DNA of 64,000 nucleotides from an uncultured Muribaculaceae bacterium (GTDB taxonomy: Bacteria; Bacteroidota; Bacteroidia; Bacteroidales; UBA932): positions 2,624 through 66,623 of the forward strand of contig CAZRBY010000006.1 in NCBI GenBank assembly GCA_964598495.1. Direction: 5' to 3'. Below are positions 1 to 64,000 of the stretch, piece after piece; the first letter of the stretch is position 1, and each line of letters opens with the position of its first letter. A program made the translations under genes and the position numbers. The notes below the pieces were generated by a model. It worked only from the letters and a program-made list of their open reading frames with translations. It was not told where the DNA came from and ran no database searches.

Positions 1-1045
1 TGATATTGGTGCGCTCATTGATCCACTCTCTTGTAACACCGTGCTCCTTGATAAGTTCACGGATAACACCGAGAGACTGAGCTGCAAATGCCTCATTAAG
101 CTCTATCAGCTCCATATCCTGAAGTTTCTTACCTGCTTTCTTTAGGACGTGACGGATAGCGGGAACGGGACCGAGACCCATTACTGAGGGATCTACTCCA
201 CCCTGACCTGTTGCAACGATTTCAACCATAGGAGTAAGACCGAGTTCTTTTACCTTATCTTCGGAAGCGAGCATAACGAATGAGGCACCGTCATTTATGC
301 CTGAAGCATTTCCGGCGGTTACCGTACCATCCTTCTTGAATGCAGGTCTCAGTTTTGCCATCCTTTCGGGAGTTGAAGTTCTGTTGGGATACTCGTCATC
401 CTTGAAAATAATGGTCTCTTTTCTGGTCACGATTTCAACGGGAACGATTTCCTTAGCAAATACGCCGGAATCCACAGCCTTGATGGCTTTCTGCTGTGAA
501 GCGAAACCGAATTCATCCTGCTCTTCGCGAGTGATTCCATATTTTTCCGCAACATTTTCGGCAGTAATACCCATGTGGTATTTATTGAAAGCATCTGTAA
601 GACCATCACAAACCATATGGTCAACAGCCTGAAGGTCGCCCATCTTAGCTCCTGACCGGAGATTACCGCCGAGAATAAAACCGGCATTGGACATAACCTC
701 GGTACCTCCGGCGATAACTATGTCGGCATCACCTACAAGAATGTCATTGTACCCATTCATAACTGCCTTCATACCGCTACCGCACACCATATTGATACCG
801 TATGCGGGCACCTCCGCGGGAATGCCTGCCTTGATTGATGCCTGACGTATAACGCCCTGCAACTGACCTCCTGAAAGCACGTTACCACCTATTACCTCAT
901 CTACTTGTTCAGGTTTAATACCGGTCTCTTCTATAAGACTTTTAATGACAACTGCGCCCAGATCTCCGGGAGTGAACTCCCCTACTGAACCTAAAAATTT
1001 ACCAATTGCAGTTCTTTTGGCTGCTACAATATATACTTTTTTCAT
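1..1045 (-). CDS. acetyl-CoA acetyltransferase (thiolase); C-terminal end runs off the window
   Basis: Absent from the ORF track because it is open to the window edge. My translation from the ATG at 1045-1043 gives MKKVYIVAAKRTAIGKFLGSVGEFTPGDL. Further in the same frame it gives ASIKAGIPAEVPAYGINMVCG, the thiolase active-site Cys context. About 348 codons are visible; thiolases are about 390 aa. Confidence 0.85.
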   Translation of the reverse strand, partial: MKKVYIVAAKRTAIGKFLGSVGEFTPGDLGAVVIKSLIEETGIKPEQVDEVIGGNVLSGGQLQGVIRQASIKAGIPAEVPAYGINMVCGSGMKAVMNGYNDILVGDADIVIAGGTEVMSNAGFILGGNLRSGAKMGDLQAVDHMVCDGLTDAFNKYHMGITAENVAEKYGITREEQDEFGFASQQKAIKAVDSGVFAKEIVPVEIVTRKETIIFKDDEYPNRTSTPERMAKLRPAFKKDGTVTAGNASGINDGASFVMLASEDKVKELGLTPMVEIVATGQGGVDPSVMGLGPVPAIRHVLKKAGKKLQDMELIELNEAFAAQSLGVIRELIKEHGVTREWINERTNI

Positions 1046-1064
1046 TTTTCTATAAGTTTAAAAA

Positions 1065-1724
1065 TTAACACATGGGTTTTAAATCCTCGGCTATGATAAG
1101 CTTAGCCTCGGTAGCTTCTTGTACCTGTTCAACTGAAAACTCAGGATTGATCTCGGTAAGAAGAAGTCCTTTGGGGGTAACTTTCATCACACCCATTTCG
1201 GTAATAATCATATTGACCTGGCCGGCTGCGGTTAGAGGCAGAGTACACTCTTTCATGATTTTATGGTTGCCCTTAGCAGTATGCTCCATTGTAACAATCA
1301 CATGATTGGCACCAACAATCAAGTCCATTGCGCCACCCATTCCCGGAGTCCTCTTACCGGGGATCATCCAGTTTGCAAGATTACCTTTCTCATCCACCTG
1401 CATTGCACCGAGGAAGGTTGCATGTACATGACCTCCTCTGATGATAAGGAACGAATCGGCTGAAGAACAAGCATAAGCACCTGGATTATAGGTAATAAAA
1501 CCGCCTCCCGCGTTAATGTAATCCTTGTCCTCTTTACCCTCTTCGGGAGCGGGCCCCATACCTACAAGACCATTCTCCGACTGTAGTGTCACTTTGACAC
1601 CTTCGGGGAGATAAGCGGGAATTGCGGTGGGAAGACCGATACCCAAATTAACGACATCACCATCGTGAAGTTCGAGAGCTGCCCTTCTGGCAATAACCTC
1701 TCTGATTTGATTTCTGTCCATCAT
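1065..1724 (-). CDS. atoA: CoA-transferase subunit B (butyrate/acetate:acetoacetate CoA-transferase, AtoA-like)
   Basis: 219 aa. The N-terminus MMDRNQIREVIARRAALELHDGDVVNLGIGLPT and the SENGLVGMGP motif are typical of 3-oxoacid CoA-transferase B subunits. It lies in the lysine fermentation operon. Confidence 0.85.
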   Translation of the reverse strand: MMDRNQIREVIARRAALELHDGDVVNLGIGLPTAIPAYLPEGVKVTLQSENGLVGMGPAPEEGKEDKDYINAGGGFITYNPGAYACSSADSFLIIRGGHVHATFLGAMQVDEKGNLANWMIPGKRTPGMGGAMDLIVGANHVIVTMEHTAKGNHKIMKECTLPLTAAGQVNMIITEMGVMKVTPKGLLLTEINPEFSVEQVQEATEAKLIIAEDLKPMC

Positions 1725-1752
1725 ATATAGCTATTTGATAATTAATAATCGA

Positions 1753-2544
1753 TTATTTTATTGACATTCTCTTGACAAATTCCTGAACAATGAATGAAGC
1801 AACGTCATCAGCATAAGTATTCATGCCGAAACCTGCGTCATATCCCAGTTCTTTGGCAAGTTCATGGGAGATACGGGGACCACCGCATACAAGAATCATT
1901 TTGTCACGCAAGCCTTCCGCCTCCATAAGCTCCACAAGTTCAGTCATGTTCTTAATATGAACATCCTTCTGGGTTACAGTCTGAGAAACGAGAAGCGCAT
2001 CAGCATTGAGTTCTATTGCCTTTGCAAGAAAGTCCTCGTTTAGAACCTGACTGCCTAGGTTGTGAGCCTCAAGCATATCATACCGCTCAAGACCGTAATG
2101 TCCTGCATAGCCCTTCATATTCATAATAGCATCTATCCCCACTGTATGGGCGTCCGTACCTGTTGAAGCGCCGACAACTACTAATTTTCGACCGATATTT
2201 TCACGGATGTAATCGTCTGTCTCATTCATATCCATAACCGATGATTCCACTTTCGGAACATAAATTGATGTGTAATCCACTGTATGGACTGTACTGCCGT
2301 AGCAATTGAAGAAAGTATATCCCGGAGTAAGCTCACGAAAATATACTACGAGAGGGTTATCAAACCCCATATCTTTGATAAGCTGTTTTGCAGCCTCTGT
2401 TGCCTCTGCACCGGCAGGAACGGGAAGAGTAAAGCTAAGTTGCACCTTACCGTCATTCATTGTATCGCCGTAGGGCTTTACCTTGGTCAGATCAAGGGTC
2501 TTGTCGAAGTCCTTGTCAGACATTGAATATAATCCGCAGCTCAT
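1753..2544 (-). CDS. kamE: lysine 5,6-aminomutase beta subunit (B12- and PLP-binding)
   Basis: 263 aa. It has the DxHxxG cobalamin-binding motif (DAHTVG, D131-G136, His133) and Lys144 in NMKGYAG, where I recall the PLP-binding lysine of 5,6-LAM beta. It sits immediately downstream of kamD with a 1-nt gap. Confidence 0.9.
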   Translation of the reverse strand: MSCGLYSMSDKDFDKTLDLTKVKPYGDTMNDGKVQLSFTLPVPAGAEATEAAKQLIKDMGFDNPLVVYFRELTPGYTFFNCYGSTVHTVDYTSIYVPKVESSVMDMNETDDYIRENIGRKLVVVGASTGTDAHTVGIDAIMNMKGYAGHYGLERYDMLEAHNLGSQVLNEDFLAKAIELNADALLVSQTVTQKDVHIKNMTELVELMEAEGLRDKMILVCGGPRISHELAKELGYDAGFGMNTYADDVASFIVQEFVKRMSIK

Positions 2545-2545
2545 A

Positions 2546-4099
2546 TTATTTTACTCCTTTCATTAATTTTACAAATGGATTCATATAATTCTCGCCCTTC
2601 TGGACTACGCCGTCAAGGCCCTTACCGCCGTTTTTAGGACGTTTCACATCACCGAAAATACCCTTTTCGAGAGCATTGAAAAGACCCTCGGCAACTATTT
2701 TTTCAAGAAGCTCCACTGCATCGCCTAGCACTCGAGCAGCCCTATTTCGAATAATGCCACCCTCTTTGAACTCAACTTCCTCACCGATATCCTTCATATT
2801 TCCGAAAATATATTTGGCATTCTCTATAGCGAGGTAACGGTCACTCATAAAAGGAGTGTGGACTGCTTCCGTAGGCATACCAAGAAGCTGTATTCCCTGA
2901 TTGGTCCAAATACCGATCATATTGAAGAGAGCATCCTGAATGTGTCCTTTGAAGATATTTCCGGTCATGAACTTTGTAGGAGGCATATATTTCAGAGGGG
3001 CCTTCGGAAAAATCTCACGAGTCATCTGGGCCTGTGCGAGTTCATAGAGAAATCCGTTCTCAAGTTCGGGATCCATCTCAAATGCATGTCCCAGACCCAT
3101 CTGCTCCTCAGGAAGACCTGCGAGCAGTGCAAGCTGTTCGTTTATTAAGTCAGAGACAAGTACTGTGTGGGCAGCCTCTACCGCATCTGAAGTGGTAAGG
3201 TAGTTGTCCTCGCCGGTGTTTATGATAACACCTGCAAATCCGTTGATAACACGTGAGAAAAACTGGTCTACAAAAGTCCGCTGCATATTGATATCCCTGA
3301 AAAGAATTCCGTAAAGAGCATCATTGAGCATCACGTCAAGGCCTTCAAAAGCGCCCATAATGGCGATTTCAGGCATGCAGAGGCCTGAACAGTAGTTGCA
3401 GAGGCGTATATAGCGTCCTACCTCCTCTCCCACCTTGTCAAGAGCCTCACGCATGATGCGGAAATTCTCCTGTGTAGCGAATGTACCTCCGAAACCTTCT
3501 GTTGTGGCTCCGTAAGGCACATAGTCTAGGAGCGACTGGCCGGTAGTACGGATCACAGCTATGATATCCGCCCCTTGACGTGCTGCTGCCTCCGCCTGCA
3601 CCACATCTTCGTAGATATTGCCTGTGGCGACTATTACGTAGATATAGGGTCTGGGACCCTCACCGATAGTTTTCAGATAGTGATTCCGACGCTCGCGTCT
3701 TGCACGAATACGGTCAATCGAACCATTAATTACCGGCTGAAGAATCTCATCAATCTTCTTTTTATCAACAACTTCTATTCTTACAAGGTCAATTGTACCG
3801 GACGCAACACCTTCTGCAATCTGTTGAGGCGAAAGTCCGGTCTGAACCATTGCGTTGCCTATATAGAAAAGCACGCCCTGATTCAAAACACCTTTACCCT
3901 TGAGTTCATCTACAACGACATTCGGTAGCGGTACCTGATTTTCATCGATACCATCAATGCCCAAAAGTCGGCACAGAGTCCTTTCCACTGCAACCGTGGT
4001 ATAAGACTCTGCGAAAGTCTGTACGTCATCAGCTATATTCTTCGCCAGAGAGCGCGCATAATCGACTTTCTTGAAATCCAATCCTAATTTGCTTTGCAT
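2546..4099 (-). CDS. kamD: lysine 5,6-aminomutase alpha subunit
   Basis: 517 aa, the size and TIM-barrel-like sequence expected of KamD. It is paired with kamE and sits in the operon with kamA, kdd, kce and kal. Confidence 0.85.
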   Translation of the reverse strand: MQSKLGLDFKKVDYARSLAKNIADDVQTFAESYTTVAVERTLCRLLGIDGIDENQVPLPNVVVDELKGKGVLNQGVLFYIGNAMVQTGLSPQQIAEGVASGTIDLVRIEVVDKKKIDEILQPVINGSIDRIRARRERRNHYLKTIGEGPRPYIYVIVATGNIYEDVVQAEAAARQGADIIAVIRTTGQSLLDYVPYGATTEGFGGTFATQENFRIMREALDKVGEEVGRYIRLCNYCSGLCMPEIAIMGAFEGLDVMLNDALYGILFRDINMQRTFVDQFFSRVINGFAGVIINTGEDNYLTTSDAVEAAHTVLVSDLINEQLALLAGLPEEQMGLGHAFEMDPELENGFLYELAQAQMTREIFPKAPLKYMPPTKFMTGNIFKGHIQDALFNMIGIWTNQGIQLLGMPTEAVHTPFMSDRYLAIENAKYIFGNMKDIGEEVEFKEGGIIRNRAARVLGDAVELLEKIVAEGLFNALEKGIFGDVKRPKNGGKGLDGVVQKGENYMNPFVKLMKGVK

Positions 4100-4219
4100 A
4101 ATTAAATAGTGTGTAGTATGTAGTTAGTAGTGTGTAGTAATAAAATAGTGTGTAGTATGTAGTTAGTAGTGTGTAGTTTGTAGTGTGTAGTTTGTAGTGT
4201 GTAGTGTGTAGTGTGTAGT
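4100..4219. repeat. heptad-periodic tandem repeat spacer (TGTGTAG/TGTAGTA-type) between the MutS-like gene and kamD
   Basis: A 35-nt unit, AAATAGTGTGTAGTATGTAGTTAGTAGTGTGTAGT, occurs at 4104-4138 and again at 4143-4177. It is followed by TTTGTAGTGTGTAG x2 and TGTGTAG x2. The plus strand has no C at all from 4100 to 4230, so the operon mRNA is G-free here. Confidence 0.95.
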
Positions 4220-5572
4220 TTATTGTGTGTCGAGTATTTTTGTCGCCTCGTCAAGCCATCTCGAACTGACTCCAAGTTTCCGGGCGATATTGAGAGCCTC
4301 GTGGGGTACCTCGTTGTCGGCTGACTCGGTTAACGAATAATCCATTTTGAGCCTATCAGAGCCTTCTATATCCTCTACCAGACCCTTCACTCTCCAGCAT
4401 CTGGCGCTACTATCCACATTGTAGTGGGTTGTGAGTATCAGAGAGAGATTGGAGCAATCAGTGAGTATTCTTAGCAGAGATGAGACCAGTGCGCTCCCTT
4501 CGGTAGGGTTGGTGGTTCGGGCCGGCTCGTCAACCAGCGCAAGCGTCTTCGCCCCACTCTCCACCATTTCAATCATCCTGTCAATGCGCAACATCTCAGC
4601 AGCGAAAGAGGAAAGTCCCTTCTGCTGGTCCTGATCGTCACCAAAACAAAATACTATGTTCTCCACCGGTACCATCTCCGCTTTGAGCGCAGGAACTGCA
4701 AAACCGAACTGAAAAAGATACTGGCATAGACAGAGGCTCTTCAGGGCTACGGTCTTACCACCCATATTGGCTCCGATTATTATACCTGGCTCCCCGAGCT
4801 TGTAGCGGAAAGCAACTTTCTGGAATACTTTTCCCTTTTGTGCGAGGATGGATTTAACCTCAGGATGAAACAGACCTTCGAAAGATGAGCTATTTCCTAC
4901 CTCCGGAATAGTGAACGACTCTTTTTTGCGTTGGATTGCTTTGGAAATGACAATATCCAGTTCGGCGAGAGAATGTAACAAGTTTGTTAGTTCCGTTGCA
5001 TAGGGCCGCAGGAGGTTACAAAGAACCCTTTTAATCCTCTCTTCCTCATTTATGAGCCTGTCTTTTAGTTCCTCATTGTCAGGATCACTCTCAAGCTCCC
5101 TTCTGAGTTTCCGCACCTCCATAGAATAGGAGTCATATACATAGAAAGTACCTATTTTGAGGCCGTCAGGATCCAAAATACGGATTATATTATCAAGATC
5201 GAAATTGGTCCACACATTGGAGATTTCCGCCCTGGAGAATAACTGTTTCACCTCATCCCCCAATAGCGCAAGATGTTTTATTTCGAACAATTCTATATCG
5301 TCAAGCGCAGATCCCTCCTCCAGAGAGGTGAGGGTATTGTAAATGTTACGCAATCCCTGAAGTCTGAATTGCAAATTCTGTATCAGGGAAGGTTCTCTTT
5401 CCACTAAGGAAGTGAATTTATCCAGAGAGGCATATGCTTCCTCTATCTCTTCGGCAGTTGTCATCATCCTGCTGTCGAGGAGATATTTGCGGGCATAGCC
5501 GGACTGCAGTTCGAGCAAATCAAAGCAGTAGCGAATACCGCATGGGGAATCTATTATCTCTTTAAAAGTCAT
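4220..5572 (-). CDS. MutS domain V-type ATPase (MutS-like, no mismatch-recognition or Smr domain), embedded in the lysine aminomutase operon
   Basis: 450 aa. Walker A is GANMGGKT and Walker B is LALVDEP, followed by TNPTEGSAL, as in the MutS ATPase core. The N-terminal 230 aa are helical (core/clamp-like). It is too short to carry MutS domains I and II. Confidence 0.75.
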   Translation of the reverse strand: MTFKEIIDSPCGIRYCFDLLELQSGYARKYLLDSRMMTTAEEIEEAYASLDKFTSLVEREPSLIQNLQFRLQGLRNIYNTLTSLEEGSALDDIELFEIKHLALLGDEVKQLFSRAEISNVWTNFDLDNIIRILDPDGLKIGTFYVYDSYSMEVRKLRRELESDPDNEELKDRLINEEERIKRVLCNLLRPYATELTNLLHSLAELDIVISKAIQRKKESFTIPEVGNSSSFEGLFHPEVKSILAQKGKVFQKVAFRYKLGEPGIIIGANMGGKTVALKSLCLCQYLFQFGFAVPALKAEMVPVENIVFCFGDDQDQQKGLSSFAAEMLRIDRMIEMVESGAKTLALVDEPARTTNPTEGSALVSSLLRILTDCSNLSLILTTHYNVDSSARCWRVKGLVEDIEGSDRLKMDYSLTESADNEVPHEALNIARKLGVSSRWLDEATKILDTQ

Positions 5573-6518
5573 ATTTTTCTCTATCTTTCACAATATCATA
5601 TACCGGCAGACCGATAGCTGCGGAGAGTGTGCTGCACAGAAGGTCGGAATCAAGCACGATGCCGTTGGGGGCTACCGGATTGACGCAAACAGCTATCAGT
5701 TTGCTCTTCATCCGCACAGATATCCTGCCTCCCCTTCTGATAAAGGATCTATAGAGGTCCGGGGAGACAAAAATGCGAGTAAAATCATTGACCACCAGTT
5801 CTTTTTCGCCTTTTATCAGTTCGTTCTTAACCGCTTGAAGCAATCTGTTCGTAAGAGCCCCTTCCACTCCTATAACGGAATGGTTTCTTATTGCATCCGT
5901 ACAGAGGTCGGAAAATGAAGAAATTTCCGTTTCAGTTTCCTTGCCGGTAAAGAACGGAAGGTTGATCAGGTCAACAATAAATGAAGTCCCGGCCACCAGA
6001 TCCTTGATATTGGCTGAAAAAGCAGCACCCGTCGAGAGCACCATCGCCTCGCTTATAGCAGGGGATGCCGTGCTTAATCTCGAAAGGGCTCCATCCACCA
6101 GTATCAGGTCTATACCGTAATTATTCAATGAACTCATCCATCTTTTAAGCGCACTTCCGGAAGATGGACCGGAAAGGAGAACTTTGCCCTCCTGAAGTGC
6201 TTTTGCAGTTACCACACGCCCCAAAGCTGTGGTCATATCACTCACATCATACAACTCGGAAAGGATCTTCCTTTCCCGATAGTGTTTTTCGCTTGTCCCG
6301 AAAAACATCCCTTCTTTAATCGTAATCTCGGGTTTGGCGGTGGAAGTCATCTGATCAAGTGACTCCCCGTCAAGTCCGATTGATGTCACCGCCACCGAAA
6401 AATAATCGGTTGGCAGCCTGTTGATAATATAGTTGAGAGACTCTGTCTTGCCCGTATTCTTCTCAAGCCCGACAATAGATACGCTGCGGTATTTGAGTAT
6501 CTCATCTATAAAGGGCAT
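5562..6518 (-). CDS. P-loop NTPase-like protein of unknown function (DTBS/CobQ/MobB-like N-terminus), lysine operon-associated
   Basis: The track ORF 5562..6608 begins at a TTG that overlaps kamA by 86 nt. The first ATG, at 6518, lies 4 nt after the kamA stop and gives MPFIDEILKYRSVSIVGLEKNTGKTES, with a GxxxxGKT-like P-loop. It overlaps the MutS-like start by 11 nt, which suggests translational coupling. Confidence 0.6.
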   Translation of the reverse strand: MPFIDEILKYRSVSIVGLEKNTGKTESLNYIINRLPTDYFSVAVTSIGLDGESLDQMTSTAKPEITIKEGMFFGTSEKHYRERKILSELYDVSDMTTALGRVVTAKALQEGKVLLSGPSSGSALKRWMSSLNNYGIDLILVDGALSRLSTASPAISEAMVLSTGAAFSANIKDLVAGTSFIVDLINLPFFTGKETETEISSFSDLCTDAIRNHSVIGVEGALTNRLLQAVKNELIKGEKELVVNDFTRIFVSPDLYRSFIRRGGRISVRMKSKLIAVCVNPVAPNGIVLDSDLLCSTLSAAIGLPVYDIVKDREKYDF

Positions 6519-6522
6519 AATC

Positions 6523-7773
6523 CTAGTGCTTGCTACGTTCTTTGCGTTGGAGGAACGCAGGTTCAATTGCCATCTTCTGACCTTCCAGAAGGGAAACAAC
6601 TCCTTCAAGCGGTTTCTTTTGGCCTTTACGACACTCCTCGCAAGTGCACTCGAAGTGATACTCGCCGGGCTCGGTGTAAGTGGTAATTACACCTTCGAAG
6701 TTGCGCAGAACAACTTTGCCAGGAGCCTGGGAAACCACATACTGAGGCATAACGGGAGTCTTGCCGCCACCACCCGGTGCATCCACGACGAAGGTGGGCA
6801 CAGCATAGCCGGAGGTGTGACCTCTTAGGCCTTCCATAATCTCTATACCCTTTGAAACGGGGGTACGGAAATGTTCCAGTCCCATTGAAAGGTCGCACTG
6901 GTAGATATAATAGGGACGCACGCGAATCTTCACAAGCTCGTGAACAAGTTTCTTCATAACGTGAACGCAATCATTGATACCGCGCAATAGCACAGACTGG
7001 TTTCCGAGAGGAACGCCTGCATCTGCAAGCCTGGCACAAGCCTTGGCAGACTCTTCAGTCACCTCGTTGGGATGGTTGAAGTGTGTGTTTAGCCATATGG
7101 GATGATATTTCTTGAGCATATTGACCAGGTCATCGGTTATACGCTGAGGGCAAACCACCGGCACTCTCGAGCCAATGCGGATAATCTCCACATGAGGGAT
7201 TGCACGGAGCCTCTTAATTATGTCTTCCAGTTTCGCATCGCTAACCATAAGGGCATCGCCTCCGGAAAGAAGCACATCCCTCACCTGAGGAGTACGGGCT
7301 ATGTACTCAATTGCCTTATCGATCCTCCCACTTGGGCTTTCTGCATCTTTCTGCCCTGCAAAACGTCTTCTGGTACAATGGCGACAATACATTGAACACA
7401 TATCGGTGATAAGAAGCAGCACTCTGTCCGGATACCTGTGGGTAAGACCGGGAGTCGGGGAATCCTCATCCTCATGAAGAGGGTCGAGAAGGTCTGCTGC
7501 TGCCTGATGCGTCTCTGCACCTGTAGGGATTGCCTGCTTACGGATGGGATCGTTGGAATCTTCAGGGTTGATGAGTGAAATATAATAAGGAGTAATTGCC
7601 ATCCTGAGGGTAGAGAGTGTCTTTTTGACACCCTCTTCCTCCTCGGGAGTTAATTTAACGTATTTTTTGAGTTGGTCAAGAGTCTCGATCCTGTTTTTTA
7701 CCTGCCATTTCCAGTCATCCCACTGTGCATCCGTAACCTCAGGAAAGAGTTCTTTTCTTCTTGATACATTCAT
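6523..7773 (-). CDS. kamA: L-lysine 2,3-aminomutase (radical SAM)
   Basis: 416 aa. It has the CSMYCRHCTRRR radical-SAM CxxxCxxC motif plus the LLSGGDAL and RIGSRVPV motifs typical of KamA/AblA. Confidence 0.93.
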   Translation of the reverse strand: MNVSRRKELFPEVTDAQWDDWKWQVKNRIETLDQLKKYVKLTPEEEEGVKKTLSTLRMAITPYYISLINPEDSNDPIRKQAIPTGAETHQAAADLLDPLHEDEDSPTPGLTHRYPDRVLLLITDMCSMYCRHCTRRRFAGQKDAESPSGRIDKAIEYIARTPQVRDVLLSGGDALMVSDAKLEDIIKRLRAIPHVEIIRIGSRVPVVCPQRITDDLVNMLKKYHPIWLNTHFNHPNEVTEESAKACARLADAGVPLGNQSVLLRGINDCVHVMKKLVHELVKIRVRPYYIYQCDLSMGLEHFRTPVSKGIEIMEGLRGHTSGYAVPTFVVDAPGGGGKTPVMPQYVVSQAPGKVVLRNFEGVITTYTEPGEYHFECTCEECRKGQKKPLEGVVSLLEGQKMAIEPAFLQRKERSKH

Positions 7774-7782
7774 ATCCTCAGT

Positions 7783-8823
7783 TTATGCGTATAGTTCAGT
7801 AAATATATTTCTCAATTTTTCACTCTCTCTGAGTAACTGAAGAGTGATTTCTGCGTGACCCTTGGTGTAACCGTTACCAATGATCATAGTAACATCGCTG
7901 CCTACACCCTCCGCACCGAGGGCCGCTTTTGTAAAGCTGGTTGCCATTGAGAAGAAATAGATGATACCGTCGTTCTTGGTACATAGGATCGAAGTCATCT
8001 CCGTATCGGGAACGTTTACGTTATTGATTGTTACATCAGCCATTTTACCGCCGGTGAGCTCATATATTTTTTCGTACATTGAGATGGGATCGTTTGCATT
8101 ACCTGCAAATACAACATCACAGAAACCGAGGTCTTGCATGCGTTTGGTTGACCTTTGGCTATGAGTCATACCGATAACCTTACCTGTCACACCTACACGT
8201 TTCTTCGCCTCATAGCAACAAAGCATACCTGATTTTCCACCTGCACCTATAACAAGGACGGTATCGCCGGGTCTGCAAAGTTTTGCAGTTTGAGCGGGAG
8301 CACCTGCAACGTCAAGAGCCGAGAGAGCCAGTTTTTCGGGCATATCCGTAGGTATCTTTGCATAAATACCGCTTTCAAAGAGAATGGCCTTACCCTTGAT
8401 GTCCACCTGATCAACATCTTCGCGGATTTCCAGAATCTCGTCGATGCGAAGGGGAGTAAGTGAAAGGGATACGAGAGTGGCAATCTTATCACCTACTTTG
8501 AGGTCGATCTTACCCAAAAGAGCATCACCTATTTTCTCGACTCTGCCGAGGAGCATACCACCTGAACCTGTACGACGGTTGCGGTGTTTGCCCTGGAGCT
8601 CAACGTTGAGGAGTATCTCCTTTTTCATCTCTTCCTTATCGTGATTACAGAAATTGGCTATATCGGTAAATGAAGCCGAGTCAATATTTAAAGTCTGAAC
8701 ATCAATAAGGATCTCGTTGTCATAGATCTCGTCCATATTGTTGTCAATCCTATTTGCCGGCTGGGGAAGAACGCCCTTAGGCTCAATTACACGGTGCGTT
8801 CCATATTTGTTACCTTTTTTCAT
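7783..8823 (-). CDS. kdd: L-erythro-3,5-diaminohexanoate dehydrogenase
   Basis: 346 aa with a Rossmann motif (VIGAGGKSG). Its position between kamA and kce matches the known lysine fermentation gene set. Confidence 0.8.
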   Translation of the reverse strand: MKKGNKYGTHRVIEPKGVLPQPANRIDNNMDEIYDNEILIDVQTLNIDSASFTDIANFCNHDKEEMKKEILLNVELQGKHRNRRTGSGGMLLGRVEKIGDALLGKIDLKVGDKIATLVSLSLTPLRIDEILEIREDVDQVDIKGKAILFESGIYAKIPTDMPEKLALSALDVAGAPAQTAKLCRPGDTVLVIGAGGKSGMLCCYEAKKRVGVTGKVIGMTHSQRSTKRMQDLGFCDVVFAGNANDPISMYEKIYELTGGKMADVTINNVNVPDTEMTSILCTKNDGIIYFFSMATSFTKAALGAEGVGSDVTMIIGNGYTKGHAEITLQLLRESEKLRNIFTELYA

Positions 8824-8865
8824 TGTTGTACTATTGTTGTATTTATGATTATTGTTTAAAAATGA

Positions 8866-9693
8866 TTACTGTCTTGGAGCCAACCCAAGGATTTGGCGTG
8901 CTTCAGCCGGAGTTGCAATGCCGCGGCCGAGTTCTTTGGCAAGTCTCACCACCTTGGCAACAAGTTCACCGTTGGATTGTGCGAGGACTCCCCTACTTAG
9001 ATAGAGACTGTCTTCAAATCCAACTCTCACATTGCCACCCATAGAAATTGCCGGAGCAACAAGAGTAAAATTGTGGCGACCTATACCTGTAGCACACCAG
9101 GTGCTGCCAGCGGGGATGGAATTCACAAGCCAGCAAAGATTGGGAATGGTTGCTGAAGTACAACCGGGAACACCGAGAACGAAGTTAAAATGCATCGGGT
9201 GACCGGGAACCTCACCTTTACGAGCCATTGTCAGTATTGTGTCAAGATGCCCCATTTCAAAGCACTCGTACTCAGGTTTTATGTTGTTTTCTTGCATTCT
9301 TTTACCGAACTCGCGCATCATTGGCATTGTATTTTCGAACACTTCATCACCAAAATTACAGGTTCCGCAATCGAGGGTAGCCATTTCGGGAAAAAGTTCC
9401 GTAGGCTGAAGTCTCTCTTCGGCTGTCATACCTACTGCACCACCGGTAGAAGGGATAAGGATAACATCGGGACAAACCTTATAGATAGCGTCAATACACT
9501 CCTTGAAGCGTGCTTTGCCTTGTGTAGGAGTGCCGTCATCCTCACGAACATGGAGATGGACTATGGCTGCACCGGCATCGACTGCCGATTTGGCCTCACG
9601 TACAATTTCGTAAACAGTATAGGGAACCGCAGGATTTTGCTCCTTCGTAACCTCTGCGCCGCATATGGCGGCGGTAATAATGAGTTTATCCAT
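8866..9693 (-). CDS. kce: 3-keto-5-aminohexanoate cleavage enzyme (BKACE/DUF849 family)
   Basis: The track start at 9711 is a TTG. The ATG at 9693 follows the kal stop (9696-9698) and gives MDKLIITAAICGAEVTKEQNPAVPYT, a typical BKACE N-terminus. Confidence 0.85.
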   Translation of the reverse strand: MDKLIITAAICGAEVTKEQNPAVPYTVYEIVREAKSAVDAGAAIVHLHVREDDGTPTQGKARFKECIDAIYKVCPDVILIPSTGGAVGMTAEERLQPTELFPEMATLDCGTCNFGDEVFENTMPMMREFGKRMQENNIKPEYECFEMGHLDTILTMARKGEVPGHPMHFNFVLGVPGCTSATIPNLCWLVNSIPAGSTWCATGIGRHNFTLVAPAISMGGNVRVGFEDSLYLSRGVLAQSNGELVAKVVRLAKELGRGIATPAEARQILGLAPRQ

Positions 9694-9695
9694 AA

Positions 9696-10082
9696 TTATT
9701 TCCTCTGGCAAGATTTAGGAGTTACACAAGTACCGCTTGCACGGCATACAACGATGGGCTCTTCGAGAAAGTCAGCAGCTGAATCGCTGATATCGTGACG
9801 GGGAATAATCACTTTACGAGCCTCGAATACCATTTTTCTGGAAGAATTGCCTTCGGAAACAATCTCGCCTACTGCCTCGATAAATTCACCGGCATATACG
9901 GGAGCGAAAAATTCAACCATATCATAGGCTTTGAAGAGACCTTCATCACCATCGCGTTTAATCAAAAGTTCGGTAGCAACATCACCGAAAAGTTGAAGCA
10001 TTTTTGCGCCGTCAACTAAATTACCGCCGTAATGAGCATCCTGAGAGCTCATACGTACTCTGATCATTGATTTGTTTGCCAT
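9696..10082 (-). CDS. kal: 3-aminobutyryl-CoA ammonia-lyase (hotdog fold)
   Basis: 128 aa. Size and operon position (between atoD and kce) match Kal. The call rests mostly on context. Confidence 0.7.
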
Positions 10083-10115
10083 AAATAGTTTCTTTAAATA
10101 TCTGTTATTGTATTA

Positions 10116-10766
10116 TTATTGTTTTACATAGATGTAATCAACAAAAATAGAAGGGGTGTGTATAGCTTCGGGAGCCAGTTCACCGACCGGAACCATCTTT
10201 TCTGCCTCCACAATCACAACATCGCCGGCCTGTGCCATTGTGGGATTGAAATTGCGCGTCGTGCCTCTGTAGAATACATTGCCTGACTCATCGACGATAG
10301 AACCTCCGATGAATGCAAAATCAGCACCGAGGGGTTTTTCAATGAGATAGTCCTTTCCATCAATTGTGATCCTCTTCTTGCCTTTCTCAACGACAGTATC
10401 GAGACCTGTGGGTGTCAGCACGCCGCCAAGACCTGCACCCTTTGCACGGATACGCTCTGCAAGAGGACACTGGGGAACGAACTCAACCTCTGTTTCACCG
10501 GAATTCATCTGGTCTACGGATGCGGTATTACCTCCAATATATGAGGCTATGATCTTCTTAACCTGACGATTTTCAATCAACCTGCCCCACCCCTTGCCGT
10601 CAAACACAGTGTCATTGGCAATAACTGTCAGATCCTTGACTCCGCTCTCCACAAGAGCATCAATTAACTGCGCGGGAGCTCCGGTACCGAGGAAGCCTCC
10701 GACCATAATTGTAGCGCCGTCTTTTACCATTGCAACGGCATCCTTAAGAGAAATGTTTTTTTTCAT
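10116..10766 (-). CDS. atoD: CoA-transferase subunit A (AtoD-like)
   Basis: 216 aa. MKKNISLKDAVAMVKDGATIMVGGFLGTGAP is a typical CoA-transferase A-subunit N-terminus. It is the first gene of the operon. Confidence 0.85.
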   Translation of the reverse strand: MKKNISLKDAVAMVKDGATIMVGGFLGTGAPAQLIDALVESGVKDLTVIANDTVFDGKGWGRLIENRQVKKIIASYIGGNTASVDQMNSGETEVEFVPQCPLAERIRAKGAGLGGVLTPTGLDTVVEKGKKRITIDGKDYLIEKPLGADFAFIGGSIVDESGNVFYRGTTRNFNPTMAQAGDVVIVEAEKMVPVGELAPEAIHTPSIFVDYIYVKQ

Positions 10767-10800
10767 ATCATAGATAATTTAATTGTTCTAACTAAAAGCA

Positions 10801-10844
10801 ATTTTGCGGATCTGTTAAACTTTGTTTAACGCAATCCGCAAAAT
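10801..10844 (-). terminator. nested hairpin between the DUF2807 gene and the lysine operon
   Basis: ATTTTGCGGAT-ct-GTTAAAC-ttt-GTTTAAC-gca-ATCCGCAAAAT. It lies 32 nt downstream of the stop at 10876. It probably insulates the lysine operon promoter region and could also be an operator. Confidence 0.5.
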
Positions 10845-10875
10845 TAATCAAATTCATGACGATTTCCAAGAATTT

Positions 10876-11583
10876 TTACTCTTTATTCAGTACTGAACCT
10901 CCGCGGAGCTTTTTTGATTGTACATAAGCATTACCCCTGTAGGTGAAAGTACTGCCTCCTCTCAAATCTGCATTAATTGTATTGTTTACCGTTAATTCAG
11001 CTCTACTGGCACCGGACATATAGATCTCAAGATCCTCTATTGCAAAGTTGAAATCCATTACAGAGGCACCTGAAGAACAGTTTATAACCGCTTTAATAGC
11101 TTTACCCTTCAATGCGGCACCACCTCCTCTCGCATCAAGATTAAGATTATCCAAATTGAGGGAATTGCACCTGACATTACTGTTGCCTGTCAGTTTGATT
11201 TCCAGGTCACCGGTGACATCTCCGTAGATGCCTACGGGCGTGTTGTCTCCAACTTCAAGATAGTTTAGCGACTTGGTGTATATCCTCACTTCCATATCCA
11301 CGCTAGTCCCCGGTTCTACACCTCTCTTCACACCGAAATACAACACCCCATCCAGAATCTTGCCGTATAGATGTTGGTAAATATTTTCGTCACAGGTGAT
11401 CTCAATGCCCGACTCCCCTTCCTGCACATAAATCCTTGTAAAGACATCGTCACCCACTTTGACTCCAGTGAAGGGTTCCAGTGGGTAAAAGTAGGTCCCG
11501 TCAATCCTGCCCGTATTGATTCGCGCACAAGAAGTTAGAAGAAGCGACAGTAAAATTAAGATTCCCGGAAACAGACGTCTCAT
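10876..11583 (-). CDS. DUF2807/GIN-domain (putative auto-transporter adhesin head-like) lipoprotein
   Basis: 235 aa. It has a lipobox (LLTSC) and repeated beta-helix-like segments (SGAS, RGG). It is a paralogue of 26964..27848. ATGA overlap with the upstream OmpA-like gene. Confidence 0.6.
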   Translation of the reverse strand: MRRLFPGILILLSLLLTSCARINTGRIDGTYFYPLEPFTGVKVGDDVFTRIYVQEGESGIEITCDENIYQHLYGKILDGVLYFGVKRGVEPGTSVDMEVRIYTKSLNYLEVGDNTPVGIYGDVTGDLEIKLTGNSNVRCNSLNLDNLNLDARGGGAALKGKAIKAVINCSSGASVMDFNFAIEDLEIYMSGASRAELTVNNTINADLRGGSTFTYRGNAYVQSKKLRGGSVLNKE

Positions 11584-12275
11584 TTCTTCTTTTTGAGATT
11601 TCCTTCTTCTGCCTGCTTGATCATTGTCTCATTTGCGGAAACGAATACTTCCACACGGCGGTTGAGCCTGCGGCCTTCCGCTGTGGAGTTGTCTGCTATG
11701 GGCTCTTTGAAGGATTTGCCCTCATAAACCATCCTATCGGCTTCGATACCAAGTCTTTTAAGGTAGTCTGAAACAGCTTGTGCGCGCTGTAGAGAGAGTC
11801 TTTCGTTTACTGCTGCAGAACCGGTGTTGTCTGTGTGGCCGTAAATGGTTATGTCAGTCTCGGGAAGATCCCTCATCTCAACTGCAAACTCTGAAAGGGA
11901 AGCTTTTGAAGCCTCATTAAGAGTATATTTGCCCGTTTCAAAGAGAATACCGCTATCGAAGGTTATTTTGATAGCCTCGTATCCGTTGTCATCGGTCACG
12001 GTTTCCACCTGTACCCCATCAATCTGTGCCATTTCTGCAGCCTTTTTCTCCATAATGTCACCGATAACAGATCCTACAGCAGCACCAACTGCAGCACCAA
12101 CTACTCCACCTACCGCTGCACTCTTGGCATCCTTGCCTACGGCAGCACCTATACCGGCTCCTACTACAGCGCCGCCGGCGCCACCCATAATAGCACCCTT
12201 GGAAGTTTTTGACATATTGCCGCATCCTGTGCAAATGAAAGATGCGCAAAGAAAAATAGTTAGAATCTTTTTCAT
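11580..12275 (-). CDS. OmpA-family lipoprotein with N-terminal glycine-zipper
   Basis: 231 aa. It has a lipobox (ICTGC), a Gly/Ala zipper (GGAGGAVVGAGIGAAVG...) and a C-terminal OmpA_C motif (YGHTDNTGSAAVNERLSLQRAQAV...NRRVEV). Confidence 0.85.
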   Translation of the reverse strand: MKKILTIFLCASFICTGCGNMSKTSKGAIMGGAGGAVVGAGIGAAVGKDAKSAAVGGVVGAAVGAAVGSVIGDIMEKKAAEMAQIDGVQVETVTDDNGYEAIKITFDSGILFETGKYTLNEASKASLSEFAVEMRDLPETDITIYGHTDNTGSAAVNERLSLQRAQAVSDYLKRLGIEADRMVYEGKSFKEPIADNSTAEGRRLNRRVEVFVSANETMIKQAEEGNLKKKK

Positions 12276-12306
12276 TTTTTTAAAAAATTATAGTTAATAA
12301 ATCATT

Positions 12307-13470
12307 TCAATATTGATATTTCCTAAATACCGGATTAGCGTAAATGTGCAGGAGATTATCCAACACTGCATCGCGGTCGGCAGAGGCCGGAACCGCTGAT
12401 ATTTCCCTCTCAAGATAGGTTTTAAAGGCATTTTTCTCATCTGCTGAGTAATTCTCCGAAAAACCATTATCACCATTGAGGATGTCAGCCGCAATATAAT
12501 GAGAGGAATAGAGCCTAAATCCGTCGAGTATTTTTTTGTCAATAACTGATGCAAGATACTGAAATTTTTCATTCCTTGAAAATGAATTTGTTTCCTGCAG
12601 TTCTTCGGGCGTCAGCGGCTGACAGAAAGAGATATGCACCGCTCCCTTAGGCTGTTTTATGCCCTTGAGAATGCTCTCGGTATCCTCTCCCGAAGCCTTC
12701 TTATATGTACCCGTACTGTGTCTGATCCAGGTCTCCAGCGCCTTTTCAATGCCGCAGGGCTCTATTTCGTATGATATGGAAACCGGCATGATATTAAGCT
12801 CGGCAAAGTTAGGGATGAAATCACCTCTTCCGCTCATATCCAGCATTTTAAGCAATCCTTGTTCAGTGGTGTCAATACCATCTTTAGCCCTGCCGTTACG
12901 GTGTGCCAACCAGATGTTGGAAGTGCTGCTTCTGATATATTGTGAGAAAATCTGTGAGCTGTTGTAAACCTCGCGCGGGTTGTCGCTACGAACAACTTTG
13001 ATCATGCGATTGGAACGAATGATATCCTCTATATAACTGTCTGAAATAAGATTATCCCCCACCGCAATTTCCGTCAACGGCAATTTGTGATCTTCCAGGA
13101 TAAATTGTATGAATGCGGAATCAAGGACTATGTCACGATGGTTGGAGAGCAACAGAAAACGACGATTCTTATCAGACGTGAAGTATTCCAGCCCGGAAAA
13201 TGTTACTCCGTCAGTGGTTCCTTTCATGACGGAGCCTATAACGTGGTACATAACCTTTACCTGAAAATCATAGGTACCTGTAACACTCCTGAGAAGTTCT
13301 CTAAGGTATCCCCTATCTTTGTCAGGATAAAAGTATTCGGAAATAATTCCGGTCAGAGGGTGGTCGGCCACCCTCGCAAGTGCCTTGACAGTTTCACAGT
13401 CATTGTATGGCCTTATATTCTCAAACACTGTATCAGATGGTTTTCTCTTTGCGGGTGTATAGGTCTGCAA
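12307..13470 (-). CDS. putative glycerolipid/lysophospholipid acyltransferase (PlsC/LPLAT-like)
   Basis: 387 aa. LLSNHRDIVLDSAF resembles the acyltransferase H(x)nD block. The start is uncertain: the track start is a TTG overlapping the M28 gene by 38 nt, and an alternative GTG at 13428 lies just after that gene's stop. Confidence 0.5.
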   Translation of the reverse strand: MQTYTPAKRKPSDTVFENIRPYNDCETVKALARVADHPLTGIISEYFYPDKDRGYLRELLRSVTGTYDFQVKVMYHVIGSVMKGTTDGVTFSGLEYFTSDKNRRFLLLSNHRDIVLDSAFIQFILEDHKLPLTEIAVGDNLISDSYIEDIIRSNRMIKVVRSDNPREVYNSSQIFSQYIRSSTSNIWLAHRNGRAKDGIDTTEQGLLKMLDMSGRGDFIPNFAELNIMPVSISYEIEPCGIEKALETWIRHSTGTYKKASGEDTESILKGIKQPKGAVHISFCQPLTPEELQETNSFSRNEKFQYLASVIDKKILDGFRLYSSHYIAADILNGDNGFSENYSADEKNAFKTYLEREISAVPASADRDAVLDNLLHIYANPVFRKYQY

Positions 13471-15151
13471 GAGGCAAAAGCAGTGCCAGATAGATAACTA
13501 TGAATAGTGGAAGTACTCCCAAAGCACCCATCGTGAGGGCAATTATAACTATATATAGGAATGAAAACGCATGTAACAAAGATACTACGATCGCAGCCAG
13601 GAGCCATCCGCGCCAGGTTGTAATTCTCCAAAGGAAAACCGAGGCAGCTGCCATGGCCAGGGGCAACGCAAAGAAGAAATTTTCACCTATTGTAAGCAGA
13701 AGAACAGCTGATAAGAGTAGCATAAGCAACATTGCCCCATAAAGAAGATTGTAGGAATACTTTGTGGCACCACTTGCGGCAGCACTCTTGCGAATGGCAG
13801 TAGATGAAATGCTGTCAGCAGACTTTTTCCTGCCGACAAGGAAGCAGATTGCAACTATCAGCGCAGTGAGAACTGCCGTGCCTATCAGCACCCATTCATC
13901 AAACTGCACTCCGCGTACAACACCCATGAAAGAGAACTTTGCACCTGTAATCAGGCAGATGACCCATGCGATGAGTTCACCGAGACCGAATGCTGCAAGA
14001 GCCCACAACAGCACTTTTGCAGAGGCTACGAGCACCTTGAGCGGCCTGATTCTGCCACTGATCAAAGCAAAGCTGAAAATAAGGCAGAAAAGCGCCAGAA
14101 CAATGGAGTTTGCCAGCAGGTATCCTCCTTTGGAGAATAATATCAGGCCGATAGCGGGAATGGTGAAGGCGACCGACGACTTGTCAGACACCATTGCCTT
14201 GGAGTCACGATATTCGTGGTTAGTGAGATACTCCTCGATTATGGGCTCCAATTGGGCACCAAAATGCTGTATTGTATGAAGTGATATGTTGTCGTAATTG
14301 TCCAGATCAGTGTGATAGTGGTTGATATCGTCAAGATTGGAGAAATTCATGCCCGGGTAGGAATCCTTCAAAGGTGTAAAGTCGGTAAAATTAGGCATAA
14401 ACTCATAGACCACCGTAGTAAAGGTGTATGTATAGGGAGCCTTGGCCTTTTTATAGAGTGAGAGCACCTTCGAGTTGTTTTTACCCGTCTCAAAAAGCAG
14501 TACGGGACCTTTGTTGCCACGACTTTCAAGATTGATTATAAGTCCGACATTGTCAAAAATCTCGGGATTGTTCTCAAGTGCGGAATTGATACCTGCAAGC
14601 TTCCACTCCTCCGAGTCGGTTAGCAGTATTTTTATCCCCTGTCGCCACTCTCCACGATAGTACAAAGCCTGTTGTAGAGCCTCCAGAGCAACACAACATC
14701 CATATCCGTCATCAGCTGCGCCATATGATAGCACTGTCTTATCAAGCACCTTCTGGGGATATCTTGAATCATAATGAGCTATCAACATCAAGTATGTAGG
14801 ATTCGGGTGATCAGGATCGTTGATGAGAGGATCCACCTTTGCGAGAATGTTGGTGATATCAATCGGCTTGCCTTCATACTCCGTAGCGCTTTCGTACGGA
14901 TAAAATACCACGGAAGAGTCCGTAAGGGCAATTAAACGATCTCCCAGATATTCTCTAACCTCAGCCCTCTCATTCGAATGAATTATGGAATGTGGTTTAC
15001 GGCTGATAACCTTGATATCGGCAGTCACTCTTTCAGCTGAAAAACTCTCCGAATCCGTGGGTTCGACCCTTGGGGCCGTAAAAATACCATACGCTGCCAG
15101 TGCAGACAGCACCACAGCAGCAATCAGTATGAATAGCCTATATTTTCTCAT
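13433..15151 (-). CDS. M28-family metallopeptidase with C-terminal multi-span membrane domain
   Basis: 572 aa with an N-terminal TM. M28-like metal-ligand blocks are present (IAHYDS, GAADDGYGC, DSEEW, NLESRG). About 7 hydrophobic helices follow in the C-terminal half. Confidence 0.75.
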   Translation of the reverse strand: MRKYRLFILIAAVVLSALAAYGIFTAPRVEPTDSESFSAERVTADIKVISRKPHSIIHSNERAEVREYLGDRLIALTDSSVVFYPYESATEYEGKPIDITNILAKVDPLINDPDHPNPTYLMLIAHYDSRYPQKVLDKTVLSYGAADDGYGCCVALEALQQALYYRGEWRQGIKILLTDSEEWKLAGINSALENNPEIFDNVGLIINLESRGNKGPVLLFETGKNNSKVLSLYKKAKAPYTYTFTTVVYEFMPNFTDFTPLKDSYPGMNFSNLDDINHYHTDLDNYDNISLHTIQHFGAQLEPIIEEYLTNHEYRDSKAMVSDKSSVAFTIPAIGLILFSKGGYLLANSIVLALFCLIFSFALISGRIRPLKVLVASAKVLLWALAAFGLGELIAWVICLITGAKFSFMGVVRGVQFDEWVLIGTAVLTALIVAICFLVGRKKSADSISSTAIRKSAAASGATKYSYNLLYGAMLLMLLLSAVLLLTIGENFFFALPLAMAAASVFLWRITTWRGWLLAAIVVSLLHAFSFLYIVIIALTMGALGVLPLFIVIYLALLLPLADLYTRKEKTI

Positions 15152-15168
15152 TGATTTTTAAAATTATG

Positions 15169-17031
15169 TTAGTTGATCTTGGCAAGAGCAGCAAGGTTGG
15201 CTTCGTTTACAGGATTTTTGCCTTCTGCGGTAAATGCAAATTCGATTCTCTCCGCATAAGCCTTCTCTACGGCATTTCTCACAAGTTTCATTGTACTGTT
15301 GATCATCTTGTTAGCCTCGCTGAAAGGCTCATCGGCAATGATGAAAGTGGTGGGAAGCCACCTTTCGGGGAATGTACCGGCAAATTGACCTCCTGAACGA
15401 TATTTGTCAAACTCGGCCTTGACCGCCATAATACCTGCCTCACCTTCCGGAAGAACCTTCTTGTCAACCTGAACGACACAGATTGTATAGGGATTCTGGT
15501 TGTTATGAAGCATGATGTTTTGAATGATCTTTGAATTTTCAATGATAGACTCTTCAATACCTTCAGGTGCATATTTTTCTCCGTCACTTGAGATAAGTAG
15601 GGATTTGAATCGGCCGAGAACATACAGGAATCCCGACTTGTGCATATAGCCCATATCGCCGGTGTAGAGCCATCCATCTTTGACGGTGTCGGCAGTAGAT
15701 GTCGGATTCTTCCAGTAACCGGCCATCACGTTTTCTCCACGGATAACTATTTCACCGGTAACTCCATCGGGAACTTCATTGCCATTCTCATCGCAAATCT
15801 TAAGGTCCATGGGCTTCACAAGTATGCCGGAAGAGCCTAGACGATGCTTTTTAGGAGTATTGGTTGAGATAACCGGAGTGGCCTCGGAAAGGCCGTAACC
15901 CTGGAACATAGGTATACCGAGTGCATAATAAAACCTCTGAATATCTATGTCCAAAAGTGCACCACCTCCAATGAAGAAATCCAGTTCACCGCCCATAGCC
16001 ATGCGCACTTTACTGAAAATCAGTTTGTCGAAGATTTTTACCAACGGTGCGGCGAAAATTCTCAGCCCTCTGCCCCTATTCCAACCCTCCTGATTGTACC
16101 AGATGGCCAATTTGAGTGCAAAATCAAAGATTTTTTTCTTGCCGCTCTTCTCCACCGAACTCTCGATGTTCTTCTTGAAATTCTTGGCAAGCGCAGGCAC
16201 GGAGAGCATTATGTTGGGTTTGACTTCAGCTATACTCATAGGTATGTTGCGAAGAGTCTCCATAGCAGTCTTACCCTGTGGGACAGTGGCTATTTTTGCT
16301 CCTCTTGCCATCATGGCGTACATTCCAACCACGTGTGCAAAGCAATGATCCAAGGGCAGTATGATCAACATCTTGACGTTCTCGTCAATATTTATACAAG
16401 AAAGCGACTGCTCCACATTTGCAGTATAGTTACGGTGTGTCAAAACCACACCTTTGGGATCTGCAGTAGTGCCGGATGTATAGGTAATAGTGGCAATATC
16501 GTCGTTTTGTATGGATTGACCGATTTTAAGGAATTCATCCATATTTGTCTCCAGATATTTAGCACCGCGTTTCATAAGATCCTCAGCAGCAATCTCCCCC
16601 GCCTCGTAACTCTCGACCGGATCAAGGACAATGACCTTCTCTACGAGGGGCAGCCGGTCCCTTATCAGACGAATCTTATTAAGCTGTCTGGAACTGGTGA
16701 TGATGTATTTTACATCGCCATGAATCAGTCGAAAGAGCAAATCGTTTGATTCTTCGAGTTTTATGGAGAGAGGTACGCTCACGCCTCCGGCGTAAAACAT
16801 GCCCAACTCACTGATTATCCACATATTGCAACCTTCCGCAAGAATGGCTATATTCTCTTTTGGTTTGACGCCTTCAAGTACGAGTCCGGCTCCGAACTTA
16901 TACACAGCATCCATTGTCTGCTTATAAGTAGTGGGCTCAAAAGTACCTGTTTTGCTCTCAAGCAGATAGGCGTTGTCCGGAAATTGTGCAACAGCCTGCT
17001 CGAAATGGTCAATAATGGTTTTTTTGATCAT
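15169..17031 (-). CDS. long-chain-fatty-acid--CoA ligase (AMP-dependent synthetase)
   Basis: 620 aa with the AMP-binding signature YTSGTTADPKGV and the GYGLSE and GDMGY blocks. Confidence 0.85.
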   Translation of the reverse strand: MIKKTIIDHFEQAVAQFPDNAYLLESKTGTFEPTTYKQTMDAVYKFGAGLVLEGVKPKENIAILAEGCNMWIISELGMFYAGGVSVPLSIKLEESNDLLFRLIHGDVKYIITSSRQLNKIRLIRDRLPLVEKVIVLDPVESYEAGEIAAEDLMKRGAKYLETNMDEFLKIGQSIQNDDIATITYTSGTTADPKGVVLTHRNYTANVEQSLSCINIDENVKMLIILPLDHCFAHVVGMYAMMARGAKIATVPQGKTAMETLRNIPMSIAEVKPNIMLSVPALAKNFKKNIESSVEKSGKKKIFDFALKLAIWYNQEGWNRGRGLRIFAAPLVKIFDKLIFSKVRMAMGGELDFFIGGGALLDIDIQRFYYALGIPMFQGYGLSEATPVISTNTPKKHRLGSSGILVKPMDLKICDENGNEVPDGVTGEIVIRGENVMAGYWKNPTSTADTVKDGWLYTGDMGYMHKSGFLYVLGRFKSLLISSDGEKYAPEGIEESIIENSKIIQNIMLHNNQNPYTICVVQVDKKVLPEGEAGIMAVKAEFDKYRSGGQFAGTFPERWLPTTFIIADEPFSEANKMINSTMKLVRNAVEKAYAERIEFAFTAEGKNPVNEANLAALAKIN

Positions 17032-17075
17032 AATATTGTAGGTTTTAGTCTTAATTAAGATACAAATATATATTT

Positions 17076-18305
17076 TTATTTTCTAATTTCCAACAAGGAA
17101 GAGTCCCCGTAACTGAGAAAACGGAACCCATTATCGAGTGCATAATTATAGATGTTTCTCCATGATTTACCCACAAAAGCCGAGATAAGCAATAATAGTG
17201 TGCTTTTGGGCTGGTGAAAGTTGGTAATAAGGTGATCTATTACTCTAAATCGGTATCCCGGTACAATAATAATCTCCGTGCGCGAGAGCAAATTGTCGAG
17301 TGAATTAGCCTCCAGATAGTCTGCAAGGGCATCAAGAGCCTCTTTTAAAGTATAGTCGAACCCCTCCTCACGATACGGTTCCCATTGTGAGACATACGAA
17401 GGAGCTTTTTTCTCAATAACCTGCACACCGAGAAAATAGAGGGACTCGAGACAGCGAGTGGAAGTTGTACCTACGGCAATTATGTGCTTTGAGGCGTAGT
17501 TTCGCAAGGATTTGATCAATTCTGTGGGGATTGAGAAGGGTTCGCTGTGCATATTATGCTCAGAGATATATTCGCTTTTTACCGGCAGAAAGGTGCCTGC
17601 CCCCACATGGAGTGATAGGTATCCCTGTTTTATCCCCTTCTCGGAAATCTTTTCAAGCACCGAGTCAGTGAAGTGGAGTCCTGCAGTCGGTGCTGCTACA
17701 GAGCCATCTATGCATGCATAGCAGGTCTGATAACGCACTTTATCAAGAGGCTCGGGATCACGTTTCAGATAGGGAGGAATTGGGATTTTGCCGCAAATTT
17801 CCAGTACTTTAGAAAACGAATCGCCACTTTTCCATGAAAATTGTACAACAATTCTGTTATTTCCCCTTTCTACGAGTTCCGCCTCCAAATCCAGACTCGC
17901 TATGGCAGGATCATCAGAAGAATTGAAAAAATATACGGGACCATCCTTCCATCTCTTAATATTACCCACAATGACTTTCCAGCGGCATTTTCCCGTACAG
18001 GCAAAATTGAGTTGATAATCCTCGGGATCAACAGGTTCAAGACAAAAAATCTCTATTATGGCTCCGGAATTGCGCATAAAAAGCAATCTTGCAGGAATTA
18101 CCCTCGTATTATTGAAGATCATGAGCGAATCTTCAGGTAAAAATCTGTCGATGTCGGTAAATTTCTCGTCACAAGGAAGAAAACCGTTCCTACTTGTAAA
18201 AAGCAGTAGTTTAGATGAGTCTCTCTCTTGCAGAGGAAATTTTGAAATTCTATCGTCCGGGAGGTGATAGTCGTATTCTTCGATTCTAATCCTGTCTGTA
18301 ATCAT
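17076..18305 (-). CDS. queA: S-adenosylmethionine:tRNA ribosyltransferase-isomerase
   Basis: It has the YDYHLPDDRISKFP N-terminal motif and the GTTSTR and ITNFHQPKSTLL blocks of QueA. The track start at 18323 is a GTG; the first ATG is at 18305. Confidence 0.88.
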   Translation of the reverse strand: MITDRIRIEEYDYHLPDDRISKFPLQERDSSKLLLFTSRNGFLPCDEKFTDIDRFLPEDSLMIFNNTRVIPARLLFMRNSGAIIEIFCLEPVDPEDYQLNFACTGKCRWKVIVGNIKRWKDGPVYFFNSSDDPAIASLDLEAELVERGNNRIVVQFSWKSGDSFSKVLEICGKIPIPPYLKRDPEPLDKVRYQTCYACIDGSVAAPTAGLHFTDSVLEKISEKGIKQGYLSLHVGAGTFLPVKSEYISEHNMHSEPFSIPTELIKSLRNYASKHIIAVGTTSTRCLESLYFLGVQVIEKKAPSYVSQWEPYREEGFDYTLKEALDALADYLEANSLDNLLSRTEIIIVPGYRFRVIDHLITNFHQPKSTLLLLISAFVGKSWRNIYNYALDNGFRFLSYGDSSLLEIRK

Positions 18306-18438
18306 AAATGTAATCTTCAACACAAAGGTAAATCAATAGATTTGAATAAAGGGCATTTTTAATCGATTTAAAAGGTTTACTAATCTAAGCATACTTGATA
18401 TATACCCGATACGATATAATTGAATTGCGGTGATTTAT

Positions 18439-18907
18439 TTACATTTGTGACATCTCTGCTTGTTTACAGATGTTTATAATTGAGGGCATTTGTCTTTACA
18501 TATGTAACCGAATAAGAATTTGACTAATGAATTATGGTCATTTACAATTGTGTCGTGGATAATACTTGGATTTTATCAACACATGTTAATAACTAAAAGT
18601 TATTTTAAAATATCTAAGCACTTATTAGATTGAAAACCAGATATTTAAATATTATTATCTAAAGTAAATTAATGTATACAAACCTAAATAATGACCATTT
18701 TGAGTTCAATTGTTCATTTAATGGAGATTTTAAGATATATAATATATTATATCCCAGTAGTTTATTAGTTTTATCTTGATTAACGCTTTATATTAAACAC
18801 CTATTTTTATTCAAGTTCTATTCTTTATTGTTGTAATTTACATTTGTAACTTATTAATTTAATCGTCCTGATTACATTTGTAATCAAAAATAGTGCTACA
18901 TTTGTAT
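18439..18907 (+). promoter_or_regulatory. array of seven TTACA-N2-TGTAA-like motifs in a 600-bp AT-rich ORF-free region
   Basis: Copies are at 18439-18450, 18464-18473, 18496-18507 (perfect palindrome TTACATATGTAA), 18542-18552, 18838-18849, 18872-18883 (inside GATTACATTTGTAATC) and 18896-18907. Each also contains the Bacteroidetes -7 promoter consensus TAnnTTTG. The last copy is 24 nt upstream of the ATG at 18928. Confidence 0.6.
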
Positions 18908-18927
18908 CGAATCAAGTTTACAAAATT

Positions 18928-19557
18928 ATGGATAAGCGATTACAACAATTTCTGGAGCTCGAGGACCTTACTCCGTCAAAACTTGCCGACATATTGCAGA
19001 TCCAGCGCTCGGGAATATCTCACCTTCTCTCCGGACGCAATAAACCCAGCTTTGATTTCATCCAAGGTATACTCAAGAATTTTCCTCAGATAAACCCTGA
19101 GTGGCTGATTCTCGGCAAAGGAAAACCTTACAAGAGCCAAAACACTTTCCCCCCACCATTACCTGATCAAACAATAACTTCTGCTCCCACTCCTGTAATG
19201 ACGGCACCACCGACTACCGGTTCCCCATCTTCCCCTGTCACTTTATTTGACACAATCCCCAATCGGAACCAAGAATCACTATTTGATTTGCCCCATTTTG
19301 TTCCGGAATCTGCAGTTGATAGCTCACGTGAAGGGATATCTACGCAAAACCCACTCAATGATGTACAAGAGGAACCTAAGGCAATCTCTCCTGTTCCTCA
19401 GCAGGTTACGAGGATTTCTGAGGCGTCACAACCCTCTGAGAATCGCTTTATAGAACCCATTTCCACCCCTATCCAAAATATTCAGGCCGCAAAAAGAGAT
19501 AAACACATCGTTCGCATCACCGTTTTTTACAGCGATGGCACATTTGAAGAAAAATGA
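18928..19557 (+). CDS. XRE-family helix-turn-helix protein with Pro/Ser/Thr-rich disordered linker
   Basis: 209 aa. The N-terminal 65 aa (LTPSKLADILQIQRSGISHLLSGRNKPSFDFIQ...PEWLILGKG) form a classic HTH_XRE/HTH_19-like module. The rest is low complexity, ending in a short beta-like motif, VRITVFYSDGTFEE. Confidence 0.75.
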   Translation: MDKRLQQFLELEDLTPSKLADILQIQRSGISHLLSGRNKPSFDFIQGILKNFPQINPEWLILGKGKPYKSQNTFPPPLPDQTITSAPTPVMTAPPTTGSPSSPVTLFDTIPNRNQESLFDLPHFVPESAVDSSREGISTQNPLNDVQEEPKAISPVPQQVTRISEASQPSENRFIEPISTPIQNIQAAKRDKHIVRITVFYSDGTFEEK

Positions 19558-19563
19558 CTATTT

Positions 19564-19584
19564 TTGTAATGATAATCATTACAA
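19564..19584. promoter_or_regulatory. 21-nt perfect palindrome TTGTAATGAT-A-ATCATTACAA between the HTH gene and pyrD
   Basis: Seen directly. It uses the same TGTAA/TTACA half-sites as the upstream array. It lies 7 nt after the HTH stop codon and 4 nt before the pyrD ATG. Confidence 0.6.
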
Positions 19585-19587
19585 ATC

Positions 19588-20676
19588 ATGTACAAATTTC
19601 TGATAAGGCCTATTCTCTTTCTTTTTAATCCTGAAAGGGCCCACAAAATAATATTCTCGTTACTTAAGTTTTCAAGACATATTCCGGGACTCCAACATTT
19701 GCTTCGACTCCTGTATAGGGTCAAAACTCCTACCTTGGAGCGTGACCTCTTTGGCCTCCACTTTAAAAATCCGATAGGCATTGCCGGTGGCCTGGATAAA
19801 AACGCTGAATGTTACAATGACCTTGCATGCTTCGGATTCAGTTTTGTGGAAATAGGCTCTCTCACTCCCAAGCCTCAGATCGGAAATCCAAAACCACGCT
19901 GTTTCCGTCTCGTTAAGGACAGTGCAATCATCAACCGAATGGGTATCAATAACCTGGGAGTGAGGAATGCTATCGACAATCTACGGGCAACTCCTCCCCG
20001 CGACATAATAATTGCTGCCAACATCAGTAAAAACTCCATCACATCAAACGAAGATGCTGCAGTAGATTATGAAAAGGCGCTCACTCTGATGTATGATTTC
20101 GCGGATATGACTGTATTAAACATCTCCTGTCCCAATGTAAAAAACCTTACAGAACTCCAGGACATAGAGATGCTCTCGAATATCATAGATAAACTCATCA
20201 CTATCCGTAAATTCAACGATGAATACCGTCCCATCCTGTTAAAACTCTCCCCGGATATTCCTCTCGAGCAGATTGATGAAATTATTGACCTTGTGCAAAT
20301 AACGGGCATCGACGGTATTGTTGCCACTAATACCACACGTAGCCGCGAGGGACTTGCTACTCCCTCCGATGATGTCAAGAATCTTGGTGAGGGAGGACTC
20401 AGTGGTGCTCCTCTTTTTGAAAAATCACTGAATATGGTTCGATACATCCACAACAGATCCCGAGGCTCCATACCAATAATTGGTGTCGGTGGCATAATGA
20501 CTCCGGAACAGGCACAGCAGATGCTTGATGCCGGCGCATCACTGATTGAAGTATATACAGGTTTTATATACAATGGGCCAGGGTATGTAAAGAAAATCCT
20601 GAAGCACCTACGCAATGTGGAGAAAGAGAGAGCTATGGCGGCCAATATTGAAAATAACCCTTCCGGATCAGAATGA
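19588..20676 (+). CDS. pyrD: dihydroorotate dehydrogenase (quinone), class 2
   Basis: 362 aa with the GLDKN, EIGSLTP and GVGGI blocks of class 2 DHODH. Confidence 0.9.
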   Translation: MYKFLIRPILFLFNPERAHKIIFSLLKFSRHIPGLQHLLRLLYRVKTPTLERDLFGLHFKNPIGIAGGLDKNAECYNDLACFGFSFVEIGSLTPKPQIGNPKPRCFRLVKDSAIINRMGINNLGVRNAIDNLRATPPRDIIIAANISKNSITSNEDAAVDYEKALTLMYDFADMTVLNISCPNVKNLTELQDIEMLSNIIDKLITIRKFNDEYRPILLKLSPDIPLEQIDEIIDLVQITGIDGIVATNTTRSREGLATPSDDVKNLGEGGLSGAPLFEKSLNMVRYIHNRSRGSIPIIGVGGIMTPEQAQQMLDAGASLIEVYTGFIYNGPGYVKKILKHLRNVEKERAMAANIENNPSGSE

Positions 20677-21956
20677 CTACAGCATCAATATGTACAATTG
20701 GCGATGAAATACTTATAGGCCAGATACTCAATACCAACTCCGCTGAGATATCGAGGGCATTAAACAGCGCCGGAATAAGGGTAAGATTTCATTTCTCTAT
20801 TGGTGATATACACGAGGAGATTATCTCCAGACTTGAGATGTGTTTGGAGCACACTGATATTGTGATAGTTACGGGTGGTCTGGGGCCCACCAGAGACGAT
20901 ATTACCAAACTTGCTCTCAAGGAGCTTTCAATGGCTTCATCATTTGTCCGTTCAGAAGAACAGTATCGTATAATAGAGCGATTAATGAGTGCCAGGGGCA
21001 TAGAGATGATCGAGTCTAATAGAGAGCAGGCCTCAGTCCCAAACACATGTGATGTTATTCCCAATGAATTGGGCACAGCTCCTTGTATGGTCTTTCGTGG
21101 ACTGGGCTCAAAGGGCACCTCTACACTCTACTCTCTTCCCGGTGTACCATTTGAAACGATAGGTCTGATGCCGAAAGTGATAGATGATATCCGCACTCAC
21201 TTCAATCTGGAGCATATTACACATCACACCATTGTTACATTCGGAATTCCTGAATCCACACTTGCCAAACAAATAGAAAACTGGGAAAATGCGCTTCCGG
21301 AGAATATAAAACTGGCATATTTGCCTAACCCTACTATCGGAGTGCGCCTCAGACTCTCCCATTATGGAGAAGAAGAGCCGGATTTCACACCTTATATATC
21401 CTCTCTTAAAGAGATTCTCGGAGATGCAATATATGGTGAAGGTGAGGATAACCTGCAGACTGTAATAGGGCGTAAATTAAGGAGTATGGGAAGAACGCTT
21501 GCAGTAGCCGAATCTTGTACCGGCGGCCGCATCTCCGAATTGATAACCCAGGTGGCAGGCTGCTCGGATTATTACAAAGGGTCGGTAATATCTTATGCAA
21601 ATGGAGTAAAGACAAACCTCCTCGGTGTACCTGCCGAAACTATTGAAACTCACGGAGCGGTGAGTGAGCAAACCGCAATAGCGATGTCTACCGGACTGCT
21701 AAAACTGCTTGATACAGACTACACCATAGCTACAACCGGTGTAGCAGGCCCTGGCGGTGGTACTTCCGAAAATCCTGTAGGAACTGCATGGCTTGCAGTA
21801 GCTTCAAGAGATCGTGTAGTAACTAAAAAGGTGAAATTTTCCTCGAACAGAGTGACCAATATAGAGCGTTTTGCCTCGAATGCCCTTAATTTGCTACGCC
21901 TTGAAATAGAGTTTAGTGGTGCGGGTTGCGAGTTACGTGGTGCAGGGAAGTTATGA
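20673..21956 (+). CDS. cinA: CinA-family protein (MoCF-binding domain plus nicotinamide-nucleotide amidohydrolase PncC domain)
   Basis: 427 aa with the IGDEILIGQILNTNS N-terminus and the C-terminal AESCTGG motif. ATGA overlap with pyrD. The last 14 or so residues are encoded by C-poor low-complexity spacer sequence. Confidence 0.88.
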   Translation: MTTASICTIGDEILIGQILNTNSAEISRALNSAGIRVRFHFSIGDIHEEIISRLEMCLEHTDIVIVTGGLGPTRDDITKLALKELSMASSFVRSEEQYRIIERLMSARGIEMIESNREQASVPNTCDVIPNELGTAPCMVFRGLGSKGTSTLYSLPGVPFETIGLMPKVIDDIRTHFNLEHITHHTIVTFGIPESTLAKQIENWENALPENIKLAYLPNPTIGVRLRLSHYGEEEPDFTPYISSLKEILGDAIYGEGEDNLQTVIGRKLRSMGRTLAVAESCTGGRISELITQVAGCSDYYKGSVISYANGVKTNLLGVPAETIETHGAVSEQTAIAMSTGLLKLLDTDYTIATTGVAGPGGGTSENPVGTAWLAVASRDRVVTKKVKFSSNRVTNIERFASNALNLLRLEIEFSGAGCELRGAGKL

Positions 21957-21981
21957 GTGAGGAGTTGTTAGTATAAATAGA

Positions 21982-22037
21982 CTTCAACAACATCAGCATA
22001 GAAAATTTTTTGTATTTTCGAGCTGATGTTGTTGAAG
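21982..22037. repeat. palindromic intergenic element, copy A (inverted orientation)
   Basis: 16-bp arms CTTCAACAACATCAGC / GCTGATGTTGTTGAAG. The reverse complement of the centre, TCGAAAATACAAAAAATTTTCTA, matches the centres of copies B and C. Confidence 0.85.
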
Positions 22038-22166
22038 CAGTGCGATTTAAAAGGATGTTTTGAGTAAGGGCTTTTATTATTGGAAAATATTATTAATAAA
22101 CAAATAGTTTATAATTAACCAACAGCCAATGGCTAAAGCCAACGGCTAACAGCAAACTATAGTATC

Positions 22167-23330
22167 ATGAAAAGAATAATTGTTTTTATTATGGCAGCAA
22201 CAGTTATCGCAGCCTGTTCCCCAAGTCCGAAGGACGAAGCGGCAAAGAAAATTGATTCCATCTGTTCGGAGCTATTTCCGTTAGGTGAACCCGGTGCTGC
22301 AGTCCTTGTGCTCCGGGGAGATGAGATCATTTTTGATAAAGGTTACGGCTTAGCCGATCTTGAGAGTGGTACCCCTATTGATGGAAATACCTCTTTCTGC
22401 ATTGCTTCAATATCCAAACAGTTTACTGCAGTAGCTATCCTGCAGCTTGCTGAGCAAGGCAAACTTTCGCTGGAGGACAATATGAAAAAATATTTCCCCG
22501 AATACAAGGCGGATTTTTATGAGAGAATCAAGATCAAACACCTCCTCTCCCACTCCTCAGGCATTCCAGACGCACGCGACAGAAGCGACAAACAGCGCAG
22601 TATTTTTGCAGACGAGGCGTATGTAATGCAATATCTGCCCGACTTGAACTTTTTAAATTTCGAGCCCGGAACGGAGTACGAATATATAAATCCGACTTTT
22701 TTGATGCTTGGTGCAATTGTGGAAAAAGTTTCCGGAATCTCATTTGTCGATTATGTAAATGAGAATATTTTCGCACCTGCAGGAATGGAACATAGTCTCT
22801 ACTTTGAGGCTGATAAAGAGCACCTTATACCAAATATGGCTCATGGATACAGGTTTGAAGATGTTGATGATTTATCCGAAGGAAACTCTGAAAATGAAGG
22901 TGAGATTGAGAGCAAAAAAGAGTGGCGCGAGTATGACTACGGCGAGGAAACCTTTTTTGCCACTAAGGCTGATGGCGGCCTCTACACTTCAACTCATGAG
23001 TTTGTGATTTGGGAAAAAGCACTTCGTAGCCATACGGTACTGGGAGAAGAACTTCAGAATGCCGCACATACGCCTCAAATAAAGATAAGCGGCAGCAAAT
23101 ACAGCAACTATCAAAATCGCCCCAATACCTGGTATGGATATGGCTGGTTTATCGAACCCGCAACCGACTCCACGACCTTAAAGATTTATCACACCGGCAG
23201 CAACGGCGGCTTCAAATCCATTGCAGCACGCTACCCTGAGAAAGAAATACTTATTCTGCTCTTTTCCAACCGGGAAGACTTAGATTCGTACGCAACAATA
23301 CAACCGATAGAGAGAGCCCTTGGGCTATAG
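22167..23330 (+). CDS. serine hydrolase of the beta-lactamase/PBP4* family (class C-like), lipoprotein
   Basis: 387 aa. It has a lipobox (IAACS), SxxK (SISKQ), YxN (YIN) and an HTG triad-like motif. It also has an acidic insert, EDVDDLSEGNSENEGEIES. Confidence 0.8.
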   Translation: MKRIIVFIMAATVIAACSPSPKDEAAKKIDSICSELFPLGEPGAAVLVLRGDEIIFDKGYGLADLESGTPIDGNTSFCIASISKQFTAVAILQLAEQGKLSLEDNMKKYFPEYKADFYERIKIKHLLSHSSGIPDARDRSDKQRSIFADEAYVMQYLPDLNFLNFEPGTEYEYINPTFLMLGAIVEKVSGISFVDYVNENIFAPAGMEHSLYFEADKEHLIPNMAHGYRFEDVDDLSEGNSENEGEIESKKEWREYDYGEETFFATKADGGLYTSTHEFVIWEKALRSHTVLGEELQNAAHTPQIKISGSKYSNYQNRPNTWYGYGWFIEPATDSTTLKIYHTGSNGGFKSIAARYPEKEILILLFSNREDLDSYATIQPIERALGL

Positions 23331-23394
23331 AAGTTAAGAGTTTCAACACATATCGGAATAACTTAGAACTCGTAACTTCCTCATAGACACCATA

Positions 23395-23453
23395 ACTTCA
23401 AATAACATAGCTCCGAAAAAACAAAAAATTTCTACGCCTATGTTATTTGAAGT
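23395..23453. repeat. palindromic intergenic element, copy B
   Basis: Arms ACTTCAAATAACATAG / CTATGTTATTTGAAGT with centre CTCCGAAAAAACAAAAAATTTCTACGC. It lies between the convergent 3' ends of the serine hydrolase gene and guaD. Confidence 0.85.
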
Positions 23454-23482
23454 GAATTAAGCCTAATAATATTCTGGAATAA

Positions 23483-23956
23483 CTAATACTCCACCTTATC
23501 CTCCTTCGCCTTCCAGGATTCGAAAACCCGGAGGGCTTCTTTTTCTAATAGGACCTCGGCTTTAAGACGGCGTTCCTCAGGCGTGAGCTCAAGTTCCTTA
23601 TATATAAAGGAATCGTCGAAGCCGGCATAGGCAGCGTCGTGCTTGTCGGAGGCGTAGTAGAGTTTGTCAAGATGTGCCCAATAGATGGCTCCAAGACACA
23701 TCGGGCAGGGTTCACAGGAAGAATATATTTCGCATCCTTCGAGAACAAATGTGTCAAGCGCTTTGCAGGCGGCACGGATTGCATTTACTTCAGCATGGGC
23801 GGTAGGATCGCAAGAGGCAGTTACACGATTGCATCCAGTAGCGACCACCTCTCCATCTTTTACAATTACTGCACCGAAAGGACCTCCCCCGTTTTGTATG
23901 TTTTCTAGGGCAAGGTCAATTGCGAGGCGCATGAATTTTTCCTTATAGCTTCTCAT
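23483..23956 (-). CDS. guaD: guanine deaminase (CDA-fold, GuaD-type)
   Basis: 157 aa. GGGPFGAVIVKDGEVVATGCNRVT..DPTAHAEVNAIR...SSCEPCPMCLGAIYWA...GFDDSFIYKE follows, as I recall it, the B. subtilis GuaD sequence pattern rather than TadA. Confidence 0.8.
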   Translation of the reverse strand: MRSYKEKFMRLAIDLALENIQNGGGPFGAVIVKDGEVVATGCNRVTASCDPTAHAEVNAIRAACKALDTFVLEGCEIYSSCEPCPMCLGAIYWAHLDKLYYASDKHDAAYAGFDDSFIYKELELTPEERRLKAEVLLEKEALRVFESWKAKEDKVEY

Positions 23957-24612
23957 CAGCCTTCCATTTTCTTGGCATCCGCCACGAATAATTCCACACC
24001 TTTATCTGTCAGAGGATGGTTTAGAAGACCCAGAATAGCTTTAAGAGGACATGTTGCAACATCTGCACCTGCCTTCATACAATCGATAATGTGCTGAGTA
24101 TGGCGAATTGAAGCTGCAAGTACCTCTGTCTGATAGCCGTAGTAATTGAACACTTCTACAATTTCCTTAATGAGAGCAACTCCGTCACTTGAAATGTCAT
24201 CAAGACGCCCTACAAAAGGAGAAACATAAGTTGCTCCTGCTTTTGCTGCAAGCAAAGCCTGTCCAACTGTGAAAACAAGTGTACAATTGGTCTTTACACC
24301 TCTTTCAGAGAAATATTTCACGGCACGGATGCCATCTTTTGTACATGGAAGTTTTACGGTAATCTGAGGATGAAGCGCTGCAAGCTCTTCACCTTGATGA
24401 ATCATATCGTCGTACTCAGTGCCGAATACTTCCGCACTTACGTCACCATCAACGATTTCACATATCTTTTTGTAATGCGCCTTGATTGCAGCATCGCCTT
24501 TGATGCCCTCCTTTGCCATAAGTGAAGGGTTGGTAGTAACTCCGTCCAGGACTCCAAGTTCCTGAGCCTCTTTAATCTGATCAAGATTAGCAGTATCTAT
24601 GAAAAATTTCAT
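23956..24612 (-). CDS. fructose-6-phosphate aldolase / transaldolase type 3B
   Basis: 218 aa. MKFFIDTANLDQIKEAQELGVLDGVTTNPSL and the Schiff-base Lys context (TVKLP) are typical of the short Tal/Fsa family. Confidence 0.88.
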   Translation of the reverse strand: MKFFIDTANLDQIKEAQELGVLDGVTTNPSLMAKEGIKGDAAIKAHYKKICEIVDGDVSAEVFGTEYDDMIHQGEELAALHPQITVKLPCTKDGIRAVKYFSERGVKTNCTLVFTVGQALLAAKAGATYVSPFVGRLDDISSDGVALIKEIVEVFNYYGYQTEVLAASIRHTQHIIDCMKAGADVATCPLKAILGLLNHPLTDKGVELFVADAKKMEG

Positions 24613-24639
24613 GTGTGTGTTTATGTGATTTTGTTATTA

Positions 24640-25755
24640 TTATTCGTCTGCAAACTTCTGTATGGCATCCATCACACGAAAGAAATTGCCCCCGGCAATA
24701 GCCTTGATTTCGTGCTCTTTGTAACCGCGCATGCGAAGTTCTATGATTATTCTCTGTATCTTACTAATATCTTCAAGACCTTTGGGAGTAGTGTTGATAC
24801 CATCAAAATCACTTCCAAGTCCGACATGTTTTACTCCAACTAGCTTTACGACATGGTCGATATGATCTACAACCCTTTTGTACGAGGGTTTCTTGACAGA
24901 ATTCATCTCGATGACGGACTTTTCAAGTTGCTTCTGAAGCTCAATATTGGACTTGTCCTTACGCCAAGCCTTGTCCGCTTCATCGAAAATGTCCTCAAGG
25001 TCCCAGATCTCAGATGCAGCATACTCATTATCGAGAAAAGCGGGATAAAAATTGATCTGGATCACACCGCCCTTCTCTGCCAAAGCCATTATCATCTCAT
25101 CACTCATATTGCGGGGATGAGAGGCAAGTGCACGGCAGCATGAGTGTGTAGCCACTACGGGGACCTTTGAGTATTTAAGTACATCCCAAAAGGCATCGTC
25201 AGAGATATGTGATACGTCAATAAGAATTCCAAGACGGTTACACTCTTCAATTACCTCCTTTCCGAATGGACTGACACCGCCCCAACGTTTCTCTTTTGTA
25301 GCACAGGAGTCACAAATTTCATTATTCCCTGCGTGTGTCAATGTGAGATACCTTACACCCAAACGGTAAAACATCCTGAGCAATGAGAGATCTTTCTGTA
25401 TTGGAGAACCATTTTCCATACCGAGGAAAATAGAAATCAGTCCGTTCTTTTTGTTGCGTTTGGCTTGTGCGGGAGTGGTGGCGAATGCTACCTTGTCGGG
25501 ATTCTGCTCAACTGCATCGTAAACCCCTGATATGAGCTCGAAAGCCCTTCTTGTAGACTCGTCCTGGGAGAGAGAGTTCGATGTATAAATCGCGAAAAAA
25601 GAGCCGTTTACTCCTCCCTTCTTCATTTTTGCAAAATCTACGTGAGTAACAGGAAACTTGCCCGGAGTATAGCCTTGCTGGACCGTCTGCCCGAAATCTG
25701 CCCCCTTAACAAGCATCAGTGGAGAGTCACAGTGGGAATCCAATAAGAATATCAT
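24640..25755 (-). CDS. membrane dipeptidase (peptidase M19)
   Basis: It has the DSHCD N-terminal metal motif and the LTHAGNN, VSH, ATHSC and GSDFDG blocks. The track start at 25833 is a TTG; the first ATG, at 25755, gives MIFLLDSHCD. Confidence 0.85.
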   Translation of the reverse strand: MIFLLDSHCDSPLMLVKGADFGQTVQQGYTPGKFPVTHVDFAKMKKGGVNGSFFAIYTSNSLSQDESTRRAFELISGVYDAVEQNPDKVAFATTPAQAKRNKKNGLISIFLGMENGSPIQKDLSLLRMFYRLGVRYLTLTHAGNNEICDSCATKEKRWGGVSPFGKEVIEECNRLGILIDVSHISDDAFWDVLKYSKVPVVATHSCCRALASHPRNMSDEMIMALAEKGGVIQINFYPAFLDNEYAASEIWDLEDIFDEADKAWRKDKSNIELQKQLEKSVIEMNSVKKPSYKRVVDHIDHVVKLVGVKHVGLGSDFDGINTTPKGLEDISKIQRIIIELRMRGYKEHEIKAIAGGNFFRVMDAIQKFADE

Positions 25756-25873
25756 AAAAAAATATTTTTTTGGGTTACATAAATAATTCCCAAATTTACG
25801 AATTATCAAGAAATTGTACAACAGTTGCAACAATTGGAGCGAAGCTCCGTTTTATATTATAGAAAAGAGAGTG

Positions 25874-26371
25874 ATGACACAGAAAGAGATTAAGAAGTTT
25901 TACGACACTCACTACAGGCGACTTTTCAACGCAAGTTACAGGATAGTAGGTAACGGTGCAGACGCTGAGGAGATAATGCATGACACGTTACTGCGTTTTT
26001 TACAGATGGATACCCCGCCTGCAGAACCTGCCCAAATTTCTGCCTGGCTCATACGCACCTGTATCAGAAGGTCTATAGACAGATTGAGGGTCATCAAAAG
26101 GGAGCAGATTTTCAAAGATAGTTATGAAGAACCTGAAAATCTTTCCGGCGAAGAGAGTGCGGAAATAGCGATTTCCACTAAAGAAGAGGTAAAACGCGTC
26201 AGAGAGGCCCTGGAAACGATGAAAGATCCCTACAGGCTGGTATTGACACTCTCACTTTTCGAGGGAATGGATTATCAGGAGATTGCCCAGATTACCGGGC
26301 AGAAAGAGGTGACGATACGATCCCAGTTTTGTAGAGGAAAGGCAACACTATTAAAAATATTGCAACAATGA
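25874..26371 (+). CDS. ECF-type RNA polymerase sigma-70 factor
   Basis: It has region 2 (FYDTHYRRLFNASYRIVGNGADAEEIMHDT) and region 4 (LSLFEGMDYQEIAQITGQKEVTIRSQFCRGK). The ATG is at 25874; the track's TTG at 25814 is unlikely to be the start. Confidence 0.85.
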   Translation: MTQKEIKKFYDTHYRRLFNASYRIVGNGADAEEIMHDTLLRFLQMDTPPAEPAQISAWLIRTCIRRSIDRLRVIKREQIFKDSYEEPENLSGEESAEIAISTKEEVKRVREALETMKDPYRLVLTLSLFEGMDYQEIAQITGQKEVTIRSQFCRGKATLLKILQQ

Positions 26372-26916
26372 GAGAGTTAGACGACATAAGTGAGATCCTT
26401 GACGACATGGAGCCTGCAGAGGGTCATTTCGACAGGTTTATGGAGAAAGCCAATCCCCCCAAGAGGATTGAATTCCAGAGGAATAATCCACGCAAACGGA
26501 TATTCTGGAAAGCTGTGCTCTTCCCTGTAGCCGCATCGGTAATGATGATTTTCGGAGCCAATCTGCTTATCAGGATTATGAGCATAAATAGTGAGAGTTT
26601 CTCTAAGACCGTGTCAGTTATGGAAGATCCGCAGGATATCTACAATGCCTATATGGATGTGGTAAGAGATAGTTATGAGTATCTATCGTCACTGACAGCT
26701 TATGCACCTAATAACGGAGCGAATGAGCATTTTAACACTCTGGAAAGCATCACATCCGAGTATATCCCTCTTTTGGAAGTCCTTCCTGACGAGATTAGTG
26801 AGCAAGAAAAGGCAGAAATTCTCAAAGAATACTATAGCCGGAGAGTAGAAAGCGTGGTTGAACTCCGGAAATATGTGGCATCACTCACACAACGCCGGAT
26901 TCAGCACCTGCAATAG
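26368..26916 (+). CDS. putative membrane-anchored anti-sigma factor
   Basis: 182 aa. ATGA overlap with the sigma factor stop and a single TM (IFWKAVLFPVAASVMMIFGANLLI). The call rests on context and topology only. Confidence 0.5.
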   Translation: MRELDDISEILDDMEPAEGHFDRFMEKANPPKRIEFQRNNPRKRIFWKAVLFPVAASVMMIFGANLLIRIMSINSESFSKTVSVMEDPQDIYNAYMDVVRDSYEYLSSLTAYAPNNGANEHFNTLESITSEYIPLLEVLPDEISEQEKAEILKEYYSRRVESVVELRKYVASLTQRRIQHLQ

Positions 26917-26963
26917 CAACAATAAAAACAACAAGAATAACAAAAACAACTAAAACAACTAAA

Positions 26964-27848
26964 ATGAAACGTATTTTACTAACATTTGCCGCAATTATCG
27001 GCTTTATTCTTACAAGCAATGCACAAACTGTAAAAAATTATGATTATCAAGGTTTTGATGGACTCGACATCTCTCATTGGTTTGATGTGGAGGTAATACG
27101 GGGCAATACCTACTCCATTGTTATCGAAGTCAGCGACGATCTTGAGAAATATCTTTTAGTGAAGGATTCCAAAGGGACTCTTACCATAGGACTTGACAAT
27201 CCCAGCAAGAAGGTGCTAAAAAATCAAAACAAACTTGCCAGAGCGACAATCACTATGCCGGTTCTCACCAAGCTCACGCTTTCAGGAGCATCTAAATTTC
27301 ACACCAACGATCAATTTGACTGCGGAAAAAACAGATTCGTGATGAAACTCAGCGGTGCCAGCTTAGTCTATGGATTGAATGTAGTTGCTAAAGAGACCCA
27401 GATTTCAATAAACGGGGCATCTACTGTGAGAGATATCAAGGGTGACTTCCTAGAGGCCGACATCAAGGTATCAGGAGCAAGCAAATTGTATGGCAATATT
27501 TCGGCAGACGAACTTGACATTGAGATTTCCGGTGCATCAAAAGCTGAAGTGAATGGAGAATTCGAAAAGGTTGATCTCGAGTGCAGCGGTGCTTCAAAAG
27601 CACTCCTATCCGGTACCGCTGATGAAGTATCCCTAGAAGGTAGCGGTGTCAGCTCTATCGTGGCTGAAGATATGAAAGTCAAAGATGCGGAAATCGACCT
27701 TTCAGGTACAGCTAAAGCAAGCATCTATGTGACAAGACGTCTTAATGTGGAGTGTTCCGGAGCATCTTCCTGCGCTTACAAGGCAGACAAGTCAATAAGC
27801 ATCACATCTGAAGTCAGTCGCGGATCCAGTCTTCGACGCATTGACTAG
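26964..27848 (+). CDS. DUF2807/GIN-domain putative adhesin-head-like secreted protein
   Basis: 294 aa with a signal peptide. The internal repeat (L)SGASK occurs at least 7 times with a period of about 20-25 aa (beta-helix-like). It is a paralogue of 10876..11583. Confidence 0.6.
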   Translation: MKRILLTFAAIIGFILTSNAQTVKNYDYQGFDGLDISHWFDVEVIRGNTYSIVIEVSDDLEKYLLVKDSKGTLTIGLDNPSKKVLKNQNKLARATITMPVLTKLTLSGASKFHTNDQFDCGKNRFVMKLSGASLVYGLNVVAKETQISINGASTVRDIKGDFLEADIKVSGASKLYGNISADELDIEISGASKAEVNGEFEKVDLECSGASKALLSGTADEVSLEGSGVSSIVAEDMKVKDAEIDLSGTAKASIYVTRRLNVECSGASSCAYKADKSISITSEVSRGSSLRRID

Positions 27849-28606
27849 ATTTTAGGCATTCTCTGCCTAACTGCTTCGAAAAGCACTATGGCAGTGGCTA
27901 CGGAGACGTTGAGGGAACCGATTTGACCTAACATTGGAATCGCTGCCTTAACATTACAGAGCGAAAGTACCGAATCGGAAATACCCTTACCTTCAGAACC
28001 CATAACGATTACGGTCGGCTGAGTTAAATCCACATCGTAGATTGAACAGCCGGCCTTTTCTGTTGCACCTACAACATGGAAACCGGCATCAATCAACCAA
28101 TACAAAGGAATACGCAGGTTGGGGACCTTGCAAACAGGTACTCTGAGAAGAGCTCCTGATGATGTTTTGATCGCATCGGCATTAATGGCGGCTCCGCCCT
28201 TGGCAGGAAGTATCACTCCGCTTACCCCTGCACACTCCGCACTTCTGACTATTGCACCGAAATTACGCACATCGCTAACTCCGTCAAGCATTAAAAAAAT
28301 GGGAGCAGAAGAGACTGCAAGCGCTTTTTCAACGACATCCTCGAATGGCAGATAATCAATCTGCGACATATAGCCGATAACTCCCTGATGCGCACCGCGA
28401 TATAATTTGTTCATCTTTTCTCCGGGTACAAACTGAAAAGGAATCTCGTTTTGCTTTACCAGATCCAACAGTGCCCTGAACTTATCTCCTTCAAGACCCT
28501 GCTTAAATAGAATTTTTTCAAATTTTCTGCCTGTTTTAATTGCTTCATGCACGGGGTTAATACCGAACAGATAGGGTTGCTTCTTTTCTTCCATTGTGTA
28601 AATCAT
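27845..28606 (-). CDS. rlmB: 23S rRNA (guanosine-2'-O)-methyltransferase, SpoU/TrmH family (RlmB-like)
   Basis: It has the GINPVHEAI N-terminal substrate-binding domain and the SpoU motifs (GAIVRSAE, VMGSEGKGIS, SLNVSVA). Candidate start ATGs are 28624, 28606 (ATGA overlap with the ABC-F stop) and 28594. Confidence 0.8.
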   Translation of the reverse strand: MIYTMEEKKQPYLFGINPVHEAIKTGRKFEKILFKQGLEGDKFRALLDLVKQNEIPFQFVPGEKMNKLYRGAHQGVIGYMSQIDYLPFEDVVEKALAVSSAPIFLMLDGVSDVRNFGAIVRSAECAGVSGVILPAKGGAAINADAIKTSSGALLRVPVCKVPNLRIPLYWLIDAGFHVVGATEKAGCSIYDVDLTQPTVIVMGSEGKGISDSVLSLCNVKAAIPMLGQIGSLNVSVATAIVLFEAVRQRMPKI

Positions 28607-30525
28607 ATTGTGAGGGATGCCCATTCATCCATTTTTGTCTCAAGATTTAATTTGAGATAATGATACTTGTTTGTGAGTTCCACTATATCGTCTTCCGGAG
28701 AGGGTGATGCAAGGATTTTTTCCACAGCAGATATCTCTTCCTCCAGAGATGATATTTCATCTTCCAGCCGTTGTTGGCGATTTTTTATTCTACGTTCCTC
28801 CCTCGAGAGGTATTTCTGTGCCTCATAAGTGGATATCTTTTCCTTCTTTGGCTCGGGTGCAGCCTGAGAAGAGGGGGCCTGCTTGATTTCTATATCCCTG
28901 AGCGAACTTATCTTTTTGCGGTAGAGAAAATCATCCACTCCTCCGAGGTGTTCCTTTACCTGCCCGTCAGCAAACTCATAAATCTTCTCCACCAGCCCAT
29001 CAAGAAAGTCTCTATCATGTGAAACTATAATAAGAGTGCCGTCATATTTCTGCAGCGCCTGTTTTAGTACATCCTTTGAACGAAGATCCATATGGTTGGT
29101 AGGCTCGTCAAGCGCAAGCAGATTGTAGGGGTGCAATATGAGCTTTGCCATGGCCAGTCTTGAACGTTCACCGCCACTGAGCACTGACACCTTTTTATCT
29201 ATATCGTCTCCTCTGAAGAGAAAAGCGCCAAGTATGTCCCTCAGCCTGGTCCTAATATCTCCCACTGCGATCTTCTCCAGAGTACCGTACACGGTATCTT
29301 TTTTGTCCAATAAATCCTCCTGATTTTGCGCAAAGTAGCCTATCTTCACATTATACCCAACCTGCGCCTCACCTTCAAAAGGCTCAAGCCGGCCGGTAAG
29401 CAGGCGCATTACGGTGGTCTTACCCTCGCCGTTACGCCCTACGAAGGCCACCTTCTCCCCTCTTCTGATTGTGATATTGGCTCCATGCAGCACAATTTTC
29501 TTCTTGGGCTTTGAGTAGCCGATGGTTGCATCCTTGAGGGAAAACACCAAATCTCCGGAGCGTGGCGCAGAGGGAAATCTGACGGTAATTGTGCTCAAAT
29601 CCTCCTCATCTATCTCTATACGCTCGAGTTTTTCCAACTGTTTGATTCTGGATTGCACCTGATTGCTCTTTGTAGGCTTGTAGCGAAATTTCTCTATAAA
29701 TTCCTCGCTCTTTTCAATAAGGCGCTGCTGGTTGTCGTAGGCGGCGCGCTGCTGGGCAATTCTCTCCTTTCGCAACTCCACAAATTGGGAGTAAGGCACT
29801 TTATAATCGTAAATTTTGCCCAGCATCACCTCTACAGTACGGTTGGTGCAGTTGTCGAGGAATCTGCGGTCGTGTGATATTAGAACTAAAGCACCTGAAA
29901 AGTTCTTGAGGTACTCCTCTAACCACTGAATGGATTCGATATCGAGGTGGTTTGTCGGTTCATCCAATAGCAATATATCGGGGTTACGCAGGAGAATTTT
30001 AGCCAATTCTATGCGCATGTTCCAGCCGTGGCTTAATGTGTGTGTCATTCTGTCGAGTTCATCTTTGCGGAAACCCAGTCCGAGAAGGGTTTTCTCTGCC
30101 TGCACATGTGGGGATTCAAGGGAGTAAATCCTGAGTCTATCGCTGGTTTCATTTAATTCGACTATCAGTTTGTGGTACTCTTTCGACTCATAGTCAGTGC
30201 GATTTGCGAGCTCATGTGAAATTTGATCCAGACGCGTATTAAGCTCTTTGAGCTCCGCAAATGCAGTCATAGTCTCGTCAATGACGCTTTTATCGCGGGC
30301 ATGCTTCATTATCTGAGGAAGATAACCAACTTTCCGATCAGAGGGCATCGAAACCTTGCCCGATGAGGGCGACTGAAGGCCCATGATGAGTTTAAGAATG
30401 GTGGATTTGCCTGCTCCGTTTTTGCCGACGAGACCTACTTTCTCTTTGTCGCTTATATGAAAATTGATAGTGTCCAGAAGAGTGAATCCCCCGAATGAGA
30501 CAGTAAGATCACTGATCGATATCAC
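28603..30525 (-). CDS. ABC-F family ATPase (two ABC domains, no TM; translation-associated type)
   Basis: 640 aa with two Walker A motifs (GKNGAGKST, GRNGEGKTT), two LSGG signatures and a C-terminal coiled-coil tail. GTG start overlapping the tatC stop (GTGA). Confidence 0.88.
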   Translation of the reverse strand: MISISDLTVSFGGFTLLDTINFHISDKEKVGLVGKNGAGKSTILKLIMGLQSPSSGKVSMPSDRKVGYLPQIMKHARDKSVIDETMTAFAELKELNTRLDQISHELANRTDYESKEYHKLIVELNETSDRLRIYSLESPHVQAEKTLLGLGFRKDELDRMTHTLSHGWNMRIELAKILLRNPDILLLDEPTNHLDIESIQWLEEYLKNFSGALVLISHDRRFLDNCTNRTVEVMLGKIYDYKVPYSQFVELRKERIAQQRAAYDNQQRLIEKSEEFIEKFRYKPTKSNQVQSRIKQLEKLERIEIDEEDLSTITVRFPSAPRSGDLVFSLKDATIGYSKPKKKIVLHGANITIRRGEKVAFVGRNGEGKTTVMRLLTGRLEPFEGEAQVGYNVKIGYFAQNQEDLLDKKDTVYGTLEKIAVGDIRTRLRDILGAFLFRGDDIDKKVSVLSGGERSRLAMAKLILHPYNLLALDEPTNHMDLRSKDVLKQALQKYDGTLIIVSHDRDFLDGLVEKIYEFADGQVKEHLGGVDDFLYRKKISSLRDIEIKQAPSSQAAPEPKKEKISTYEAQKYLSREERRIKNRQQRLEDEISSLEEEISAVEKILASPSPEDDIVELTNKYHYLKLNLETKMDEWASLTI

Positions 30526-31343
30526 GCTTCACCTCCCGAGGCATCAGCTGCAATTTGATCCTCTTCTGATTTTCCGGACCTGCAAACCAGAATACTAACC
30601 TCATAGAGACAGTAGAGTGGGATTGCCACAAAGAAAAGTGTCACTGCATCTCCGGAGGGGGTGATCAGTGCCGCAACGATGAGAAGTATCACGATAGCGT
30701 GTTTGCGGTACTTCTTCAGAAACTCTTTTGTAATGATTCCAAATCTTGAAAGTACCGCTGCAAGAGCCGGCATTTCGAAAACAATCCCCATAATGAGAAT
30801 CAACGAAACAAACATCCCGATATAGGAGTTGAGCGATATCTGGTTGGGGACATCCGGTGAAACCTGATATGTGCCGAGAAATCTCACAGTCAGCGGAAAA
30901 ACCAGCAGATAGCCTACGGCAATCCCAACATAAAAAAGAATACCCGCAAATCCAAATGCACGCCTTACAACCCTTTTTTCATTGTCGTAAAGCGCGGGGC
31001 GTACAAAGGTCCATATTTGGTAAAAGATAAAGGGCATCGCTACAATCAATGCGACATAAAGAGATACCCTGATATGGGTAAAAAATTGAGCCGCCATCTC
31101 GATATTGATCAGCTCAATCGAAAACTCACCTATCGGTCCCGAACCAAAAAGAGCGAGCATGTAATTTAACAGCCGGTAAAGACAAAACTCAGATGTAAGT
31201 GGCGCAAATATGATGTTACCGAAAATCGTCTCCTTAAAAAAGAAGGCGACGATCATCAGCACCGCGAGCACTGCAACAGAGCGAAAAAGTACTTTCCGCA
31301 ACTCGTCGAGATGCTCCCAAAAGGACATATTGCTGCTTCCCAT
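30522..31343 (-). CDS. tatC: twin-arginine translocase subunit TatC
   Basis: 273 aa with the FWEHLDELRK N-terminal motif and 6 hydrophobic spans. An alternative ATG is at 31328. Confidence 0.9.
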   Translation of the reverse strand: MGSSNMSFWEHLDELRKVLFRSVAVLAVLMIVAFFFKETIFGNIIFAPLTSEFCLYRLLNYMLALFGSGPIGEFSIELINIEMAAQFFTHIRVSLYVALIVAMPFIFYQIWTFVRPALYDNEKRVVRRAFGFAGILFYVGIAVGYLLVFPLTVRFLGTYQVSPDVPNQISLNSYIGMFVSLILIMGIVFEMPALAAVLSRFGIITKEFLKKYRKHAIVILLIVAALITPSGDAVTLFFVAIPLYCLYEVSILVCRSGKSEEDQIAADASGGEA

Positions 31344-31363
31344 CAGAATACCGGTGAGGGAGT

Positions 31364-31579
31364 CTATTTCTGTTCCTTCTCTACATTCTTGGAGTCTTCG
31401 TCCATTCCCTTCACCTCATTCTCCACGTCCTTCATTCCCTCCTTGAAACTGCGGACACCTTTTCCAAGTCCCTTCATAAGTTCGGGAATCTTTCTGCCTC
31501 CGAAAAGAAGAAGTACAATAAAGGCGATGATCAGAATTTCCTGCCAGCCGAATGATCCGAATAATAACAAGTTTCTCAT
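31364..31579 (-). CDS. tatA: twin-arginine translocase subunit TatA/E
   Basis: 71 aa. A single TM is followed by an amphipathic helix ([23 protein letters not shown]). Confidence 0.9.
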
Positions 31580-31609
31580 TTTGTGTGGGTATTATATTAG
31601 TCTGTCTAA

Positions 31610-34273
31610 CTATTTCATCGTTGCGAGGCGCGCCCGGAGTGTCTCTATTTTGGTGGTCGCATCGGAGAGTTTTTTACGCTCAAGAGCTACAACATTTTCG
31701 GGGGCATTTGCCACAAATGCCGCATTGCCGAGTTTGGCATCAACACCTTTGATGAAGCCTTCGTAACGTTTGATTTCGGCTTCGATCTTTGCTATCTCTT
31801 CATCCATATTGATCATACCTTCCAGGGGCACAAAAAACTCGACAGTACCCACCATAAAGGATTGTCCTGCCAATGTAGTGTCAAACTGCTCCACAATCTG
31901 TAAATTAGGTACATTTGCCATCTTGGAAATTACAGGAGTAATAGTTGATGGATAGTAAGTACTCTTTACCTGGACTGAAAGCTGCTCTTTCGGAGAGATA
32001 TTTTTTGACTGTCTGAGTGCCCTGATGGCCACTACCGTCTCGATAGCCTTCTCAAAGGAAGCAATAATAGCCTTATCGTGACCGGTGGAAACAGGCATTT
32101 GTTGGAGCATGATGGTTGCACATTTTTCACGTTCCTCAATATTCTGCCAGAGTTCTTCGGTAATGAAAGGCATGACAGGATGAAGTATCTTGAGAAGTGA
32201 GTCGAAATATGAGATGGTGGCATCAAAAGTAGCCTTGTCAATGCTCCCCTGTACACCATCTATGAATGAAGGCTTGATAATTTCAAGATACCAAGAGCAA
32301 AAATCATCCCAGAAGAGTTTGTAGATAGTCATGACTGCATCTGAAATGCGGAATTTTGCAAAATCATCGTTGATGCTTTCCAGAGTAATATTAAGTTTTG
32401 ATGCAAACCATGAGACTGCAAGTCGATTGACATCGCTCTGAGCCATGGTACCACTGACTGTCCAACCCTTGACCAGACGGTAGGCATTCCATATTTTGTT
32501 ACTGAAATTACGGCCTTGCTCTACCTGACTTTCGTCAAAAAGAATATCATTACCGGCGGATGTGCAGAGGAGCATTCCCAGACGCACCCCGTCTGCTCCA
32601 TACTCCTTCATCAATTTGATGGGATCGGGAGAGTTGCCAAGCTGTTTTGACATTTTGCGACCCTGTTTGTCACGCACAATACCGGTCAGATAGACATTAC
32701 GGAAAGGTATATTCTGACAAAATTCCTCTCCTGCCATAATCATTCTCGCCACCCAGAAAAAGAGAATTTCAGGGGCTGTTACAAGATCATTTGTCGGATA
32801 ATAATATGCGAGATCGGCATTGGGTGCCTTATCGGGAAAACCGGGCTTAGCCGGATCGAATACCGAAATCGGCCAGAGCCAGGATGAAAACCAGGTATCA
32901 AGCACATCTTCGTCCTGAACCAGATCTTCCGCATTAATGGAAGGATCAATTTTACGGGCAGCTTCGAAAGCCTTTTCAAATGTAGATTCCACTACAAATT
33001 CCCCATTGGGAAGATAGTATGCAGGAATCTGTTGTCCCCACCATAATTGTCGTGAAATACACCAGTCACGAACATTCTCCATCCAATGACGGTATGTATT
33101 CTTGAATTTATCGGGTATAAGTTTTACTGAGTCATCCTCCACCACTTGCAATGCATCTTTTGCAAGATCTTCCATATTGAGAAACCACTGCATGGAGAGT
33201 CTGGGCTCAATAACGGCATTTGTACGCTCCGAGTAGCCAACCTGAGACTTGTAGTCCTCCACCTTTTCGAGAAGTCCTGCATCTTCAAGCATCTTCACTA
33301 TTTTTTTGCGGGCAACGAATCTATCTTCTCCAATAAGGATCAGGGCCTTTTCGTTGAGCGTTCCGTCATCATTGATGATATCAATTACGGGAAGATTGTG
33401 GCGCAGGCCTATCTCATAGTCATTTATATCATGGGCGGGTGTAATTTTGAGACATCCGGTACCGAGATCCATAGTAACATACTCATCCTCAATTATGGGA
33501 ATCTCTTTGTTGATGAGCGGAATTATGACATTCTTACCGCGCAGATGATAATATCTTTCATCTTCGGGATTGACGCAGACCGCCACGTCGGCCATAATTG
33601 TTTCAGGTCGGGTTGTAGCAATGGTGACATGATCACATTCTCCTTCAGCGACGTCACCTGCTATCTTGTATCTCAAATAGTAAAACTTGGAGTCGGTCTC
33701 CCTGTGGATGACCTCTTCATCGCTAACAGCAGTAAGGCCCTCGGGATCCCAATTGACCATACGCACTCCTCGATAGATGAGCCCTTTTTTATAGAAATGG
33801 ACAAATGTATTGATTACGGCCTCACTCAAATCGGGGTCCATAGTAAATCTCGTGCGATCCCAGTCACATGAAGCCCCTAGTTTTTTAAGCTGTTCGAGGA
33901 TGATGCCACCATGTTTCTCTCTCCACTCCCATGCATGTTTTAGAAACTCATCACGTGTAAGGTCGGACTTATCTATACCCTGGGCTTTGAGTTTTTCCAC
34001 CACCTTTGCTTCGGTTGCAATGGAGGCGTGGTCGGTACCGGGAACCCAACAGGCATTATAGCCTGTCATTCTCGCGCGGCGTACCAATACATCCTGAAGC
34101 GTATTATTAAGCATGTGACCCATATGAAGCACACCGGTTACGTTGGGCGGCGGAATCACTATGGTATACGGTTCACGTTCATCGGGTTCCGAGTGGAAAA
34201 ATCCATTCTCAAGCCAGTAGGAATACCACTTGTCTTCGGTCAAGGAAGGGTCGTATTTGTTGGGGAGTTCCAT
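31610..34273 (-). CDS. valS: valine--tRNA ligase
   Basis: 887 aa with the HIGH-type ([11 protein letters not shown]) and KMSKS ([10 protein letters not shown]) class I motifs and a C-terminal coiled coil. Confidence 0.95.
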
Positions 34274-34316
34274 CTATCTAAATATCTTGCTTCGTTGTGT
34301 TCAATTATTCAATCTG

Positions 34317-34324
34317 CAAAAGTA
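34317..34324 (-). promoter_or_regulatory. candidate Bacteroidetes -7 promoter box for valS
   Basis: The minus strand reads TACTTTTG (TAnnTTTG), 43 nt upstream of the valS ATG. Confidence 0.35.
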
Positions 34325-34403
34325 AACAATTTCGGCAAATTATCCCTAATTATACACAACACCATATAACCGGAGACTAATTAAAGCATCACTGAAGAGG
34401 AAA

Positions 34404-35036
34404 TCATTTTATGCCACAAAGATCGCACAGTTCAGTGTAAAGGCGCTGCACGGGAAGTCCCATCACATTATAGTATGAGCCGCTAATGGAAGTGATGCCG
34501 ATATGGCCGATCCACTCCTGCACACCATACGCTCCGGCTTTATCGTATGGAGCGTAATTATCTATATAGTAGGAAATTTCTTCCGGAGAGAGTTTCTTGA
34601 AGGTAACTTCGGTAGCAACGGTAAAGGAGCGTGTCTCGTCGGGAGTGCGGATAGCTACTCCAGTCAGCACATAGTGGGTATTATCTGATAAGAGTGAGAG
34701 TATCCTAACTGCATCCTCCCTATCAATCGGTTTGCCAAGGATGACGCATTTTTGAAGAGTCTCATCCGAGAGCATCCCCTGCTCCATTTTTTCCCGATGA
34801 CCAAAAACCAACGTATCGGCTGTTATGAGCACTTCATCTGCCTCCAGAGCTCGATGAAATGTAATTGATTTGTGTTTTGCGAGATATTCCGGAACTTGTG
34901 AATGGGGAATATCCATGTCAAATCCCTCCGGTAAATCAGGTCCGGTCTCAACCTTAAACTTTACATCCAGTCCGGAGAGAAGTTCTTGCCTGCGAGGAGA
35001 CTTCGAAGCAAGTATGAATCTGTATCCGTCAAACAT
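34404..35036 (-). CDS. maf: Maf-like nucleoside triphosphate pyrophosphatase
   Basis: 210 aa with the ILASKSPRRQELL and KAGAYGVQE motifs. Confidence 0.88.
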   Translation of the reverse strand: MFDGYRFILASKSPRRQELLSGLDVKFKVETGPDLPEGFDMDIPHSQVPEYLAKHKSITFHRALEADEVLITADTLVFGHREKMEQGMLSDETLQKCVILGKPIDREDAVRILSLLSDNTHYVLTGVAIRTPDETRSFTVATEVTFKKLSPEEISYYIDNYAPYDKAGAYGVQEWIGHIGITSISGSYYNVMGLPVQRLYTELCDLCGIK

Positions 35037-35610
35037 TTCTTCCAGTTTTAGTCGCTAACTGTGTTATATGATCGGGATAATTGGCGCTTATTGGTGCCGT
35101 TGGGTCAAAATTCCATTTCCCCTGCATTTTGAGTACCTTTTCAACAATGTCGCGGATACAACCTCGACCTCCCGGAAAGGGAGAAATATAGTTACAGACC
35201 TCTTTTACTTCGGCTACGGCATCGGAGGGACAGACAGCGAGGCCTGCTTCGCGGAGAGCAGGTATATCGGGGATATCGTCTCCGACAAATACCACTTCGG
35301 AAGGTTTCAGGCCGTAATCGGAGCAGAATTTCAGAAAATCCGGCCGTTTGTCTCTTGAGAGCTGATAGAGATTCTTAGCTTCCACACCGAGTGAAGTAGC
35401 TCTATGAATAATGCTCTGTGAGCAGCCTCCTGTTATAATTGATACGGGATAACCATTGTCAACCGCCATTCGGACGGCGAAACAATCTTTTGCGTTGAAT
35501 GTTCGTAGTAGATCTCCGTCCGGCATCGCCAAAACGGAGCCGTCCGTAAAGACTCCGTCAACATCGAATACAAATGCTTTAATATTATCAAACATATTAT
35601 CAATCTTCAT
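35029..35610 (-). CDS. kdsC: 3-deoxy-D-manno-octulosonate 8-phosphate phosphatase (HAD-IIIA, KdsC-like)
   Basis: 193 aa with the FDVDGVFTDG, FNAKDCFAV and GDDIPD motifs. Confidence 0.8.
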   Translation of the reverse strand: MKIDNMFDNIKAFVFDVDGVFTDGSVLAMPDGDLLRTFNAKDCFAVRMAVDNGYPVSIITGGCSQSIIHRATSLGVEAKNLYQLSRDKRPDFLKFCSDYGLKPSEVVFVGDDIPDIPALREAGLAVCPSDAVAEVKEVCNYISPFPGGRGCIRDIVEKVLKMQGKWNFDPTAPISANYPDHITQLATKTGRNV

Positions 35611-35709
35611 TTATTGTTATTCTTTATTATATAATTATACTAATTTTAATACTTAATTAATATCTCATCATCCTCACTTTGACTCATAAATACACACCCA
35701 ACTCTTACC

Positions 35710-35770
35710 ACTTCAAATAACATGAGCTTCGAAAAAACAAAAATTTTCTACGCTTCATGCTATTTGAAGT
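35710..35770. repeat. palindromic intergenic element, copy C
   Basis: Arms ACTTCAAATAACATGAGC / GCTTCATGCTATTTGAAGT (imperfect) with centre TTCGAAAAAACAAAAATTTTCTAC. It lies downstream of the recQ 3' end. Confidence 0.85.
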
Positions 35771-35785
35771 TCACTTAGACTCCAC

Positions 35786-35834
35786 ACTACATACTACATA
35801 CTACATACTACATACTACATACTACATACTACAT
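35786..35834. repeat. (ACTACAT)x7 perfect heptanucleotide microsatellite
   Basis: Counted directly; seven perfect units. It ends 2 nt from the recQ stop codon (35837-35839). The plus strand is G-free from about 35779 to 35878. Confidence 0.97.
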
Positions 35835-35836
35835 AA

Positions 35837-37549
35837 TCAACTCTTCTTTTTATCAATACAAATATCACATTTTCCACATGGAGCAGAGTCTTCCTGGCCA
35901 AAATAACGCAATAACGATACACTGCGGCAGGTGGAGTTGTCAGTAACAAGAGATATCATTGCATTGAGCCCGGTGGTGCGGCGCTCAACTTTTTCATAAT
36001 ACTCCGATTCGGGCAAACGGAGGTTTTTCTCGTAAAGCCTCTCATTGTAAAATGTGAGAATCGGCGAGCGGAATTTTGGCACATAAGTCATCACATGCCT
36101 GTTTGAAAGAGAGATTAGTTTCGCTTTGACAGCATCCACGGCATAACGGCCTGCCCGTGCAATTTTCTCTTCATCAATGGTGACATAGTCGGAAAAAATG
36201 CCGGTGTACATCCTCAAAAGTACTTTTACGAAAGTGTCCATCTCATTTGAACCCAACTGAACCTTGTAGAGTTCATCTCTAGAAACGTCAAAACGAATTT
36301 TAGAGGCGATTTCCAGTTCTTCTGAAAGTGTCCAATAGCCCGCCTGTTCGATGTATCTGATCGCATAATATGCAGTAGCTGAGTGTAGTTTGAAATGACT
36401 TACAAATGCATCAAGGTCAAACTTCACGCTCCGTCCTCCACCCTCTTCATAGGGTATCCCAAGAAATATAAAAACTTTCTGATAAATATCACGTATATAA
36501 TCCAGAGGAGGAAAGGTCACACGAGTGATCTGTTTCAGACGCCTGATATCACTTTCATTCCAGAGCAATACGGTATAAGATTGATCTCCGTCCCTGCCGG
36601 CCCTTCCCGCCTCCTGGAAATAGCTTTCTACAGTGTCGGGCATATCAAAGTGGCAGACAAATCTCACATCCGGTTTGTCGATGCCCATTCCGAAGGCATT
36701 GGTTGAGACTATAATACGAGTTTGGCCGCTCTTCCATTGCTCTTGTATGCGCGAGCGGGTTTCCCTCTCCATTCCGGCGTGATAAGACTCTGCATCAATT
36801 TTCAGGCTGCGAAGAAAAGAAGCAATCTGCTCGGCAGTACGCCTTTTACCCACATAGACTATGCCGGTTCCCGGCACATTGTGGCAAATTGAAAGCAACT
36901 GACCCATCTTATCTTCACATTTTCGGAAAACATACGAAAGGTTGGGCCTTTCGAAAGATGAGGTAACCTTGTTGGTAGCATCGAATTCCAGATTTGCCAT
37001 AATGTCATCCGCCACTTTTGAAGTGGCTGTAGCAGTGAGGGCGATGATCGGCACACGCCTCCGTATGCTGATAATCTGCCTTATTTCAGCTATTTGGAGA
37101 TAATCCGGGCGGAAATCATAACCCCATTGACTGATACAGTGTGCCTCATCCACCACCAGTAAATTGACATTCATCCTGGCCACCCTAACTCGGAAAAGTT
37201 CCGTCCTCAGACGCTCGGGAGAAACATAGAGAAACTTATAGTCACCATAAATCGCATTGTCGAGGGTTATATCTATCTCACGGTAAGACATGCCTGAACA
37301 GACCAGCAAAGAGGGAATACCACGGTCATTGAGATTCTCTACCTGATCTTTCATCAGCGCAATCAGCGGTGATACCACAAGGCATATTCCCGGCGTCATC
37401 ATAGAGGGCACCTGGAAACAGATAGACTTGCCGCCACCAGTAGGCAAGATGGCAAGAGTGTCTCTCCCCTCCAGCACAGAAGCGATAATGTCCTCCTGCA
37501 TCGGACGGAAGGAGTCATATCCCCAGTACTTTTTCAAAGTTTCTCTCAT
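35837..37549 (-). CDS. recQ: ATP-dependent DNA helicase RecQ
   Basis: It has the GYDSFRPMQEDII N-terminus, Walker A (PTGGGKS), DEAH (VVDEAHCISQWGYDFRP) and a RecQ-C zinc-binding CGKCDIC. The ATG is at 37549; the track's TTG at 37576 is unlikely to be the start. Confidence 0.92.
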   Translation of the reverse strand: MRETLKKYWGYDSFRPMQEDIIASVLEGRDTLAILPTGGGKSICFQVPSMMTPGICLVVSPLIALMKDQVENLNDRGIPSLLVCSGMSYREIDITLDNAIYGDYKFLYVSPERLRTELFRVRVARMNVNLLVVDEAHCISQWGYDFRPDYLQIAEIRQIISIRRRVPIIALTATATSKVADDIMANLEFDATNKVTSSFERPNLSYVFRKCEDKMGQLLSICHNVPGTGIVYVGKRRTAEQIASFLRSLKIDAESYHAGMERETRSRIQEQWKSGQTRIIVSTNAFGMGIDKPDVRFVCHFDMPDTVESYFQEAGRAGRDGDQSYTVLLWNESDIRRLKQITRVTFPPLDYIRDIYQKVFIFLGIPYEEGGGRSVKFDLDAFVSHFKLHSATAYYAIRYIEQAGYWTLSEELEIASKIRFDVSRDELYKVQLGSNEMDTFVKVLLRMYTGIFSDYVTIDEEKIARAGRYAVDAVKAKLISLSNRHVMTYVPKFRSPILTFYNERLYEKNLRLPESEYYEKVERRTTGLNAMISLVTDNSTCRSVSLLRYFGQEDSAPCGKCDICIDKKKS

Positions 37550-37614
37550 GCTGCAAAAATAGCAATTATATGACAATCTTTTTGCGCAAAACTATGGGCG
37601 TATAAAATAATTGT

Positions 37615-37622
37615 TACCTTTG
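37615..37622 (+). promoter_or_regulatory. candidate -7 promoter box for pckA
   Basis: TACCTTTG (TAnnTTTG), 36 nt upstream of the ATG at 37658. Confidence 0.35.
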
Positions 37623-37657
37623 CGGGACTAATAACAAAAGAAATTAATCCAACTATT

Positions 37658-39262
37658 ATGGCAAATATCGATTTATCAAAGTACGGCATCTTAAATGTCA
37701 AAAAAGTAATCCACAACCCCAGTTACGATGAGTTGTACAAAGCTGAACTTGACCCTGCCCTTACGGGATTCGAGGCTGGTCAGTTGACCGAACTTGGTGC
37801 TGTCAATGTGATGACTGGTATCTACACCGGACGTTCTCCCAAAGACAAATTCTGGGTAATGGATGATGTTACCAGAGACACGGTATGGTGGACTTCGGAT
37901 GAATATTTGAATGACAATAAGCCCGTTACTCCCGAGGCATGGAAAGAGCTCAAAAAGATTGCAACAAAGCAACTTTCAGAAAAGACTCTCTATGTGATGG
38001 ATGCCTTTTGCGGTGCAAATGAAAATTCACGCATCAAAATCCGTTTCATTGTGGAAGTGGCCTGGCAGGCACACTTCGTTAAGAATATGTTCATACGCCC
38101 TACCGAAAAGGAACTTGCCAACTTCGGCGAGCCCGATTTCGTAGTACTTACCGCATCCAAGACAAAGGTTGACAATTATAAGGAACTCGGTCTTAATTCA
38201 GAAACCGCAGTTGTATTCAACCTCACCGAAAAGATACAGGTAATTATCAACACCTGGTACGGGGGCGAAATGAAAAAGGGTATGTTCTCCTATATGAACT
38301 ATCTCCTTCCCCTCCAGGGTATCGCATCCATGCACTGCTCGGCTAATGTGGGTAAAGATGGCAAAACCGCTATCTTCTTCGGTCTCTCCGGCACAGGCAA
38401 GACCACCCTCTCAACCGACCCCAAGCGTCAGCTTATCGGCGATGACGAGCATGGCTGGGACGACGACGGCATCTTCAATTTCGAGGGTGGTTGTTACGCA
38501 AAAGTTATAAACCTCAGCAAAGAGGCCGAGCCCGATATTTACAATGCCATCAAGCGCGACGCTCTCCTTGAGAACGTAACTGTTGACGAAAATGGCAAAA
38601 TTGATTTTGAGGACAAGAGCGTAACTGAGAATACCCGCGTCTCCTACCCTATATACCATATTGACAACATTGTCAAACCAATCTCCAAGGCCGGTCATGC
38701 TAAAAAGGTAATTTTCCTTACTGCCGACGCATTCGGAGTCTTCCCTCCCGTATCCAAGCTGACTCCGGAGCAGACACAGTACTACTTCCTCAGCGGCTTC
38801 ACCGCAAAGTTGGCGGGAACTGAACGAGGAATCACCGAACCCACTCCGACATTCTCAGCCTGCTTTGGAGCGGCATTCCTCTCACTTCACCCTACCAAAT
38901 ATGGTGAAGAGCTAGTAAAGAGGATGAAGGCAAGCGGCGCTACGGCTTACCTGGTGAACACGGGATGGAATGGCACAGGTAAACGAATCTCCATAAAGGA
39001 CACCCGCGGCATCATTGACGCTATTCTTGACGGATCAATCGACAAGGCAGAGACTTCGTTTATTCCGGTATTCAATCTGGAGATTCCCAAAGCACTCCCC
39101 AATGTTGACACCAACATTCTAGATCCACGCAATACTTATCCCTGCTCATGCGAATGGGATAGAAAGGCTCGTGATCTCGCCGGCAAATTTGTTAAAAACT
39201 TCACCAAGTTTACAGGCAATCCTACAGGTGCTGCACTTGTATCGGCAGGTCCTAAGATTTAA
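37658..39262 (+). CDS. pckA: phosphoenolpyruvate carboxykinase (ATP)
   Basis: 534 aa with the kinase-1a motif [11 protein letters not shown] and the IGDDEHGW and NTGWNG blocks. Confidence 0.95.
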
Positions 39263-39291
39263 ACGGATTGGTACTTAAAAAAATAATAAAA

Positions 39292-39323
39292 AGAGAGGGT
39301 TCCGCGATCTCCCTCTCTTTCTT
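39292..39323 (+). terminator. rho-independent terminator of pckA
   Basis: AGAGAGGG-ttccgcgatct-CCCTCTCT followed by TTCTT, starting 30 nt after the stop. Confidence 0.7.
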
Positions 39324-39464
39324 ATGTAAGACCCTCTTCTATATATATTTCACTTTTGCAACTATCAAAATTAACACAATTGTAACACAGAATGTATTTT
39401 AGCAATAACAATCATTTTGTAACTTTAAGGATGCGAAAAATCAATAATTTTTAAACAAATAACT

Positions 39465-42400
39465 ATGAATCAATTACTTAAGAAACTATTGCCGCTTGTA
39501 GCACTGGTGTTTTTCTCTTTCTATGCCAATGCACAGGTAACTACTTCGAGCATTAACGGCCAAATCCTGAGTGATTCGGGTGAAAAGCTCATTGGAGCAA
39601 CCGTAATTGCAGTCCACGTACCTTCTGGTACCAATTATTATGCAGTAGCTAACGAAGACGGTCGCTACGCAATTCAGGGTATGCGTCCTGGCGGACCTTA
39701 CGAGGTAAAAGTACACCTTCTGGGCTACCAAACCACACTTTTCAAGGATGTAGTACTCCAGCTCGGTGAAGCATTCACACAAAATGCAACGCTTGCCATT
39801 TCTACTGAGGAACTCGAGGAAATCGTGGTTGTCGCATCACCTAACTCCAAATTCACAACTGAGAAAACAGGTGCGGCTACCAATATCAGTTCGTCACAGA
39901 TAAGCAATATGCCTACTATAAGTCGCAGTATCTCAGATATAGCACGTATATCTCCTTACGCAAACGGAATGAGCTTTGCCGGCGGTGACGGACGTTCCAC
40001 CAACTTCACCGTTGACGGCGCCAACTTCAACAACAACTTCGGTCTGAATCCCAATCTCCCCGGAGGCGGCAGCCCCATATCAATGGATGCCATAGATGAG
40101 ATACAGGTCGTTGTCGCACCCTTTGACGTACGCCAGACCAACTTCATCGGCGGCGGTATCAATGCCGTCACCAAATCAGGTACCAATACCTTCAAAGGTA
40201 CGGCTTACACCTATTACCGTAACCAGGATATGAGGGGCAATAAAATTAACGGAAAAGAACTGGACGAGCGCGCTAAAGAATCCAATAGCGTTTACGGTTT
40301 TACTTTCGGCGGCCCTATCATTAAAAACAAGCTCTTCTTCTTCACCAACTTTGAAATGGAGAAAACTCCCGGACAGGTGATCAACTACCGCGCCAACAAG
40401 GGCGGAGAAAAAGCTGAGGGCAATGTATCCCGCACTCTTGCTTCAGATATGCAGTCAGTTAAGGATTTCATGATGCAGAAATATGGTTACGATACAGGTT
40501 CCTACACTGATTTCCCCGGTGACCAGTCAAACATGAAGTTCCTTGCACGCATTGACTGGAACATCAATGACAACCACAGACTAAACCTCCGCTACAACTA
40601 CACTAAGAATACTGCATGGAATGCACCTAACGGCAACTCTTCCGACACCGGATACCGTCTCAACGGCACATACCGCGTAGGCAACCAGTCAATGGCTTTC
40701 GCCAACAATATGTATTCAATGGACAACAAGGTACAGTCAATCTCCGCCGACCTCAACAGCAGATTTACCGACAACCTCTCTAACCAGCTTCTTGTGACTT
40801 TCTCAAAAATTGATGATATCAGAGGTTCCAAGTCCACCCCATTCCCCCACATTGACATTATGGCCGGCAAGGATGCTACAGGAAAACAGATTATGGAGCC
40901 TTATATGTCCCTCGGTTATGAACTCTTTACCTGGAACAATGGTGTACATAACAACATTCTCACAATAAAGGATGACATTACCTGGCTGAAAGGGAACCAC
41001 AAGGTCCTTGCAGGTCTGAGCTATGAGTATCAATTCGCCGACAATGCATATATGCGTAACGGTACAATGTACTACCGTTATAACAGTCTCGATGATTTCC
41101 TCAACAGCAGGACTCCCGAGTCATTCGCCATCACTTATGGCTGGAACGGCGAAGCTAACCCGAATGCCCGCGTTACATTTAACCAGATCGGTCTCTATGT
41201 ACAGGACGAGTGGAGCATAAGCAAGAAGTTCAAACTTACTTACGGTGTACGTTTTGACGAACTTTTGTTTGACAACAGCGATATCGCCACCAACAAAGCC
41301 ATCTACAATCTGACTTTCAGGGATGATCAAAAGATTGATACCGGTTTGTGGCCAAAAGCCAACCTCCAGGTATCCCCCAGAATAGGTTTCATTTGGGATG
41401 TAAAAGGAGACAAGTCATTGAAGGTTCGTGGAGGTACCGGTCTCTTTGCAGGTCGTCTACCGTTGGTATTCTTCACCAATATGCCTACCAATGCAGGTCT
41501 CGTTCAAAATTCCGTTCAGTTCAGGACCTCTTATAAGAATGGTGTTCCCACCGGATATGACAAGCGCCTCGATGCCTTCAACGTCGGTATGATGACTAAT
41601 GTACAAGATGCCATCAAGGCACTCGGCCTCCAGTCCGAACTCAATGAAAGCAATCACGTTGCAGGTTCCAAGATTTCAGGAGTTGACCGCAATTTCAAGA
41701 TGCCTCAGATTTGGAAATCATCCATAGCTCTTGACTGGCAACTCCCCGTTTCCTTCCCCTTGACCCTTACAGGAGAATTCATGTTCAACAAAACCGTTAC
41801 CGGAGTTACCATCGACAATATCAATATTGAGAATCCTATGAAGTGGAAACGCTTCCGTGGCTCTGACAACCGTTTCATCTATCCTGCCGACTTCGCTATC
41901 AACAAAGGCAAGAATGCTGTTGTTCTGGCCAATACTAATAAGGGTTACGGTTACACCGCCAACATCACTCTCAATGCCCAGCCCGTTAACAACCTCGATA
42001 TAATGCTCGCATACACTATGACAGAGTCCAAAGAGGTATCTGGAATGCCAGGCAGCGACCCCGTATCCACCTGGCAGGGTCTTATCACAATCGACGGTCC
42101 CAACTTCGGCACCGTTCAGCGCTCTCAATATGTAGTTCCCCACAAATTGATTGCAAGTGTCAACTATTTCATTCCCTTCAAGATTTTCGGTGGCAAGGGA
42201 CTTCACCTCAACCTCTTCTACAGCGGATCTTCAGGCAACGGCTATAGCTACGTATACACCAACGACATGAATGGTGACGGTATCAACCTCGACCTTATGT
42301 ATATTCCCAAAGATGACAGCCAAATCAATTTCAAGACCGATGCTGACCGCGCTGCATTCTGGAAATTTGTTGAACAAGACAAATATCTGAGTAGTCACAA

Positions 42401-42752
42401 AGGAGAGTATGCTGAGGCTTATGCTGCACGCACTCCCTGGGTTCACCGTTTCGATCTTCGCGTTGCAGAAGACTTTGCATTCAACATCGGTAACACAAGA
42501 CATAACTTCCAGCTTGTATTTGACTTCATGAATATCGGCAACCTATTCAATTCAAAATGGGGTGTTTACCAAATCAACTCTATCTCAAACAACAGCTCGA
42601 TTCTAAAATATGAAGGCCAGAATACAAAGAAGCAGCCCATATTCTCCATGTACCAGAAGGATGGTAATTACCTTACCAGGTCATATGACTACAATTACCA
42701 TTACGGCCAGTGCTGGAAATTCCAGGTTGGTATCCGCTATATCTTCAACTAA
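39465..42752 (+). CDS. TonB-dependent outer-membrane receptor with N-terminal carboxypeptidase-regulatory-like domain (Oar-like; no SusD partner)
   Basis: 1095 aa. A signal peptide is followed by a CarboxypepD_reg-like beta-sandwich (INGQILSDSGEKLIGATVIAV...GRYAIQGMRPGGPYEVKV), a plug region and a long beta-barrel. The downstream gene is convergent, so no susD-like gene follows. Confidence 0.85.
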   Translation: MNQLLKKLLPLVALVFFSFYANAQVTTSSINGQILSDSGEKLIGATVIAVHVPSGTNYYAVANEDGRYAIQGMRPGGPYEVKVHLLGYQTTLFKDVVLQLGEAFTQNATLAISTEELEEIVVVASPNSKFTTEKTGAATNISSSQISNMPTISRSISDIARISPYANGMSFAGGDGRSTNFTVDGANFNNNFGLNPNLPGGGSPISMDAIDEIQVVVAPFDVRQTNFIGGGINAVTKSGTNTFKGTAYTYYRNQDMRGNKINGKELDERAKESNSVYGFTFGGPIIKNKLFFFTNFEMEKTPGQVINYRANKGGEKAEGNVSRTLASDMQSVKDFMMQKYGYDTGSYTDFPGDQSNMKFLARIDWNINDNHRLNLRYNYTKNTAWNAPNGNSSDTGYRLNGTYRVGNQSMAFANNMYSMDNKVQSISADLNSRFTDNLSNQLLVTFSKIDDIRGSKSTPFPHIDIMAGKDATGKQIMEPYMSLGYELFTWNNGVHNNILTIKDDITWLKGNHKVLAGLSYEYQFADNAYMRNGTMYYRYNSLDDFLNSRTPESFAITYGWNGEANPNARVTFNQIGLYVQDEWSISKKFKLTYGVRFDELLFDNSDIATNKAIYNLTFRDDQKIDTGLWPKANLQVSPRIGFIWDVKGDKSLKVRGGTGLFAGRLPLVFFTNMPTNAGLVQNSVQFRTSYKNGVPTGYDKRLDAFNVGMMTNVQDAIKALGLQSELNESNHVAGSKISGVDRNFKMPQIWKSSIALDWQLPVSFPLTLTGEFMFNKTVTGVTIDNINIENPMKWKRFRGSDNRFIYPADFAINKGKNAVVLANTNKGYGYTANITLNAQPVNNLDIMLAYTMTESKEVSGMPGSDPVSTWQGLITIDGPNFGTVQRSQYVVPHKLIASVNYFIPFKIFGGKGLHLNLFYSGSSGNGYSYVYTNDMNGDGINLDLMYIPKDDSQINFKTDADRAAFWKFVEQDKYLSSHKGEYAEAYAARTPWVHRFDLRVAEDFAFNIGNTRHNFQLVFDFMNIGNLFNSKWGVYQINSISNNSSILKYEGQNTKKQPIFSMYQKDGNYLTRSYDYNYHYGQCWKFQVGIRYIFN

Positions 42753-42774
42753 TACTTGAAATAGCATAAAACCT

Positions 42775-42809
42775 AATAACGGGTATGACTTTTTGTCATA
42801 CCCGTTATT
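42775..42809. terminator. bidirectional terminator hairpin between the TonB receptor gene and asd
   Basis: 15-bp perfect stem AATAACGGGTATGAC / GTCATACCCGTTATT with loop TTTTT, flanked by T-rich and A-rich sequence. Confidence 0.75.
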
Positions 42810-42813
42810 TTAT

Positions 42814-42840
42814 ACTACATACTACATACTACATACTACT
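42814..42840. repeat. (ACTACAT)x3.9 heptanucleotide microsatellite overlapping the asd 3' end
   Basis: Counted directly. The asd stop (TAG, 42822-42824) and its last five codons (V-V-C-S-M) are encoded by the repeat. Confidence 0.95.
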
Positions 42841-43823
42841 TCCGCTATCTGCACTGCATTCGTTGCAGCTCCTTTACGCAGGTTGTCAGCGACACACCAT
42901 AGGTCTATACCGAAAGGCACTGTTGTATCACGGCGAATGCGTCCCACAAAGACCTCGTCCTTATCGAAGGAATAGAGAGGCATGGGATATAGATTCTTCG
43001 AGGGGTTATCCTGAATCACAACGCCCGAAGTCGAGGCAATAACTTCCCTCACCTCCTCCAGTTCGAAATCCCTGAGAAGCTCCAGATTGATTGCCTCAGA
43101 GTGACCTCCTATTACAGGTACGCGTACTGCAGTGCTTGTAACCGCAATAGAATCATCATTGAGTATCTTGCGAGTCTCGTTGACCATCTTCATCTCCTCC
43201 TTTGTATATCCGTTGTCAAGAAAAGTATCGATATGGGGCAGTATATTCCGGTCAATTGGATAGGGATATGCCGCATTATAACTCCCCCATGAGGATCCTG
43301 AGCGCTCAGCCTCCATCTGATCAAGCGCATTGTATCCCGTACCTGTCACCGACTGATAGGTGGAAACCACTATCCTTCGGATACCATACTTACGGTGGAG
43401 CGGTGCTACTACCATCAGCATCTGTATCGTGGAGCAATTTGGATTTGCGATAATCATATCATCTGCAGTCAGCACATCTGCATTGATCTCCGGGATCACA
43501 AGTTTTACAGAGGGATCCATCCTCCAAAATGACGAATTATCGATCACTCTGCATCCCTGAGCCGCAAATATTGGTGCAAATTGAGCGGAAACGTTGCCGC
43601 CGGCAGAAAATAGTGCAATATCCGGCTTTGCCTCCAGCGCTTTATTTAAAGATATCACTTCATACCACTGTCCGCGGAAAAATATGTGCCTGCCAATAGA
43701 GTTCTCGGAAGCCACAGGATAGAGTTGAGATACGGGAAAATTCCTTTCCTCGAGTACCTCAAGCATTTTTGAACCGACAAGTCCGGTGGCTCCCACTACC
43801 GCCAGTTTTAACTCTTTTGCCAT
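42822..43823 (-). CDS. asd: aspartate-semialdehyde dehydrogenase
   Basis: 333 aa with the VVGATGLVG Rossmann N-terminus and the active-site NCST block (IANPNCSTIQM). Confidence 0.92.
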   Translation of the reverse strand: MAKELKLAVVGATGLVGSKMLEVLEERNFPVSQLYPVASENSIGRHIFFRGQWYEVISLNKALEAKPDIALFSAGGNVSAQFAPIFAAQGCRVIDNSSFWRMDPSVKLVIPEINADVLTADDMIIANPNCSTIQMLMVVAPLHRKYGIRRIVVSTYQSVTGTGYNALDQMEAERSGSSWGSYNAAYPYPIDRNILPHIDTFLDNGYTKEEMKMVNETRKILNDDSIAVTSTAVRVPVIGGHSEAINLELLRDFELEEVREVIASTSGVVIQDNPSKNLYPMPLYSFDKDEVFVGRIRRDTTVPFGIDLWCVADNLRKGAATNAVQIAEVVCSM

Positions 43824-43843
43824 AATGACCTTATTTAAGGTTA

Positions 43844-45118
43844 TCAGAGTGCCTGTTGTAGATCATATATTATGTCATCTATATGCTCGATACCTACGGA
43901 TAGACGGAGCATATTGGGATATACTCCGGCTGCCTCCTGTTCCTTTGCACTGAGCTGCGAATGTGTTGTAGATGCAGGATGGACAATAAGGGATTTTGAG
44001 TCACCCACGCTCCCGACGTGAAGAACGAGTTCGAGCTTCTCTACAAGCGATGCAGCCGCGTCAAATCCTCCCTTTACACGGAATGTAAGTACGGCACCAA
44101 ATCCGTTTTGCAGATATTTAGAGGCCAGATCATGGTAACGATTACTCTCAAGTCCGGTATAATTGACGCTTTCAACTGCAGGATGACTCTCAAGGTAACG
44201 TGCAATTGCGAGAGCATTGTCGCAGCATCTCTGGACGCGAAGTGAAAGCGTTTCCAACCCCTGAAGCATCAGAAATGAATTGAAGGGAGATTGAGAAGGT
44301 CCTATATTACGTAATCCGTCTACTCTGACCCTGCCTGCAAATGCTGCCTTGCCGAAGACCTTTGTGTAGATAAGACCGTGATAACTCTCCGAAGGAGCAG
44401 CAAGAAGAGGATATTTCACTGCATCCCAATCAAAATTGCCTCCGTCAACTACTGCTCCACCGAGAGTTGTGCCATGTCCGCAAATCCATTTTGTCGCCGA
44501 ATGAATGGAGACGTTCACGCCCCAGTCAAATGGACGGAAAAGATATCCGCCACATCCGAAAGTGTTGTCGACCAGCACGCAGATACCTTTACGGTGTGCC
44601 ATTTCACAAATAGGCTCAAAATCAGGCACATTAAAGGCGGGATTGCCGAGAATCTCCAGATAAACAGCTTTTGTCCGACTGTCTATCAGAGATTCTATCT
44701 CCCCACACTTGTCTCCTTTGGCGAATCGCACCTCAATACCCATATCGCGGAGTGTAACTGCGAACATAGTGAAGGTACCACCATAGAGGAAGGGCGAAGT
44801 CACGATGTTGTCACCCGGACCGCATATGTTTGTCACCGAGAGAAATACCGCAGACTGACCGGAAGCGGTAGCAACTGCAGCCACACCACCTTCCAGAGCT
44901 GCAATCCTCTTTTCAAATATATCATTGGTGGTGTTAGTTATGCGGGTGTAGATATTGCCTTTGCGTCGGAGGGCAAATAATTCCGACCCATACTGCATAT
45001 CGTCAAATGTATATGCGGTTGACTGGTAAATCGGCACTGCCGTGCCTTTTGAAACAGGATCAATTTCATGACCTCCCCTCACCTGGAGAGTCTCGAATCT
45101 ATATTTCTTATCTTCCAT
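43844..45118 (-). CDS. metY: O-acetylhomoserine sulfhydrylase / aminocarboxypropyltransferase (PLP, Cys/Met metabolism family)
   Basis: 424 aa with the FETLQVRGG N-terminus, the PLP-lysine block SATKWICGHG and the RLSVGIE C-terminal motif. Confidence 0.88.
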   Translation of the reverse strand: MEDKKYRFETLQVRGGHEIDPVSKGTAVPIYQSTAYTFDDMQYGSELFALRRKGNIYTRITNTTNDIFEKRIAALEGGVAAVATASGQSAVFLSVTNICGPGDNIVTSPFLYGGTFTMFAVTLRDMGIEVRFAKGDKCGEIESLIDSRTKAVYLEILGNPAFNVPDFEPICEMAHRKGICVLVDNTFGCGGYLFRPFDWGVNVSIHSATKWICGHGTTLGGAVVDGGNFDWDAVKYPLLAAPSESYHGLIYTKVFGKAAFAGRVRVDGLRNIGPSQSPFNSFLMLQGLETLSLRVQRCCDNALAIARYLESHPAVESVNYTGLESNRYHDLASKYLQNGFGAVLTFRVKGGFDAAASLVEKLELVLHVGSVGDSKSLIVHPASTTHSQLSAKEQEAAGVYPNMLRLSVGIEHIDDIIYDLQQAL

Positions 45119-45129
45119 GGGATTTTGTT

Positions 45130-47595
45130 TTAAACTTTTAAAATGTCATTGATAAGTCCGGATGCGGTCTGCAGTGCTCCTGCCCCTGCACCCTGTATAA
45201 CCAACGGAGATGGATAGAACTCCGTTGTGATCAAAGCGCTGTTGTCGGTACCTCTGAGGTTGAAGAGAGGATGGTCAGGGGCAACTTCTTCGAGAGATAT
45301 TCGTGCTCTGTATCCTTTGGGAGCGGACTCGTCTCTAACTAGTGATGCTACATAGCGTTGCCTCAACCCACGGCTTTCAGCCGCAGAAAATGCCTCGGCA
45401 AAATAGGGTTCATTTTCCGAAAGGAGAGAATAAAACTCATCTAAATCTCCCTTGAAATATTTAGGCCCGATGGCCGGAACAAGAGAGACATCCTCCTCTT
45501 CAAGAGCCACTTCCGCCTCGCGAGCGATAATCAGCAGCTTGCGCAAGAGATCTCTGCCGCTTAAGTCCAAACGGGGATCGGGCTCGGTATATCCGGACTC
45601 CTGCGCTTTACGGACCACCTCGGCAAAGGTCAACCCTCTACTAACCCCATAGGTACTGAATATATAGTTTAGCGTACCGGAAAGCACCGCTTCTATTTTT
45701 ATAATTCCATCGCCGCTGTTGAGACTCCTTGCCACAGACTCCAGAATCGGCAATGCCGCACCGGCTGTGGTTTCGTACTTCAACTCCGCTCTCTCTTTAA
45801 GTGCCGATGCCTTCATCTCTCTATACTCCCTGAAAGGCGCGGAAAAGGCAATCTTGTTGCATGCGACCACCGAATAACCGCTTTTAAAGAGAGATGTGTA
45901 CCTGCAGGCTATATCGGGACTTGCAGTGCAATCTACGAATATGGAATTCTCAAGAGAAAGAAGAGCAAGAGTGTTGAAATAAGAATTGTCAGCAGCACTC
46001 TCACCCTGCTTCAGCAATGCTTCGGGGTCACTCAGATCAAGTCCCTCCTTACTTACGACATACCTACGGCTGTTTGAGAGACCGCAAATGCGTAACCGTT
46101 TGCCATACCTGGTTGCGATTGAATCGCCATTGTCTTTTATCAACTTAACAAGAGCTCTGCCCACATTTCCGTATCCCGCTATAAAAAGGTTTGTCTCTCG
46201 GATGCTGTATCTGCTGAAAAATTCTTCGTGTATATGTTGGAGTGCGGAATTGACATCTTGCGAGGAAATTATCACCGAGATATTGCGCTCCGATGAGCCC
46301 TGTGCGGTGGCTCTCACGGAGATACCGTGCCTGCCAAGGGCAGCAAGCATCCTGCCGGTAGTGCCACTCTGATTTAGAATATCGTCACCCACCAAACAAA
46401 CGATTGAAAAACCCTTCTCGATTTTGAGAGGATTGAGTTTGCCAAGGGATATTTCATACGCAAAACATTTGTCTGCCGCCTCCTTAGCCTTTTCAGCGTC
46501 ACTCTCGGAGACTGCTATGCACATTGTGTGTACAGAGGAGGCCTGGGTGATGAGAATAATATTGATATCATTCTGCGAAAGTGTACCGAAGAGACGGCTC
46601 GAAAAGCCGGGGACACCCACCATGCCGCTGCCTTCAAGGGAAAGAAGTGCTATATTGTCGGAGTTGGAGATTCCGATGAACTGTTCTTTGGATTTGGGAG
46701 GGTTGCGCTCAATAAGAGTCCCTTTTTTATCGGAATCAAAAGTGTTCCTTATGTAAATAGGTATTCCTTCGGAAATGACCGGTTGGATGGTAGGGGGATA
46801 GATTACTTTCGCACCGAAATGTGACAATTCGAGAGCAGCCCTGTAGGAGATATTGCCAATTGTGCGTGCCTCCTTGACCACTTTGGGATTGGTAGTCATC
46901 ATACCTGTAACATCAGTCCAGATTTCAAGTATGCGTGCATTGCAGCCCGCAGCAAAGAGTGAGGCAGAATAGTCGCTACCTCCGCGTCCTAGGGTAGTCG
47001 TCCTGCCTTTCTCATCCGACGCAATAAAACCAGGCATCACAAAAAGGCTTGTAACGGGATTACTCTCAAGCATCTGTCGGAGATTTACGAATGTCTTCTG
47101 CTTCTCCACAACATTCTTACCTGCCTCGTTATGTGTAAGGACAATCTCTCTTGAGTCCACCCATTTGGTGGAAATACCCATGGAAGAAAATTTCTGGACA
47201 AGTATGCCGGTTGAGAGGAGTTCACCGAAAGCCTGAATTGCATCAAGACTGGTACTGCTAAGCTCCCCAAGCAGAAATACACCGTTTGAAATACTGCGGA
47301 GCGAATCAAAAAGTGCGGTACAACTGCGGAGCGTAGATTCACGTTTCTCGCGTGGAATAATTTTGCGGATAATCTCATCATGTTTTTCCTGGAGTGAGTC
47401 AATCAGTCCGCGGTAACTTTCGTCACGACATTCTGCGAGCGTGCCGATACGAATAAGGGTATCCGTTGCTCTGTTGATTGCTGAGCAGACAAGAATTGTT
47501 CTGTCAAGCTCAACGGCATTTTTTACTATATCCGTGACTCTGGAAATGGCATCCGCATCCGCAAGGGAAGTGCCTCCAAATTTAAGAACTTGCAT
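45130..47595 (-). CDS. thrA: bifunctional aspartokinase / homoserine dehydrogenase
   Basis: 821 aa with the aspartokinase N-terminus MQVLKFGGTSLAD, ACT region and a C-terminal homoserine dehydrogenase (AGYGNVG Rossmann, GAGA near the end). Confidence 0.92.
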   Translation of the reverse strand: MQVLKFGGTSLADADAISRVTDIVKNAVELDRTILVCSAINRATDTLIRIGTLAECRDESYRGLIDSLQEKHDEIIRKIIPREKRESTLRSCTALFDSLRSISNGVFLLGELSSTSLDAIQAFGELLSTGILVQKFSSMGISTKWVDSREIVLTHNEAGKNVVEKQKTFVNLRQMLESNPVTSLFVMPGFIASDEKGRTTTLGRGGSDYSASLFAAGCNARILEIWTDVTGMMTTNPKVVKEARTIGNISYRAALELSHFGAKVIYPPTIQPVISEGIPIYIRNTFDSDKKGTLIERNPPKSKEQFIGISNSDNIALLSLEGSGMVGVPGFSSRLFGTLSQNDINIILITQASSVHTMCIAVSESDAEKAKEAADKCFAYEISLGKLNPLKIEKGFSIVCLVGDDILNQSGTTGRMLAALGRHGISVRATAQGSSERNISVIISSQDVNSALQHIHEEFFSRYSIRETNLFIAGYGNVGRALVKLIKDNGDSIATRYGKRLRICGLSNSRRYVVSKEGLDLSDPEALLKQGESAADNSYFNTLALLSLENSIFVDCTASPDIACRYTSLFKSGYSVVACNKIAFSAPFREYREMKASALKERAELKYETTAGAALPILESVARSLNSGDGIIKIEAVLSGTLNYIFSTYGVSRGLTFAEVVRKAQESGYTEPDPRLDLSGRDLLRKLLIIAREAEVALEEEDVSLVPAIGPKYFKGDLDEFYSLLSENEPYFAEAFSAAESRGLRQRYVASLVRDESAPKGYRARISLEEVAPDHPLFNLRGTDNSALITTEFYPSPLVIQGAGAGALQTASGLINDILKV

Positions 47596-47601
47596 AATCT
47601 A

Positions 47602-48621
47602 TTAAAGTAAAGGTTGGATAATCTGTTGTAATTGGGGATATTCGAGAAGGAAGCCGTCGTGGCCAAACCTCGATGTAATTTGATGATAACGGGCTCCGGG
47701 GATATTATCAGCCATGAAGTGTTGCTCACAAATGGGAAAGAGCGCATCACTGTCTATCCCAACCACAGTTGTCTCTGCAGTGATGGAGGAAAGGGCAGCA
47801 ACTGCTCCCCCACGTCCCCTGCCAAGATTGTGACTGTCCACCGATCCACATAGGCAGCTGTAGGAGTATGCATCAAACCTGTCGGAGAGTTTCTTACCTT
47901 GATAGCGCTGGTAAGAGGCAGCTCGGGTGGCAAAAAGGGTGTCATCCGATTCCTCCTCCTGTGTGAGATTGTAGCCTTCATAACTTCTATATGAGATTAG
48001 CGCTATGCTCCTGGCGCACCTAAGACCTGCTGCCCCTCCTTCCGGTGAGGCGCAATCTCTGAAGGTTTGGTCAGCCTCAAGCGCCATGCGCTGTGATTCC
48101 ACAGAGGCGGAGAGCCAAGGAGTGACTCTCGGCCCACAGGCTATGAAGATGGCCTTGCGTATCACATCAGGCTCCATTACACACCATTCAAGTGCCTGGA
48201 AACCTCCTATTGAGCCACCGACTATAAGATCGATGCTCTCTATTCCAAGGTGCTTACGTACCAGAATGTTGGCATTTACTATATCTCGGACTGTTACCTT
48301 AGGGAAATCAAAATAGTAGGGATTGCCTGTTTCAGGATTTGTCGTAGCTGGTCCGGAAGAACCATAGCAGGATCCGAGCATATTTGCACAGACCACGAAA
48401 TATCTATCCGTATCAAAGAGAGAACCGGGGCCGACAAGCTCCGGCCACCACTCCGAAGGATCGGAATTGGCAGTAAGCGCATGGCAGATCCAGATGACCT
48501 TACGGCCATCCGAAACTTTGTATGGGAAATCTGATGTATGGAATGTCACCTTGAGGCTGCCAATAGCGACACCGGTCTCAAAAGTGAATATATCCTTGTG
48601 GAAATAGTCGTGTTTTATCAT
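47602..48621 (-). CDS. metX: homoserine O-acetyltransferase
   Basis: It has the alpha/beta-hydrolase nucleophile GGSIGG and a C-terminal SRFGHDGFL motif. The ATG at 48621 gives MIKHDYFHKDIFTFETG; the track's TTG at 48666 is unlikely to be the start. First gene of metX-thrA-metY-asd. Confidence 0.88.
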   Translation of the reverse strand: MIKHDYFHKDIFTFETGVAIGSLKVTFHTSDFPYKVSDGRKVIWICHALTANSDPSEWWPELVGPGSLFDTDRYFVVCANMLGSCYGSSGPATTNPETGNPYYFDFPKVTVRDIVNANILVRKHLGIESIDLIVGGSIGGFQALEWCVMEPDVIRKAIFIACGPRVTPWLSASVESQRMALEADQTFRDCASPEGGAAGLRCARSIALISYRSYEGYNLTQEEESDDTLFATRAASYQRYQGKKLSDRFDAYSYSCLCGSVDSHNLGRGRGGAVAALSSITAETTVVGIDSDALFPICEQHFMADNIPGARYHQITSRFGHDGFLLEYPQLQQIIQPLL

Positions 48622-48663
48622 ATCGTGAAAATAAATGTCTGATAATCTTGTTCGGAAAAAGAA

Positions 48664-48697
48664 CAAAAAAGCCGGAATGCATCTCTTAAAGATGCAT
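48664..48697 (-). promoter_or_regulatory. leader hairpin plus U-tract upstream of metX (terminator/attenuator-like)
   Basis: The minus strand reads ATGCATCT-ttaag-AGATGCAT followed by TCCGGCTTTTTTGTTCTTTTT, about 45-75 nt upstream of the metX ATG. Confidence 0.4.
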
Positions 48698-48825
48698 GCG
48701 CATAGACATAGACGATATGGTAAAAGAATTATTCATTTAATAACTTATGCAAATATATGAATAATTGGTTTTCTTACACAAATCTTTTGTCTTTTTTTAA
48801 AAAATATATAAATTTGTGTCCCGTT

Positions 48826-50289
48826 ATGACTATTGGATTTGACAATAAAAAGTACCTGAAAATTCAGTCCGAACGCATACGGGAGCGCATCGCCCAGTTC
48901 GGTGATAAACTTTACCTCGAATTCGGAGGTAAACTCTTCGACGATCATCATGCCAGCCGCGTTCTGCCGGGTTTCAAGCCCGACAGTAAGCTTCATATGC
49001 TAATGCAGATGTGTGATGATGCCGAAATAGTGATCGTCATAAGTGCAGTCGATATTGAAAAAAATAAAATTCGCAGCGACCTCGGCATCACATACGATAT
49101 GGATGTCCTTCGTCTTCGCCACGAATTTGAAAGTCGAGGTTTTCTTGTAAGTTCTGTAGTCATCACCCACTACAATGGCCAGGCGAGTGCGGACCATTAC
49201 CGCCTTAAACTTGAGCGCATGGGTATCCGTACATTTTACCACTACACCATCGAAGGTTACCCCAACGATGTGGCTCTTATAGATTCGGATGAAGGCTTCG
49301 GGAAGAATGACTATGTCGAGACCTCACGTCCTCTGGTGATTGTCACTTCCCCAGGATCCGGCAGCGGAAAATGTGCAGTATGCCTGAGCCAGCTCTATCA
49401 GCACCAAAAGAGAGGCACTAAGGCCGGTTATGCCAAATTTGAAACATTTCCCGTTTGGAACCTTCCGCTCAAACACCCCATCCATTTGGCTTATGAAGCA
49501 GCCACTGCCGACCTCAATGATGTCAATATGGTAGATCCCTTCCATCTGGAGGCCTACGGTACGATTGCAGTCAACTACAATCGCGACATAGAGATTTTTC
49601 CCGTTCTCAATACCCTTTTCGAAGGAATTTATGGCGAAAACCATTATAAATCCCCCACCGATATGGGTGTAAATATGATTGGATTCTGTATAAGCGATGA
49701 GGAAGTTTGCTGCAATGCTGCACGCAACGAGATTATTCGCAGATATTATAATGCACTTGGAAAACTCGCAGAAGGGGAACTCAACGATGCCGAGGTTAAA
49801 AAAATAGCTCTGGTGATGAAACAAGCAAAGATAACTACTGCTTTCCGACGGACGACAGTGGCTGCCAAAGAGCGCAAAGAGAGGTCTAATGTTCACTCTG
49901 CCGCTATAGAATTGGCTGACGGAACCATCATCACCGCAAAGACGAGTTTTCTTCTTGGCCCCAGCGCAGCATTAATACTTAATGCAACAAAATATCTGGC
50001 CGGCATTGACCACAGCATCAAACTTATTCCCCAGAGCATGATCGAACCTATCCAGAAGACCAAGGTTTCCTACCTTCACGGCAGTAACCCGCGTCTACAT
50101 ACGGATGAAGTGCTTGTAGCATTGTCAATGCTCAGTACCACGGATGATAATTGCCGCCGTGCTCTTGAAAAACTTCCCGAACTCGACGGCTGTCAGGTTC
50201 ACTCGACAGTAATGCTAAGTGAAGTTGACCGCAAGATCTTCAGGAAACTCGGTGTTGATCTTACCTGCGATCCTATTAAGAAATCCTAA
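48826..50289 (+). CDS. DUF1846 (UPF0371) family protein
   Basis: MTIGFDNKKYLKIQSERIRERI...FGGKLFDDHHASRVLPGF is the conserved UPF0371 N-terminus. The ATG at 48826 is preferred over the upstream ATG at 48757. Confidence 0.8.
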   Translation: MTIGFDNKKYLKIQSERIRERIAQFGDKLYLEFGGKLFDDHHASRVLPGFKPDSKLHMLMQMCDDAEIVIVISAVDIEKNKIRSDLGITYDMDVLRLRHEFESRGFLVSSVVITHYNGQASADHYRLKLERMGIRTFYHYTIEGYPNDVALIDSDEGFGKNDYVETSRPLVIVTSPGSGSGKCAVCLSQLYQHQKRGTKAGYAKFETFPVWNLPLKHPIHLAYEAATADLNDVNMVDPFHLEAYGTIAVNYNRDIEIFPVLNTLFEGIYGENHYKSPTDMGVNMIGFCISDEEVCCNAARNEIIRRYYNALGKLAEGELNDAEVKKIALVMKQAKITTAFRRTTVAAKERKERSNVHSAAIELADGTIITAKTSFLLGPSAALILNATKYLAGIDHSIKLIPQSMIEPIQKTKVSYLHGSNPRLHTDEVLVALSMLSTTDDNCRRALEKLPELDGCQVHSTVMLSEVDRKIFRKLGVDLTCDPIKKS

Positions 50290-50816
50290 TCCTGAGAATT
50301 GGCTCTGGGCTTGATGCTGATCTTAAGGTCACAGTCAAGCTCTTCTGCCATGTTCCGAAGGTCACTTAGATATATTGAATCGACCTTGACACAGTTAGTC
50401 CACCAGGGCATACCGCTGTGTGCAAGACCTTTCTTGCGCAACTGCTCAATGAAGTCCTTGTTTGTATAACCTGCATCCAGAATGGCACGACGCAACTCAA
50501 AAAGGCGCTTGGATGAATCAAGGCGAGGATATGCACGCTCTGCAACTTCGATTTCAAGATAATCCGGCATCTCAACCTCCTTGGCACCGCGTCTTGAGAC
50601 CAGACGGTAATCCCAATCATAACCATAGTTGCCAAAGATTTCCTTAATCTTGGAAATTGTCATATCGTCATACTCAAACCATTGCTGCATGGATTGTTTC
50701 GATATTCCTGCTTTTCGGGAGAATGAAGAGACATTTTCACCTGACATTTTAAGGAAGTGAGCGATGAAATCTAAATTAACTAGCGTGGACACTTTGCTTT
50801 GACGTTTTCCTATCAT
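50286..50816 (-). CDS. hypothetical protein with two HTH-like modules (putative DNA-binding regulator)
   Basis: 176 aa. Residues 12-60 or so (LVNLDFIAHFLKMSGENVSSFSRKAGISKQSMQQWF) and 105-165 or so (RLFELRRAILDAGYTNKDFIEQLRKKGLAHSGMPWW...) each look like Cro/XRE-type helix-turn-helix units. I recognise no family. Confidence 0.4.
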   Translation of the reverse strand: MIGKRQSKVSTLVNLDFIAHFLKMSGENVSSFSRKAGISKQSMQQWFEYDDMTISKIKEIFGNYGYDWDYRLVSRRGAKEVEMPDYLEIEVAERAYPRLDSSKRLFELRRAILDAGYTNKDFIEQLRKKGLAHSGMPWWTNCVKVDSIYLSDLRNMAEELDCDLKISIKPRANSQD

Positions 50817-50926
50817 AATGCTTTTTATTTTTTATATTGATTTTGTAGTATCACAAAATTAATAAAAAAAAGCATTATTTAATAATTTATTTTAACTTTT
50901 TTCTTGTTTTTATTGATTTTATAATA

Positions 50927-51190
50927 TTATTTGGATTTAATATCATTTAAACCTCGAAGTGCGGAGATAATACTATGAACACGGTAAGTGATAATACCAG
51001 CCAAATATTCAGGGTCTTCAGAGAGATAGATGGCAAGCGCAAGAGATGAGGGCAGAATGTCGGGTAATTCCTTGTAAAGTGAGTTCAATCCGAGGGCAAT
51101 AAGCTCTTTGGAATGTAGATCATCCCTGTTGATTTCCACAAAGAAGTCGCTGTTGGAGCTGTCAAATGAAATTGTAAGCAGTTTTGTCAT
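50927..51190 (-). CDS. hypothetical small protein (87 aa), no recognisable family
   Basis: ATG-initiated ORF in an AT-rich spacer, co-directional with the tandem-HTH ORF. It has no signal peptide or TM. Whether it is coding is uncertain. Confidence 0.3.
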   Translation of the reverse strand: MTKLLTISFDSSNSDFFVEINRDDLHSKELIALGLNSLYKELPDILPSSLALAIYLSEDPEYLAGIITYRVHSIISALRGLNDIKSK

Positions 51191-51481
51191 ATGTCTGTTT
51201 ATTTGTTAATTATAAGTGGTTTTGTACAAAGAAAAAGATTGAATTCATAAGAAACAGTATCTGCAAGGCTGTTTTAGATTTTTTTTGCGATTGTCGGCAT
51301 CCGTATCATTTTCCAATAAAAGCAATGTGATGAGATTTAGGTTATTGAGAGAATTTGAAGTGATTGATGACTGGTTGAGCAAATAGAAATATTATTTTTC
51401 GGTTTTTTGACACCCCATTGGGAATGGTTTCCGAGAGAGTTTCAATAAAATGGCATTTGTCAGTATATTTTATTTTTTGGT

Positions 51482-51530
51482 AAATGTTTTTCATATTCGC
51501 ATTCGTAACAAAATCGAATAAAAAACATTT
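51482..51530 (+). promoter_or_regulatory. imperfect inverted repeat covering the 5' leader of the large lipoprotein gene
   Basis: AAATGTTTTT-ca-TATTCG (51482-51499) pairs with CGAATA-AAAAACATTT (51515-51530). The right arm ends 3 nt before the ATG at 51534. Confidence 0.5.
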
Positions 51531-51533
51531 GCA

Positions 51534-54500
51534 ATGAAAACACTGAAGAAAATATTATTCGCACTGACTGTGGCCTTGGTTGTGGCCGGGTGCAGGGAAG
51601 ATTCGGGGAGCAATAAGATCACCGGAAATGTGATATTCCTCTCTGTAGTGAAGGATGAAATAGCCACAAGGAGTAGCATTGACGTGGATGACTCCAAGAT
51701 AATGACTTTAGATATCTTTCTTTATAATAATCTGGGGAGACTCTTCGAATCATACAGTTTTTCCAACGGTGAAGTGATCTCAATTGATCTCCCCGTCGGA
51801 CAGAGTTATATGGTATATGCGTTGGCCAATGTCGGCGGATTCACTCCCCCCGTTTCGGAGAGCGAAATGAGAGAGGTTTCAATCGGATGGCCGGGTCTTG
51901 AGGGGATAACTTCGGGTGGCTTTCCAATGGCCCACACAGGAACCTTGACTGTTGCCAATGGCAACAATAGTTATACTATGGAATTTGTACGTCTTGTTGC
52001 AAGATACGACCTTTTGATTGACCGCTGCAACCTGGAAGGAAGTTTTGAGGTAACCGGAGTCAGGCTTCGAAACTCAGCCTACGATGTATTTCCATTTTCT
52101 ATAAGGGCTGCTACTGCGACCCTTGATGGGGATATCGCCAAAACATCAGATCTGCAACTACTTAATACGGGATCAGCAGTTTCCTTTTATATGTATGAAA
52201 ATCTTCAGGGAAATCTTTTGCCGGACAATAGGGACCCTTGGGCTAAAATTCCCGACAACATCCCTGCGGCAAAACATCTCTGCACATTTATCGAAATCGA
52301 GGGTAAATATATCGGAGGTGGTGTTTCTGCAGGACTTAATGCGGAGAAAATGACCTTCAGAATCTATCTCGGGTCTGACAATACCTCTTCATTTGATATT
52401 ACGCGAAACACAATTCAGACACTAACTTTCCTACCTTCGGATAATTCCATTTCCACAGAGTCGTGGAAGGTAGATCCGGGAATTGTGGAGGATAACAGAA
52501 GCATTGGCTGGGACCCACTTGTTCTAAATCTTTTCTCAATGGGGCATGATACGGCAAGCCTTGTGCTCTCTCCTGCCGGCTTACCTATAAGACTGACAGG
52601 CAGCGAGGAGTTTTTAAACGGACACCTGAGTTATTCCCGTCAGGGAGAGAGGGTAATTATTTTCAGCACCTCAAATATTACGGCACCTACAAGTGCCACT
52701 CTGACCGCAGGCACGCTGGACCTTAAAAAAAGTAGCATACTGCAAATCAATGTGGTACCATCACTATTCATTACAGATATGATTGTTGAACCATGCGATA
52801 CATCACTTTTCTATGGAAATAGCATGCAACTTAGCGTAACGGCAATTTGGTCCGACGGTTCTACAAGTGATATTACCGGAGCATGCTCTTGGAGCAACAA
52901 TAAGCCTGATGCAGCCAGCCTCTCCTCGTCTGCCGTCATGACAAACATCTACAAAGGAAGTATGGATTCAGTAAATGTTGTTGTCACTGCCAGTTACAAA
53001 GGAAAAAGCAGTTCGGCTAACATCGTATGTTATCGCAATGGCTATACACGCTACAATTATGAACTCAACCTCAACCCTTCATCTGCGTCAGTGAATGTCG
53101 GTTCCTCGTTCCAAATCACAGCTATTCTGACCACTACGATATTTGTCAACGGAGAGGTAATTGACTCCTCAACTTCCGACGTAACCCATTCTGCCCAGTG
53201 GTCGAGCATCCATCCCGATAAGGCAATAGTTTCCGGTGGTGAGGTAACTGCCTTGGCTACCGGCATTGCAGCAATAATAGCGGTTCATAGCGGAGCCGCA
53301 AATTACACACTTGTGACAATAACACCGCAAACCTCTCCAACCATCACATCGTTGACTATCTCGCCCACCTCAGCCACTATCTCTGCTAATGGAAGCAAAT
53401 CATTTCTCGCAACTGCCACATATTCGGACGGAACAACAAATGATGTTACATCGCTCTGCTCCTGGAGCAGTTCCGACACCGATGCAGCAACTATAAGCAA
53501 CGGTACGGCAACGGGATGCAACACCTCTTCTTCCGTTAAGACGACCTCCATTACAGCTACATTCTCCGGAATGAGTGCTACGGCCAGCCTCTCGGTAGAA
53601 GGAGTGACAAAGAGCCCAATGGCACTCTCAATATATGCATCTCCTTCAACAATTGAATGGAACGGAACATGCCTGCTCTCCGCCGGTGTTATTTGGAGCG
53701 ACGATTCGGTAACTAATGAAACCGATGTCAGCTACATCATCACCTCAGGAGAGGAATATGTATACAACTATCAGGTGGAAGAGGGAATTCTAAGAGGCAA
53801 CAACAGCACATCCACTGCCCGAAGTGTAACTATAAGAGGAACATTCTCATACGGAGGAACGGTTTTGACGGATCACACAAGTGTTACAATCAATGGAAAA
53901 GAAGTTGTTACGGCATCGGATATCGTGTTATATATGAATAGGTATACCGTCGCTCAAGGTGACAGCAATTGTATTCTTTCGGCTATGGTAACCTATAGTG
54001 ATGGCAGTACCGAAACATTTACCTCATCCGGAGTCACCTATTCACTCGAAGGAGAAAATGTATCCTATGCAAATCTCATTGGCAACACAATCGAAGCATC
54101 AAATAGTAGTGACACATACAAACCTGTCACTGTCAGAGTCACCTATTCATACGGCGGAGTCACGGTTACGGATTCGCGAATTCTAAATGTCAGACCGAAA
54201 TATCCTGTCAGTGTGAACATCTCTCCATCTGACAACAACTTCACTTCCCCATCCGGAGTGACACTCAAAGCAGGAGAATCGATTTCATTTACAGCCGTAG
54301 CCACTTACAGTGAAGAAAGCACATCAGACTGTACCTCATCTGCCTTATGGACAATCACCATATTACACTCCGATGGCGGCACAAGGGTAATCAACGGTAA
54401 CAGCGTCTCCTACGGCGAACTATATGACGAACAAGAATACCCCATTACAGGTGTTACCGTAACAGCCTCATACACAACTGACGACGGCCTGCAGAGCACT

Positions 54501-54542
54501 ACCGCCACCGGTACGCTCTCCGGATTGATAAGATTGCAATAG
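51534..54542 (+). CDS. large surface lipoprotein: fimbrillin-like (Mfa/FimB/DUF4906-type) N-terminal region plus six Big_2-like Ig repeats
   Basis: 1002 aa with a lipobox (VVAGC, Cys20). The N-terminal 330 aa carry fimbrillin-family hallmarks (LDIFLYN, VRLVARYDL, FYMYENLQG, CTFIEIEGKY). Residues 415-1000 or so (nt 52776-54539) hold six modules of about 90 aa with the recurring pattern A(T/V)xYSDGSTxDVTxxxxWSS...A.I, as in bacterial Ig-like group 2 domains. Confidence 0.7.
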   Translation: MKTLKKILFALTVALVVAGCREDSGSNKITGNVIFLSVVKDEIATRSSIDVDDSKIMTLDIFLYNNLGRLFESYSFSNGEVISIDLPVGQSYMVYALANVGGFTPPVSESEMREVSIGWPGLEGITSGGFPMAHTGTLTVANGNNSYTMEFVRLVARYDLLIDRCNLEGSFEVTGVRLRNSAYDVFPFSIRAATATLDGDIAKTSDLQLLNTGSAVSFYMYENLQGNLLPDNRDPWAKIPDNIPAAKHLCTFIEIEGKYIGGGVSAGLNAEKMTFRIYLGSDNTSSFDITRNTIQTLTFLPSDNSISTESWKVDPGIVEDNRSIGWDPLVLNLFSMGHDTASLVLSPAGLPIRLTGSEEFLNGHLSYSRQGERVIIFSTSNITAPTSATLTAGTLDLKKSSILQINVVPSLFITDMIVEPCDTSLFYGNSMQLSVTAIWSDGSTSDITGACSWSNNKPDAASLSSSAVMTNIYKGSMDSVNVVVTASYKGKSSSANIVCYRNGYTRYNYELNLNPSSASVNVGSSFQITAILTTTIFVNGEVIDSSTSDVTHSAQWSSIHPDKAIVSGGEVTALATGIAAIIAVHSGAANYTLVTITPQTSPTITSLTISPTSATISANGSKSFLATATYSDGTTNDVTSLCSWSSSDTDAATISNGTATGCNTSSSVKTTSITATFSGMSATASLSVEGVTKSPMALSIYASPSTIEWNGTCLLSAGVIWSDDSVTNETDVSYIITSGEEYVYNYQVEEGILRGNNSTSTARSVTIRGTFSYGGTVLTDHTSVTINGKEVVTASDIVLYMNRYTVAQGDSNCILSAMVTYSDGSTETFTSSGVTYSLEGENVSYANLIGNTIEASNSSDTYKPVTVRVTYSYGGVTVTDSRILNVRPKYPVSVNISPSDNNFTSPSGVTLKAGESISFTAVATYSEESTSDCTSSALWTITILHSDGGTRVINGNSVSYGELYDEQEYPITGVTVTASYTTDDGLQSTTATGTLSGLIRLQ

Positions 54543-54546
54543 ATAA

Positions 54547-55137
54547 CTATTTGTTCAATATTGAGTTAAACTCTTCTATTGACAAAAAGACCGGTTGATA
54601 TTCAATGCCTCTGTTAACAAGATTGCGAACAAAAGCGCGCAAATGATTTTCCGATCCCTGCAAAAGCGGATTGTAAGTGGCGAGAATATCTTCATTATCC
54701 GTCTCTTTCATCAATTGTTTTAAATCGCGGATATCCAACTCTTCAATGTAAGCACCTATTTTTAAGGCTTCAATTATGGTTGTACCTTGTGCTGTCAACT
54801 TATCGTACAATTCCTGCAACTCCTCGTTATGAAATTTGCCATCTTCGTCAAATGAAGGGTCCTCGATTTCATACCGGCTCATCAACTCGATCACCAATTT
54901 TTGATGAACCGTCTCACTTTTTGCAATATTTCCGAAAATTGGGATATTGTATTGATTAGCAAAAAAACCATATACATCGTGAGCCAGCTTCTCTTCTTCA
55001 CGCATTAACAGGATTCCTTCCCTTTCGGAAGGCGTGAGTATAGTTGTATCAATATTTTGGGTACATCCGATAAAAGAATTGATTATCAGGATCATGGCCA
55101 CACCCATTCTTAATACGATATTGTTATTTGTTTGCAT
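54547..55137 (-). CDS. DUF2202 (ferritin-like) domain lipoprotein
   Basis: 196 aa with a lipobox-like FIGC. LMREEEKLAHDVYGFF...AKSETVHQ...GSENHLRAF matches the duplicated ferritin-like helices I associate with DUF2202. Confidence 0.6.
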   Translation of the reverse strand: MQTNNNIVLRMGVAMILIINSFIGCTQNIDTTILTPSEREGILLMREEEKLAHDVYGFFANQYNIPIFGNIAKSETVHQKLVIELMSRYEIEDPSFDEDGKFHNEELQELYDKLTAQGTTIIEALKIGAYIEELDIRDLKQLMKETDNEDILATYNPLLQGSENHLRAFVRNLVNRGIEYQPVFLSIEEFNSILNK

Positions 55138-55248
55138 CGCTTTATTTTTTTTAATAATTGATTTGTTACGGTTTTATTAATTTTTTGTTTTATTTCATTT
55201 ATTAGACGATGATTCTTCAAACATGTTGCAGGATAAACTAACATTTCG

Positions 55249-55256
55249 TACATTTG
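55249..55256 (+). promoter_or_regulatory. candidate -7 promoter box for the OM barrel gene
   Basis: TACATTTG (TAnnTTTG), 42 nt upstream of the ATG at 55299. Confidence 0.35.
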
Positions 55257-55298
55257 TCAAATAAAAATAATAATTAACTTTATAAAAACTAACTTATT

Positions 55299-55994
55299 AT
55301 GAAAAAATTACTTTTTGCTTTATTATTAGCATTTATTTGTGTTCAAGGACATGCACAATTCTACATGGGTGGCACCTTTGGGTTTACTTATAGTAACCTA
55401 TCCGGAGTTGGCGATTTATCCGGTTATGATGATGATTATTATTATGGATTAGGTGATGGGTCGGACTATGAGGACTATGAGTCTCATGCTCAGAAAGGTT
55501 TTTCATTCAAATTTCTTCCTGAAATCGGATATCATTTGTCACTCAGTACAGCTGTAGGAATAAATTTCGGTTATATCAAAGGCTATGCTGCGCTCGGCTC
55601 AATGGATTTGGCAGATTACAAGGCCATGTTAAGTATGGTTATAGGTACAGCATCAGACACTCAATCTGAGAGTGGTAATATCAGTGCAATACGCGTAGCA
55701 CCCTATCTCCGCTACACATTGGTAAGAAAGGGAGGATTCGAAATTTTTACCGATGCTGTCGCAGGTTTTAATTACATTATGGATAAATCATCCAGTACAA
55801 ATTATACATCTTTGGAAATCTGTCTAAGACCGGGTGTTTCTTTTGCCATCAGCGACAGTGTAAAACTATTAGCCAAGATGGGTTCTTTGGGATTCCAATA
55901 TTTGAGTGGCGCAGAGGGTAGCATCAAGCTTACTCGATTCGGTTTGGATCTCGATGGAAACAACATGATGCTGGGAGCAATATACTATTTCTAA
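55299..55994 (+). CDS. small outer-membrane beta-barrel protein (OmpA-like/OmpW-like barrel family)
   Basis: 231 aa with a signal peptide ending HAQ, alternating amphipathic beta strands and a C-terminal aromatic residue (GAIYYF). Confidence 0.65.
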   Translation: MKKLLFALLLAFICVQGHAQFYMGGTFGFTYSNLSGVGDLSGYDDDYYYGLGDGSDYEDYESHAQKGFSFKFLPEIGYHLSLSTAVGINFGYIKGYAALGSMDLADYKAMLSMVIGTASDTQSESGNISAIRVAPYLRYTLVRKGGFEIFTDAVAGFNYIMDKSSSTNYTSLEICLRPGVSFAISDSVKLLAKMGSLGFQYLSGAEGSIKLTRFGLDLDGNNMMLGAIYYF

Positions 55995-56025
55995 TATTCA
56001 GAGATTATATTTAATGGATACAACT

Positions 56026-56063
56026 GACTTTCCCCATCAATCGATGGGGAAAGTCGGTTTTCT
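56026..56063 (+). terminator. rho-independent terminator
   Basis: GACTTTCCCCAT-caatcg-ATGGGGAAAGTC followed by GGTTTTCT. Confidence 0.75.
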
Positions 56064-56091
56064 GGCAACATCACTAAAGAACTAATGCAAG

Positions 56092-56099
56092 TAGTTTTG
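56092..56099 (+). promoter_or_regulatory. candidate -7 promoter box for the six-gene LolA-like/ABC operon
   Basis: TAGTTTTG (TAnnTTTG), 55 nt upstream of the ATG at 56155 and downstream of the terminator at 56026-56063. Confidence 0.35.
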
Positions 56100-56154
56100 G
56101 AAAACTACCAACCAGGGGTGTTTATTGAAAGTCCATTCAGATTGAAGAGATTAT

Positions 56155-56910
56155 ATGATTTTAAGAATTATTCGAATAATAACGTTAATACTTTTATCTA
56201 CACAGTCCGTTTCGGCTCAGTCGATGAGTGCTTACCAGATTGTTGAAAAAGCCCACAATAACCGCTTTTTCAGCAACTTTCAAGCCCAAGCAGACATGAC
56301 TATTTACAGACCGACATGGAAGCGTTCCATAGGAATTAAAACGTGGCTAAAATCGAGAGAAATGGCTATGCTATTAATTGTCTCTCCGCCAAAAGAGAAA
56401 GGAGAGTCATATCTGAAAATTGGCAATAATATTTGGAACTGGCAACCTGTAATAGAGAGGACAGTGAAAATAGCGTTGGCTGCTACCGGCACCCCATGGC
56501 ATGGTAGCGATTTTACAATTGATGATATGTTGAAAAGTAGTTCTTTTCTGTATGACTGTAACCACGAATTAGTAGGTAAAGAGGTTATTGATGGAGATCT
56601 ATGTTACAAATTGATATTAACACCACATTCAGAAAGCACTATACTCTGGAATAAGGTGGTTGTTTGGATTAGCGACACCAGTTTTGTGGAACGTAAAATT
56701 GAGTACTACGATGAAGATGACATTTTGATTAGAACATATACCTCCGACAATATACAAATGATTCAAGGACATTTTGTTCCGCTTCATTTTGAGGTTATAC
56801 CTGCCGACAAAAAGGGATATAAAACTGTACTTTCCATATCGGATTGTGCTTCTGACCCTTCAATTAAAGAAAGTTTTTTCTCGTTGCAAAATATGAAACG
56901 TCTTAATTGA
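56155..56910 (+). CDS. periplasmic LolA_like (outer membrane lipoprotein-sorting protein family, PF17131-type) protein
   Basis: 251 aa with an SPase I-type signal peptide (SVSAQS, no lipobox Cys). The blocks LLIVSPPKEKGESYLKIGNNIWNWQP, WHGSDFTIDDM and CYKLILTP match the LolA_like family pattern as I remember it. Confidence 0.75.
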   Translation: MILRIIRIITLILLSTQSVSAQSMSAYQIVEKAHNNRFFSNFQAQADMTIYRPTWKRSIGIKTWLKSREMAMLLIVSPPKEKGESYLKIGNNIWNWQPVIERTVKIALAATGTPWHGSDFTIDDMLKSSSFLYDCNHELVGKEVIDGDLCYKLILTPHSESTILWNKVVVWISDTSFVERKIEYYDEDDILIRTYTSDNIQMIQGHFVPLHFEVIPADKKGYKTVLSISDCASDPSIKESFFSLQNMKRLN

Positions 56911-56919
56911 TAGTTTTCC

Positions 56920-58164
56920 ATGATCAAATTGGCTTGGCTCAACCTGCAAAGGAATCCCAATCGTGCTCTGTTAATTATATCCTCCGTATTTATTGCCACC
57001 TTTTTTTCCATCCTTTTCGGCTCCATAAAAAATGGTGTGCTTCACTCTTCTGCCGATAGCATTCTGAAGCTATTAGGAGGACATATTGAGATAAGGGCAA
57101 AAAGTTATGCTGAAACCCGCTCTATAGACGATATAATGGAGATAGATTCGGCAACTTTGGACTCAATCTCCGCACTTCCCTATGTGAAGAGTGTTTTGCC
57201 AACTCTTCAATCGAATGTACTGATATCTCATTCGGCCACCAACTCTGTCCGAGCCGTGGCTTTAGTTGGCATAGATCCGGAATCTGAAAAGGACCGTATA
57301 GTAACAGTCTCAGAAATGGTTGAAGGAGAGTGGTTCTCCAAATTCGATAAAGGAGTAATCATAGGTACAAATATGAGAGAACAGCTGGGTTTAGGCGTCG
57401 GTGATACCCTTGTGGTTATGGGCAATGGCTATCATGGTACAAATGCCGTAGGATTGTTTCCGATACAAGGTATTGCGAGGCTACCGTTTGCCACATTTGA
57501 CAAAAGCACCATCCTCATGACATTATCTGCTGCACAAGAACTTTTCCAGGCTAATGATTGTTATAGTGAAATCTATATAATGGCGGAAAGATTGGACAAA
57601 GTAGACCTGATAGAATCCAAAATTCAAAGCATGTTTTCTTATGAAGAATATGAGATAAGGGATTGGAAGTTGCTAATAGAGGACTACTTGTTCTTTTTTA
57701 GACTTACGGATAGCATAGGATTCATAATTATGTTTTTTCTCTATGTCCTCGTCGGTTCTAATATTTTAGGCTCGGTTATATTAATGGCTAAAGAGAGAAA
57801 ACTAGAATTTTCGGTATTGGTATCTATTGGGATGTCCCGCAGTAAGCTAAGTAAAAGCCTTTTTTATGAACTTATCATGGTTACTTTTATAGGTGTGGTC
57901 ATTGCCATTCTCATAAGTCTTCCCATTATATATTACTTTAGTATTCACACTATACCACTCTATGGCGAACAAATTGAAACATTGAAAAGGTATTCTGTCT
58001 GTCCGGATATATATTTGTCCTTGGACTTAACTCTTTATATAAAACAATTTTTGATTATCATAGGTCTATGTTTGGCAGTTATCATTTATCCGATTGCCGT
58101 TATATATAAATTAAAAGTAGATAAAGGATTGAATAAAAGAGATGCAGATGAAGATTGTCTATAA
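56920..58164 (+). CDS. ABC transporter permease, FtsX/MacB/LolC-type (TM1, periplasmic domain, 3 TM)
   Basis: 414 aa with the MIKLAWLNLQRNPNRALLIISSVFIA N-terminus, a soluble insert of about 230 aa and a C-terminal FtsX-like three-helix bundle. Confidence 0.85.
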   Translation: MIKLAWLNLQRNPNRALLIISSVFIATFFSILFGSIKNGVLHSSADSILKLLGGHIEIRAKSYAETRSIDDIMEIDSATLDSISALPYVKSVLPTLQSNVLISHSATNSVRAVALVGIDPESEKDRIVTVSEMVEGEWFSKFDKGVIIGTNMREQLGLGVGDTLVVMGNGYHGTNAVGLFPIQGIARLPFATFDKSTILMTLSAAQELFQANDCYSEIYIMAERLDKVDLIESKIQSMFSYEEYEIRDWKLLIEDYLFFFRLTDSIGFIIMFFLYVLVGSNILGSVILMAKERKLEFSVLVSIGMSRSKLSKSLFYELIMVTFIGVVIAILISLPIIYYFSIHTIPLYGEQIETLKRYSVCPDIYLSLDLTLYIKQFLIIIGLCLAVIIYPIAVIYKLKVDKGLNKRDADEDCL

Positions 58165-58165
58165 A

Positions 58166-59365
58166 ATGGCTTTTAGAAATCTTTTTAGGAGAAAAGGTCG
58201 CAGCACTTTATTAATAACCATTGTTGCTACAGCTGTATTTGCAGCTTCGTTTGTTGTTGCTCTTGGCAACGGTTTTACGGATGGTATTTTTAGAGAATAT
58301 ATCAATATTCAGACCTCTCATTTGCAAATTCATGTGAACAATCTTTCAGAGATAAATGACGTTTCCAAATTTATGGATAAGCGGATGATTCAGGAGGCCC
58401 TGAATGCTGTCGATGAAGTGGAGTCTTCATCTTATCGTTTGAAGACCAATTCACTTGTCTCTACTGCACAAACTAGCGTTGGACTCACATTGATCGGAGT
58501 GGATAGAGGTGATGAAATAAAGGTCTCGTCCATTTACAGCACCATTGATAATTGTGAGGGAACCTTTTTTGAAAGTGATGTGGTAAGACCAATCGTTATA
58601 AGTAAACGTTCAGCTGAGAAATTGAATGTAGGGGTCAAGTCGAGAATCATAGTTTCCTTTCAAGACTCGTCAGGAGAGATTCAGAAGGTCCTGTTCAGGG
58701 TGGGAGGATTGTTTCAAACCAACACTAAAAGTTTCGACAACATGACGGCTTTCGTGCAAAATTCTGACCTTATGCCCTATTTAAATCTTCCCGATGGAGC
58801 TGTTCATGAAGTTGCCATTATTGTTAACGATTTGAAGGAGTGTGATAATATTAAGCAAAAGATATCTCAACTATTACCTGATCACGATGTTAAGAAATGG
58901 AATGAAGTAGTCCCTATTATAGATTTATTAAGCGCTTGGCATGGACTAGCCACTTTTCTCTCTTTAGCTATTTTTTTCATCACCTTGGGATTCAGTTTAA
59001 CCAATTTTATCCTAATGTCGGTTTTAGAGAGAAAGGGTGAGTTCAGAATGCTGAATAAAGTTGGAATGTGTGGCCGGGATATTGGAGCCATGATTGTAAT
59101 AGAGACACTTTTTACCACACTGATTGCTGCCCTGACCGGACTCTTAATATCGACGATTGCCGTATTGATCTTTTCCAAATCGGGCATTGATATAAATTTT
59201 TTATTTGAGAATGAATCCGGGTATGGTTTGGGGACAGTTATTTGCCCGGTAGTTACACATATTTATCCTGTAATCAATAAAATGGATTTTGTTAATATAT
59301 TTGCATTAGTAACGGTCGTCAGTATTATTGCAACAATATCGCCTATTAAAAAGGTCATGAAGTAA
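58166..59365 (+). CDS. ABC transporter permease, FtsX/MacB/LolE-type (second, divergent copy)
   Basis: The ATG at 58166 lies 1 nt after the previous stop and gives MAFRNLFRRKGRSTLLITIVATAVF. It has the same topology as the first permease. Alternative upstream ATGs are at 58142 and 58148. Confidence 0.85.
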   Translation: MAFRNLFRRKGRSTLLITIVATAVFAASFVVALGNGFTDGIFREYINIQTSHLQIHVNNLSEINDVSKFMDKRMIQEALNAVDEVESSSYRLKTNSLVSTAQTSVGLTLIGVDRGDEIKVSSIYSTIDNCEGTFFESDVVRPIVISKRSAEKLNVGVKSRIIVSFQDSSGEIQKVLFRVGGLFQTNTKSFDNMTAFVQNSDLMPYLNLPDGAVHEVAIIVNDLKECDNIKQKISQLLPDHDVKKWNEVVPIIDLLSAWHGLATFLSLAIFFITLGFSLTNFILMSVLERKGEFRMLNKVGMCGRDIGAMIVIETLFTTLIAALTGLLISTIAVLIFSKSGIDINFLFENESGYGLGTVICPVVTHIYPVINKMDFVNIFALVTVVSIIATISPIKKVMK

Positions 59366-59379
59366 ACTAAAGTGTAGTT

Positions 59380-60096
59380 ATGAATGAGTTGACAGAAAAC
59401 AGTAAATACATAATCGTAAGAACAGATAACCTGACCAAGTTGTTTCTAGACGGCAAATCGGAGATAATGGCAACAGATAGTGTTAACTTAACTATCACGA
59501 GTGGAGAGTTTACTGCAGTGGTGGGTCCTTCAGGCTCCGGAAAAACGACCCTTCTTAACCTGATAGGAGGGCTTACAACTCCCACGTCCGGAAAAGTGTT
59601 CGTAAATGGAAAGGATATAAATCAGCTTACAGATAAAGAGCTTGTTAACTTTCGTTTGCATAACATAGGATTTGTTTTCCAATTCCTCAATCTAATTCCG
59701 GTTTTGACGGTAGAAGAGAATATAGCCTTTATAATGGAATTGCAGGGCATCTACAAAGAGCAACGAGTAGCACGAACAACCGAACTTCTAAAATTGATCG
59801 GTCTGAAAGATCGCGCCAACTCTCGGCCATCGACCCTCTCCGGCGGTCAAAAGCAAAGGGTTGCAGTAGCTCGTGCTTTAGCCTCCAAGCCTCTATTCAT
59901 ACTTGCAGATGAACCCACTGCTAATCTGGACACTGAAGCTGCCGAAACATTGCTTGATACTATGCTTCTTCTTAACGAGAAAGAGAAGATAACCTTTCTT
60001 TTTTCAACTCACGATCCACGTGTAATGAATAAGGCCAGACGACTTATAACACTTGAAGATGGAAGGATCACAAAGGATGAAACTTATGCTCGTTAG
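59380..60096 (+). CDS. ABC transporter ATP-binding protein (LolD/MacB-NBD-like)
   Basis: 238 aa with Walker A GPSGSGKTT, Q-loop, signature LSGGQKQRVAVARAL and Walker B ILADEPTANLD. Confidence 0.92.
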   Translation: MNELTENSKYIIVRTDNLTKLFLDGKSEIMATDSVNLTITSGEFTAVVGPSGSGKTTLLNLIGGLTTPTSGKVFVNGKDINQLTDKELVNFRLHNIGFVFQFLNLIPVLTVEENIAFIMELQGIYKEQRVARTTELLKLIGLKDRANSRPSTLSGGQKQRVAVARALASKPLFILADEPTANLDTEAAETLLDTMLLLNEKEKITFLFSTHDPRVMNKARRLITLEDGRITKDETYAR

Positions 60097-61234
60097 GTTT
60101 ATCATAGGATTTTCTTTATTTTGTCTCAGTTGCTGTAGTGCATACGCTCAAATCAGCCTGTCTGGCTACATACACAACCATTCTCTAGTTGGAAAGACTA
60201 GACCTGACCCTTTTGATGAAACTTTATGGCAAAATATGACTTCCCAAAAATTAAATTTTAATTGGAGCATCAATAATAGTTTTGACCTTTACATAAGTAG
60301 CAGAGCCAATTTTTCAATTGGAAATAGCGATATCCTTAAACTGATAAAAGGAACTTCAACTGACGAAAATAACCTGATGAAACTCTCCTATTCATTGGTA
60401 GACAAAGAGGATAAATGGTTGAGTTTTGCCTTGGACCGATTGGCATTGCGGTGGGCAACCGATCAGGTTGAGATTACTCTTGGACGTCAGAGGATTAACT
60501 GGGGAAATACAATATTGTGGAATCCTAATGATGTATTTGACTCATATCCTTTTTTCAACTTCATGTATACCGAGAGAATGGGCTGTGATGCCGTTCGTGT
60601 CGCTTTTTATCACGACGAAGTTGCGACAAGCGAAATTGCGGTCTCAGCTGACAGAGAGGGCTCCCCTACTGCTGCCATATTACATCGAAATTTATACCGT
60701 AAATTTGATTATCAATTACTGGGAGGAGTTTATAGAGGCCAATACCTCTTTGCAGGAGGAGGCTTTACTACTGAGTTGAACAAGTTTAATATCAGATTTG
60801 AAGGCTCATATTTTCACGATTTCCATAAAGTCAGTGAGAAGCAGAACGTCGTTCAGGTTTCCATGGGTATGGATAAAGTTTTTTCAAATAATTTTATCTT
60901 GCAAACTGAAGTTTTATATACAAATAAACCATATGACATATCTGACCTTACGGTTTATCATGTGCATAATAAGCCCACTTTGAGAGAATTGACTACCTCA
61001 CGCTGGAGCTTTGCCGGACAAATCTACTATCCTTTTTCCAACTTACTTTCACTAAGCTCTTTAATAGCTTATTTCATTGATCAAAAAGCAATTTATGCTA
61101 CTGTTGAATTGAAGTATCAATTATTTAAGAATTTTGAAACATCGGTGATGGTTCATGCATTTGATTATACGTTGGGCGAATCATATTCAATGGATGGTAT
61201 TGCAGGCACACTACATCTCAAATATTATTTTTGA
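60077..61234 (+). CDS. outer-membrane beta-barrel of unknown function (DUF1302/alginate-export-like features)
   Basis: The ATG at 60077 overlaps the ATPase gene by 20 nt and gives the signal peptide MKLMLVRFIIGFSLFCLSCCSAYAQ. The GRQRINWGNTILWNPNDVF block resembles conserved motifs of DUF1302/AlgE-type barrels. It ends in the OMP-type aromatic tail LHLKYYF. Confidence 0.6.
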   Translation: MKLMLVRFIIGFSLFCLSCCSAYAQISLSGYIHNHSLVGKTRPDPFDETLWQNMTSQKLNFNWSINNSFDLYISSRANFSIGNSDILKLIKGTSTDENNLMKLSYSLVDKEDKWLSFALDRLALRWATDQVEITLGRQRINWGNTILWNPNDVFDSYPFFNFMYTERMGCDAVRVAFYHDEVATSEIAVSADREGSPTAAILHRNLYRKFDYQLLGGVYRGQYLFAGGGFTTELNKFNIRFEGSYFHDFHKVSEKQNVVQVSMGMDKVFSNNFILQTEVLYTNKPYDISDLTVYHVHNKPTLRELTTSRWSFAGQIYYPFSNLLSLSSLIAYFIDQKAIYATVELKYQLFKNFETSVMVHAFDYTLGESYSMDGIAGTLHLKYYF

Positions 61235-61266
61235 GGTGTGAGATTATCATATTAATTTATATATAG

Positions 61267-62532
61267 ATGAAACGCTCTTTTTTAACATTATTCGTTTTCA
61301 CTTTATCTTTTTTCGGTTGTGAAAAAGAGCCGGTATTTGTGGAAATTGAATATGTTAAATTCAACCATCAACTCTTCGAAGAGAATGTAAAGATGGAAGA
61401 GCTTATCAAGAAGGCTTCCAGAGAGTTTGGGGCCACTCCTAGAGAAATGTTGTTGGAAGCTGGTTATAACGAGGAACAAACACAACAAGTGCTCGAAAAA
61501 CTCAACCTCTATGTTGCGCTTTCAAAGGATCACACCGTACATGGCATTGCATATAACACTAAAGATCCCCTTGGTGAATCCGTTGTGGCATCCGGACTCC
61601 TATATTGTCCTCAAAATAGGTTGCCCAAAGGTGTAATCTTCGTATATCCTCTTTTAAAAACCAAAGGGAATAGCGGTACAGATGTTCGATTCAGTTTGGA
61701 GGCCCTGTTGGCTATATCCGGTGATTATATATGTATGATACCGGATGGGATTGGACAGGGTATCAGTTCAAATCAACCTATCTCTATAATTCAACATGAA
61801 AATTTAGCTGAAACAGGTACGGATTTTTATCTGGCAGCCAGAGAGTTTATTTATAATCGCTATCACTACAAACTACCTAAAAATATTTATCTACTTGGCT
61901 ATTCCCTTGGTGGTTCAGCCATCTGGTCAATGGCCCGATATCTCACAATCCACAAGGAGCTTGGGATAGGTGTGAAAGATATCTTTGTAGGAGGAGGTCC
62001 TTACTACCCGGACCTCTTTATGAAGAACATATTTGAGAGTCGTAATTCTAACTATGCTTCCATACCCTTCATACTCTGGTCTTTGAACTACTATGAGAAT
62101 TTAAATATAGATTTTACAAAGATTTTTAAGGGCAAACTTTTGGATGAATTCCCCTCACTATGTGATGGTCATAAAGGACTCAAAGATGTTACGTCTTATA
62201 TCGGAACCGATCTTAACGACTATTTAGATAAGGATTTTTTACAAAATGAAGAGAATCAATACCGACAATTGATTATGGATGCATTGGAAAAAAATTCAAT
62301 ACCAAATGATTGGCTACCTGAAGTCAAGGTTCATTTATACAACTGTTATAACGACCTATATGTTCCCTCAATTTGTGGAGATAAACTATACGAATATCTA
62401 AGGGAGGTAAATGCCAATGTTGAGTATATTCATGAGGATATAACACACGAAAAGATGATTATTAGGATGATGATAGATTTTTACAAGCACCTTTATCCGG
62501 ATAATCCCTATAATTTGCCGAAGCTTTATTGA
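61267..62532 (+). CDS. alpha/beta-hydrolase lipoprotein (lipase/esterase-like)
   Basis: 421 aa with a lipobox (SFFGC) and the nucleophile elbow GYSLGG. Candidate Asp (YNCYNDLYVP) and His (EDITHEK) occur in the canonical Ser-Asp-His order. Confidence 0.7.
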   Translation: MKRSFLTLFVFTLSFFGCEKEPVFVEIEYVKFNHQLFEENVKMEELIKKASREFGATPREMLLEAGYNEEQTQQVLEKLNLYVALSKDHTVHGIAYNTKDPLGESVVASGLLYCPQNRLPKGVIFVYPLLKTKGNSGTDVRFSLEALLAISGDYICMIPDGIGQGISSNQPISIIQHENLAETGTDFYLAAREFIYNRYHYKLPKNIYLLGYSLGGSAIWSMARYLTIHKELGIGVKDIFVGGGPYYPDLFMKNIFESRNSNYASIPFILWSLNYYENLNIDFTKIFKGKLLDEFPSLCDGHKGLKDVTSYIGTDLNDYLDKDFLQNEENQYRQLIMDALEKNSIPNDWLPEVKVHLYNCYNDLYVPSICGDKLYEYLREVNANVEYIHEDITHEKMIIRMMIDFYKHLYPDNPYNLPKLY

Positions 62533-63050
62533 CAGCATTCCAGAAAGTAGAATAGTCTGGGCATCGACTATGATTAGCTAAAATATAATTAATCTTCAAA
62601 TGGTAGGGCTTTGTTCTTACCGGGTGCCACACCGTAGCGGATGCATCATTAGCAGAATTTACAATGCTCTGTCCACCCTCGTTTATCTTTTTCTCTGAAG
62701 ATTCATACTTTTCCTGAGCGTTCTTGAGCGCCTTGCCCGGTTCTTCGTTATACAATACAAAATCTGCCATACGCTCCGCCATTCTGAGTGCCGCATCTAC
62801 TATATTAGCATGGTTGCGGCCTGTTCAACCTTTATCCATGCTGACCTTAGATGATTGAGAATCGCCTTTATATTGCGGTCAGAGGCATCTTCCCTCTCCA
62901 TGTCATCCATCGCTTCCATATAGTCTGGGAATGCTGCGAGAGAGATCTTTCAGTCCACTATCACATCGGTTTAATCGGGATAGTGCAGAATAAAGTCCAG
63001 GCACATCCGTCAACCGCAGCAGGGATTATTTCTTTTATTATAGGTATCAT
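62462..63050 (-). pseudogene. possible decayed gene: three consecutive minus-strand ORF fragments in different frames
   Basis: My translation gives MIPIIKEIIPAAVDGCAWTLFCTIPIKPM* from the ATG at 63050. A second frame gives ...KISLAAFPDYMEAMDDMEREDASDRNIKAILNHLRSAWIKVEQAATMLI*. The third is the 106-aa track ORF (62462..62782), whose in-frame upstream extension NHANIVDAALR abuts the second fragment. Its 3' end overlaps the lipase gene by 70 nt. I recognise no family. Confidence 0.3.
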
Positions 63051-63192
63051 ATTATTTATATATTAATTATTTTGATTTCAATAATGGCATCATTTTAATT
63101 TTGTCAATTTATACTATATTTTTAGTGATTTATTTTTGGTGTTTAATAAATATTACATATTTTTGCGGTAAAATAACGAATTCACGACGAAT

Positions 63193-63756
63193 ATGGTTAG
63201 ATTGTTTTCAATAATAGTTATTATTTTCTGCACTACAATAATTGCAAGAGCACAACATGTTGCCGTTTCAGCCAATTTGGCGGATATAGCCAATTTCGGG
63301 ACTTTGAGCGGTGAGATTTCTGTCGCTGCCTCACGCCATATTTCCCTAAATGCCGGAGTCAGGTACAATCCATGGCAGTATGGTTCAGAGGAAAAAGGCT
63401 TTGTTCAGAATAGGAAACGCGAGGCTTCACTCGGGGCGAGGTACTGGCCATGGAATATCTTCTCATCATGGTGGTTCGGAATGCGCACACAAGTACGCGA
63501 GTATAATTGCGGAGGGCTTTTCGGGCGGCAAATCACCGAAGAAGGGGTTGCAATAGGTGCAGAGGCAGCTTTCGGATACTCCTATATGATCAATAGTCGG
63601 TTTAATATTGAGTTTGGAGCAGGCATATGGGGTGGGCACAGATGGTATACGCGTTACGATTGTCCACGTTGCGGAACCATACTTTCGGAAGATAATGCTC
63701 ACGGATGGTTCGTTAATCCTGGCGAACTGATAGTTTCACTGGTTTACATTTTTTGA
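63193..63756 (+). CDS. DUF3575-family outer-membrane beta-barrel protein
   Basis: 187 aa with a signal peptide ending ARAQ. VAVSANLADIANFGTLSGEISVAASRHISLNAGVRYNPW is the characteristic DUF3575 opening, and the protein ends in an aromatic tail (LVYIF). Confidence 0.75.
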   Translation: MVRLFSIIVIIFCTTIIARAQHVAVSANLADIANFGTLSGEISVAASRHISLNAGVRYNPWQYGSEEKGFVQNRKREASLGARYWPWNIFSSWWFGMRTQVREYNCGGLFGRQITEEGVAIGAEAAFGYSYMINSRFNIEFGAGIWGGHRWYTRYDCPRCGTILSEDNAHGWFVNPGELIVSLVYIF

Positions 63757-63765
63757 ACATAGGGA

Positions 63766-64000
63766 ATGAAATACGGAATCACATTATTTTTCACTACGGC
63801 TGCAATAGTGCTCTCCTTCTCCTCTTGCGGAGGCTTGTCCGATAAAATAGTATCTCTTGCCGACTATTCGACATCCATCTCCCTGCCTCAGGAAAAGAGA
63901 AGCACCCTACGGGAAATCACCATACCGCAGGTCGTGCGCGATACCTCGGTGGTCGAAGACGATAAGGGAAACTCATACCACCTTATGAGGGCAATTAGAG
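63766..64000 (+). CDS. lipoprotein of unknown function, N-terminal fragment (runs off the window)
   Basis: The ATG at 63766 gives MKYGITLFFTTAAIVLSFSSCGGLSDK..., with a lipobox (FSSC). The frame is open to nt 64000. It sits directly downstream of DUF3575, a position often held by fimbria-associated lipoproteins in Bacteroidales. Confidence 0.5.
   Translation, partial: MKYGITLFFTTAAIVLSFSSCGGLSDKIVSLADYSTSISLPQEKRSTLREITIPQVVRDTSVVEDDKGNSYHLMRAIR

Follow-up and report, generated by a model that had tools for sequence, protein, structure and literature searches.

The window, a 64,000-nt stretch of a contig from an uncultured Muribaculaceae bacterium, carries a complete lysine fermentation operon on its minus strand, in which two genes, kamB and kamC, lie between the lysine 2,3-aminomutase gene kamA and the lysine 5,6-aminomutase genes kamDE. 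The coordinates of all features are summarized in Table 1. After the kamA stop codon TAG (6523-6525) come 4 nt and then the ATG of kamB, and the end of kamB runs into the start of kamC; kamA, kamB, and kamC are tightly coupled in translation. A preliminary description of this DNA had already placed two ORFs with an 11-nt overlap between kamA and kamDE; the sequence bears this out exactly, and NCBIfam profiles identify kamA, kamD, and kamE. A TTG codon at 6608 was rejected as the start of kamB: it would run into kamA, and the homologues, which start with MPFI..., give it no support. Neither kamB nor kamC is a chance ORF, as their homologues number in the thousands.

Upstream of kamA lie kdd, kce, kal, and a gene for a CoA-transferase subunit, in an order that is kept in 80 related loci. 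For the counterparts of these upstream genes in one relative (L081), the Pfam families BKACE, KDD_N, 4HBT, and CoA_trans are recorded. There is no reductase gene among the ORFs of the operon. The Rfam search of the window gave no riboswitch and no other RNA element, and the operon has no convincing internal terminator. The spacer between kamC and kamD is a tandem repeat (period 7, 17 copies, TRF); a shorter form of this heptamer spacer is also present in the relative L002.

Table 1. Features of the lysine fermentation operon in the window, listed from its upstream to its downstream end
Feature	Position	Strand	Remarks
CoA-transferase subunit	10116-10766	-	ORF; operon gene upstream of kamA (upstream genes span 7783..10766)
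kal	9696-10082	-	ORF; operon gene upstream of kamA
kce	8866-9711	-	ORF; operon gene upstream of kamA
kdd	7783-8823	-	ORF; operon gene upstream of kamA
kamA, lysine 2,3-aminomutase (radical SAM)	6523..7773	-	TIGR03820, 619.6 bits
kamB (reactivase subunit KamB)	5562..6518	-	318-aa P-loop protein, 34.7 kDa; ATG at 6518
KamB Walker A/P-loop GLEKNTGKT, aa 17-25	6444..6470	-	G17, K20, N21, G23, K24, T25 invariant in 26-sequence alignment
KamB Walker-B-like strand LILVDGALSR, aa 138-147	6078..6107	-	AF2 strand at 138-142
kamB stop/kamC start overlap, ATGACTTTTAA	5562..5572	-	exactly 11 nt, read in the sequence; translational coupling
kamC (reactivase ATPase KamC)	4220..5572	-	450-aa MutS2-like ABC ATPase, 50.9 kDa
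KamC Walker A GANMGGKT, aa 267-274	4751..4774	-	conserved across phyla
KamC ABC-signature-like GLSSFAAEM, aa 319-327	4592..4618	-	G319, L320, S321, E326 invariant in cross-phylum alignment
KamC Walker B LALVDEP (aa 344-350) and family-specific TNPxEG motif, aa 344-362	4487..4543	-	cross-phylum alignment
KamC His-switch TTHY, aa 381-384	4421..4432	-	H383 invariant in cross-phylum alignment
kamC-kamD spacer	4100..4219	-	120 nt; ~17 copies of C/A-rich heptamer (ACTACAC and variants)
kamD	2546..4099	-	NF052384, 927.5 bits; Pfam Lys-AminoMut_A
kamE	1753..2544	-	NF052385, 414.9 bits; Pfam OAM_dimer and B12-binding
CoA-transferase subunit (atoA-like)	1065..1724	-	ORF; final operon gene, position conserved in related loci

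KamC Is Modelled with a MutS2-Like Core

KamC scores 369.7 bits (E 2.4e-110) against NCBIfam NF052383, “lysine 5,6-aminomutase reactivase ATPase KamC,” and thus passes the equivalog cut-off of 300. In Pfam it matches MutS_V alone (71.5 bits), with no Smr, KOW, mismatch-binding, or MutS_I-IV domain, and the protein ends at aa 450, directly after the ATPase domain. The ATPase set of Walker A, signature, Walker B, and His-switch is intact. TNPTEGSAL occupies aa 354-362, and the cross-phylum alignment shows no variation at D348, E349, T354, N355, P356, E358, or G359. The preliminary description was accurate here as well: the MutS motifs that it had read (GANMGGKT, LALVDEP, and TNPTEGSAL) are all present, and the mismatch-binding, connector, and Smr domains that it had called missing are absent from the Pfam results.

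The AF2 model of KamC (pLDDT 81.7) has a MutS2-like core made of lever and ABC ATPase, in which the N-terminal 220 residues form MutS lever/core helices and are not extra sequence. About 50 strand-free residues lie between two long lever helices, at the site where the clamp domain would be. The best Foldseek matches were MutS2 7qv3 (E 6e-19, TMq 0.68) and 7vuf, and the only solved relatives were MutS/MutS2 structures. Against the MutS2 proteins of Bacillus subtilis (7qv3), Thermus thermophilus (core, 7vuf/7vuk), and Thermotoga maritima (9kce), nearly all 450 residues of KamC are matched with a TMq of 0.60-0.68, and the sequence similarity to MutS2 reaches an E-value of 4e-18 over residues 168-385. 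KamC differs from MutS2 in its low identity (~20-22%), in its lack of a KOW or Smr endonuclease domain, in its Walker B region (DEPARTTNPxEG), and in its genomic context, which is metabolic and not one of repair or ribosome rescue.

We rejected the assignment of KamC to MutS2 itself (TIGR01069), for which it reaches 148.6 bits where 400 are required and covers only positions 236-450 of the 790 in the profile, with no Smr or KOW. Assignment to MutS1 was likewise rejected, with 70.8 bits for TIGR01070 and 80.9 bits for NF003810 against cut-offs of 641.7 and 480, and no MutS_I or MutS_II.

KamB Is a P-Loop Protein with Weak Structural Neighbors

KamB scores 304.2 bits (E 9.2e-91) against NCBIfam NF052386, “lysine 5,6-aminomutase reactivase subunit KamB,” where the equivalog cut-off is 210. 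It has no Pfam family match and no solved relative in the PDB. Both hallmarks of the family, an N-terminal P-loop of the form G-x-x-K-N-x-G-K-T and a conserved D-G after the third strand, are found in KamB: in an alignment of 26 sequences with identities down to 29%, G17, K20, N21, G23, K24, and T25 are invariant, as are D142 and G143. The P-loop and the Walker-B Asp are both intact.

The AF2 model of KamB (pLDDT 76) has two domains and a SIMIBI-like P-loop, with a beta-rich insert at aa 47-118 and a further alpha/beta domain at the C terminus. Foldseek gives it only weak structural neighbors, with a best E of 5e-3 and a TM of about 0.3, and these belong to the SIMIBI P-loop NTPases. The P-loop had been described beforehand as DTBS/CobQ/MobB-like; the motif GLEKNTGKT stands, but that likeness is loose, the fold being SIMIBI-like with weak matches only.

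Candidate identities from B12 metabolism were rejected for both proteins. As a MeaB/ArgK-type G3E B12 chaperone, KamB has no NCBIfam or Pfam match, and its Foldseek match to 2qm8 has an E-value of 0.034 and a TM of 0.26. As adenosyltransferases of the CobA, PduO, or EutT type, KamB and KamC have no Pfam or NCBIfam match at E up to 0.01 and none among the Foldseek matches. Profile alignment (hhalign) of KamB and KamC with KamD and KamE gave probabilities of at most 1%, with no sign of DdrB-style subunit mimicry, and the alignment with KamA was also negative.

Distribution and Synteny

The order atoD-kal-kce-kdd-kamA-kamB-kamC-kamD-kamE-atoA is kept in 80 species-representative Bacteroidales loci. 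Where there was room to tell, kamC followed kamB in all but one case (75/76), and in 67/68 a kamD was detected after kamC. The distance from kamC to kamD is within about 100 nt in most of these loci and 1-4 kb in five. Marinitoga and Mesotoga (Thermotogota) share the order kamA-(MaoC)-kamB-MutS_V-kamD-kamE, which is also found on another metagenome contig; in Thermotogota, a MaoC gene lies between kamA and kamB, and kamC overlaps kamD. The two ORFs, which had been expected to co-occur with lysine operons elsewhere, thus do so in the Bacteroidales and across phyla. Median identity is 54% for KamB and 45% for KamC, vs 80-83% for KamA, KamD, and KamE; KamB and KamC evolve faster, as accessory factors typically do.

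For distant homologues, the gene context rests on 11 cases examined singly, several of them on short contigs. KamB was found in every sampled lysine operon. Some of these operons (L093/L094) have KamB without KamC, and their kamD begins 10 nt after KamB. One KamB-KamC pair (L085/L086) exceeds the equivalog cut-offs of both families and is coupled in translation to an ABC-F ATPase; its contig shows no kamDE over the 3 kb upstream or the 6.7 kb downstream, and there is no kamA nearby. On a 5.8-kb contig (L092), KamB follows kamA, and neither KamC nor kamDE is nearby. The missing KamC, the pair away from kamDE, and the KamB that accompanies kamA only all speak against a reactivase of KamDE made up of these two proteins, as do the lack of resemblance of either protein to any established B12 reactivase and the negative result on subunit mimicry.

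Relation to the Classical E2 Component

Turnover inactivates lysine 5,6-aminomutase within minutes, which has limited its use as a biocatalyst. In native preparations of the enzyme, a protein of ~80 kDa, E2, gave ATP dependence and reactivation; recombinant KamDE undergoes suicide inactivation, and the ATP effect is lost without E2 (PMC3958899; PMC9081730). The self-inactivation proceeds during turnover by electron transfer that leads to cob(III)alamin, and isolated E2 had adenosylcobalamin synthetase activity and moved label from [8-14C]ATP to E1 (2014 review, PMC3958899). KamB and KamC at 1:1 have a combined mass of 85.6 kDa, close to that of E2. The cysteines of KamC are conserved within Bacteroidales only and not across phyla, and the property of E2 as a “sulfhydryl protein” is therefore unaccounted for.

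The identity of E2 has been a question since the 1970s, and kamB and kamC are the obvious candidate. We conclude that kamB and kamC are the right names for the two ORFs and that their products together very probably constitute E2, the accessory ATP-dependent activating and reactivating component of the adenosylcobalamin/PLP enzyme KamDE. This identity is already public and not new, as equivalogs of NCBIfam release 20 carry the KamB and KamC names, and UniRef and some NCBI records give the homologues the same reactivase names. Because curated databases already name the genes in this way, the pair in the window is one more member and not a discovery. It scores above both family cut-offs and sits at the defining position between kamA and kamD; no feature sets it apart, and it is best described as an uncharacterised Bacteroidales member of NF052383/NF052386.

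These scores and the agreeing names support the proposal in the preliminary description of an ATP-dependent reactivation pair for the B12 aminomutase, and, at least as far as annotation goes, they supersede its statement that no genes had been assigned. Its mention of MutS-annotated ORFs in Fusobacterium-type operons also proved correct: the lysine clusters of Fusobacterium, a Bacteroidetes contig, and Cloacamonas are drawn with “HP” and “mutS” genes (Fig. 2, PMC3149608). The C. sticklandii genome paper is silent on both genes, and in the open reviews of 2014 and 2022, E2 is still only a protein fraction. In open-access full text, we found no paper with direct biochemical or genetic proof of a reactivase role for KamB or KamC, and the functional name therefore rests on curated annotation and context.

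Putative Mechanism and Known Reactivation Systems

We propose how the pair could act. KamB and KamC would form a complex, to which the 11-nt overlap, the co-occurrence of the genes, and the combined mass of 85.6 kDa point indirectly. In this complex, KamC may serve as a MutS2-like, nucleotide-driven clamp/lever machine stripped of its DNA- and ribosome-directed domains. Binding and hydrolysis of ATP by KamC would open the interface between the Rossmann B12 domain of KamE and the barrel of KamD, and the damaged cobalamin could then be released. KamB, as a putative SIMIBI-type P-loop NTPase that shares its broad class with the B12 chaperone MeaB, might gate or deliver fresh adenosylcobalamin.

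The reactivases of diol/glycerol dehydratase (DdrAB/GdrAB) and ethanolamine ammonia-lyase (EutA) have the same job as that proposed for KamBC, the ATP-dependent release of damaged cobalamin from suicide-inactivated adenosylcobalamin enzymes, and their genes lie beside those of the client enzymes, as kamBC lies beside kamDE. They are Hsp70/actin-like ATPases, and the folds are unrelated: that of KamC is of the MutS/ABC kind, and that of KamB is the SIMIBI-like fold of a P-loop NTPase. The analogy of lysine 5,6-aminomutase with these systems has been drawn before (PMC9081730). MeaB/MMAA, the chaperone of methylmalonyl-CoA mutase, resembles KamB in being a SIMIBI-like P-loop NTPase encoded beside B12 mutase genes. 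MeaB (2qm8) is among the weak structural neighbors of KamB, though no better than MinD, NifH, or Get3; the two share no sequence family, and KamB has the insert and the C-terminal domain in addition.

The closest homologue of KamDE, OraSE, also has an accessory gene next to it, ora_ARF, whose product we take to be of the GlmL/EutA type. It is annotated as a single gene, whereas KamDE has the KamB/KamC pair. In the ornithine operon, ora_ARF adjoins OraSE and is annotated as a putative adenosylcobalamin reactivating factor of D-ornithine 4,5-aminomutase (bioRxiv 10.1101/2020.01.04.894915).

Alternative Explanations

It is possible, though not probable, that KamDE depends on KamB alone as its essential cofactor chaperone, a MeaB-like P-loop gate that loads adenosylcobalamin and ejects damaged cobalamin, with KamC as a dispensable, modular remodelling ATPase that acts as a booster and may have other clients. 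The presence of KamB in all sampled lysine operons and the absence of KamC from L093/L094 fit this explanation, as do the higher conservation of KamB, its SIMIBI neighbors with MeaB among them, and the coupling of a KamC-like gene to an ABC-F ATPase elsewhere. However, KamC could be encoded elsewhere in the L093 genome, KamB is still beside KamC at a non-lysine locus (L085), and the likeness to MeaB is unspecific. The two genes are also adjacent, and often overlapping, in nearly all Bacteroidales loci and in Thermotogota, which speaks for an obligate pair in both groups. An in-place repair, with E2 as an ATP:cobalamin adenosyltransferase that acts on enzyme-bound cobalamin and donates the adenosyl group at one nucleotide site, most likely the KamB P-loop, seems unlikely to us. 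CobA-type adenosyltransferases are P-loop proteins, which counts in its favor. So do the synthetase activity of E2 and the label transfer to E1 (PMC3958899), although a contaminant of the partially purified fraction could be the source of that activity. Inactive cob(III)alamin would moreover require a two-electron reduction in an operon that encodes no reductase, and the searches of Pfam, NCBIfam, and Foldseek gave KamB no adenosyltransferase match.

We consider it very unlikely that the pair, or KamB by itself, serves the radical-SAM enzyme KamA instead of KamDE, for instance in the upkeep of its Fe-S cluster or cofactor. The start of kamB so close to the end of kamA and the arrangement in L092 point that way, but the L092 contig spans only 5.8 kb, and its genome may carry kamDE upstream of kamA or at another site. 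In Thermotogota it is kamA that is parted from kamB while kamC overlaps kamD, and the L085 pair has no kamA nearby. The kamA/ablA genes outside lysine fermentation are not known to be accompanied by kamB/kamC-like genes, and the biochemical precedent is that E2 belongs to the B12 enzyme. That KamC is a true nucleic-acid- or ribosome-directed protein of the MutS2 type, with an incidental position in the operon, we hold to be extremely improbable. The solved structures nearest to it show MutS2 bound to collided ribosomes and MutS bound to DNA, and one homologue is translationally coupled to the ribosome-associated ABC-F ATPase. On the other side stand equivalog scores far below all three MutS cut-offs, the missing Smr, KOW, and mismatch-binding domains, a clamp-domain site reduced to ~50 residues with no strands, and a kamB-kamC-kamD placement that is conserved across two phyla.

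Implications for the Family

The family varies between genomes, with KamB-only operons and pairs away from kamDE. This variation would fit a quite unlikely view in which KamB and KamC are not a fixed two-subunit reactivase: KamB would be the universal partner of the aminomutase, and KamC a portable, MutS2-derived remodelling ATPase that is also used outside lysine fermentation. If KamC is portable in this sense, the current equivalog names claim too much, and there is a further client on which a MutS2-like machine acts. The assignment of kamB and kamC also has a practical use, as many records of the family are still called “MutS,” “MutS2,” “permease,” or “hypothetical.”

A coupled gene pair between the two aminomutases

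The lysine operon of the window contains kamB (ORF-B), encoding a P-loop protein, and kamC (ORF-C), encoding a MutS-like ATPase. The preliminary description had placed two ORFs with an 11-nt overlap between kamA and kamDE, and this coupled pair was confirmed: both lie on the minus strand, they share exactly 11 nt (ATGACTTTTAA), and their neighbors match the models for the radical-SAM lysine 2,3-aminomutase (kamA) and for the adenosylcobalamin- and PLP-dependent lysine 5,6-aminomutase (KamDE). Only 4 nt separate the TAG stop of kamA from the ATG of kamB. Starting kamB at a TTG (6608) would make it run into kamA; this longer version is unsupported, because all homologues begin MPFI. Upstream in the operon are kdd, kce, kal, and one CoA-transferase subunit gene, with the second subunit gene on the downstream side; neither an Rfam element nor a convincing terminator was found inside the operon.

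Coordinates of the features in the window and in loci of its relatives (L handles)
Feature	Sequence	Position	Strand	Details
kamB (ORF-B)	Window	5562-6518	minus	318 aa; ATG start at 6518
kamC (ORF-C)	Window	4220-5572	minus	450 aa
kamA	Window	6523-7773		TIGR03820, 620 bits
kamD	Window	2546-4099		NF052384, 928 bits
kamE	Window	1753-2544		NF052385, 415 bits
kamC-kamD spacer	Window	4100-4230	minus	heptamer array
ACTACAT array	Window	35779-35835	plus	
ACTACAT array	Window	42814-42839	plus	
ACTACAT array	Window	61865-61876	plus	
Lysine operon	L093/L094	6496-16238		KamB, no MutS-like gene
KamB-KamC pair	L085	3085-6888		no kamDE nearby
KamB-KamC pair	L086	2103-5906		no kamDE nearby
kamA to prfC	L092	57-3129		kamA cut by contig end
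Atypical locus	L077	10001-13004		Bacteroidales
MaoC-type gene	L081/L082	9576-9983		135 aa
MaoC-type gene	L087/L088	7594-8004		135 aa

Both proteins exceeded the curated cut-offs of equivalog-level NCBIfam models. KamC scored 369.7 bits against NF052383, “lysine 5,6-aminomutase reactivase ATPase KamC” (cut-off 300 bits), and KamB scored 304.2 bits against NF052386, “lysine 5,6-aminomutase reactivase subunit KamB” (cut-off 210 bits). Clustering at 50% identity divides the KamB family into 1,837 groups, nearly all with lengths of 290 to 350 aa. Pfam found MutS_V as the sole domain of KamC and matched no family in KamB. A MutS2 or MutS1 identity for KamC was rejected: the scores on these models, 148.6, 80.9, and 70.8 bits, fell short of the respective cut-offs (400, 480, and 641.7).

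Homologues from Marinitoga and Mesotoga are already named “reactivase ATPase KamC” in UniRef, and one from Labilibaculum is “reactivase subunit KamB” at NCBI. Public names are inconsistent even for the same or near-identical proteins, ranging from “DNA mismatch repair protein MutS” to “reactivase ATPase KamC”; the labels “MutS,” “MutS2,” “permease,” and “hypothetical protein” belong to older records of these homologues. Since the reactivase interpretation is already in NCBIfam and UniRef, the finding is a known one, and the window pair is an ordinary new member of known families. Striking as it is for a MutS2-derived ATPase to act as the chaperone of a metabolic enzyme, the case is not new.

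Folds and motifs of KamC and KamB

Every motif that had been read from the sequence was present: GANMGGKT (aa 267 to 274), LALVDEP (344 to 350), and TNPTEGSAL (354 to 362) in KamC, and GLEKNTGKT (17 to 25) in KamB. Alignment across phyla showed that KamC retains the Walker A motif, the GLSSFAxE signature, the Walker B D-E, and the His switch. Those cysteines of KamC that are conserved within Bacteroidales did not stay conserved elsewhere in this alignment.

The AlphaFold2 model of KamC (pLDDT 81.7) matched the MutS2 core over nearly its full length. Its matches include the Thermus MutS2 core (7vuf), the MutS proteins of Taq and E. coli, and, at E = 6e-19 and TMq 0.68, the structure of Bacillus subtilis MutS2 on collided ribosomes (7qv3). 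Residues 1 to 220 are therefore modeled as MutS lever/core helices. Between the predicted long helices 92 to 115 and 167 to 218 lie only about 50 strand-free residues, which we read as a putative vestigial clamp.

In its model (pLDDT 76), KamB has a P-loop domain at the N terminus, into which a beta-rich segment is inserted, and an alpha/beta domain at the C terminus; the P-loop and a Walker-B-like Asp-Gly are kept in the family alignment. Its only structural neighbors, all weak, were the SIMIBI-class NTPases FlhG/MinD, Get3, NifH, HypB, and MeaB (best match E = 5e-3, TM about 0.3), and no solved structure related by sequence was found.

Conservation of the module and its variants

Scanning one genome per species, we obtained at least 564 KamB-encoding stretches and compared the best 80, all of them Bacteroidales. 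As far as the contigs reach, these 80 loci share the order atoD-kal-kce-kdd-kamA-kamB-kamC-kamD-kamE-atoA, apart from L077 and eight loci without kamE. Co-occurrence, which had been proposed as a check, was strong in this best-80 sample: kamC came after kamB in 75 of the 76 loci with room for it, and kamD was detected 3' of kamC in 67 of the 68 with room for kamD. The kamC-kamD distance was about 100 nt or less in most loci and 1 to 4 kb in five. Relative to the window proteins, median identity was 80% for KamA, 82% for KamD, and 83% for KamE, and lower for KamB (54%) and KamC (45%).

Beyond the phylum, the arrangement recurs in the Thermotogota genera Marinitoga and Mesotoga, where kamC overlaps kamD, and on one further metagenome contig. 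The Thermotogota operons (L081/L082 and L087/L088) also have a MaoC-type dehydratase gene between kamA and kamB, which is missing in the window and the Bacteroidales loci. The preliminary description had pointed to MutS-annotated ORFs in Fusobacterium-type operons, and published cluster drawings bear this out, placing “HP” and “mutS” genes in lysine clusters from Cloacamonas, Fusobacterium nucleatum, and a Bacteroidetes contig (Perret et al. 2011, PMC3149608).

Several loci depart from this order. L077 is the sole Bacteroidales locus with room in which kamC does not come after kamB; the next gene, 460 nt further on, encodes an unrelated archaeal-type ATPase_2 protein, no kamD was found in the remaining 7 kb, and either a rearrangement or a chimeric MAG contig could account for this locus. 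Eight other Bacteroidales loci (L010, L013, L017, L018, L020, L021, L022, and L027) keep kamA-kamB-kamC-kamD and then lack kamE and atoA. Their B12-binding subunit must have been lost or be encoded at another site. In L021, the genes that follow kamD instead are those of an SBF-family transporter and a prolyl-oligopeptidase-like protein; L010, L017, L018, and L027 have 1 to 4 kb inserted between kamC and kamD.

Among the distant homologues sampled, the KamB module is not uniform. The full lysine operon kce-kdd-kamA-KamB-kamD-kamE of L093/L094 has 10 nt from the KamB stop to kamD and no MutS-like (MutS_V) gene within 10 kb on either side; its KamB reads DGAFGK where that of the window reads DGALSR. 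The pair encoded in L085 and L086 scores 307 and 381 bits, above both equivalog cut-offs, and the adjoining 3 kb upstream and 6.7 kb downstream contain no kamDE. This pair lies outside any lysine operon, preceded by double-zinc-ribbon proteins, and its KamC-like gene shares 4 nt with the gene of a ribosomal-protection-type ABC-F ATPase; the neighbors, among them SpoIID and dockerin-containing proteins, suggest a Clostridia host. On the 5.8-kb contig of L092, which has no kamDE, kamA and a KamB homologue are followed by two ORFs of about 200 aa that match no Pfam family and do not resemble KamC, and then by prfC. These variants leave room for another division of labor, in which KamB would be the core and KamC a modular component, and the family names may be too narrow. 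They do not undermine the assignment in the window, where the context is canonical.

Relation to classical E2 and a proposed mechanism

Reviews describe the 5,6-aminomutase as a core E1 (an alpha2beta2 tetramer, KamDE) accompanied by E2, an auxiliary protein of about 80 kDa, which conferred ATP dependence and reactivation (PMC3958899; PMC9081730). E2 reportedly had adenosylcobalamin synthetase activity, with label moving from [8-14C]ATP to E1 (PMC3958899). Recombinant KamDE shows no ATP effect and inactivates itself through electron transfer to give cob(III)alamin (PMC3958899; PMC9081730). KamB (34.7 kDa) and KamC (50.9 kDa) sum to 85.6 kDa, which fits the E2 mass better than a homodimer of either protein would. 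Genes for E2 are named in neither review, and we found no open-access paper assigning them or using KamB/KamC for these proteins; the functional name therefore rests on curated annotation and context evidence. The ATP-dependent reactivation/chaperone role proposed for the pair is supported by family membership, synteny in two phyla, and the old biochemistry.

In the mechanism we propose, KamB would form a complex with KamC, whose nucleotide cycle could pry the B12-binding Rossmann domain of KamE off the KamD barrel, freeing damaged cobalamin; KamB might then gate or deliver fresh adenosylcobalamin. KamB would share a broad NTPase class with MeaB, the chaperone of methylmalonyl-CoA mutase, and neither KamB nor KamC matched the NCBIfam or Pfam profiles of MeaB and adenosyltransferase families. 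In profile comparisons, neither KamB nor KamC resembled KamD or KamE, and so no DdrB-style subunit mimicry was found.

Heptamer repeats in the kamC-kamD spacer

The 120-nt kamC-kamD spacer is filled by about 17 tandem C/A-rich heptamers (ACTACAC, ACTACAA, and ACTACAT), which could represent either a microsatellite specific to this genome or an unstructured leader of kamD. Similar ACTACAT arrays occur at two more intergenic sites of the window (listed positions in the table), with 23 matches in the window against 0.14 expected by chance. The same spacer in the relative L002 carries a shorter heptamer array.

Follow-up and report, generated by a model that had tools for sequence, protein, structure and literature searches.

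The 64,000-nt stretch of DNA analyzed here (the window), from an uncultured Muribaculaceae bacterium, carries an operon of a conserved Bacteroidota type in which genes for a LolA-fold carrier, two FtsX permeases, an ABC ATPase and an outer-membrane barrel follow one another in fixed order. From sequence matches, structural models and analogy with known systems, we judge the chances to be about even that the operon encodes an accessory type VII ABC exporter, Lol-like and in most cases under TetR control, that would pass a hydrophobic, non-protein cargo from the carrier to the dedicated barrel.

Organization of the operon

The features of the region, all on the plus strand, were as follows.

55299-55994, +, small outer-membrane protein (OMP) gene, 231 aa
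56026-56063, +, intrinsic-terminator-like hairpin with a perfect 13-bp stem and a 4-nt loop, and GGTTTTCT after it
56092-56099, +, TAGTTTTG, match to the Bacteroidota -7 consensus TAnnTTTG, 56 nt before the first ATG
56155-56910, +, LolA_like carrier gene, 251 aa
56920-58164, +, permease 1 gene, 414 aa
58166 (ATG, 399 aa) or 58142 (407 aa) to 59365, +, permease 2 gene
59380-60096, +, ABC ATPase gene, 238 aa
60077 (ATG; alternative TTG at 60053) to 61234, +, barrel gene, 385 aa
61267-62532, +, hydrolase gene, 421 aa

ORF calls reproduced the six same-strand ORFs of the initial annotation and their spacings of 9, 1, 14, -20 and 32 nt (with start codons at 58166 and 60077). The terminator placed upstream in that annotation was also borne out, in that the hairpin had a folding energy of -30 kcal/mol (z = -6.6) that none of 200 shuffled sequences equaled; its terminator-like form suggests that it closes the small-OMP transcription unit. 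The TAnnTTTG box was present as described; since this motif is common in the window (65 observed vs 49 expected), TAGTTTTG alone carries little weight and a promoter role is consistent in position only. The AT-richness proposed as a sign of accessory character was evident from a GC content of 37.8% in the operon as opposed to 44.7% over the window's initial 54 kb and from GC3 values of 0.34-0.39 as opposed to 0.45-0.54. Because GC3 was also lowered, the AT bias of the operon is not merely a matter of amino-acid composition. The low-GC block began at 54547, ahead of the operon, and in one related locus (L090) the operon was GC-richer than its flanks.

Carrier, permeases and ATPase

The 251-aa carrier matched PF17131 LolA_like (145 bits, E = 2e-42), renamed TP_0789-like in newer Pfam; this was the only Pfam family reported for it, with no match to canonical LolA. 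In databases, PF17131 proteins are usually listed as 'outer membrane lipoprotein-sorting protein'. Among PDB sequences the carrier matched 3buu, 'LolA superfamily protein NE2245' (2e-16), as well as 9tp6, 3bk5 and 4z48. The carrier has a type I signal peptide without a lipobox, which was also absent in 63 of 65 orthologues, so that the protein is expected to be soluble in the periplasm, as had been claimed.

In Pfam searches, permease 1 matched MacB_PCD in its periplasmic domain (1.5e-13) and FtsX in its transmembrane domain (6.5e-13), and permease 2 matched FtsX (2.4e-9). Scores against the NCBIfam lolCE model were 100.6 and 71.8 bits, respectively, both under the cutoff of 362, and the nearest PDB sequences were LolF and LolC for permease 1 and LolF and LolE for permease 2. 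The two proteins, distantly related to each other (69 bits), appear from these matches to be LolC-like and LolE-like type VII ABC permease subunits. The ATPase matched PF00005 ABC_tran (3.4e-37); its best NCBIfam model was LolD (222 bits, under the cutoff of 307.75), the FtsE model scored 190 bits, and the protein, encoded as a subunit of its own, is LolD/DevA/FtsE-like. Thus, the Pfam families expected at the outset (PF17131, MacB_PCD, FtsX and PF00005) were all recovered, in agreement with the LolC/LolE-like pair and LolD-like ATPase then proposed.

Outer-membrane barrel

The AlphaFold2 model of the barrel (pLDDT 88.9) contained approximately 18 beta-strands and was matched by Foldseek to 18-strand porins and channels (5ldv, 7vu2 and 5dl8 at TM of about 0.6); the family profile had no match among PDB sequences. 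The C-terminal residue was Phe, as in 85 of 88 relatives, and 11 of 17 invariant residues lay at positions 136-174 of a protein with the conserved signature GRQRIxWG...WNPxDxFN. The DUF1302-reminiscent barrel of the initial annotation was upheld as regards barrel fold, C-terminal Phe and the GRQRINWG match, but its kinship with DUF1302 was only remote, the window protein reaching 14.2 bits where the cutoff is 23.2, with the match confined to the GRQRINWG segment. PF06980 was weakly matched by 16 of 46 family members. The barrel thus belongs to an unannotated family tied to DUF1302 by a weak, single-motif link that is below threshold for the window protein. An exhaustive search returned 4742 clusters of this family, and at least 588 species carry it.

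Conserved core and genomic context

Of 60 testable loci in other Bacteroidota species, 58 had the order LolA_like, permease 1, permease 2, ATPase, barrel, the lowest barrel identity being approximately 27%; this synteny excludes chance adjacency. The conserved unit is therefore five genes in fixed order. As for the six-gene operon described initially, the six ORFs are real but the hydrolase gene was present at none of 80 distant loci, and the small OMP gene joins the operon in the window's clade. A TetR gene, missing from the window's own operon, lay directly upstream at 37 of 56 loci (PF00440 confirmed at the Pfam-annotated loci L005, L006, L007 and L008), a gene for a PEMT/ICMT-type membrane methyltransferase followed the barrel at 36 of 74 loci, and PAP2 and acyltransferase genes adjoined some loci (L006, L004). 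No membrane-fusion protein or TolC-type gene occurred in any Pfam-annotated locus, no biosynthetic gene was consistently linked across the operon family, and no lipoprotein gene was seen to recur beside the 80 distant loci. Sampled clusters were small and MAG-only. The family, found mostly in such clusters, is far from universal and appears to be absent from the well-sequenced model Bacteroidota in which many lipoproteins are exported to the surface. The 64-kb window contained no other Lol-type gene. In line with an earlier remark, no characterized example of the architecture was found in the literature searched.

Additions in the window's clade

The sixth gene encodes a putative lipase/esterase-like lipoprotein of the alpha/beta-hydrolase fold. 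The motif GYSLGG, the Ser-Asp-His order and the lipobox of the initial description were all found, Ser213, Asp363 and His394 being invariant in an alignment of 15 homologues. The lipobox (FFGC) is followed by acidic EKEP; its Cys was kept in 14 of the 15, with acidic residues directly after it in most, an arrangement that we take to resemble the surface-export signal of Bacteroidota. The sequence matched PDB 4ezi (E = 5.6e-14), the AlphaFold2 model (pLDDT 87) was matched by Foldseek to 4ezi, Xanthomonas oryzae LipA and CalA-like lipases, and PF03583 LIP was matched by 7 of the 15 homologues. Linkage to the operon persisted down to 39% identity. The hydrolase is thus an addition limited to the window's Bacteroidales clade and stably linked there.

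The small OMP, a beta-barrel protein, has a signal peptide and a C-terminal YF. Orthologues (46-66% identity) lay upstream of the operon at all four hydrolase-bearing loci (L002, L003, L004 and L090) and were not found at the 80 distant loci; those of L004 and L090 matched PF13505 OMP_b-brl, and the window protein had no match in Pfam or PDB. In this clade the small OMP, the five core genes and the hydrolase form a seven-gene module.

Comparison with known systems

As in Escherichia coli LolABCDE, the FtsX/MacB_PCD permeases are heterodimeric and the ATPase is separate, the LolA-fold carrier is soluble and begins with a type I signal peptide, and the solved structures nearest to both permeases are LolF, LolC and LolE. 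The operon differs in a carrier that is PF17131 rather than canonical LolA, in an acceptor that is an integral barrel of approximately 18 strands rather than the lipoprotein LolB, in scores far under the equivalog cutoffs, and in uniting all parts in one usually TetR-headed operon of patchy distribution; its cargo is probably something other than lipoprotein.

Among systems studied by experiment, the nearest analogue is AmeABCD of Castellaniella defragrans, a monoterpene efflux system made up of a DUF1302 barrel, a periplasmic protein of the LolA superfamily and an RND pump in the inner membrane. Deletion of AmeABCD lowered monoterpene tolerance and raised Nile Red accumulation (PMC6394551). 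Of the four PDB entries matched by the window carrier, three (4Z48, 3BK5 and 3BUU) are listed in that study as solved LolA-superfamily structures (PMC6394551). In Pseudomonas putida, DUF1302, DUF1329, BNR and RND genes at two loci were needed for growth on Tween 20, three of the four (not the RND pump) on butyl stearate, and none on free fatty acids (10.1101/2020.07.04.188060). A DUF1302-DUF1329 complex was predicted by AlphaFold-Multimer (ipTM 0.84; PMC13499233). These sets, known also from Shewanella and Kangiella, resemble the operon in a barrel with a GRQRIxWG-type signature (the remote DUF1302 link), a LolA-superfamily partner and an energized inner-membrane pump (PMC6394551; 10.1101/072470; 10.1101/2020.07.04.188060). 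Genetic evidence ties them to apolar-compound efflux or tolerance and to growth on fatty esters. Differences are an ATP-driven type VII ABC energizer in place of a proton-driven HAE3 RND pump, no BNR/Ycf48-like protein, a PF17131 carrier of 251 aa as opposed to DUF1329 of approximately 450 aa, a barrel of approximately 385 aa under the Pfam threshold as opposed to 541-605 aa, and occurrence in Bacteroidota rather than Proteobacteria.

The only described ABC-driven parallel, Borrelia BBJ23-BBJ29, is purely a computational prediction and differs in its Omp85/BamA-like (not porin-like or DUF1302-like) barrel, predicted homodimeric permease, plasmid location and extra chaperone-like genes (PMC13078400). 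MacAB-TolC shares the type VII ABC fold (MacB_PCD and FtsX) and the mechanotransmission principle, and TetR regulation in the operon's relatives is efflux-pump-like; the operon differs in its separate ATPase, its heterodimeric permeases and a soluble carrier and porin-like barrel that replace the membrane-fusion protein and continuous TolC-type channel. The Bacteroidales operon PG1175-PG1181 of Porphyromonas gingivalis and the paralogous loci of Prevotella intermedia encode a TetR/AcrR regulator, an 'outer membrane lipoprotein-sorting protein' along with hypothetical proteins and also ABC ATPases, but with an MMPL/RND protein, not FtsX permeases, as the membrane pump; they behave as accessory loci under strong regulation, which iron depletion induced 13- to 136-fold (PMC10434189).

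Proposed function and alternatives

Each part of the envelope-spanning logic first proposed was supported, namely a type VII ABC pump in the inner membrane, a soluble carrier of LolA fold and a dedicated barrel, and the likeness then drawn to Lol and DUF1302/DUF1329 pairs is real. In which direction the cargo moves, how it is handed over and what its chemistry is, we infer as follows. Both permeases and the separate ATPase would form a heterodimeric type VII ABC transporter, in which ATP would drive movement of the periplasmic domains and load a cargo molecule into the carrier. The carrier would then cross the periplasm and dock on the operon's own barrel, the strongly conserved internal segment GRQRIxWG...WNPxDxFN of which may accept the cargo and release it to the outer leaflet or medium. 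Since the Pfam-annotated loci lack membrane-fusion and TolC-type genes, the membranes are likely joined by a soluble carrier and not by an unbroken duct. Type VII ABC transporters such as MacB and LolCDE push substrates out from the periplasmic side, and none is known to import. The accessory sixth genes (methyltransferase, or LipA/CalA-like hydrolase in the window clade) may act on lipid-like or ester substrates.

Lipid-like cargo would also suit envelope biogenesis, in which a lipid or small lipidated product that the cell itself makes at its inner membrane (e.g., a modified phospholipid, aminolipid or sulfonolipid) is delivered to the outer membrane or vesicles with no detoxifying efflux. 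The carrier and Lol-like permeases suit acyl chains, methyltransferase, PAP2 and acyltransferase genes are found nearby, and 'export of a cell wall component' is the role that Price et al. put forward for DUF1302/DUF1329/BNR/RND genes (10.1101/072470); we nevertheless consider this unlikely, as an operon headed by TetR more typically serves inducible efflux, the family is far from universal, and no biosynthetic gene is consistently linked. Because the closest solved relatives of the permeases are LolF, LolC and LolE and not MacB, lipoprotein cargo retains a small probability, lower than that of biogenesis. Here the ABC complex would extract particular acylated lipoproteins (in the window clade, the operon's own hydrolase) for the carrier to ferry and the barrel to insert or flip to the surface, independently of housekeeping LolA/LolB. 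The LolD-like ATPase and the hydrolase's lipobox and persistent linkage agree with this, protein cargo fits a co-conserved lipoprotein gene as well as lipid cargo does, and Flavobacterium johnsoniae surface lipoproteins reach the surface without any known LolA/LolB homologues (PMC11885536). Against it stand the lack of the hydrolase or any other recurrent lipoprotein gene at distant loci, TetR control and methyltransferase linkage ill-suited to protein cargo, and the apparent absence of the family from model Bacteroidota rich in surface lipoproteins.

Activation of periplasmic hydrolases by FtsX-domain ABC complexes is well established (FtsEX with EnvC, PcsB or RipC), and the FtsE score and the hydrolase gene would allow an FtsEX-like complex that uses ATP to activate an extracytoplasmic partner (hydrolase or other enzyme) and moves no cargo. 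This is very improbable given a conserved core of lipid-carrier fold and barrel without hydrolase, full MacB_PCD in the permeases, and LolCE scores that beat FtsX models. Equally improbable is uptake of hydrophobic nutrients, whereby a surface lipase frees fatty acids that enter through the barrel and move inward on the carrier; the lipase-like gene and the P. putida requirement on fatty esters but not free fatty acids (10.1101/2020.07.04.188060) speak for it, whereas it lacks the precedent of type VII import, a substrate-binding protein, an importer-type permease and, in most operons, the lipase itself. Least credible of all is that the operon is the organism's housekeeping LolCDE-LolA system. 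The lolCE and LolD models scored best among curated models and the window (a small share of the genome) holds no other Lol-type gene, but scores were far under the equivalog cutoffs, the carrier is not canonical LolA, base composition is deviant both here and at L090, TetR heads most relatives, and the clusters are small and MAG-only while LolA1/LolB1 homologues occurred in all Bacteroidota examined (PMC11885536).

With regard to the exporter of hydrophobic, non-protein cargo that we favor, the TetR gene at the head of the operon in most lineages suggests that the default role is to clear a membrane-partitioning compound by inducible efflux or detoxification as opposed to constitutive envelope biogenesis; for the window operon, which lacks TetR, this argument is borrowed from its relatives. 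In the window's lineage, where TetR is missing and the small OMP and lipase/esterase-like lipoprotein have been added, the cargo is probably fatty-acyl, that is, a free fatty acid or an acyl-ester substrate or product.

Organization and base composition of the operon

Six co-directional open reading frames were found in the window where the initial annotation had placed a six-gene envelope-spanning operon, and the spacings of 9, 1, 14, -20 and 32 nt described for it were reproduced with the following starts.

Features of the operon and of the region immediately upstream
56026-56063: hairpin with a 13-bp perfect stem and a 4-nt loop, followed by GGTTTTCT
56092-56099: TAnnTTTG box TAGTTTTG, upstream of the LolA_like gene
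56155-56910, + strand: LolA_like carrier gene
56920-58164, + strand: permease 1 gene
58166 (or 58142)-59365, + strand: permease 2 gene
59380-60096, + strand: ATPase gene
60077 (ATG; TTG at 60053 also open)-61234, + strand: barrel gene
61267-62532, + strand: hydrolase gene

The clean terminator reported upstream of these genes was borne out by the perfect-stem hairpin, for which a stability of -30 kcal/mol (z = -6.6) was matched by none of 200 shuffled sequences. The reported TAnnTTTG box was likewise present but lost much of its weight as a promoter signal, the motif having been found 65 times in the window versus 49 expected. Because this frequency is near chance, the box fits a promoter by position only, and it was rejected as stand-alone evidence. 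A second match (TATTTTTG, 61226-61233) lies inside the end of the barrel gene, 34 nt 5' of the hydrolase start, and may represent either an internal hydrolase promoter or a chance occurrence.

The operon was more AT-rich than flanking genes, as had been noted from its sequence, with a GC content of 37.8% versus 44.7% in the first 54 kb of the window. The low-GC block starts at 54547, ahead of the operon. GC3 was also low (0.34-0.39 versus 0.45-0.54), which indicates that the bias is not an amino-acid effect. An origin of the AT-richness as a by-product of membrane-protein composition was ruled out by these GC3 values and by the shared bias of the genes for the soluble carrier and the hydrolase. 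Compared with its own flanks, the module formed by the operon and the small outer membrane protein (OMP) gene 5' of it was AT-richer in the window and in L002 (L-numbers denote related loci in other genomes or contigs) and GC-richer in L090, a pattern that fits movement of the module between genomes.

ABC complex and periplasmic carrier

The predicted LolC/LolE-like permease pair and LolD-like ATPase were recovered with the expected Pfam domains. Thus, permease 1 matched MacB_PCD (PF12704) and FtsX (PF02687), permease 2 matched FtsX (PF02687), with PF12704 found additionally in its orthologues from other loci, and the ATPase matched ABC_tran (PF00005). With FtsX, MacB_PCD and ABC ATPase domains all represented, these three proteins are assignable by sequence to the type VII ABC transporters (MacB superfamily). 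The top-scoring curated model for both permeases was lolCE (NCBIfam TIGR02212), at 100.6 and 71.8 bits against a cutoff of 362.45, and that for the ATPase was LolD (NCBIfam TIGR02211), at 222 bits against a cutoff of 307.75, closely followed by DevA (205) and FtsE (190). Among solved structures, LolF came nearest to both permeases, alongside LolC in the case of permease 1 and LolE in that of permease 2. The two permeases are only distant relatives of each other (69 bits).

The first gene of the operon had been read as encoding a soluble periplasmic LolA_like protein without a lipobox, and this reading was upheld by a match to PF17131 (LolA_like; TP_0789-like in newer Pfam) of 145.3 bits (cutoff 30, E = 2e-42) that covered positions 4-184 of the 184-position profile, and by PDB sequence matches to 3buu ('LolA superfamily protein NE2245', 2e-16), 9tp6, 3bk5 and 4z48. 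No second family was found in the Pfam scan of the carrier. A type I signal peptide without a lipobox was present in the carrier and in 63 of 65 orthologues. A word-indexed homologue search with the LolA_like protein of the window returned close relatives only.

Outer membrane barrel

The 385-aa product of the fifth gene is a barrel as had been proposed, judging from a confident AlphaFold2 model built with 46 homologues (pLDDT 88.9, pTM 0.83), in which DSSP assigned approximately 18 strands. The C-terminal residue was Phe in 85 of 88 relatives. Its suggested likeness to DUF1302 was retained as remote kinship and not as membership. Thus, the protein matched no Pfam family, the sole hit being DUF1302 (PF06980) at 14.2 bits versus a cutoff of 23.2 and limited to the GRQRINWG segment (profile positions 161-188 of 541), and the weakness of the DUF1302 matches seen in 16 of 46 family members (best 6.4e-7) argues for a remote relative of DUF1302. 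The family profile matched no PDB sequence. Foldseek retrieved generic 18-strand channels (MOMP, chitoporin, Occ) at TM scores of about 0.6, with no specific functional neighbour among these fold matches. Eleven of the 17 invariant residues fall at positions 136-174. In the model, this stretch runs from the last part of one strand through 31 residues that lack regular secondary structure into the beginning of the following strand, and it may form an internal loop of the barrel.

Lipase-like lipoprotein

The description of the last gene product as a lipoprotein alpha/beta hydrolase with GYSLGG and a Ser-Asp-His order also held. The protein has a signal peptide and a lipobox (LSFFGC, followed by EKEP) with a Cys that aligned in 14 of 15 homologues, features by which it is predicted to be a bacterial lipoprotein, and the acidic residues after this Cys suggest that it may be exposed on the cell surface. 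GYSLGG corresponds to the GxSxG nucleophile elbow, and Ser213, Asp363 and His394 were invariant in the alignment. PDB 4ezi was matched by sequence (5.6e-14) and again in a Foldseek search with the model (pLDDT 87), together with 3h2g-k (TM about 0.68) and 2veo/3guu; these matches place the model close to 4ezi, to LipA, a secreted esterase from Xanthomonas oryzae, and to CalA-like lipases. The LIP family (PF03583) was not matched by the hydrolase of the window and was matched by 7 of 15 homologues (best 1.3e-6). From fold and triad, the protein is predicted to be lipase- or esterase-like.

Conservation and linked genes

Relatives of the barrel, sought with a pattern scan over one genome per species, were present in at least 588 of 185,579 species representatives, and nearly all of the 80 loci listed from the scan were in Bacteroidota MAGs. 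When these 80 loci were searched with the proteins of the window, the order LolA_like, permease 1, permease 2, ATPase, barrel was exact in 58 of the 60 that had enough upstream DNA for order to be counted, at barrel identities of 27-35%. Chance adjacency of the operon genes was ruled out by this synteny. The proposed six-gene syntenic unit was therefore sustained for the five-gene core but not for the hydrolase, which was found in none of the 80 listed loci. The small OMP, a predicted beta-barrel encoded at 55299-55994 (+), was also found in none of them and had no Pfam or PDB match. An exhaustive HMM search with the barrel family yielded 4742 clusters (50% identity) at E <= 1e-3 and 914 at E <= 1e-30; the clusters sampled were small, MAG-only and all named 'hypothetical protein'.

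Other genes accompanied the core elsewhere. Thus, a TetR gene was directly 5' of the operon in 37 of 56 loci, with PF00440 confirmed in the Pfam-annotated TetR loci L005, L006, L007 and L008, and a gene for a polytopic membrane methyltransferase of the PEMT/ICMT family was directly 3' of the barrel on the same strand in 36 of 74 loci (e.g., 11111-11887 in L019). In these loci, the methyltransferase may stand in for the lipase as the 'sixth gene'. The hydrolase was limited to the clade of the window and was stably linked to the operon there. The seven-gene order of small OMP, five-gene core and hydrolase also occurred in L002/L003 (Cryptobacteroides-like contigs with two tandem hydrolase copies), in L004 (Prevotella sp. 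OH937_COT-195, GCA_003932845.1; hydrolase identity 46%) and in a further genome, L090, in which the hydrolase was still linked at 39% identity; in L091, a hydrolase of 28% identity was unlinked to the operon. No TetR gene was found in these loci. These findings indicate that the unit consists of a five-gene core with lineage-specific additions, namely TetR and methyltransferase in some lineages and small OMP and lipase in that of the window.

In the sister lineage represented by L002, the two hydrolase paralogues lie in tandem at 8693-11254 where the window has one. In L003, a metagenomic variant, the barrel gene (7497-8653) is split into two open reading frames and so may be a pseudogene or an assembly error.

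Genomic surroundings in the window

The operon lies between a gene for a 1002-aa DUF4906/Big_2 lipoprotein (51534-54542) and a DUF3575 gene (63193-63756). Since the DUF3575 gene of L002 is followed by Mfa2/FimA-like fimbrial genes, the module lies inside or beside a fimbrial locus. A DUF2202 (ferritin-like/rubrerythrin-like) gene at 54547-55137 (-), between the DUF4906/Big_2 and small OMP genes, has a low GC content (37.6%) like that of the operon block and is missing from the otherwise collinear contig L002. Frameshifted rmuC remnants at 62594-63018 (-) aligned at 58-62% identity with residues 219-426 of the RmuC that is encoded intact at the same position in L002. A 106-aa open reading frame at 62462-62782 is probably not a real gene, as it overlaps both the rmuC remnant and the end of the hydrolase gene.

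Farther from the operon, a complete-looking lysine fermentation gene set was noted at 1065-10766 (-), encoding two CoA-transferase subunits, the alpha and B12-binding beta subunits of D-lysine 5,6-aminomutase, a MutS domain V protein, lysine 2,3-aminomutase (radical SAM), a Zn-dehydrogenase-like protein and a beta-keto acid cleavage enzyme. A single family of tandem heptamer repeats is represented in intergenic DNA, in both orientations, at 4107-4230 (TAGTGTG/TAGTATG, about 17 copies), 35786-35835 (ACTACAT, 7 copies) and 42812-42839 (ATACTAC, 4 copies); these repeats may be variable or regulatory tracts. The 600-nt intergenic region at 18300-18950, between a divergent queA-like gene and the gene at 18928, contains several ATTTACATTTGT boxes that include TAnnTTTG and is bounded on both sides by the arms of a 15-nt inverted repeat. 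Scans of the window for Rfam families and for tRNA genes gave no matches.

Proposed function and alternatives

Type VII ABC transporters such as MacB and LolCDE act from the periplasmic side and expel substrates outward. In the proposed mechanism, the type VII ABC complex would drive a hydrophobic cargo outward from the periplasmic side, the soluble LolA-fold carrier would link the inner and outer membranes and the dedicated barrel would be the exit for the cargo. In contrast with the MacAB-TolC tripartite pump, the operon of the window contains no HlyD-family membrane-fusion adaptor and no TolC-family duct, none was found within 8-10 kb on either side in L001, L004-L009 and L090, and the fixed five-gene order leaves no place for an adaptor gene inside the core. 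Given the lack of membrane-fusion and TolC genes in the annotated loci, the link between the membranes is most likely the soluble carrier and the exit the barrel. The reading that we favor, itself an evenly balanced proposition that draws also on the TetR genes and on accessory enzymes directed at lipids or esters, is of an accessory exporter for a hydrophobic non-protein cargo; the exporter would be inducible in most lineages and, in the clade of the window, is coupled to a lipase-like lipoprotein. Because of this coupling, the cargo in that clade is probably fatty-acyl. For TetR-headed relatives, the likely inducer is the cargo or a precursor of it. The conveyor for hydrophobic cargo proposed in the initial annotation is thereby kept in its envelope-spanning architecture, with the emphasis shifted to TetR-type inducible export of a hydrophobic compound.

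Several other functions were weighed against accessory export. A role in endogenous lipid biogenesis is unlikely although worth keeping in view, and a dedicated lipoprotein route is rather improbable. Slightly lower still stands a self-contained, LolA/LolB-independent surface route for specific acylated proteins that would use its own barrel and for which the cargo here would be the operon's own lipase-like lipoprotein. An FtsEX-like mechanotransducer is very unlikely, and uptake by the system is equally hard to credit. For the housekeeping Lol system, lolCE and LolD were the top-scoring models, yet permease and ATPase scores were far under the equivalog cutoffs, the carrier belongs to another Pfam family (PF17131) than canonical LolA and the outer membrane partner is an integral barrel instead of LolB. 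Moreover, TetR stands at the head of the operon in most relatives, the composition of the operon departs from that of its flanks and its distribution appears patchy, whereas LolA1 and LolB1 homologues were found in all Bacteroidota examined (PMC11885536). Within the 64-kb window, no other Lol-type gene was found apart from an unrelated ABC ATPase gene (28606-30528). This evidence, indirect but consistent, indicates that the operon is not the housekeeping Lol system, an identity that we regard as extremely improbable.

Comparison with related systems

Among systems that have been studied experimentally, AmeABCD from Castellaniella defragrans comes closest. It comprises a DUF1302 barrel, a LolA-superfamily DUF1329 protein, a BNR protein and an HAE3 RND pump, and its deletion lowered monoterpene tolerance and raised Nile Red accumulation (PMC6394551). 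Cofitness of the equivalent genes is seen in several Proteobacteria (10.1101/072470). In Pseudomonas putida, growth on Tween 20 specifically required all four of these genes, growth on butyl stearate required those for DUF1302, DUF1329 and BNR but not that for the RND pump, and growth on the free fatty acids required none of the four (10.1101/2020.07.04.188060). DUF1302 has been described as an 18-strand barrel and its complex with DUF1329 predicted with an AlphaFold-Multimer ipTM of 0.84 (PMC13499233). The barrel of the window is similar in having approximately 18 strands and a co-encoded LolA-fold periplasmic partner, barrel and LolA_like genes sharing an operon in 58 of 60 loci. In contrast with the tetrapartite AmeABCD type, neither an RND (COG1033) pump nor a BNR/Ycf48-like protein was encoded in the operon of the window or in annotated related loci.

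The only ABC-driven parallel in the literature searched was Borrelia BBJ23-29, a purely computational description of a MacB-like ABC transporter, a LolA-like protein and an Omp85 barrel (PMC13078400). TetR-MMPL-'lipoprotein-sorting protein' loci of Bacteroidales are induced up to 136-fold by iron depletion (PMC10434189), and the LolA-like operons mentioned in the lipocone paper are of another kind. No publication on the present Bacteroidota operon was found in this literature, nor was a characterized example of its architecture, in agreement with the initial annotation. The operon thus brings known modules together in an uncharacterized combination, has a barrel from an unannotated family and is widespread among uncultured Bacteroidota.

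Significance

Export of hydrophobic molecules by Gram-negative bacteria is understood for two designs, one being the continuous duct built from pump, adaptor and TolC and the other being that of the Lol and Lpt pathways, which handle lipoproteins and LPS. With a Lol-type ABC extractor, a soluble LolA-fold carrier and a porin-like barrel in place of adaptor and TolC, the operon family would represent a third envelope-crossing design, a shuttle-type efflux system. It would also be an ATP-driven counterpart to the poorly understood proteobacterial DUF1302/DUF1329/RND systems, and the barrel with its LolA-fold partner, common to both, could be studied as a general outer membrane exit module. Should the route for acylated proteins prove correct, it would offer the first molecular handle on surface placement of lipoproteins in Bacteroidota. 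The family was found mainly in uncultured Bacteroidota that live in guts, sediments and digesters, habitats in which cells do face stress from bile acids, fatty acids and plant terpenoids. The search for the cargo is narrowed by the clade-specific lipase and by the methyltransferase of other clades, each of which suggests acyl or ester chemistry.
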